NCBI GenBank assembly: GCA_041640075.1
Contig: JBEQAY010000020.1
Location: forward strand, 1-20,585
Origin: Candidatus Nanohaloarchaea archaeon
Lineage (GTDB): Archaea > Nanohalarchaeota > Nanosalinia > Nanosalinales > Nanosalinaceae
Reading direction: 5' to 3'
DNA: 20,585 nucleotides
The notes below the pieces were generated by a model. That model searched no databases and was not told where the DNA came from. It saw nothing but the letters and a program-made list of their open reading frames with translations. Made by a program: the position numbers and the translations under genes. Within the stretch, counting starts at the first letter, position 1. Every line of letters begins with the position of its first letter. Of this stretch, positions 1-20,585 are shown one piece after another.

Positions 1-1602
1 TGGGAAGTCTCCTGCGAAGTGCTCGATCATAACTCCCATGAACCGTTCGATCGATCCAAGGATCGCACGGTGGATCATGACGGGGTAATGTTCTTCGTTG
101 TCCTCTCCCTGGTACTTCAATCCGTAGTTCCGTGGAATTACGAAGTCGAGCTGTACTGTCCCCAGCTGCCATTCACGGCCGATAGCATCTTCTACCTCTA
201 CTCCAATCTTCGGTCCGTAGAATGCTCCTTCCTCAGGCTTGACCTCGTAGTCGCCGACTACTTCGTCCATAGCGTTCTTGAGTGATTTCTCTGCTTCTTC
301 CCAGAGTTCGTCAGGTCCTTGAGCTTTTGGCGGCTTTGTCTCCATGATGAAGTTTACATCGAACCCGAACTCGTCATACATCTCGATAATCTTCTCAAGG
401 TGAGCCTTGACCTCTTCCTCGATCTGATCTTTACGCAGGTATGCGTGTCCGTCGTCCTGAGTCATGACTCGGACCCTGAGTAGGCCTGAGAGCTCTCCGC
501 TCTGTTCGTTCCTGTTTACTGTTCCGAATTCAGATAGCTTGATTGGAAGGTCTTTGTAGCTGCGTGTTCCGGAGTCGAAAATATGGCTGTGGTTGGCGCA
601 GTTCATAGGCTTTAAGCCGTATTCGATGTCGTCCTGTTCCCAGGCGAACATTTCACCATCTTCTTTGAATGCCTCGTAGTGACCTGTTTTCTTCCAGAGT
701 TCGGCTTTGTTCAGTTCAGGCGTCCAGACCTCTTCGTAGCCAAGCTCTGCGTTCTTCTCCCGGATGTACTCCTCGAGTTCACGCCGGATTATCATCCCGT
801 TTCTGTGGTAGTGAGGTGCTCCGGGTGCATGTTCCGGTACTGAGAAGAGATCCATCTGCTTTCCGATCTTCCGGTGGTCTCGTTTCTCGGCTTCTCTCCT
901 GCGTTCCATGAAGTCTTCAAGTTCTTCCTTGGAGGGGAATGCTGTTCCATATACTCTTGTGAGCATCTCGTTTTCCTCATCTCCTCTCCAGTAGGCGCCT
1001 GCGATCTCCAGTAGTTTGAAGCCATCGACTTCGCCTGTTGAGGAGACATGTGGTCCTTTACAGAGGTCTTGGAACTCTCCCTGTTTGTAGAAACTGACTG
1101 TGTCGCCTTCACCAGCTTCCTCGTCCAGGATCTCTCTCTTGTATTCGTTGTCTTCGAAGAATTCCTCTGCTTCCTCGCGTGAAAGCATCTCTCGTTCGAT
1201 TTCCAGGTCTTCTTCGATAATCTTGCCCATTTCTTCCTCTATTTCTTCGAAGTCTTCCTGTTCCAGTTCTACTCCTTCGATATCGTAGTAAAATCCTTCG
1301 TCAGTCCATGGGCCGATTGTCAGTTTTACTTCGTCACCGTAGATTCTTTTCAGTGCCTGTGCGAAGACATGTGCGGCGCTGTGTCGGAGGACCTCTATGT
1401 ATTCGTCTGAGTCCTCTGTTACTATCTCTATTTCATCTCCGTCGGAAACTTGGTCTTCCTTGGCTACCATTTCGCCGTTGATTTTTCCGGCTACTGTGTC
1501 GTCGCCCAGTCCTGTTCCTATTTCGTATGCTACATCTTCTACTGATGCGTTTTCATCTACTTCTAAGTTTGATCCGTCTGGAAGCTGTACCTCAATGCTC
1601 AT
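1..1602 (-). CDS. thrS: Threonyl-tRNA synthetase, bacterial-type (TGS + editing + class II core); C-terminus lies beyond the left edge
   Basis: Not in the ORF track because it has no stop inside the window. Manual translation from ATG at 1602 is open to base 1: MSIEVQLPDGSNLEV (TGS) ... LRHSAAHVFAQA ... DLCKGPHV ... AGAYWRGD ... RDHRKIG ... LKPMNC ... RNEQSGELSGLLRVR ... QDDGH ... GAFYGPKI ... WQLGTVQLDF ... MIHRAILGSIERF ... EHFAGDFP. Confidence 0.97.
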   Translation of the reverse strand, partial: MSIEVQLPDGSNLEVDENASVEDVAYEIGTGLGDDTVAGKINGEMVAKEDQVSDGDEIEIVTEDSDEYIEVLRHSAAHVFAQALKRIYGDEVKLTIGPWTDEGFYYDIEGVELEQEDFEEIEEEMGKIIEEDLEIEREMLSREEAEEFFEDNEYKREILDEEAGEGDTVSFYKQGEFQDLCKGPHVSSTGEVDGFKLLEIAGAYWRGDEENEMLTRVYGTAFPSKEELEDFMERRREAEKRDHRKIGKQMDLFSVPEHAPGAPHYHRNGMIIRRELEEYIREKNAELGYEEVWTPELNKAELWKKTGHYEAFKEDGEMFAWEQDDIEYGLKPMNCANHSHIFDSGTRSYKDLPIKLSEFGTVNRNEQSGELSGLLRVRVMTQDDGHAYLRKDQIEEEVKAHLEKIIEMYDEFGFDVNFIMETKPPKAQGPDELWEEAEKSLKNAMDEVVGDYEVKPEEGAFYGPKIGVEVEDAIGREWQLGTVQLDFVIPRNYGLKYQGEDNEEHYPVMIHRAILGSIERFMGVMIEHFAGDFP

Positions 1603-1743
1603 ACAGAATCACTTCGGGAGAAGTTGTTTAATTGGTTTTGATGACAGCTGTCGCTGTGAGAAGTTTCAAAGCAAAAGTGACCGGCGGGTAAAACGTCCAC
1701 CTTTCATTGGTAAGTAAAGTTGGAGCTCGTATTTTTAAATAAA
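1603..1743 (-). promoter_or_regulatory. thrS upstream region with two TATA-like boxes, an SD-like box and hairpins
   Basis: On the minus strand: TTTATTTAAA (1743-1734), AATTAAA (1633-1627, 25-31 nt before the ATG) and AAGTGAT 5 nt before the ATG. Hairpins at 1701-1687 and 1657-1644. Confidence 0.4.
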
Positions 1744-1747
1744 TTTT

Positions 1748-2773
1748 TCAGTTCTGCTTCGCCATGTTCTTCACGTCGCTGATCTTCAGATTTAATGTGC
1801 TCATTGCGATGTATCCTACTACTATATGGAGCCAGTAAGTTGCGAGTCGGTGGAGTATTCCTATTGCCAGCGCTGTTTCGTAGTCGACACCCATGAAGAT
1901 CATCGCGAGCTGTGCCATTACGGCTTCGAATGTTCCAGCTCCTCCGGGTGTTGGTGAGAAGTTGGCGGTGCTTGCGATCGGTATAATCAGCATGATATAG
2001 AACGGATTAATACTGTGTCCGAGAGCTATTACAACTGCGTAGAAAGCAGCCATCTTGAACAGGAAAGCGGTATGTGTGATCGCCAGTGCTCGTAGAATCG
2101 CTTTCGGGTTCTTTCCAACGGTTTCAAACGTGTCCTCTACGTTCTCCAGACGTGATTCTAACTTGTCGACAAGGTGTGATCCTCGGCCGACGAAGCTGGT
2201 TATTTTTTCGAAAGTAACCAGTACTCCGTTTTCGAGTGTTCCGGGCCGGTACCATCCGAGGTATCCCATTAAGATTCCGAATATAAGGAGTGATGCAGTT
2301 ACTGCGGTCATTCCAGCTATCTGGCTTCCGCCGCTCCCCATTGTAACGGTGTATACGTAGCCGGATAGGACGAACGTGGATAACGGTATTATTGCGAGTA
2401 GGTCGGCAGACATTACTGTTGCCAGGGATTTTTCGTATGATGTGTCGGAGTGTTTGGATATCAGGTAGGCCATGAATGGCTGTCCTCCGAACTGGCCGAG
2501 CGGAGTCACTGCGTTCAGGAACTGTCCTGCAGACATCAGCTGAAAGGTTCGTCTGAAGCTGCATTTGATGTCGCTGACCTTGAAGAAGTTAAACCAGTTC
2601 AGTGCCCAGGTTGTAAGCACTCCGAACCCTGCTAGAAGCGCTGCGCCGATGTAAAGCAGTTCTGCTTCCTGTATTTTCTCTATAAATAGATTGAGATCTG
2701 CGTTTCCGAGCAGTAATACGAATATCAGGGTGGCTACGCCGAACCAGAAGATGTTCTGCTTTCTATCTTCCAT
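1748..2773 (-). CDS. UPF0104 / lysylphosphatidylglycerol-synthase TM-domain (flippase-like) membrane protein, paralogue 1
   Basis: 341 aa, multiple hydrophobic helices. Family motifs N.vTP.GQ.GG(Q)P, PTPGGAGTFE and RLATYW. Confidence 0.88.
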   Translation of the reverse strand: MEDRKQNIFWFGVATLIFVLLLGNADLNLFIEKIQEAELLYIGAALLAGFGVLTTWALNWFNFFKVSDIKCSFRRTFQLMSAGQFLNAVTPLGQFGGQPFMAYLISKHSDTSYEKSLATVMSADLLAIIPLSTFVLSGYVYTVTMGSGGSQIAGMTAVTASLLIFGILMGYLGWYRPGTLENGVLVTFEKITSFVGRGSHLVDKLESRLENVEDTFETVGKNPKAILRALAITHTAFLFKMAAFYAVVIALGHSINPFYIMLIIPIASTANFSPTPGGAGTFEAVMAQLAMIFMGVDYETALAIGILHRLATYWLHIVVGYIAMSTLNLKISDVKNMAKQN

Positions 2774-2812
2774 TCTCTAATTTCTCTATGGGTTTTCTCT
2801 TTTTTACAGATG

Positions 2813-2833
2813 AAGAAAAAGGAAAGGAAAAAA
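2813..2833 (-). terminator. Putative archaeal U-rich terminator after the Yip1 gene
   Basis: Minus strand reads TTTTTTCCTTTCCTTTTTCTT about 12 nt after the stop at 2846. Confidence 0.4.
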
Positions 2834-2845
2834 TATTTTTTCGCA

Positions 2846-3433
2846 CTACGGCATTCCTGAAAGAGCCGTCATTCCCGCGAATACTGTCACCATCAGACCT
2901 ATTACAAGTACTCCTATGATGATTCCTGGAAGGAAGAGAGCAGCTAGTGACTTGATAAAGCTTAGCTCCTGGAAAACCTCTAGTCCCTTGGCCTGTACGT
3001 AGATTCCGTAAAGTCCAAGAACTAGGCTTATAAATCCTCCAAGAAGAGGGATCAGCCCGAAAGCTGATGCAGCTGCTGAAATAGCGGTTGCATAAGCTCC
3101 TGAAGCTAGTGTCTGGGAGTAACCGTGTTCTCCTCCCAGAAGAGCCACAAAGACGTGGACGAAAGCTGCTCCAATAATCAATCCGATAAGACCTCCGATA
3201 ACGGTGGATACTAGGCCTATTCCAGCTGCGATAGGTGCTCCAACACTTACATCAGCCGGAGTTCCATAGACGCCAACACGCACTGCACTCAATATCCCTG
3301 AGATCAGCAGTGAGAATGCGGCAAATTTCAGCGGGTATCCGAAACCGTCTCTTCTGTCCTCATTTTGATAGAAGTCTGATGGTGATTCGATCAATGTTCT
3401 GGCTGAATCCAGCCAGTTTGAAGCGAATCCCAT
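2846..3433 (-). CDS. Yip1-domain membrane protein
   Basis: 195 aa. N-terminal 'LIESPSDFY' (the Yip1 'l..P..ff' pattern), five Gly/Ala-rich TM segments, 'ALLGGEHGYSQT', 'GLEVFQELS..KS'. Confidence 0.8.
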   Translation of the reverse strand: MGFASNWLDSARTLIESPSDFYQNEDRRDGFGYPLKFAAFSLLISGILSAVRVGVYGTPADVSVGAPIAAGIGLVSTVIGGLIGLIIGAAFVHVFVALLGGEHGYSQTLASGAYATAISAAASAFGLIPLLGGFISLVLGLYGIYVQAKGLEVFQELSFIKSLAALFLPGIIIGVLVIGLMVTVFAGMTALSGMP

Positions 3434-3456
3434 ATTAGAAGTGTTTTAAAGCACTC

Positions 3457-3491
3457 TTTAATTTTTATTGATTTTTAGAAGGTTTATTTAA
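3457..3491. promoter_or_regulatory. Divergent TATA boxes for probably leaderless Yip1 and trm56 transcripts
   Basis: TTTATTTAA at 3483-3491 lies 24-32 nt before ATG 3515. Minus-strand ATTAAA at 3462-3457 lies 24-29 nt before ATG 3433. Confidence 0.5.
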
Positions 3492-3514
3492 CAGTTCCAA
3501 GCTAGAAAAAATCT

Positions 3515-4036
3515 ATGATAAAAGTTCTTCGGCTCGGCCACAGACTGGGTAGAGATGACAGAATTTCCACGCATGTAGGGCTTACTGCCCGTCAGTGGGG
3601 TGCAGATGAGATAGTTTTCTCAGGAGAAGAAGATGAAAATATGCTGGAAAGCCAGAGAGACATAATAGATCGCTGGGGAGGAGATGTGGAAATAAGGTAT
3701 GAAGAAAGCTGGAAAGAAGAAATAAGAGAGTTCAATGGTTTGAAAATCCACCTCACGATGTATGGGGAAAAGATCAACAATAATATCGATGAACTTCAGG
3801 AAAAGTTCTCTGAAAAAGACTTGCTTGTTGTAGTGGGTGCAGAGAAGGTGCCTAGATGGGTTTACAAGAATGTTGACCAGAATATCTCGGTAGGAAACCA
3901 GCCACATAGTGAGATAGCAGCTCTGGCTGTATTTCTAGATAGGATCAGAGATGGACAGATCAAGGAAGATTTTGGAGGAGCAGAGATCGAGGTAGAGCCT
4001 AGTGAAGAGAGAAAAATAACTAAGGAACTGGATTAG
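3515..4036 (+). CDS. trm56: tRNA (cytidine(56)-2'-O)-methyltransferase (aTrm56, SPOUT)
   Basis: Diagnostic motifs VLRLGHR..RD.RISTHVGLTAR, HLTMYG, VGAEKVP and SVGNQPHSEIAALAVFLDR. Confidence 0.96.
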   Translation: MIKVLRLGHRLGRDDRISTHVGLTARQWGADEIVFSGEEDENMLESQRDIIDRWGGDVEIRYEESWKEEIREFNGLKIHLTMYGEKINNNIDELQEKFSEKDLLVVVGAEKVPRWVYKNVDQNISVGNQPHSEIAALAVFLDRIRDGQIKEDFGGAEIEVEPSEERKITKELD

Positions 4037-4416
4037 TCCAGTTTATCCATCTTCAAAAGAACGTCATTGGCATAGGAGCGTAGTTCTTCCGAGTATCCTA
4101 GCACAGTCATCTCTTCCAGATCTTCCTGATAATCCATGACTGTTTCACGTGTCTCGTCGTATTCAAGTAATTCATCCGCTACTGTAAGTCCAACTAGCTG
4201 TAAAGCAGCAGTATTATCCATGTAGCTTTCTGATACATGAGTCGCCTCATCTCCAGGGTCTAGAAGATAATTAAGCCACTTTTCAGGCTCGTAAAGATCG
4301 TCGAACATCCTGTTATCGGCGTCTGATTCGAATCCGACTAGAGTTGTATCATCTCTTTCTACTATTTTGAATTCAGGGCTCCAGGAAACGTCAAAAAGGT
4401 CGTCTGTCTCCGCCAT
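4033..4416 (-). CDS. Hypothetical acidic protein (127 aa)
   Basis: ATG start with TTATTAAA about 26-33 nt upstream. Asp/Glu-rich like the neighbouring genes; fills the gap between trm56 and rnz. No recognised motif. Confidence 0.7.
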   Translation of the reverse strand: MAETDDLFDVSWSPEFKIVERDDTTLVGFESDADNRMFDDLYEPEKWLNYLLDPGDEATHVSESYMDNTAALQLVGLTVADELLEYDETRETVMDYQEDLEEMTVLGYSEELRSYANDVLLKMDKLD

Positions 4417-4449
4417 ATTTCTGGTTAATTGAAAAATAGTTTTTAATAA

Positions 4450-5355
4450 TTATTCCGGTCTGTGTGGCTTAATTTCGAACTTCTCACCGTCTTCGCCGAG
4501 TTCAGTATCTTCAAACTCTTCTCTAGCCTCTGCTAGAATTTCTCCCTCTTTATCCTGGTACCTTCGTGAAATATGAGTTAAAACAAGTTTTTCCACACCT
4601 GCAGCTGATGCGATTTCTCCTGCCTGCCTGGCCGAGGTATGCCCTTTCCTTTCCTCTATCATCTCGTGTAGACATGTCGCTTCATGGATTAACAGGTCCG
4701 CATTTTCTGCGTTTTGTATCAGGTTATCGCATTTCGACGTATCACCCGAGTAAACTATTTTTCTACCAGGCATAGTCTCTATCACGTCTTCGGGAGATAT
4801 TTTTTCTCCTTCCCACTCTATTTCCTCTCCTGCTTTCAGTTTACCGATTTTTGGGGAGGATCCGAGCCCTAACTCCTTCATCTTCTCTTTATTAGCTTTT
4901 TTCTGGTCTTCCTCTATGAAGCTGTAGCCGAAGGCGTTGATTCCGTGCTCTACCTCGAAAGGTTCGACTCTGTAGCCGTCTCCGACGATCTCGTCTCCTT
5001 CGATTATGTCTTCTACGAAGATATCGAAGTTTCTCTGGAAGTAGCCGGTGTCAAGGATGTTATCCGTGAATTCCTCGGTTCTCGGCGGTCCGTAGATGTA
5101 CAGCGGTTTTTCACGGCCTTCCATCTCCATGGTCTGTATAAGTCCGAGAAGCCCTGAGAAATGGTCTGCATGCCAGTGAGAGATAAAAATCCGGGAAATT
5201 TTCATTAAGCCCAGTTTCTCTGTCATAAGTTTTCTCTGCGTGCCCTCTCCGCAGTCGAAGAGGATACGTTCTCCCTTGTAGTTTATCAGGTTCGCCGGCA
5301 GACCTCTTTTCCTGGAAGGTACTGCACTTGAGGTTCCTACAGTCCATATCTCCAT
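4450..5355 (-). CDS. rnz: Ribonuclease Z (tRNase Z, short form)
   Basis: GTSSAVP, LFDCGEGTQ, HWHADH, VEHG, SGDT, LIHEAT, GHTS, LTHIS.RY. Start moved to ATG 5355 (MEIWTVGT), which matches the family N-terminus. Confidence 0.96.
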   Translation of the reverse strand: MEIWTVGTSSAVPSRKRGLPANLINYKGERILFDCGEGTQRKLMTEKLGLMKISRIFISHWHADHFSGLLGLIQTMEMEGREKPLYIYGPPRTEEFTDNILDTGYFQRNFDIFVEDIIEGDEIVGDGYRVEPFEVEHGINAFGYSFIEEDQKKANKEKMKELGLGSSPKIGKLKAGEEIEWEGEKISPEDVIETMPGRKIVYSGDTSKCDNLIQNAENADLLIHEATCLHEMIEERKGHTSARQAGEIASAAGVEKLVLTHISRRYQDKEGEILAEAREEFEDTELGEDGEKFEIKPHRPE

Positions 5356-5447
5356 AGTTGAGGTAACGATGCGAACAGTTTTCTTTCTTCTCCAAAAACC
5401 AGAAGACATTTATAATAACTAGAAAGTAGTAAACTCAGGGGGAGATA

Positions 5448-5828
5448 ATGGGTATATGGCATGAAGAGATAGAGGACTGGGTTTTGACATATGACAAAAA
5501 GAGGGAAGGGAGGAAAGATGTTCTCTCCGCAACAAATCCTGATAGAGGGATTTATCTCTCGGCCGATGAACAGGAGGGTATACAGGACCCACTTGAAACA
5601 CTTTACCGCTCACTGGAACACCCGGAGAATTCAGAGTTACCGGAAAGAGAGGAACTCGACGAACTTGACTTGACAAAGGAAGGACTAGAAACTCTGGAGC
5701 AAAGTATCCGGGAAAGAACTTTCAACGAAGTCATGAGGGATGGAAAAGAAGTTGAAAAGTCGCGTTACGATGACGAAGAGATAGCGGACAAGAAACACGC
5801 TCGATACGACCATGAAATAGACTCTTGA
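5448..5828 (+). CDS. Hypothetical highly acidic protein (126 aa)
   Basis: GGGGAG just before the ATG, TTTATAA at 5409-5415, T-run after the stop, Glu-rich composition. Confidence 0.7.
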   Translation: MGIWHEEIEDWVLTYDKKREGRKDVLSATNPDRGIYLSADEQEGIQDPLETLYRSLEHPENSELPEREELDELDLTKEGLETLEQSIRERTFNEVMRDGKEVEKSRYDDEEIADKKHARYDHEIDS

Positions 5829-5855
5829 GCCTTTTTCTTCACCTAAATCCTTAGT

Positions 5856-6791
5856 CTAGATTACGTAAATATACCTTGTCAGATTCTTGTGGATATAGAC
5901 GCTGAAATCGGCCTCATAATCTTCCAGCGAGGCCTCGTTGTACATGAAAACAACTTCACCTTCAAAATCCTCTATAAGTTCTAGAAAGTCTTCTACGGCT
6001 GAATCAGTTTTCTTTGATGCCTGACCGTAAGGAAGATCGGTGAGGATAGCCGAGAAATTCTTTTCAAACATTTTAATAGATTCAGATGCTTCTCCCTGCC
6101 TTATATCGTGGCTGATAATGCCGTACTCCTCAAGATTCTCTTTACATCCTTTTACCATCTCTTCTTTCACATCAACTCCGCAGGCTCCGACGCCACAGAG
6201 CCCAGCCTCAATCAGGATGCCACCTGTTCCACAGAAAGGATCAAGAAGGAAATCTCCGGGTTTTATACCAGAAAGATTTGTTAGAACTCTTGCCAGGACA
6301 GGATCAAGTGATACGGGGGAGGAGAACGGTCTTTTCTGATTTTTCCGGTTTTCAAAGAGCCCTCTGTTAATATCTTCAGTTATCTCGCCTAAGATTATTT
6401 TTTCATTCAGGATATATACTTTGATCACAGAATGCGGGTTTTCCAGGTCTACAAAGTTTTCACTTGAGGAGAATTTTTCTCCCAGTGTTTTCTCTATATC
6501 TCCAGTATCGAGATCTCTCTCTGAGAGATTTTCTGTCCGGACCGCGAAACTGTTCTCCGGTGTGTAGTCTGGTTTAAAGTCTTTGAAGTTTTCTCTCGTT
6601 AGTTCCTTTATCTTCCTGCTTACTTCGTGTGTCAGTGCAAGGCGTTTCAGCTGACTGGGTTCAGCCTTGGTTTCTGCCAGTCTCTTTTCTCTATCAGGCC
6701 TCTCATCTATACTCTGACTCTTCAGAAATCCTTCAAGTTCTGCTTCAGCGAGTTCAAGGTTTTCTCCTGCAAGGAGGTAGATGTAGCTTAT
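5856..6791 (-). CDS. trm11: tRNA (guanine(10)-N2)-methyltransferase Trm11/TrmG10 (THUMP + Rossmann MTase), 311 aa with a proposed ATA start
   Basis: The frame stays open for 121 codons upstream of the tracked GTG (6428) and encodes the family N-terminus: (I)SYIYLLAGENLELAEAEL ... RLALTHEV ... SFAVR ... VDLENP. The C-terminal half has RPFSSPVSLDP..AR..NL, LDPFCGTGG.LIEAG and TDLPYG. In-frame TGA at 6800-6798. Confidence 0.9.
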   Translation of the reverse strand: MSYIYLLAGENLELAEAELEGFLKSQSIDERPDREKRLAETKAEPSQLKRLALTHEVSRKIKELTRENFKDFKPDYTPENSFAVRTENLSERDLDTGDIEKTLGEKFSSSENFVDLENPHSVIKVYILNEKIILGEITEDINRGLFENRKNQKRPFSSPVSLDPVLARVLTNLSGIKPGDFLLDPFCGTGGILIEAGLCGVGACGVDVKEEMVKGCKENLEEYGIISHDIRQGEASESIKMFEKNFSAILTDLPYGQASKKTDSAVEDFLELIEDFEGEVVFMYNEASLEDYEADFSVYIHKNLTRYIYVI

Positions 6792-7807
6792 TTTATATCA
6801 CCCTCATCTACTTTTCTGGACCCTTTCAGGCTGAGCAGTGCGAGGTATCCGATAAGTATGCCTGGCCAGTAGGTTGTCAACCTGAACAGTAGGGCGCTGG
6901 CCAGAGCTGTGTCAAGACCTACAGGGTAGTAGAGCATGATCAGTCCTGAGAAAGCTGTTTCGAATGTACCTGAGCCTCCGGGTGTGGGTGAGAAAGTTGC
7001 GATAGCGGATAAGATCAATGTAAAGTACGTAGGTATAATTAAGGGATCTATCCCTTGACCCATAAGGATGAAATACAGCGAGAGGAACTGCATCACTAAA
7101 GCTAGGTGAGGTACTATAAGTGTCTTGAGCAGGTGTTTTGGATCGTCTCCAACTTCCTGGAATGCAGTCTTAATTTCACGGATCTGGTTCTTAGCTGATT
7201 CAATGTATGTGTCGCTTATACCAAATGTGCTCTGAATGCCTTCAATCAAGTTGAAAATAAAGTTTTCCAGTATCTCATCTTCAAACCAGACGAGATAGAC
7301 GATTACGGATGCAATTATGGCTGTGGGTATCGTAATATAGATTATCTTAAGAGTGAAGCTGGTTAAGGTATTAAAGACAGCTAGATAAGTCAGCCCTGCT
7401 ACCAGGTAAGTGAACAAAGGTACAGCGTTCAGTAGATCTGCTGAAACCACGGATGAAAGGGCTTTTTCATAGTTTGAATCTGTGTTTTTGGAGACGATAT
7501 ACGCCATGAATGGTTCGCCGCCGAATTGACCCAGGGGTGTGATCGAGTTCATGAAGTTTCCTCCCAGGAAAAGTCTCAGAGATTCTCGGTAATTAGCTTC
7601 TATACCTACTTTCTGAAACATTTTGTACCATACATAGGCCACGAAAAGGAAGAAGGATAACCCAGAAATCATAGCTAAAGCCATGAATTGTCTGTTTACG
7701 GAACTTAAAGCCGTTATTAACTGACCTAGATCTGCAAAATATATCAGAACAGCAAATATAACTGTTGTTACGCTGTACCAGACTATTTTACTTTTCTTCC
7801 ATTGCAT
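6788..7807 (-). CDS. UPF0104 / LPG-synthase TM-domain (flippase-like) membrane protein, paralogue 2
   Basis: 339 aa. NSITPLGQFGGEPFMAY, PTPGGSGTFE, FRLTTYW. Overlaps rnp4 upstream and trm11 downstream. Confidence 0.88.
   Translation of the reverse strand: MQWKKSKIVWYSVTTVIFAVLIYFADLGQLITALSSVNRQFMALAMISGLSFFLFVAYVWYKMFQKVGIEANYRESLRLFLGGNFMNSITPLGQFGGEPFMAYIVSKNTDSNYEKALSSVVSADLLNAVPLFTYLVAGLTYLAVFNTLTSFTLKIIYITIPTAIIASVIVYLVWFEDEILENFIFNLIEGIQSTFGISDTYIESAKNQIREIKTAFQEVGDDPKHLLKTLIVPHLALVMQFLSLYFILMGQGIDPLIIPTYFTLILSAIATFSPTPGGSGTFETAFSGLIMLYYPVGLDTALASALLFRLTTYWPGILIGYLALLSLKGSRKVDEGDIK
6797..6805 (-). promoter_or_regulatory. Shine-Dalgarno GAGGGTGAT for trm11
   Basis: Matches the archaeal GGAGGTGAT consensus, followed by a 5-nt spacer (ATAAA) and ATA at 6791. 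Confidence 0.65.
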
Positions 7808-8078
7808 AGCGCGCTACCTGGCCACATTCTTCACATGTATAGATAATTTCCTGATTTTCTGGGTTTAAACGCACTCTACAGTTATCTCCAGGGATAAGAT
7901 AATTTTTACATTCGCTGCAAAATTTTTTCTGTAGCTCCCTAGGGATTTTCTCCTGAGTCCGTTTATTTATTTTTCTGGCAAGTTCAACGTATCTGTCTGC
8001 TAGCTCTTGATTGCCTGCCGAAGCCTGTCTCTCCGCAAGCTCGAAAAGTCTGTTAATCCTCTCTTCGGCAATTGACAT
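7788..8078 (-). CDS. rnp4: Ribonuclease P protein component 4 (Rpp21)
   Basis: IA.ERI..LFELA, LADRYV.LARKI, KKFCSEC..YLIPG.N.RVRL, TCEECG...RY zinc ribbon. Confidence 0.95.
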   Translation of the reverse strand: MSIAEERINRLFELAERQASAGNQELADRYVELARKINKRTQEKIPRELQKKFCSECKNYLIPGDNCRVRLNPENQEIIYTCEECGQVARYAMEEK

Positions 8079-8128
8079 GAACTATCGTAAATTTGCCGAC
8101 TGGCTTTTTTATCTGTCGTGCACTATTA

Positions 8129-8177
8129 CTGATGTAACTCTGTTAAGACTAACATCAGAAAATTTTCACAGTGAAAA
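8129..8177. promoter_or_regulatory. Two inverted repeats in the rnp4/GT2 divergent intergenic region (candidate operators)
   Basis: CTGATGT-N16-ACATCAG (8129-8158) and TTTTCAC-A-GTGAAAA (8163-8177). Confidence 0.4.
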
Positions 8178-8192
8178 GAAGTCCATCTACAG

Positions 8193-9209
8193 GTGATTAA
8201 AGTTAATAATCAAGTAAACTTTGTCGTTCCGGTAGCTCCTTTCGAGCCTCAGGAGATCATAAGAAAATCTGTAGAGGCATTGAAACATACTGAGACTCCG
8301 AGGAATTATGAAAAGGAGATTTTCTACGTTATAGATACTGATCAAGATCCTGCAGAAGACGAAAGAGTGCAGTACCTGCGCCGGGAAACTCCAGAAGAGG
8401 TAAAAACTATAGCAAGAACCTCGAACGAAGGTAGGAGAGCGGGAGCGATAAACAGGGCGCTTGACGAAATGGATGTCCCTGACTACGTTGCAATTTTCGA
8501 TATAGACTCCCGGCCTGGAGAAAAATTTATCGGAGCATGTATAGACCAGCTTGAAAGTGAAGAAAGAATTTTCATGTCGACATGTCCGCGCCGTGTGATA
8601 AATAAGGATCAGAACTTCGTTACTAAACTGGTTGAAGCAGAATACGATTTTCTGACAGATATGCAGCTTTTGCTGGAGAAAACAGAAGGTTTCAACCACT
8701 TCAACGGACTTATATCTGTCATTGAAGGTGGTTATCTAGAGAAGGAGAGATTGAATGAATCAAGGATGTGTGAGGACACTGATTTTACTCAAAGAGCATA
8801 CTTGAACGGTAGAAGACCTGCTATAAATAGTGAATCTTATCTGGGAGAGCAGGCCGTCACTACTTTTCAGGATCTGTACAGTCAGAAGGTTCGCTGGATG
8901 AACGGAGCTCTTGAAGGAATAATGAATTTTTCAGGCTCTTTCCTGAGAAGTGATCTTCCTTTCAAGATAAGATTAAGTTGGCTGTCGGCGATGGTTTTAC
9001 CTTTCTTTTCAGCAGTTTTAAGTCCTTTAGTGGTTTTGCACGTTGCTAAAAATATTTTAACCACCGGCAAGGTTTTTGATTCTCTTGAGAAAGGTTTTGC
9101 GCTTTTCTGCTTTGCTTGGTTTATCTCTTACTGCGGTCTTGTCAATCTGTTCAAGCTTCTTTTTGATAGAGATGTAGAATGGACGGACTCCGACCGTGAA
9201 ATCATTTAG
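8193..9209 (+). CDS. GT2 glycosyltransferase with D-DxD-ED-QxxRW signature and C-terminal TM helices (start may be GTG 8193 or GTT 8202)
   Basis: VVPV..EP, GRRAGAIN, FDIDS, FNG, CEDTDF, QKVRWMNG, followed by 2-3 hydrophobic helices. Confidence 0.9.
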   Translation: MIKVNNQVNFVVPVAPFEPQEIIRKSVEALKHTETPRNYEKEIFYVIDTDQDPAEDERVQYLRRETPEEVKTIARTSNEGRRAGAINRALDEMDVPDYVAIFDIDSRPGEKFIGACIDQLESEERIFMSTCPRRVINKDQNFVTKLVEAEYDFLTDMQLLLEKTEGFNHFNGLISVIEGGYLEKERLNESRMCEDTDFTQRAYLNGRRPAINSESYLGEQAVTTFQDLYSQKVRWMNGALEGIMNFSGSFLRSDLPFKIRLSWLSAMVLPFFSAVLSPLVVLHVAKNILTTGKVFDSLEKGFALFCFAWFISYCGLVNLFKLLFDRDVEWTDSDREII

Positions 9210-9210
9210 T

Positions 9211-11544
9211 TCAGTCCAGTTCCAACTTCAGACTTCCCTGATACATCCCGCCGTCAGTCCAGTTGGCTTTCCTGGAGAGGTCAAACCCTTCCGCAGAATC
9301 TTCTGAGTTATCAAGATATAGTTTGAAATCTTCGCCAGCAATACTCTGGTTGTCAGGAGTTTTAGAGGTCTCAAGAATGACTTTTTCGCAGATAAGGTCG
9401 TGTTTGTCTGTAGTTATTTCCAGATCAATCTTCACTTCGTTTTCGAAGGCCGATACTTTACCTGAAATCCTGTATATATCGGTTTCTACACTAAATGAGA
9501 CCTTATCATTCTCTACCTCTGTCGTAATATTTTTTTCTATTTCTGAAAAACAGGTTTCTGGCGCTGATAGTTCCTTAGGCTTGATACCTGTCCAGAGATA
9601 GCTTAAATCTTTAGGAGCCAAGAAAAACTTCGATTTCCTTAGTTTTGAGAAAGTTTTGCTCCGCAGACTGCTTTTAAGATTGTAAGGGCCTTTAAAACAT
9701 AGTTCATGGTCTATTTTTTCTCCTTTTATCTTGGAGAAACCTATCCTATCGATGTCGAAAACAGTATCTTCATCTACTGTTATCTCCGTGCCAGTTACAT
9801 CTATTTCTGGTTTCTTGCCTGAATCAAAGTCTTCAGCAGTTTCTTGATCTATGGTTATCTCCGAGTGTTTTTCTTCGAATTTTTTCAGTGTGTACAGGAG
9901 TTCTGCGGTCGCAAAAGTCTGTTCTGTCTCAAGATTATTCAAGCCGTCGTTAAAATCATAGAAAATTCCTTCAGACATTCCATGTGTACTGTTCCGGAAC
10001 TTTAGAGCTTTCTCCAAATGTTCAGAAGCTAAGTCTTCCCATATCTGATTTTCAAGATACTTGGAGACTTTCAAGAAGGTTTTTGCGGCTTTAACTGTTT
10101 CAAAAGGCGAGATTCTCTGTGTTATGGTTTCTGATATAGGGTGGCAGGTCCCACGCAAATCGAACTTTTCTCCGTTGTACCAGCTTGTCCACGTGCTGAG
10201 ATGGAGTGAGTACGTTTCTGCCTGTTCTAGGTGTTTTTCTTCTCCTAGTACCTCATAGGCTTCCAGAAATGCCTCTATAACAGCGAAGGCCGAAAATCCT
10301 TCAACTTCTTCGCTACCTATATCTCTTAACCCGTTCCTGCAGATTGGTTTTTCTGTTTCAAGAGCTTGCAAACCTTTTCTGGCGGCTTCAAGGTATTTTT
10401 CTTCATCAAAATAGTTTCCGGCCTTCAGAAGAGCTTTTACAGATTCTCCGGTCGCGCCCTCAGATTTTAATCCGTAGTAATCGTCTTCTTTGAGAGGTAG
10501 CTCCATCTCCTGTTTCAATGCTGCCGGCCAGTGACCGGATTCCTTCTGAGTTGAAAGAATGTACTCTAGGTTTTCTCTAACCAGTTTTTCTAGCTCATTA
10601 TCTTTGTTTCTCTTCAGATATTCTAGGAGGTTGTAGGAGATGGTTGACTGGCCTCCCGGGTACCCGTAGTATCCGGTACCTAGGTAAAACTCTCCTTCAA
10701 GGTTTTCTCCATTGAAGCTTGCAGTGTTGTACCAGGCCATACCTTCTCCATGTTTGAGATCTCTTTTCTGCAGATCCGGATTTTTGAACAGCTCTATCAA
10801 CCGGTTACTCCAATAGCTAAAATCTTTGCTTGGACTGGTTTCGGAAAGCTGATCAAAATAGTTAAGCCTGACTGCTTCATTCGAGGTTAGAGAATAGCTG
10901 TATTCGTTTAAAGCGAATCCTGGTCTTTCACGCCATGGAAGCTGTAGGAAAGTTCCTTGGTCATCGTCCCAGCTCCGGTAAAGCCATTTATGCGAGTCTC
11001 TAAACTCTTCAGAAAGATTCCTCTCACGAATTTCTGTACTGGTGTTATCTGTTTCCTCCTGGATTTTTCCCTGAACTGCACTCTTCCAGTTATCGAACTC
11101 CTTGAACTCGAGCTGATAATCCTCAATATCAGGATTGTCGTAAGTTTTCTTGTCGCCTTTTCCAAGCCATTCAGCTTTTTTCTCCTTCTTCTCAATTTTC
11201 TCCGGCAAGACAATCTCAATCCGTTTCTCTTCAGCGTCATATCCTATAAAGTGATAGGCCGGCCCGTTCTCAGTCTGTACGACCGGTTCAATCTCCGCTG
11301 CAAGACAGTAATCCTCGAACTGAAGGACGATCAATTGAATGTTGATCTCGGACAGGGGAATAAATTTTTTACCTTCTTGAGTGAACGGTAGAATCTTTTT
11401 CGTGTAGTATGTCGTATACGGATATTCTATTACGGATTCTGACTCTATAGAGATATCATCCTCTCCATACCTCAACCCACCGATAAACCAGTAATCCGGT
11501 TCTTCATCCAGTTTTTCAGAGTGCAGAACCTCTTTGTTTTCCAT
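9211..11544 (-). CDS. 777-aa uncharacterised protein with a probable (alpha/alpha)6 toroid core (six-hairpin glycosidase/epimerase-like)
   Basis: Helical hairpin repeats YILSTQKESGHW, ALLKAGNYFDEEKYLEAA and AFLEAYEVLGEEKHLEQA, flanked by beta-rich N- and C-terminal regions. No signal peptide. Confidence 0.75.
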   Translation of the reverse strand: MENKEVLHSEKLDEEPDYWFIGGLRYGEDDISIESESVIEYPYTTYYTKKILPFTQEGKKFIPLSEINIQLIVLQFEDYCLAAEIEPVVQTENGPAYHFIGYDAEEKRIEIVLPEKIEKKEKKAEWLGKGDKKTYDNPDIEDYQLEFKEFDNWKSAVQGKIQEETDNTSTEIRERNLSEEFRDSHKWLYRSWDDDQGTFLQLPWRERPGFALNEYSYSLTSNEAVRLNYFDQLSETSPSKDFSYWSNRLIELFKNPDLQKRDLKHGEGMAWYNTASFNGENLEGEFYLGTGYYGYPGGQSTISYNLLEYLKRNKDNELEKLVRENLEYILSTQKESGHWPAALKQEMELPLKEDDYYGLKSEGATGESVKALLKAGNYFDEEKYLEAARKGLQALETEKPICRNGLRDIGSEEVEGFSAFAVIEAFLEAYEVLGEEKHLEQAETYSLHLSTWTSWYNGEKFDLRGTCHPISETITQRISPFETVKAAKTFLKVSKYLENQIWEDLASEHLEKALKFRNSTHGMSEGIFYDFNDGLNNLETEQTFATAELLYTLKKFEEKHSEITIDQETAEDFDSGKKPEIDVTGTEITVDEDTVFDIDRIGFSKIKGEKIDHELCFKGPYNLKSSLRSKTFSKLRKSKFFLAPKDLSYLWTGIKPKELSAPETCFSEIEKNITTEVENDKVSFSVETDIYRISGKVSAFENEVKIDLEITTDKHDLICEKVILETSKTPDNQSIAGEDFKLYLDNSEDSAEGFDLSRKANWTDGGMYQGSLKLELD

Positions 11545-11578
11545 TTCTAACTTTAACTCCGTTCAAGCCGTTTTCTTT

Positions 11579-12583
11579 TCAGTCGTCAAGAAGACTGCGG
11601 TATGATTGTTTGAGTTTTTCCCCTATTTTATCCAGAGACCTTTCCTCCGCCATTTCTCTGGCGTTTTCACCTAGCTCTCTGCGTAGCTCTTCGTCGTCTC
11701 TCAGTGTCTTCAAGTGTTCGATAAGTCCTTCAGGACTATCTGCCTTTAGACAGTTTTCCTCATGGATCAGCCATCCCTCGTATGCCGGAATATCACGTAC
11801 TACAAGCGGCAGTCCACAGTAAGCAGCTTCAAGAATGGCAATACCTTCCTCCTCACTTCTGGAAGGGAAGAAGAAAATATCTCCAGACGCAAGACCTTCA
11901 CGCTTGTCGTCTACATATCCTGGAAACTTGATGTTATCCGGAGAGTTCTTTATCTTCTTTTTGGTCTCTCTTGGGGTAAGTACCTTACTTTTAGGACCGA
12001 ACCAAGTGAACTTCATGTCTTTAAGCTCGTCCGCAGCCTGCAGATAATCAGAAACACCCTTCCGCTCGAAAACTGCTGCCAGATTTACAGCTGTGACCTC
12101 TTCGTTGAAGTAAGTGTTGTCTTCGTTCTGAAACTGCTCGTAGCCATCCAGGTTTTCGCCGTCCACGCCGTTGCTCAGTACTTTTATCTCTGTATCAATA
12201 TTTTTAGATTCTACTACGTTTTTAGTGTACTCTGATACGGCTATAAGTAGATCAGCTCTTCTGTAGGCAAACTTTGTATACTTGTCAACTAAAGGTGCTG
12301 CAAGGTTGGAGCCTCTGAAACTATCTCTGAAGTTCTCTGCGGTCCAGTGAACATGGATAACCACTTTCTTGCCATTCCGCTTTGCCTTTAGAAGATGGTA
12401 TATTGAGGGTAGTCCCAGAAGATTCAGGTGCAGGATATCGTAGTCATCGGAGGGATCGGTGGTGTAGTCTATATCATTTTTCTCAAATGCCTTTCTCTGA
12501 TGGCTTATAGAAGTCTCAGCCCCCCCTCCAATTATAGGGTGGATGTCTGAAAGATCTAGATCCGTATAATGGCAAACCTTCAT
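11579..12583 (-). CDS. GT4 glycosyltransferase, LafB/CpoA/BgsA-like (glycolipid glycosyltransferase type)
   Basis: HQRKA..., DDYDILHLN, KKVVIHVHWTAENFRDSFRGSN..APLV, SNGVD, RKGV, FFFPSRSEEEGIAILEA. Own TATA (TTTAAATAAA, 12616-12607). Confidence 0.88.
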   Translation of the reverse strand: MKVCHYTDLDLSDIHPIIGGGAETSISHQRKAFEKNDIDYTTDPSDDYDILHLNLLGLPSIYHLLKAKRNGKKVVIHVHWTAENFRDSFRGSNLAAPLVDKYTKFAYRRADLLIAVSEYTKNVVESKNIDTEIKVLSNGVDGENLDGYEQFQNEDNTYFNEEVTAVNLAAVFERKGVSDYLQAADELKDMKFTWFGPKSKVLTPRETKKKIKNSPDNIKFPGYVDDKREGLASGDIFFFPSRSEEEGIAILEAAYCGLPLVVRDIPAYEGWLIHEENCLKADSPEGLIEHLKTLRDDEELRRELGENAREMAEERSLDKIGEKLKQSYRSLLDD

Positions 12584-12651
12584 TATAGCTACAGTTAACT
12601 ATACAATTTATTTAAATCCAGCAGAGAACCTGTAGAAAACTATTGCAAACT

Positions 12652-13998
12652 TCACATATAACCTAGATCCTCAAGCCTTTTCTTCACTTCCTCATCCTGT
12701 ATATCATCGTCTTCCTCGTCTTCGGCGCCTGAATCGCTGTCGATGGAATTAACAGAGTCTCTCCAGCCTTTATCAATCTCTATATCTTCTCCAGCCTCCA
12801 GATCTGTCATCTCGTAACTTTCATCTCCGTCGCGGGTTATAGACTTCACTATCTTCTTTGTTTTATCCTTGACAAACCTGAATTTTCTGTCGTATTTCTC
12901 TCTTCTGTCTTCTGGGATAACACCAACAAAAAATTCTGGGAACTCGTAGCTACCCTTCACTTTTTCCGTACTGTTTTCCGGCATCTCACTTATACCAGCT
13001 AATCCAGGCACAAGATCGTAAAGCTGCCTCAGCTCGAACAATGTTTCTTTCTCTTCTACTTCTGTCTCTGGACCTTTAATCAGCAAGGGGGTCTCGATAA
13101 CTCTGTCCATGACCGTGAACTGGTGTCCATAAACTTCATCTTTTCCTACAGCCTGTCCATGATCAGAGAGGACGATTAAAACCGTGTTCTCATCAAGATT
13201 ATTTTCGATTATACTTTCATTGATTTCTCCTACAAGATCATCTGTATACTCTACGGCTGCATCATAGGCTTTTTCAAGATCCTCTTGGTTGTAGTCTTCG
13301 TTGAAGAACTCTCTTTCAGTGCTTGGGACTTTTGATATGTCTTCAACTCCATGTCTGTCCAGATATTCCTGTGGAGGGTCTCCAGGATCGTAAGGTTCAT
13401 GAGCGCTCATCAGGTTGACGAAAAGGAAGAAGTCCTCATCTCCAACATTTTTAAGGAATTTTTTGGTCTCATCGACTGTTTCACGGGACTTACATAGATC
13501 GACTGTAGTAAATTTTTCGAATACGATATTTGCGATGTACGCTACTTTTTTCCTCGTCCTTTCGCCCAAGAAGTTGAAGATGTCTGTGGATTTCTGGAAA
13601 AGCGTCTGTACAGGACCTCTTCCAGCAAGCCCAAGGAAGTTTTCCACCTCGTCAAAACCATCTACAGTCCCTATAGAAGGTGAAATCCAGGTGTTTGGGG
13701 TGATGACTTTTGTTCTGTAGTCCTCTTCCTGGAAACGCTCTGCAAGGGTCGTCACATCTGTATCCAGCCGCGTCCTATCATGGTTGGCTCCGTGCTCCCA
13801 AGGGTACTGTCCTGTGAACACCGAAGCTGTCGAAGGTAGAGTCCACGGAGCCTGTGCGTTCGCCTCTGTGAAAACCTTTGACTCTTCAGCTAGTTCATCG
13901 AAATTAGGTGTAAAATCCACATCGTCGTTGTAAACAGAAAGCCTGTCTTTTCTTAGAGAATCCAGTACAAGAACAACGACGTTTTTTTCCTCTCTCAT
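12652..13998 (-). CDS. Sulfatase-like hydrolase/transferase (alkaline phosphatase superfamily) with a Thr nucleophile
   Basis: VVVLVLDSLR.D, APWTLPSTASVFTG.YP..HG, AHEPY, SDHG, GH, and the C-terminal 'V..RLEDLGY' tail. Confidence 0.88.
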   Translation of the reverse strand: MREEKNVVVLVLDSLRKDRLSVYNDDVDFTPNFDELAEESKVFTEANAQAPWTLPSTASVFTGQYPWEHGANHDRTRLDTDVTTLAERFQEEDYRTKVITPNTWISPSIGTVDGFDEVENFLGLAGRGPVQTLFQKSTDIFNFLGERTRKKVAYIANIVFEKFTTVDLCKSRETVDETKKFLKNVGDEDFFLFVNLMSAHEPYDPGDPPQEYLDRHGVEDISKVPSTEREFFNEDYNQEDLEKAYDAAVEYTDDLVGEINESIIENNLDENTVLIVLSDHGQAVGKDEVYGHQFTVMDRVIETPLLIKGPETEVEEKETLFELRQLYDLVPGLAGISEMPENSTEKVKGSYEFPEFFVGVIPEDRREKYDRKFRFVKDKTKKIVKSITRDGDESYEMTDLEAGEDIEIDKGWRDSVNSIDSDSGAEDEEDDDIQDEEVKKRLEDLGYM

Positions 13999-14081
13999 AT
14001 TTTTTCTACGTAAATTTCAGATACAACTGAATGCTTAAAAGCCTACAGAAATTTTCTCCCAAGTTCCCTAGGGTTATGTAA

Positions 14082-14129
14082 TTTAAACCTGTCTAACAAG
14101 ATTCTTCGTAAAGAACTTCTTAAGGTGAT
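14082..14129 (+). promoter_or_regulatory. TATA box (TTTAAA 14082-14087) and SD (AAGGTGAT 14122-14129) of the DUF2070 gene
   Basis: TATA spacing predicts a transcription start near 14110. The SD is followed by a 5-nt spacer (ACTAC) and an in-frame ATC at 14135. Confidence 0.6.
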
Positions 14130-14134
14130 ACTAC

Positions 14135-15784
14135 ATCCCGACCGATAATCTGGAGGTTTTCAAAAAGGTAATCTTTCATCTACCTCCATTAAAGAAGACT
14201 CTGGCGCTTTTCGCAGGGCTTGGAATTATTTACTCGGCCATACTTTTTGGACTAGTGGATATATTGCTTATAGACACTGTAAATATTCTATCGGTTCCGC
14301 TTTTCGCCCTGATGCTTTTCCTGGTGCCTGGAATTATCGCTTCAGAACTTTACCACTTTTTTCTTCCAGGTTATCCACGTAAATGGGGCTACTTCCTTTC
14401 CTTGGTCAACCAGTTGATAATCTTCATGTTTGCCGCTTTACTGACATTTTCAGAGAGCTTTGCAACCGCCTGGCGGGTAATCTGGCTTGGATTAGTCACT
14501 CTCTACATCAATAACTTCTTTATCCTGCTACTTTCTGTCGGACCTGACCACCTGAGAAATATCTCACTTCTCTCACTGGTTCAACCGGTTATGATACTTT
14601 CAGGTTTCCATCTCGTTCTTGGCCAGTTCCTCCAGATCTCGCTTTTCGCCTACCTGACAAACTTTCTGGTTATCATCGGAGCCGGCCTGGTACTCCTCCT
14701 GGCAGTTTATATAACAGAGTTCCTGGTCGGTTCAAACGTCTCCAACATCTCGATACTGGACCTGGCAGCTGCCCTACTCCAGAACAAGCAGGAGAAACTT
14801 GATCTTGGAAGACCTGTAAATCCGAATGTACAGACACTTGAGATCGAGAACAAATCTGGGTTGAAAAAATTAGCCGTTCCATGGCTCCATCCAGGACCTA
14901 TAGAAGGTTTCGGAGGGGGACAGATCACATCACAGATCATCGAAAGCCTGAACGAAGGAAGAGACGAAGGATTTTTCCTTCACGTACCTTCAAACCACGA
15001 GATGGATCCATCTGACCCAAGAGACAGTGAAAAAGTAGTAAATGCATTAAAAGAAACTGAAAGATCTGAAAAGGCATCAAAGCTCTACAGGAAAGAGTTC
15101 GAAGATTCTATCATGTATGGCAGGGTTTCCGGCGACAAGAAGATAGTATACCTTGAACACAAAAATTACGACGACTACGATGCCAGTATCTATCAGGAAG
15201 TTATAGACAAAGATAATACCACGATCATCGACCTGCACAATCAGTCCAAAGGATCGAGGCTTGGCGAGTTGCGTTACGGAACTAGGGACTCACGGAGAAC
15301 TAGAAAGAATATGAGAGAGTTTCTTAAAGATCTGGAAGAACTGGAACAGCAGGATTACTTCGCAGGTTTCTCCAAGGGAGAAGGCTCAAAGCCTAATGCA
15401 GCATTAGTAGAGAAAGTAGGAGATCAGAAAACACTTCTGTTTGGAATAGAGGGCAATGACTCGTCTGAGGAACTACGTGAGCTCAGAGAAGAATTTGAAG
15501 ATTCATTCGACTCGGTTTTACTTTTCACGACCGATACTCACGCCAGTATCCATGACCTGGCTAGTGATAAACAGATCAGTAAGGAAGAACTCCGTGCTAC
15601 TGTGGAAGAAGCTCTTCAGGATGTTTCACCTGCCGAGATAGGTCTTGGGAACCAGGAATCGGAGGAGATGAAGTTCCTGAAGGATGACTACTACGGTCTT
15701 ATCTACACTATCAACATCCTTGTACGGTTGATCCCGATCTCTCTGATCTTCATGTATATCGCGCTCGCTATCTGGCTTTTCTGA
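14135..15784 (+). CDS. DUF2070 family membrane protein (predicted lipid hydrolase, neutral-ceramidase-like fold), 549 aa with a proposed ATC start
   Basis: N-terminal multi-TM region, soluble domain with LHPGP..G.GGG, H.PS.H..DP, DLHN and TTDTH, and a C-terminal TM. The frame is open for 40 codons upstream of the tracked GTG: (I)PTDNLEVFKKVIFHLPPLKKTLALFAGLGIIYSAILFGL. Confidence 0.8.
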   Translation: MPTDNLEVFKKVIFHLPPLKKTLALFAGLGIIYSAILFGLVDILLIDTVNILSVPLFALMLFLVPGIIASELYHFFLPGYPRKWGYFLSLVNQLIIFMFAALLTFSESFATAWRVIWLGLVTLYINNFFILLLSVGPDHLRNISLLSLVQPVMILSGFHLVLGQFLQISLFAYLTNFLVIIGAGLVLLLAVYITEFLVGSNVSNISILDLAAALLQNKQEKLDLGRPVNPNVQTLEIENKSGLKKLAVPWLHPGPIEGFGGGQITSQIIESLNEGRDEGFFLHVPSNHEMDPSDPRDSEKVVNALKETERSEKASKLYRKEFEDSIMYGRVSGDKKIVYLEHKNYDDYDASIYQEVIDKDNTTIIDLHNQSKGSRLGELRYGTRDSRRTRKNMREFLKDLEELEQQDYFAGFSKGEGSKPNAALVEKVGDQKTLLFGIEGNDSSEELRELREEFEDSFDSVLLFTTDTHASIHDLASDKQISKEELRATVEEALQDVSPAEIGLGNQESEEMKFLKDDYYGLIYTINILVRLIPISLIFMYIALAIWLF

Positions 15785-15838
15785 GAGCAGAAGTCTCTGG
15801 CGGTAGAGGATTTAACATTTCACCTCCAAATCTTGTTC

Positions 15839-16174
15839 ATGGTTTCAGAGGACTTGACCGCCGAAGATGTGAGGGAACAGCTCAAGAACGTTATGGATCC
15901 TGAACTAGATGTAAATATAGTAGACTTAGGCCTAATAAGAGAGATAACGGTAGAAGAAGATGAAGTCCACGTACTGATGACTTTGACCACTCCGGGATGT
16001 CCTCTGCACGGTGTGTTCGACGAACTGGTCAAAAGAGAGGCTGGAAACCTTGAAGGTCTCGAAGAACACGAAGTAGAAGTAGAGCTGACTTTTGAACCTA
16101 GATGGAGTCCTGAAGAGATGTCTGATGAAGCAAGGAACGAACTGGGACATCTTCCCGGGATGGCGGGTTTCTAG
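15839..16174 (+). CDS. Metal-sulfur cluster assembly factor (DUF59/SufT/PaaD-like)
   Basis: LKNVMDPELDVNIVDLGLI, MTLTTPGCP, LTFEPRWSPE.MS. ATG 15839 preferred (ATTTAAC about 25 nt upstream). Confidence 0.92.
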   Translation: MVSEDLTAEDVREQLKNVMDPELDVNIVDLGLIREITVEEDEVHVLMTLTTPGCPLHGVFDELVKREAGNLEGLEEHEVEVELTFEPRWSPEEMSDEARNELGHLPGMAGF

Positions 16175-16175
16175 G

Positions 16176-16925
16176 TTACCTACTTCTCTTGAAAAGTTTT
16201 CTCTCAATTATAACCGGAAGGAAAAGAGTTTCACGTAGAACCCAGCCTGTTTTTCGTGCCATAGCTTTCGTGTAGTCCCATGTACTGAGGTGCAGAGGTT
16301 TTCTGCGTCCGTAGACATGATTTGACCCGTTTTTGATGGCTTTCAGTATCTCATCTGAGGAGAGGTCGTCTTCTTCACTGAAAAATGTGTTGATCTCTGT
16401 GTATGCCTTTCCGACCATTGTAATTGAGTGTGCATCGCTGGCAGCGGTTTCAGGATAATCATTTTTCCTGGCAAATCTCTTGGCTTTCTTGTTTTTCCAG
16501 CCTGTGAAAAGCCAGGAATTATAGACTTCTACAGCATCTATATCATCTATCTTGGATTTCCTGACGCCATGACGTGTTGTCTGGAAGGGATGAGGCACCA
16601 CAGCTACGCCTCCCATATCTCTGACTTCCTCTACAGTATCCATGAAGTCCTGCCCTTTCTCAGGGAGTTCTTCTACACCAAGTGCAAGAAGATGACCGTT
16701 ATCAGTTGATACTTCAGCTCCTGGTATAACCGTGATGTCGTAGTCTTCTGCTTCTTCCCGGGCTTCCAGAGATTTTTCGATAGAGTTGTGGTCTGTGATC
16801 GCTACTGCATCAAGATCTATGTCATCGGCATGTTCAAGTATAAGCTCAACAGGTTCGTTACAGTCGTAAGAGCCTTCGGAGTGGACGTGAAGGTCTACCT
16901 TGATGCTGGAATCTTCATCGCTCAT
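16176..16925 (-). CDS. PHP-domain metal-dependent phosphoesterase
   Basis: DLHVHS, AITDHN, GAEVST..GHLLA, PHPF, VEVYN, ASDAH. Confidence 0.9.
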   Translation of the reverse strand: MSDEDSSIKVDLHVHSEGSYDCNEPVELILEHADDIDLDAVAITDHNSIEKSLEAREEAEDYDITVIPGAEVSTDNGHLLALGVEELPEKGQDFMDTVEEVRDMGGVAVVPHPFQTTRHGVRKSKIDDIDAVEVYNSWLFTGWKNKKAKRFARKNDYPETAASDAHSITMVGKAYTEINTFFSEEDDLSSDEILKAIKNGSNHVYGRRKPLHLSTWDYTKAMARKTGWVLRETLFLPVIIERKLFKRSR

Positions 16926-17007
16926 TAATTTCGTTTAACATCTGTAAACCTATAAACACGCGGTAACCTCCAGCAGATTTTTCACTGTACACAACCATAA
17001 AATACAT

Positions 17008-17481
17008 GTGACCTCCAGAAATCTGGACTCAGAGTACTTCGAAGACAACCCTCTTTACCACTGGACAGAGAAAGCAGGTGTACTCAACACAGTAACAAAT
17101 ATTCTCTTGACAAGTATCGCCAAGATCCTTCCAATGAAAACAAAGAACTCATTACTCAGAAAAATCGGTTTAGATATTGGTGAAGATGTGGCTATAGCCT
17201 TTGGCGTCCAGGTTGACATCTTCTACCCGGAAAGAATCAGTATAGGAAGTGAATCAGTCATAGGATACGGAACAACTATTTTAACTCATGAAACGACTAC
17301 AGAAAGGTTTTCCATAGGAGAGGTTCGAATCGGAGAGGAAGTCCTTATCGGTGCCAATACAACTATCTTGCCGGGTGTGGAGATAGGAGATGGAGCCGTG
17401 GTCTCAGCGAACTCACTTGTCAACAGAGATGTTAAACCTGGTGAAGAAGTCGAAGGCGTACCCATAAAGGAGCGTGAATAA
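17008..17481 (+). CDS. yvoF: Left-handed beta-helix O-acetyltransferase, YvoF-like (ether-lipid acetyltransferase type)
   Basis: N.LYHW, KN.LLR.IG, DIFYPERISIG..SVIGYGTTILTHE, IGEVRIGEEVLIGANTTILPGVEIGDGAVVSANSLVNRDV. This closely follows the B. subtilis YvoF sequence as I recall it. Confidence 0.8.
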   Translation: MTSRNLDSEYFEDNPLYHWTEKAGVLNTVTNILLTSIAKILPMKTKNSLLRKIGLDIGEDVAIAFGVQVDIFYPERISIGSESVIGYGTTILTHETTTERFSIGEVRIGEEVLIGANTTILPGVEIGDGAVVSANSLVNRDVKPGEEVEGVPIKERE

Positions 17482-17482
17482 C

Positions 17483-17869
17483 TTGACTGCGCTAGAAGAT
17501 ATACTTGAAGCGGTGAAGAGTAGGAGAGGAATCAGTTTTTCACAGCTTAAAGATAAGACTGGTAGAGGTAATGGAACGGTACAGTATCACGTAAATACTC
17601 ATCCAGAGATCGGAAAAAAGAACGATGCAATTATACACAGGCAGAGATGCAGCAACTGCCCACTGGAAAATTTCTGCAGGGATAAATGCGTAAAGATGCT
17701 TCTTGAGCAGCCTCTGAGGAGAAAGATTCTTTTGAAAAAACTTGAAGGCATGCAGAACAACGCCATAGCTTCGGAACTAGATATACATAAGTCCACGGTC
17801 AGTTACCATCTTTCGAAACTTCCTGAGGCTTCTGAAGAGTTCCATGAAGCACTGGAAGAGGAGCTCTAG
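17483..17869 (+). CDS. Double winged-HTH transcription regulator with a central Cys cluster
   Basis: HTH1 GISFSQL......GTVQYH, HTH2 IASELDIHKSTVSYHLSKL, linker CSNCPLENFCRDKC. TTG 17483 follows the SD-like GGAGCGTGA after 5 nt; the tracked GTG lies inside that box. Confidence 0.75.
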   Translation: MTALEDILEAVKSRRGISFSQLKDKTGRGNGTVQYHVNTHPEIGKKNDAIIHRQRCSNCPLENFCRDKCVKMLLEQPLRRKILLKKLEGMQNNAIASELDIHKSTVSYHLSKLPEASEEFHEALEEEL

Positions 17870-17930
17870 AAAATGACAGTTGCAAGTTTCTACCAACAAG
17901 GTTTTATTCTGGCTCGAAAAAACTCGGATT

Positions 17931-18695
17931 ATGACAAGATTTTCTGGGAGGACTGCGATTGTTACAGGGTCTGCATCCGGAATCGGCAGAGGTATAGCTC
18001 AAAAACTCGGAGCTGAAGGCGCAAAAGTGGTAGTGGCTGATCTGTCTCCTGAACCTAACACAGGCGGTACACCAACCCACCAGAAAATACAGGAAGAAGG
18101 TGGGGACGCGATATTTCTAGAAACTGACGTCACTGATGAAGAATCTATACAGGACACAGTTTACAAAGCAGCAGAAAAATACGGAAAAATAGATATACTT
18201 GTAAACAACGCTGGAGTACACCACTCTGCATCTGTAACAGATGAGACAGAGGCAGGCTGGAGTCAGGTTATAGGAGTAAACCTTAACGGAGCATTTATGT
18301 GCAGTAAACACGTTATCCAGCACATGCTGGACGAAGATGTGCAGGGAGATATCGTCAACATCGGCAGTATCGCAGGTCTTGTCGGCTACGGTGAAAGCGC
18401 GGCCTACTGCGCATCCAAGGGTGCTATAGTTGAACTTACACGTGAGATGGCGATTGACTACGGTGACAAAGGTATCAACGTCAATGCAGTTGATCCAGGT
18501 GTGATCAAGACGGCTATGACCAAAGATATGCGTGAAGACGATCAGACAAGGCAGTTCATGGAGCAGAACACTGCTCTTCCCCGTCTCGGAGAACCTGAGG
18601 ATATCGCAAACGCTGTAGCTTTTCTCGCATCCGATGAAAGCGACTTCATCACAGGGGAGAACCTGGTTGTTGATGGAGGCTGGACGGCTAAATGA
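17931..18695 (+). CDS. SDR family NAD-dependent oxidoreductase
   Basis: TGSASGIG, VVAD (NAD preference), NNAG, YCASK, PGVI.T, ITG..LVVDGG. ATG 17931 preferred (TTTTATT about 25 nt upstream). Confidence 0.93.
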   Translation: MTRFSGRTAIVTGSASGIGRGIAQKLGAEGAKVVVADLSPEPNTGGTPTHQKIQEEGGDAIFLETDVTDEESIQDTVYKAAEKYGKIDILVNNAGVHHSASVTDETEAGWSQVIGVNLNGAFMCSKHVIQHMLDEDVQGDIVNIGSIAGLVGYGESAAYCASKGAIVELTREMAIDYGDKGINVNAVDPGVIKTAMTKDMREDDQTRQFMEQNTALPRLGEPEDIANAVAFLASDESDFITGENLVVDGGWTAK

Positions 18696-19669
18696 AGGTT
18701 GCATGGTTTGATACGGAAGACTGGGAACGCGACTATCTGGAAGGAAAAACAGGAGGAATGGATATAGAGTTCTTTCAGGAGTCTCTGACAGCGGAGAAAG
18801 CAGATGAAATAGAAGATTTTGATGCTGTAACAGTTTTCGTCGAGTCAAAAGTTGATGAAGAAGTTATTCAGAAGATAGATGTTGACTACGTCGCCTGCAG
18901 ATCAACAGGATACGACCACGTTGATCTGGAGGCAGCAGAGGAGAAAAACGTTACAGTTCTCAACGTACCGGAGTATGGAGGTACAACAGTCGCTGAGCAT
19001 ACTTTTGGACTTATACTGGCTCTTTCCCGGAAGATTTACTCGGCAGTCAGGAAGGTAGATGAGGGAGAGTTTGATCATAAAGGTCTGCGAGGATTTGATC
19101 TGAAGGGAAAAACTCTTGGAGTTATAGGAACAGGTTCAATAGGCCAGAACGTGATAAGAATCGCCAACGGCTTTGATATGGACGTTATCGCTTCGGATCC
19201 GTATCCGGATAAGGAAGTAGCAGATGAACTTGGCTTCATGTATGTCAGCATGGATGATCTCCTGGAAAAAGCGGATATAATCACGATCCACTGCCCTTTG
19301 ACGGATGGAACAAAACATCTCCTCTCTGATGAAGAGTTCTCCCGTATGCAGGACACTGTACTTGTGAACACGTCTCGTGGCGAGATCATAGATACTGAAG
19401 CACTTATAGAAGCCCTGGAGGGTGGAAAAGTAAGTGAAGCAGGTCTTGATGTTCTTGAGGAGGAGTGCTACATAGAGGATGACGTAAAGTACCTAAGCGA
19501 CCTTAAAGAGAAATGCGACCCTCAGATAATCCTGGAGGATCATATCCTTATGAACAGGGATGACGTCCTGATCACACCTCACAACGCTTTCAACAGCCAG
19601 GAAGCACTTTACAGGATCGAAGACACAACTTTACGTAACCTGAGGCAGAAGGAAAACCCTGTAAACTAA
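18692..19669 (+). CDS. D-2-hydroxyacid dehydrogenase, D-lactate dehydrogenase (LdhA)-like
   Basis: RSTGYDHVD, VPEYG..TVAEH, GVIGTGSIG, HCPLT, NTSRG, LDVLEEE, TPHNAFNS. ATGA overlap with the SDR stop. Confidence 0.9.
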   Translation: MKVAWFDTEDWERDYLEGKTGGMDIEFFQESLTAEKADEIEDFDAVTVFVESKVDEEVIQKIDVDYVACRSTGYDHVDLEAAEEKNVTVLNVPEYGGTTVAEHTFGLILALSRKIYSAVRKVDEGEFDHKGLRGFDLKGKTLGVIGTGSIGQNVIRIANGFDMDVIASDPYPDKEVADELGFMYVSMDDLLEKADIITIHCPLTDGTKHLLSDEEFSRMQDTVLVNTSRGEIIDTEALIEALEGGKVSEAGLDVLEEECYIEDDVKYLSDLKEKCDPQIILEDHILMNRDDVLITPHNAFNSQEALYRIEDTTLRNLRQKENPVN

Positions 19670-19701
19670 ATTTTTCTCTCCAGATAACTTTTCAACTCTT
19701 T

Positions 19702-20256
19702 TTATTCCTTCCAGAAGTTCCTGTAACTGAGAAGTGCTACTGCTGCGAAGGCTGCTGCCGCCATCACAGGAATCGTGATGTGGCCGTAGTAGAAAGTGTA
19801 GGTTGCCTCACATGATACAGAGGTTATAGAGCAACCCTTGGACTGGAGTGCCGGAAGGAACTGAATCATGTAGTGATAAACTGCTATAGCAAGACCTGTC
19901 AATGAAAGAGGCAAAGTATAGTCTGCGACGTCATCATTCTCCAGGAACAGCGACATGCCAAATAAAATTACCAGCGGGTACATGAGAATCCTCTGATACC
20001 AGCAGAGCCGGCAAGGCTCCCAGCCCAGAAAGTTTGAAAGGTAAAGACTGCCTGAAGTAGCTAAAAGTGTAAAAACGAATCCTATCTCCCTGTATCTCCT
20101 GTCAAGAAAGCTCTGGAACTCTTCAAACTTATCGCTGAACGGTAGATCGAAAAATCTCTGCCCTGCCGCGACCAGAACATATGCAAGGATCGCGATCTCT
20201 GTCAAAAGTGTTCCTGTCGCCAGGAAGGCGACTAGAGGTTCCTCAAGTCCCAGCAT
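19702..20256 (-). CDS. Disulfide bond formation protein B (DsbB/BdbC family)
   Basis: GSLYLS....EPCRLCWYQRILMYPL, YHY.IQ, second Cys pair CSITSVSC, ITIP.MA. Confidence 0.92.
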   Translation of the reverse strand: MLGLEEPLVAFLATGTLLTEIAILAYVLVAAGQRFFDLPFSDKFEEFQSFLDRRYREIGFVFTLLATSGSLYLSNFLGWEPCRLCWYQRILMYPLVILFGMSLFLENDDVADYTLPLSLTGLAIAVYHYMIQFLPALQSKGCSITSVSCEATYTFYYGHITIPVMAAAAFAAVALLSYRNFWKE

Positions 20257-20289
20257 AAACTACTCATTGAACACGGGTGGTTAAAAATA

Positions 20290-20585
20290 TCAGCCTGTTT
20301 CAGGCAGCCTGTACAGGTGGGCGTCACAGTCACAGTCGGAGGCGCCGAAACCGTTTACAGCCTCACAGTTTTCCTGGGCTGCTCTTGAGAAGGTGCACTC
20401 CCATCTCGAATCTACAGGAAAAGCAGCGAAACCAAGTGGATCTGCAACAGCTGAGAAATAATCTATATGCCAGTGAGTGTTCTCCTTGCTTCCTGATGCA
20501 TGGCGTTGAACACGGGATTCAAGGGAGTTCATCGCGGAGCCGATGTAAACATATTTTCCAGGTTCAAAGTTCATTTCTCCGAGTG
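20290..20585 (-). CDS. GIY-YIG nuclease family protein (DUF123-like); N-terminus beyond the right edge
   Basis: The frame continues upstream (LGEM). PGKYVYIGSA....RV.RH, HWHIDY, EC, GFGASDC.C.AHL. Confidence 0.85.
   Translation of the reverse strand, partial: LGEMNFEPGKYVYIGSAMNSLESRVQRHASGSKENTHWHIDYFSAVADPLGFAAFPVDSRWECTFSRAAQENCEAVNGFGASDCDCDAHLYRLPETG

Follow-up and report, generated by a model that had tools for sequence, protein, structure and literature searches.

Start sites in the window

The window, that is, the whole stretch of 20,585 nucleotides of Candidatus Nanohaloarchaea archaeon DNA that was analysed, contains six copies of GGTGAT, only three of which lie at gene 5' ends, ahead of a trm11-like gene, a GT2 glycosyltransferase gene and a DUF2070 membrane protein gene. 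All four SD boxes of the original prediction were recovered together with the codons that follow them (ATA 6791, GTT 8202, ATC 14135 and TTG 17483), and their proposed complementarity to the 16S 3' end holds for the genome's own tail, GGAUCACCUCC. The trm11-like gene (5856..6791, minus strand; 311 aa; THUMP and methyltransferase, TIGR01177 family) has its box at 6797..6802 (minus strand; predicted pairing energy -9.9 kcal/mol), within the 3' end of an upstream LPG-synthase/flippase-type membrane gene (6788..7807, minus strand; PF03706). Five nucleotides separate the box from the ATA codon (6789..6791, minus strand), which overlaps the TAA stop of the upstream gene (6788-6790) as ATAA, the counterpart of an ATGA overlap; the first canonical codon lies 121 codons downstream. 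This -4 overlap, with the SD box inside the upstream gene, presents a termination-reinitiation layout, and trm11 is probably translationally coupled to its neighbor. The DUF2070 and GT2 genes come after divergent genes, and such coupling is inapplicable to both.

The box of the GT2 gene (8192..8197, plus strand) is followed after four nucleotides by GTT 8202, a codon with two mismatches to AUG and the probable start of the Pfam-assigned gene (8202..9209, plus strand), and includes an in-frame GTG (8193) that serves as the start in public gene calls. The DUF2070 gene (14135..15784, plus strand; 549 aa; PF09843) begins with ATC 14135, five nucleotides beyond its box (14124..14129, plus strand); the TGA within this box is an in-frame stop three codons ahead of the ATC, and the first canonical codon lies 40 codons downstream of it. 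From the position of a TATA-like TTTAAA match (14082..14087, plus strand), 53 nt upstream of the gene, a leader of about 25 nt may be estimated. The fourth box, the imperfect GGAGCGTGA (17469..17477, plus strand; -10.4 kcal/mol), precedes by five nucleotides the TTG of an HTH regulator gene (Pfam HTH; 17483..17869, plus strand), which had been listed alongside the near-cognate cases; TTG is canonical in archaea, the orthologue in a relative (G003) has ATG at the aligned codon, and TTG 17483 is an ordinary start. Likewise, the suggestion that SD-led genes start on codons other than ATG describes the three GGTGAT-led genes but not thrS (GTGAT-N5-ATG at 1600..1612, minus strand, as read from the sequence, with the ATG at 1602) or the dehydrogenase at 18692, an ATG gene behind GGAGG. 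The expected shortening of proteins by gene callers was borne out, as the public calls comprise 190 of 311 aa for trm11 and 509 of 549 aa for DUF2070. N-terminal peptides expected from near-cognate starts include (M)SYIYLLAGENLE and (M)PTDNLEVF.

Conservation of the start codons

In what follows, G000 denotes this genome, G001, G003, G004 and G014 its relatives, and X1, X3 and X10 contigs of other assemblies, X3 and X10 being strain contigs. Relatives have ATG, GTG or TTG at the sites of both ATA 6791 and ATC 14135. Of 28 relatives compared for trm11, 26 have ATG or GTG at the aligned codon, whereas G003, a second species, has ATA and G014 has ATC; for DUF2070, ATG, GTG or TTG stands there in every one of the 26 relatives whose 5' end is intact, and the IPTDNL of G000 aligns to MPTDNL or MPADNL. 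With G000 counted, the near-cognate codon thus occurs in 3/29 genomes for trm11 and in 1/27 (ATC) for DUF2070. The trm11 box is present in all three near-cognate copies versus 5/22 ATG copies. G003 also holds a second, partly broken copy of the window locus. For GT2, the GTT is unchanged in X1, X3 and X10 (X5 and X6, in which the start is not covered, were left out), and the GGTGAT box is kept in G004, X3 and X10; in G004 a GTG aligns to GTT 8202 and is separated by a stop from the GTG of the box. The alignments point to GTT 8202 as the probable start of GT2, less certainly than at the other two sites; the box itself offers a valid alternative in GTG 8193.

Genome-wide rate and dependence on the SD box

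Across G000, 11 of 792 genes (~1.4%, about 1 in 70) have a probable near-cognate start (ATA, ATC, ATT, CTG or GTT), as do 10 of the 135 GGTG-led 5' ends (~7%), and ATG is still the start of most SD-led genes; the claim that the lineage routinely initiates in this way is therefore too strong, and the window, with three of the eleven cases, is unusually rich. A GGTG box is present in every accepted case, and the gap from GGTG to the start codon peaks at 6-8 nt. The proposed tabulation of codons behind boxes did yield the expected excess: where no canonical codon followed a box near a 5' end, an in-frame ATA, ATC or ATT stood behind 9/18, versus 48/1083 gene-internal boxes (Fisher p=4.8e-8). The corresponding figures in the three further genomes, all four lying inside the family and G014 being covered for 420 of 957 kb, were 6/21 vs 39/817, 5/23 vs 41/906 and 2/3 vs 18/308. 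A raw tally behind every GGTGAT, coding or not, gave no signal, internal boxes dominating it. Inspection led to 8 of the 18 G000 boxes lacking a canonical codon being discarded as non-starts, among them two doubtful ATT/GTT cases whose orthologues retain Met a few codons later, and many G003 candidates were dropped that resembled frameshift fragments. In an orthologue screen filtered by frame and codon usage, against antisense ORFs and alignments reaching into leaders, targets lacking a canonical codon where a relative has ATG carried a single-mismatch codon in 6/6 strong-SD cases versus 5/39 others (hand count). Among 139 neighboring starts in 41 other genomes, no near-cognate codon was seen behind the 31 that are GGTG-led, a sample of low power queried with ATG genes. 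ATA is confined to -4 stop/start overlaps, which account for all three SD-led ATA cases and in which the third base is dictated by the stop of the upstream gene.

Near-cognate starts are all but absent from TATA-proximal genes. The 70 such genes in G000 comprise 66 with ATG, 4 with GTG and none with a near-cognate start, and a TATA peak stands at -32..-28 before box-less ATG genes genome-wide. The ATG use proposed for TATA-proximal genes therefore stands, as do TATA-like motifs 28-33 nt upstream of trm56, GT4, DUF59, PHP and SDR; for Yip1, however, the only TATA-like match is at -17 rather than at about 25-30 nt.

Other affected genes

Core genes are among those affected, namely metG and Orc1/Cdc6 in G000 and RpoB' in G001, as are MnhE/F. 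The Orc1/Cdc6 start is CTG in one of the four genomes compared, and the RpoB' start is ATT in 1/44; a family-wide ATH start of RpoB' was rejected, 40 further genomes having 34 ATG, 4 GTG and 2 TTG. MnhE shares with trm11 the -4 overlap with an SD box in the upstream gene, the overlaps reading ATAA or ATAG. For metG, whose first canonical codon is at +18, 39 of 43 boxed relatives across the order, kin genomes that are not independent, start with [AGT]T[CT] (ATC 17, ATT 11, GTC 5, TTC 5, TTT 1), third-position A is never seen, and in 26 genomes no ATG, GTG or TTG occurs from the upstream stop to the first conserved strand. A CPA2 antiporter keeps its weak start in 10/23 genomes. Conservation of the weak start, clear in metG and partial in the CPA2 antiporter, suggests that in these genes it has probably been selected, as in bacterial infC.

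A model for near-cognate initiation

Taken together, orthologue alignment, identity with X1, the ATH excess behind 5' boxes and coding-type change argue that the SD-dependent near-cognate starts are real, and the affected genes are intact and likely start at a near-cognate codon under a strong SD. The model proposes that a strong GGTG[AG] box holds the mRNA on the 30S subunit, whereupon the codon 6-8 nt downstream of the box would be placed in the P site, and the initiator Met-tRNA may accept the mismatched codon with reduced efficiency, both the use of Met-tRNAi and an output below that of ATG being presumed. In trm11, DUF2070, Orc1/Cdc6, RpoB' and MnhE/F this would be a tolerated, sporadic switch enabled by the strong SD. 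Pre-positioning of the archaeal initiation complex by SD pairing has been described (PMC6237735), and parts of a report on S. aureus give AUU/AUA starts with an extended SD about 10% of AUG output (PMC13009471). However, in E. coli AUA, AUC, AUU and CUG initiate at 1-2% of AUG and other codons at 0.1-1% (bioRxiv 10.1101/063800), which counts against the model, as such rates seem too modest for proteins like MetRS or RpoB' and would drop further with the two-mismatch GTT, GTC and TTC. In addition, passages on H. volcanii report the SD to be non-functional in 5' leaders (PMC7531240, PMC6728339), at odds with DUF2070, GT2 and metG, which look like leading genes.

A weakened aIF1 proofreader, which would make this family more permissive of near-cognate codons than other archaea are, could add to the SD explanation, although it is rather unlikely. 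Loss of aIF1 or of another initiation factor, which had been raised, was rejected, as aIF1 was found in 53/61 genomes and in 27/27 near-complete ones, aIF1A, aIF2 alpha/beta/gamma and aIF5B are all present, and the initiator tRNA is normal (A1-U72, three G-C anticodon-stem pairs). The divergence raised with it was seen in aIF1 itself: in loop 1, Ser, Thr or Ala replaces the Arg of the RYGK motif in 21/22 family members, an Arg that 7/8 genomes of other families retain, and the zinc knuckle is absent in 6/22 members, this genus included. The R31A change in P. abyssi aIF1 weakens 30S binding (84 vs 12 nM), but with mRNA bound the value is still <3 nM (PMC6237735). Further, an Arg is found here one position earlier, and in sister families whose loop is normal metG has TTC, GTC and TTT starts. 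Lineage-specific relaxation via aIF1 is thus a weak lead.

Alternatively, the weak starts of the window could be selected regulatory devices of the infC type, a reading somewhat less probable again. It would accord with the ATA that G000 and G003 share in trm11, the ATC found there in G014, and the retention of weak starts in metG and the CPA2 antiporter. However, the low frequencies of the near-cognate codon in trm11 and DUF2070 show that it is not conserved in the window genes, and the affected genes have no common function. The expression tuning once suggested therefore suits the conserved metG start but not the window genes, which switch sporadically. The metG pattern matches reading by a GAU anticodon with first-position tolerance in the P site, so MetRS synthesis could begin with tRNA-Ile(GAU) in place of Met-tRNAi, as a bootstrap when charged initiator tRNA is scarce, with sporadic ATC, ATT and GTT starts like those of the window as by-products. 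This appears improbable, as tRNA-Ile(GAU) shows elongator features and ATA and CTG starts occur too; no second initiator tRNA with a GAU anticodon was seen.

It is still less probable that the genes are undergoing decay or have a downstream canonical codon as their sole translation start, even though public calls use the downstream codons and G003 has its partly broken second copy. The frames in G000 are intact and single-copy, and the stretch ahead of the first canonical codon evolves like coding sequence, mismatches at codon positions 1/2/3 numbering 34/27/72 over 118 codons in trm11, 17/8/23 over 39 codons in DUF2070 and 209/115/370 in ten genes pooled. Truncation would moreover remove most of the trm11 THUMP domain (residues 72-134), and metG, Orc1/Cdc6 and RpoB' show the same near-cognate pattern. 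That sequencing or assembly corrupted the third base of ATG codons is largely refuted and scarcely credible, for although the comparison rests on contigs without raw reads and X1 may be the source sample, X1, a deep independent assembly (depth ~385), matches G000 at the trm11, GT2 and DUF2070 codons despite 12 differences elsewhere, the ATA is present independently in G003, and errors would not follow SD boxes.

Relation to known systems and significance

Near-cognate starts on strong SD boxes, the preferred reading here, have precedents, as such starts are already known in bacteria and in single archaeal genes, although AUG, GUG and UUG are the archaeal start codons given in the pertinent part of a review. 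As described in the sections concerned, S. aureus infC, cvfC1, ccpN and citZ likewise place a near-cognate codon after a strong, well-spaced SD, with lowered output; those are four experimentally shown sites in a bacterial IF3 system, whereas the present ones comprise about 11 genes of an archaeon, many sporadic, known from sequence and including two-mismatch codons (PMC13009471). Deinococcus starts core genes on ATC (dnaA) and CTG (rpsL), along with infC, comparable to the CTG of Orc1/Cdc6; according to the passages available, the Deinococcus starts are proven by N-terminal proteomics and conserved genus-wide, unlike that CTG (PMC2830850). Among archaea, excerpts describe an ATC start of Staphylothermus marinus L12ae deduced, as here, from alignment and RBS spacing (PMC2678158), an ATT start with an RBS in Asgard atubA (PMC13394414), and ~30% near-cognate codons among putative alternative starts of H. 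volcanii (PMC7261190). In the portions of these reports at hand, the archaeal cases are isolated genes or excluded candidates, without the genome-wide rate or the conserved family-level case given here. The corresponding portion of Belinky et al. also pairs non-AUG starts with stronger SD sequences, theirs being GUG and UUG, and gives 1 switch to AUU and 2 to CUG for 61,358 ancestral AUG; that study relies on annotation and closer genomes, and the 4/451 obtained here is not directly comparable (PMC5622118). The -4 overlaps of trm11 and MnhE, with the SD in the upstream gene, resemble ATGA termination-reinitiation, although the relevant passages cover ATGA and TGATG only, and the overlaps here are ATAA and ATAG (PMC6728339). 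In the literature searched, with supplements and most subscription journals outside its scope, neither near-cognate starts in nanohaloarchaea nor an AUY start of archaeal metG was found.

If real, these starts would make this a further archaeal lineage that tolerates ATH and CTG, and even two-mismatch codons, when an SD positions them, core genes included, and would offer naturally occurring tests of the model of local scanning and aIF1 proofreading. Entries in protein databases would be corrected, such as the public trm11 call lacking most of the THUMP domain, and the conserved pyrimidine-ending metG start may be regarded as a candidate for translational control of MetRS.

Probable near-cognate starts in the window

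Each of the four pairings of a Shine-Dalgarno (SD) box with a start codon that the original prediction had described is present in the window, at trm11 (ATA 6791, minus strand), GT2 (GTT 8202, with a rival GTG at 8193 inside the box), DUF2070 (ATC 14135) and an HTH gene (TTG 17483). Sequencing error at the ATA, GTT and ATC codons is very unlikely judging from contigs, as those of metagenome run X1 (depth ~385), which may be the source sample, show no difference at these codons, with no ATG at 6791 or 14135, and 12 listed differences from the window elsewhere; for GT2, strain contigs of runs X3 and X10 also retain the box and GTT amid 22 and 12 differences (depth 3-6). The archaeal genome, of which the window forms contig C20, occurs in hypersaline metagenomes and is 980 kb and 89% complete. 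Its 16S rRNA 3' end is GGAUCACCUCC, as in the related genomes G001 and G003, and the matching SD is therefore GGAGGTGAT, in agreement with the proposed pairing of GGTGAT with the archaeal 16S tail. GGTGAT occurs six times in the window, three times at gene 5' ends, where ATA, GTT and ATC respectively follow; SD-led ATG genes are present as well, namely thrS (GTGAT-N5-ATG, read off the sequence) and a dehydrogenase at 18692. The window gene names thrS, trm56, Yip1, GT4, PHP and SDR are presumptive, being those of the original prediction or suggested by the translations. The window also holds a 777-aa protein (9211-11544, minus strand) amid GT2, GT4 and sulfatase genes, its sole match being a weak LanC-like one (E 1.9e-6, Pfam), two short acidic ORFs without a Pfam match (4033-4416, minus; 5448-5828, plus), and two similar membrane genes less than 6 kb apart (1748-2776 and 6788-7807 (-), the latter matching PF03706).

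In an alignment of nanohaloarchaeal orthologues, a check that had been suggested, 29 trm11 loci (one truncated locus of 30 left out) start with ATG (22), GTG (4), ATA (the target genome and G003) or ATC (G014); in DUF2070, ATC is confined to the window copy among 27 intact loci of 30 (24 ATG, 1 GTG, 1 TTG; three truncated). A GGTG box lies upstream of all three near-cognate trm11 copies vs 5 of the 22 with ATG, and the SD energy of the weakest of the three (-9.9 kcal/mol) is matched by only 1 of those 22. For GT2, the box recurs in the G004 orthologue (55% identical), where an in-frame stop comes next and GTG then occupies the position of the window's GTT; this one close orthologue favors 8202 over 8193 as the probable start. 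The HTH TTG, noted behind a fourth box, is ordinary and aligns to ATG in G003. The N-termini are coding, as the mismatches between the near-cognate and first canonical codons, counted at codon positions 1, 2 and 3, are 34/27/72 in trm11, 17/8/23 in DUF2070 and 209/115/370 in ten genes pooled. Gene callers do truncate such genes: public databases carry products of 190 aa (trm11) and 509 aa (DUF2070), and their GT2 begins at GTG 8193. G003 shows many apparent frameshifts and holds a second, partly broken trm11-GT2-DUF2070 locus (C7:563500-570933).

Genome-wide frequency

The target genome was compared with sequence from three relatives (G001, 1.04 Mb; G003, 0.94 Mb; G014, 0.42 Mb), a frame-checked orthologue being available for 796 of its genes. 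Where the ATG of a relative could be aligned (451 genes), strong-SD starts comprised 75 ATG, 7 GTG and 2 TTG, besides 3 that had a canonical codon close by and 4 at non-canonical codons, all near-cognate (ATA, ATC, ATT, CTG). Dependence on the SD is evident in the pooled four genomes, in which non-canonical codons had a single mismatch in 6/6 cases with a strong SD vs 5/39 without (hand count). When anchored on the SD (792 genes), 135 GGTG boxes at 5' ends led to a canonical codon in 117 cases, and among the other 18 ATA, ATC or ATT followed 9, vs 48/1083 internal boxes (p=4.8e-8); the enrichment recurs in G001, G003 and G014 (p=5e-4, 0.004, 0.011), which are kin and so not independent. After inspection, 10 of the 18 were accepted: trm11, DUF2070 and GT2 of the window, MnhE (ATA), Orc1/Cdc6 (CTG, C25:1229+; ATG, TTG and ATG in relatives), Nudix (ATT), a CPA2 antiporter (ATC), metG (ATT, contig C27, L241:1306), a prenyltransferase (ATC) and an unnamed 241-aa gene (ATT). 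With DUF167 (ATT), from outside these 18, near-cognate or GTT starts amount to 11/792 genes (1.4%). Further cases are RpoB' (ATT, C1:735248-), E2 acyltransferase (ATC) and MnhF (ATT) in G001, and an MBL hydrolase (CTG) in G003. However, none of 31 GGTG-led neighbor starts in 41 other genomes is near-cognate, which counts against generalizing. The pattern of SD-led near-cognate starts is real and recurrent, yet not routine, contrary to what had been suggested.

The observation that TATA-proximal genes use ATG was borne out: with the motif at -33..-27, an interval set from the genome-wide peak, 70 starts of the target genome comprised 66 ATG, 4 GTG and no near-cognate codon, and over pooled genomes near-cognate starts number 1/217 in this class vs 7/180 behind GGTG. 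SD-led ATA starts number three (two trm11 copies and MnhE), each within a -4 overlap that reads ATAA or ATAG.

Sporadic and conserved starts

Near-cognate genes fall into two classes, sporadic (RpoB' in 1/44 genomes, DUF2070 in 1/27, trm11 in 3/29) and conserved. The CPA2 antiporter, of the conserved class, is near-cognate in 10/23 (5 ATC, 2 ATT and 3 CTG, the last ambiguous with the GTG of the box in frame). In metG, read in 46 genomes of the order, the script detected a box in 43, followed by ATC (17), ATT (11), GTC (5), TTC (5), TTT (1), ATG (2) or a misfit (GAA; AAA with ATT one codon further), so that the start is [AGT]T[CT] behind AGGTG in 39/43 (loci L241-L290). No boxed genome of the order has a metG start with third-position A; inside genes ATA is common (4573, vs 5615 ATC and 2434 ATT). 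In 26 boxed genomes, cases of GTC, TTC and TTT among them, the stretch from the upstream stop to the first conserved strand contains no canonical codon; in several others the GTG of the box is itself in frame. These forced GTC and TTC starts make the GTT start of the window GT2 more plausible. Outside the order, metG starts with ATG or TTG in 3 of 4 genomes, the fourth, G057, being ambiguous (ACG or an upstream ATG). A TTTAAA-like motif lies ~43 nt upstream of metG in many family members.

Initiation machinery and mechanism

Loss or divergence of initiation factors or initiator tRNA had been named as a point to check; the factors are intact, with aIF1, aIF1A, aIF2 alpha/beta/gamma and aIF5B all present, and the initiator tRNA has A1-U72 plus three G-C pairs. 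Loop 1 of aIF1 (L031:1477-1779) reads SRSYNK vs RARYGK in a Pyrococcus-type structure, its Arg being replaced in 21/22 family members and retained in 7/8 others, and the zinc knuckle is absent in 6/22 family members (genera g1 and g18), target genus included. In the available portion of PMC6237735, P. abyssi aIF1 R31A lowers 30S binding sevenfold, with little change when mRNA is bound. Because of this small effect with mRNA, and because sister families with a normal loop also have odd metG starts, the altered loop is a lead only. G018 carries two aIF1 copies in tandem. The tRNA sets of the target, G001 and G003 include an intron-containing tRNA-Ile with a UAU anticodon; a search of five genomes, of which four are single contigs with 95-99% completeness, gave no match to the TiaS domain PF08489 in any. 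The target also has two tRNA-His(GTG) genes ~230 nt apart on one contig.

From the same portion of the P. abyssi work (PMC6237735), it is likely that SD pairing pre-positions the 30S, that the initiator tRNA then samples the P-site codon, and that a mismatched codon would be accepted less often. Measured analogs, as given in the parts of the sources available, reach ~10% of the AUG level in S. aureus when the SD is extended (PMC13009471) and 1-2% in E. coli (bioRxiv 10.1101/063800). Binding of leaderless mRNA, by the available part of PMC7531240, relies on codon-anticodon pairing, which fits the near-exclusive ATG of such mRNAs. The likeness to bacterial SD-led AUH starts would lie in the way of working, and every sequence feature by which those are recognized is found here; with regard to infC-type regulation, the window genes fail the conservation test whereas metG passes. 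Single archaeal near-cognate starts are already published, as far as the accessible text of PMC2678158, PMC13394414 and PMC7261190 goes, and the starts of these nanohaloarchaeal genes are a variant of a kind already known.
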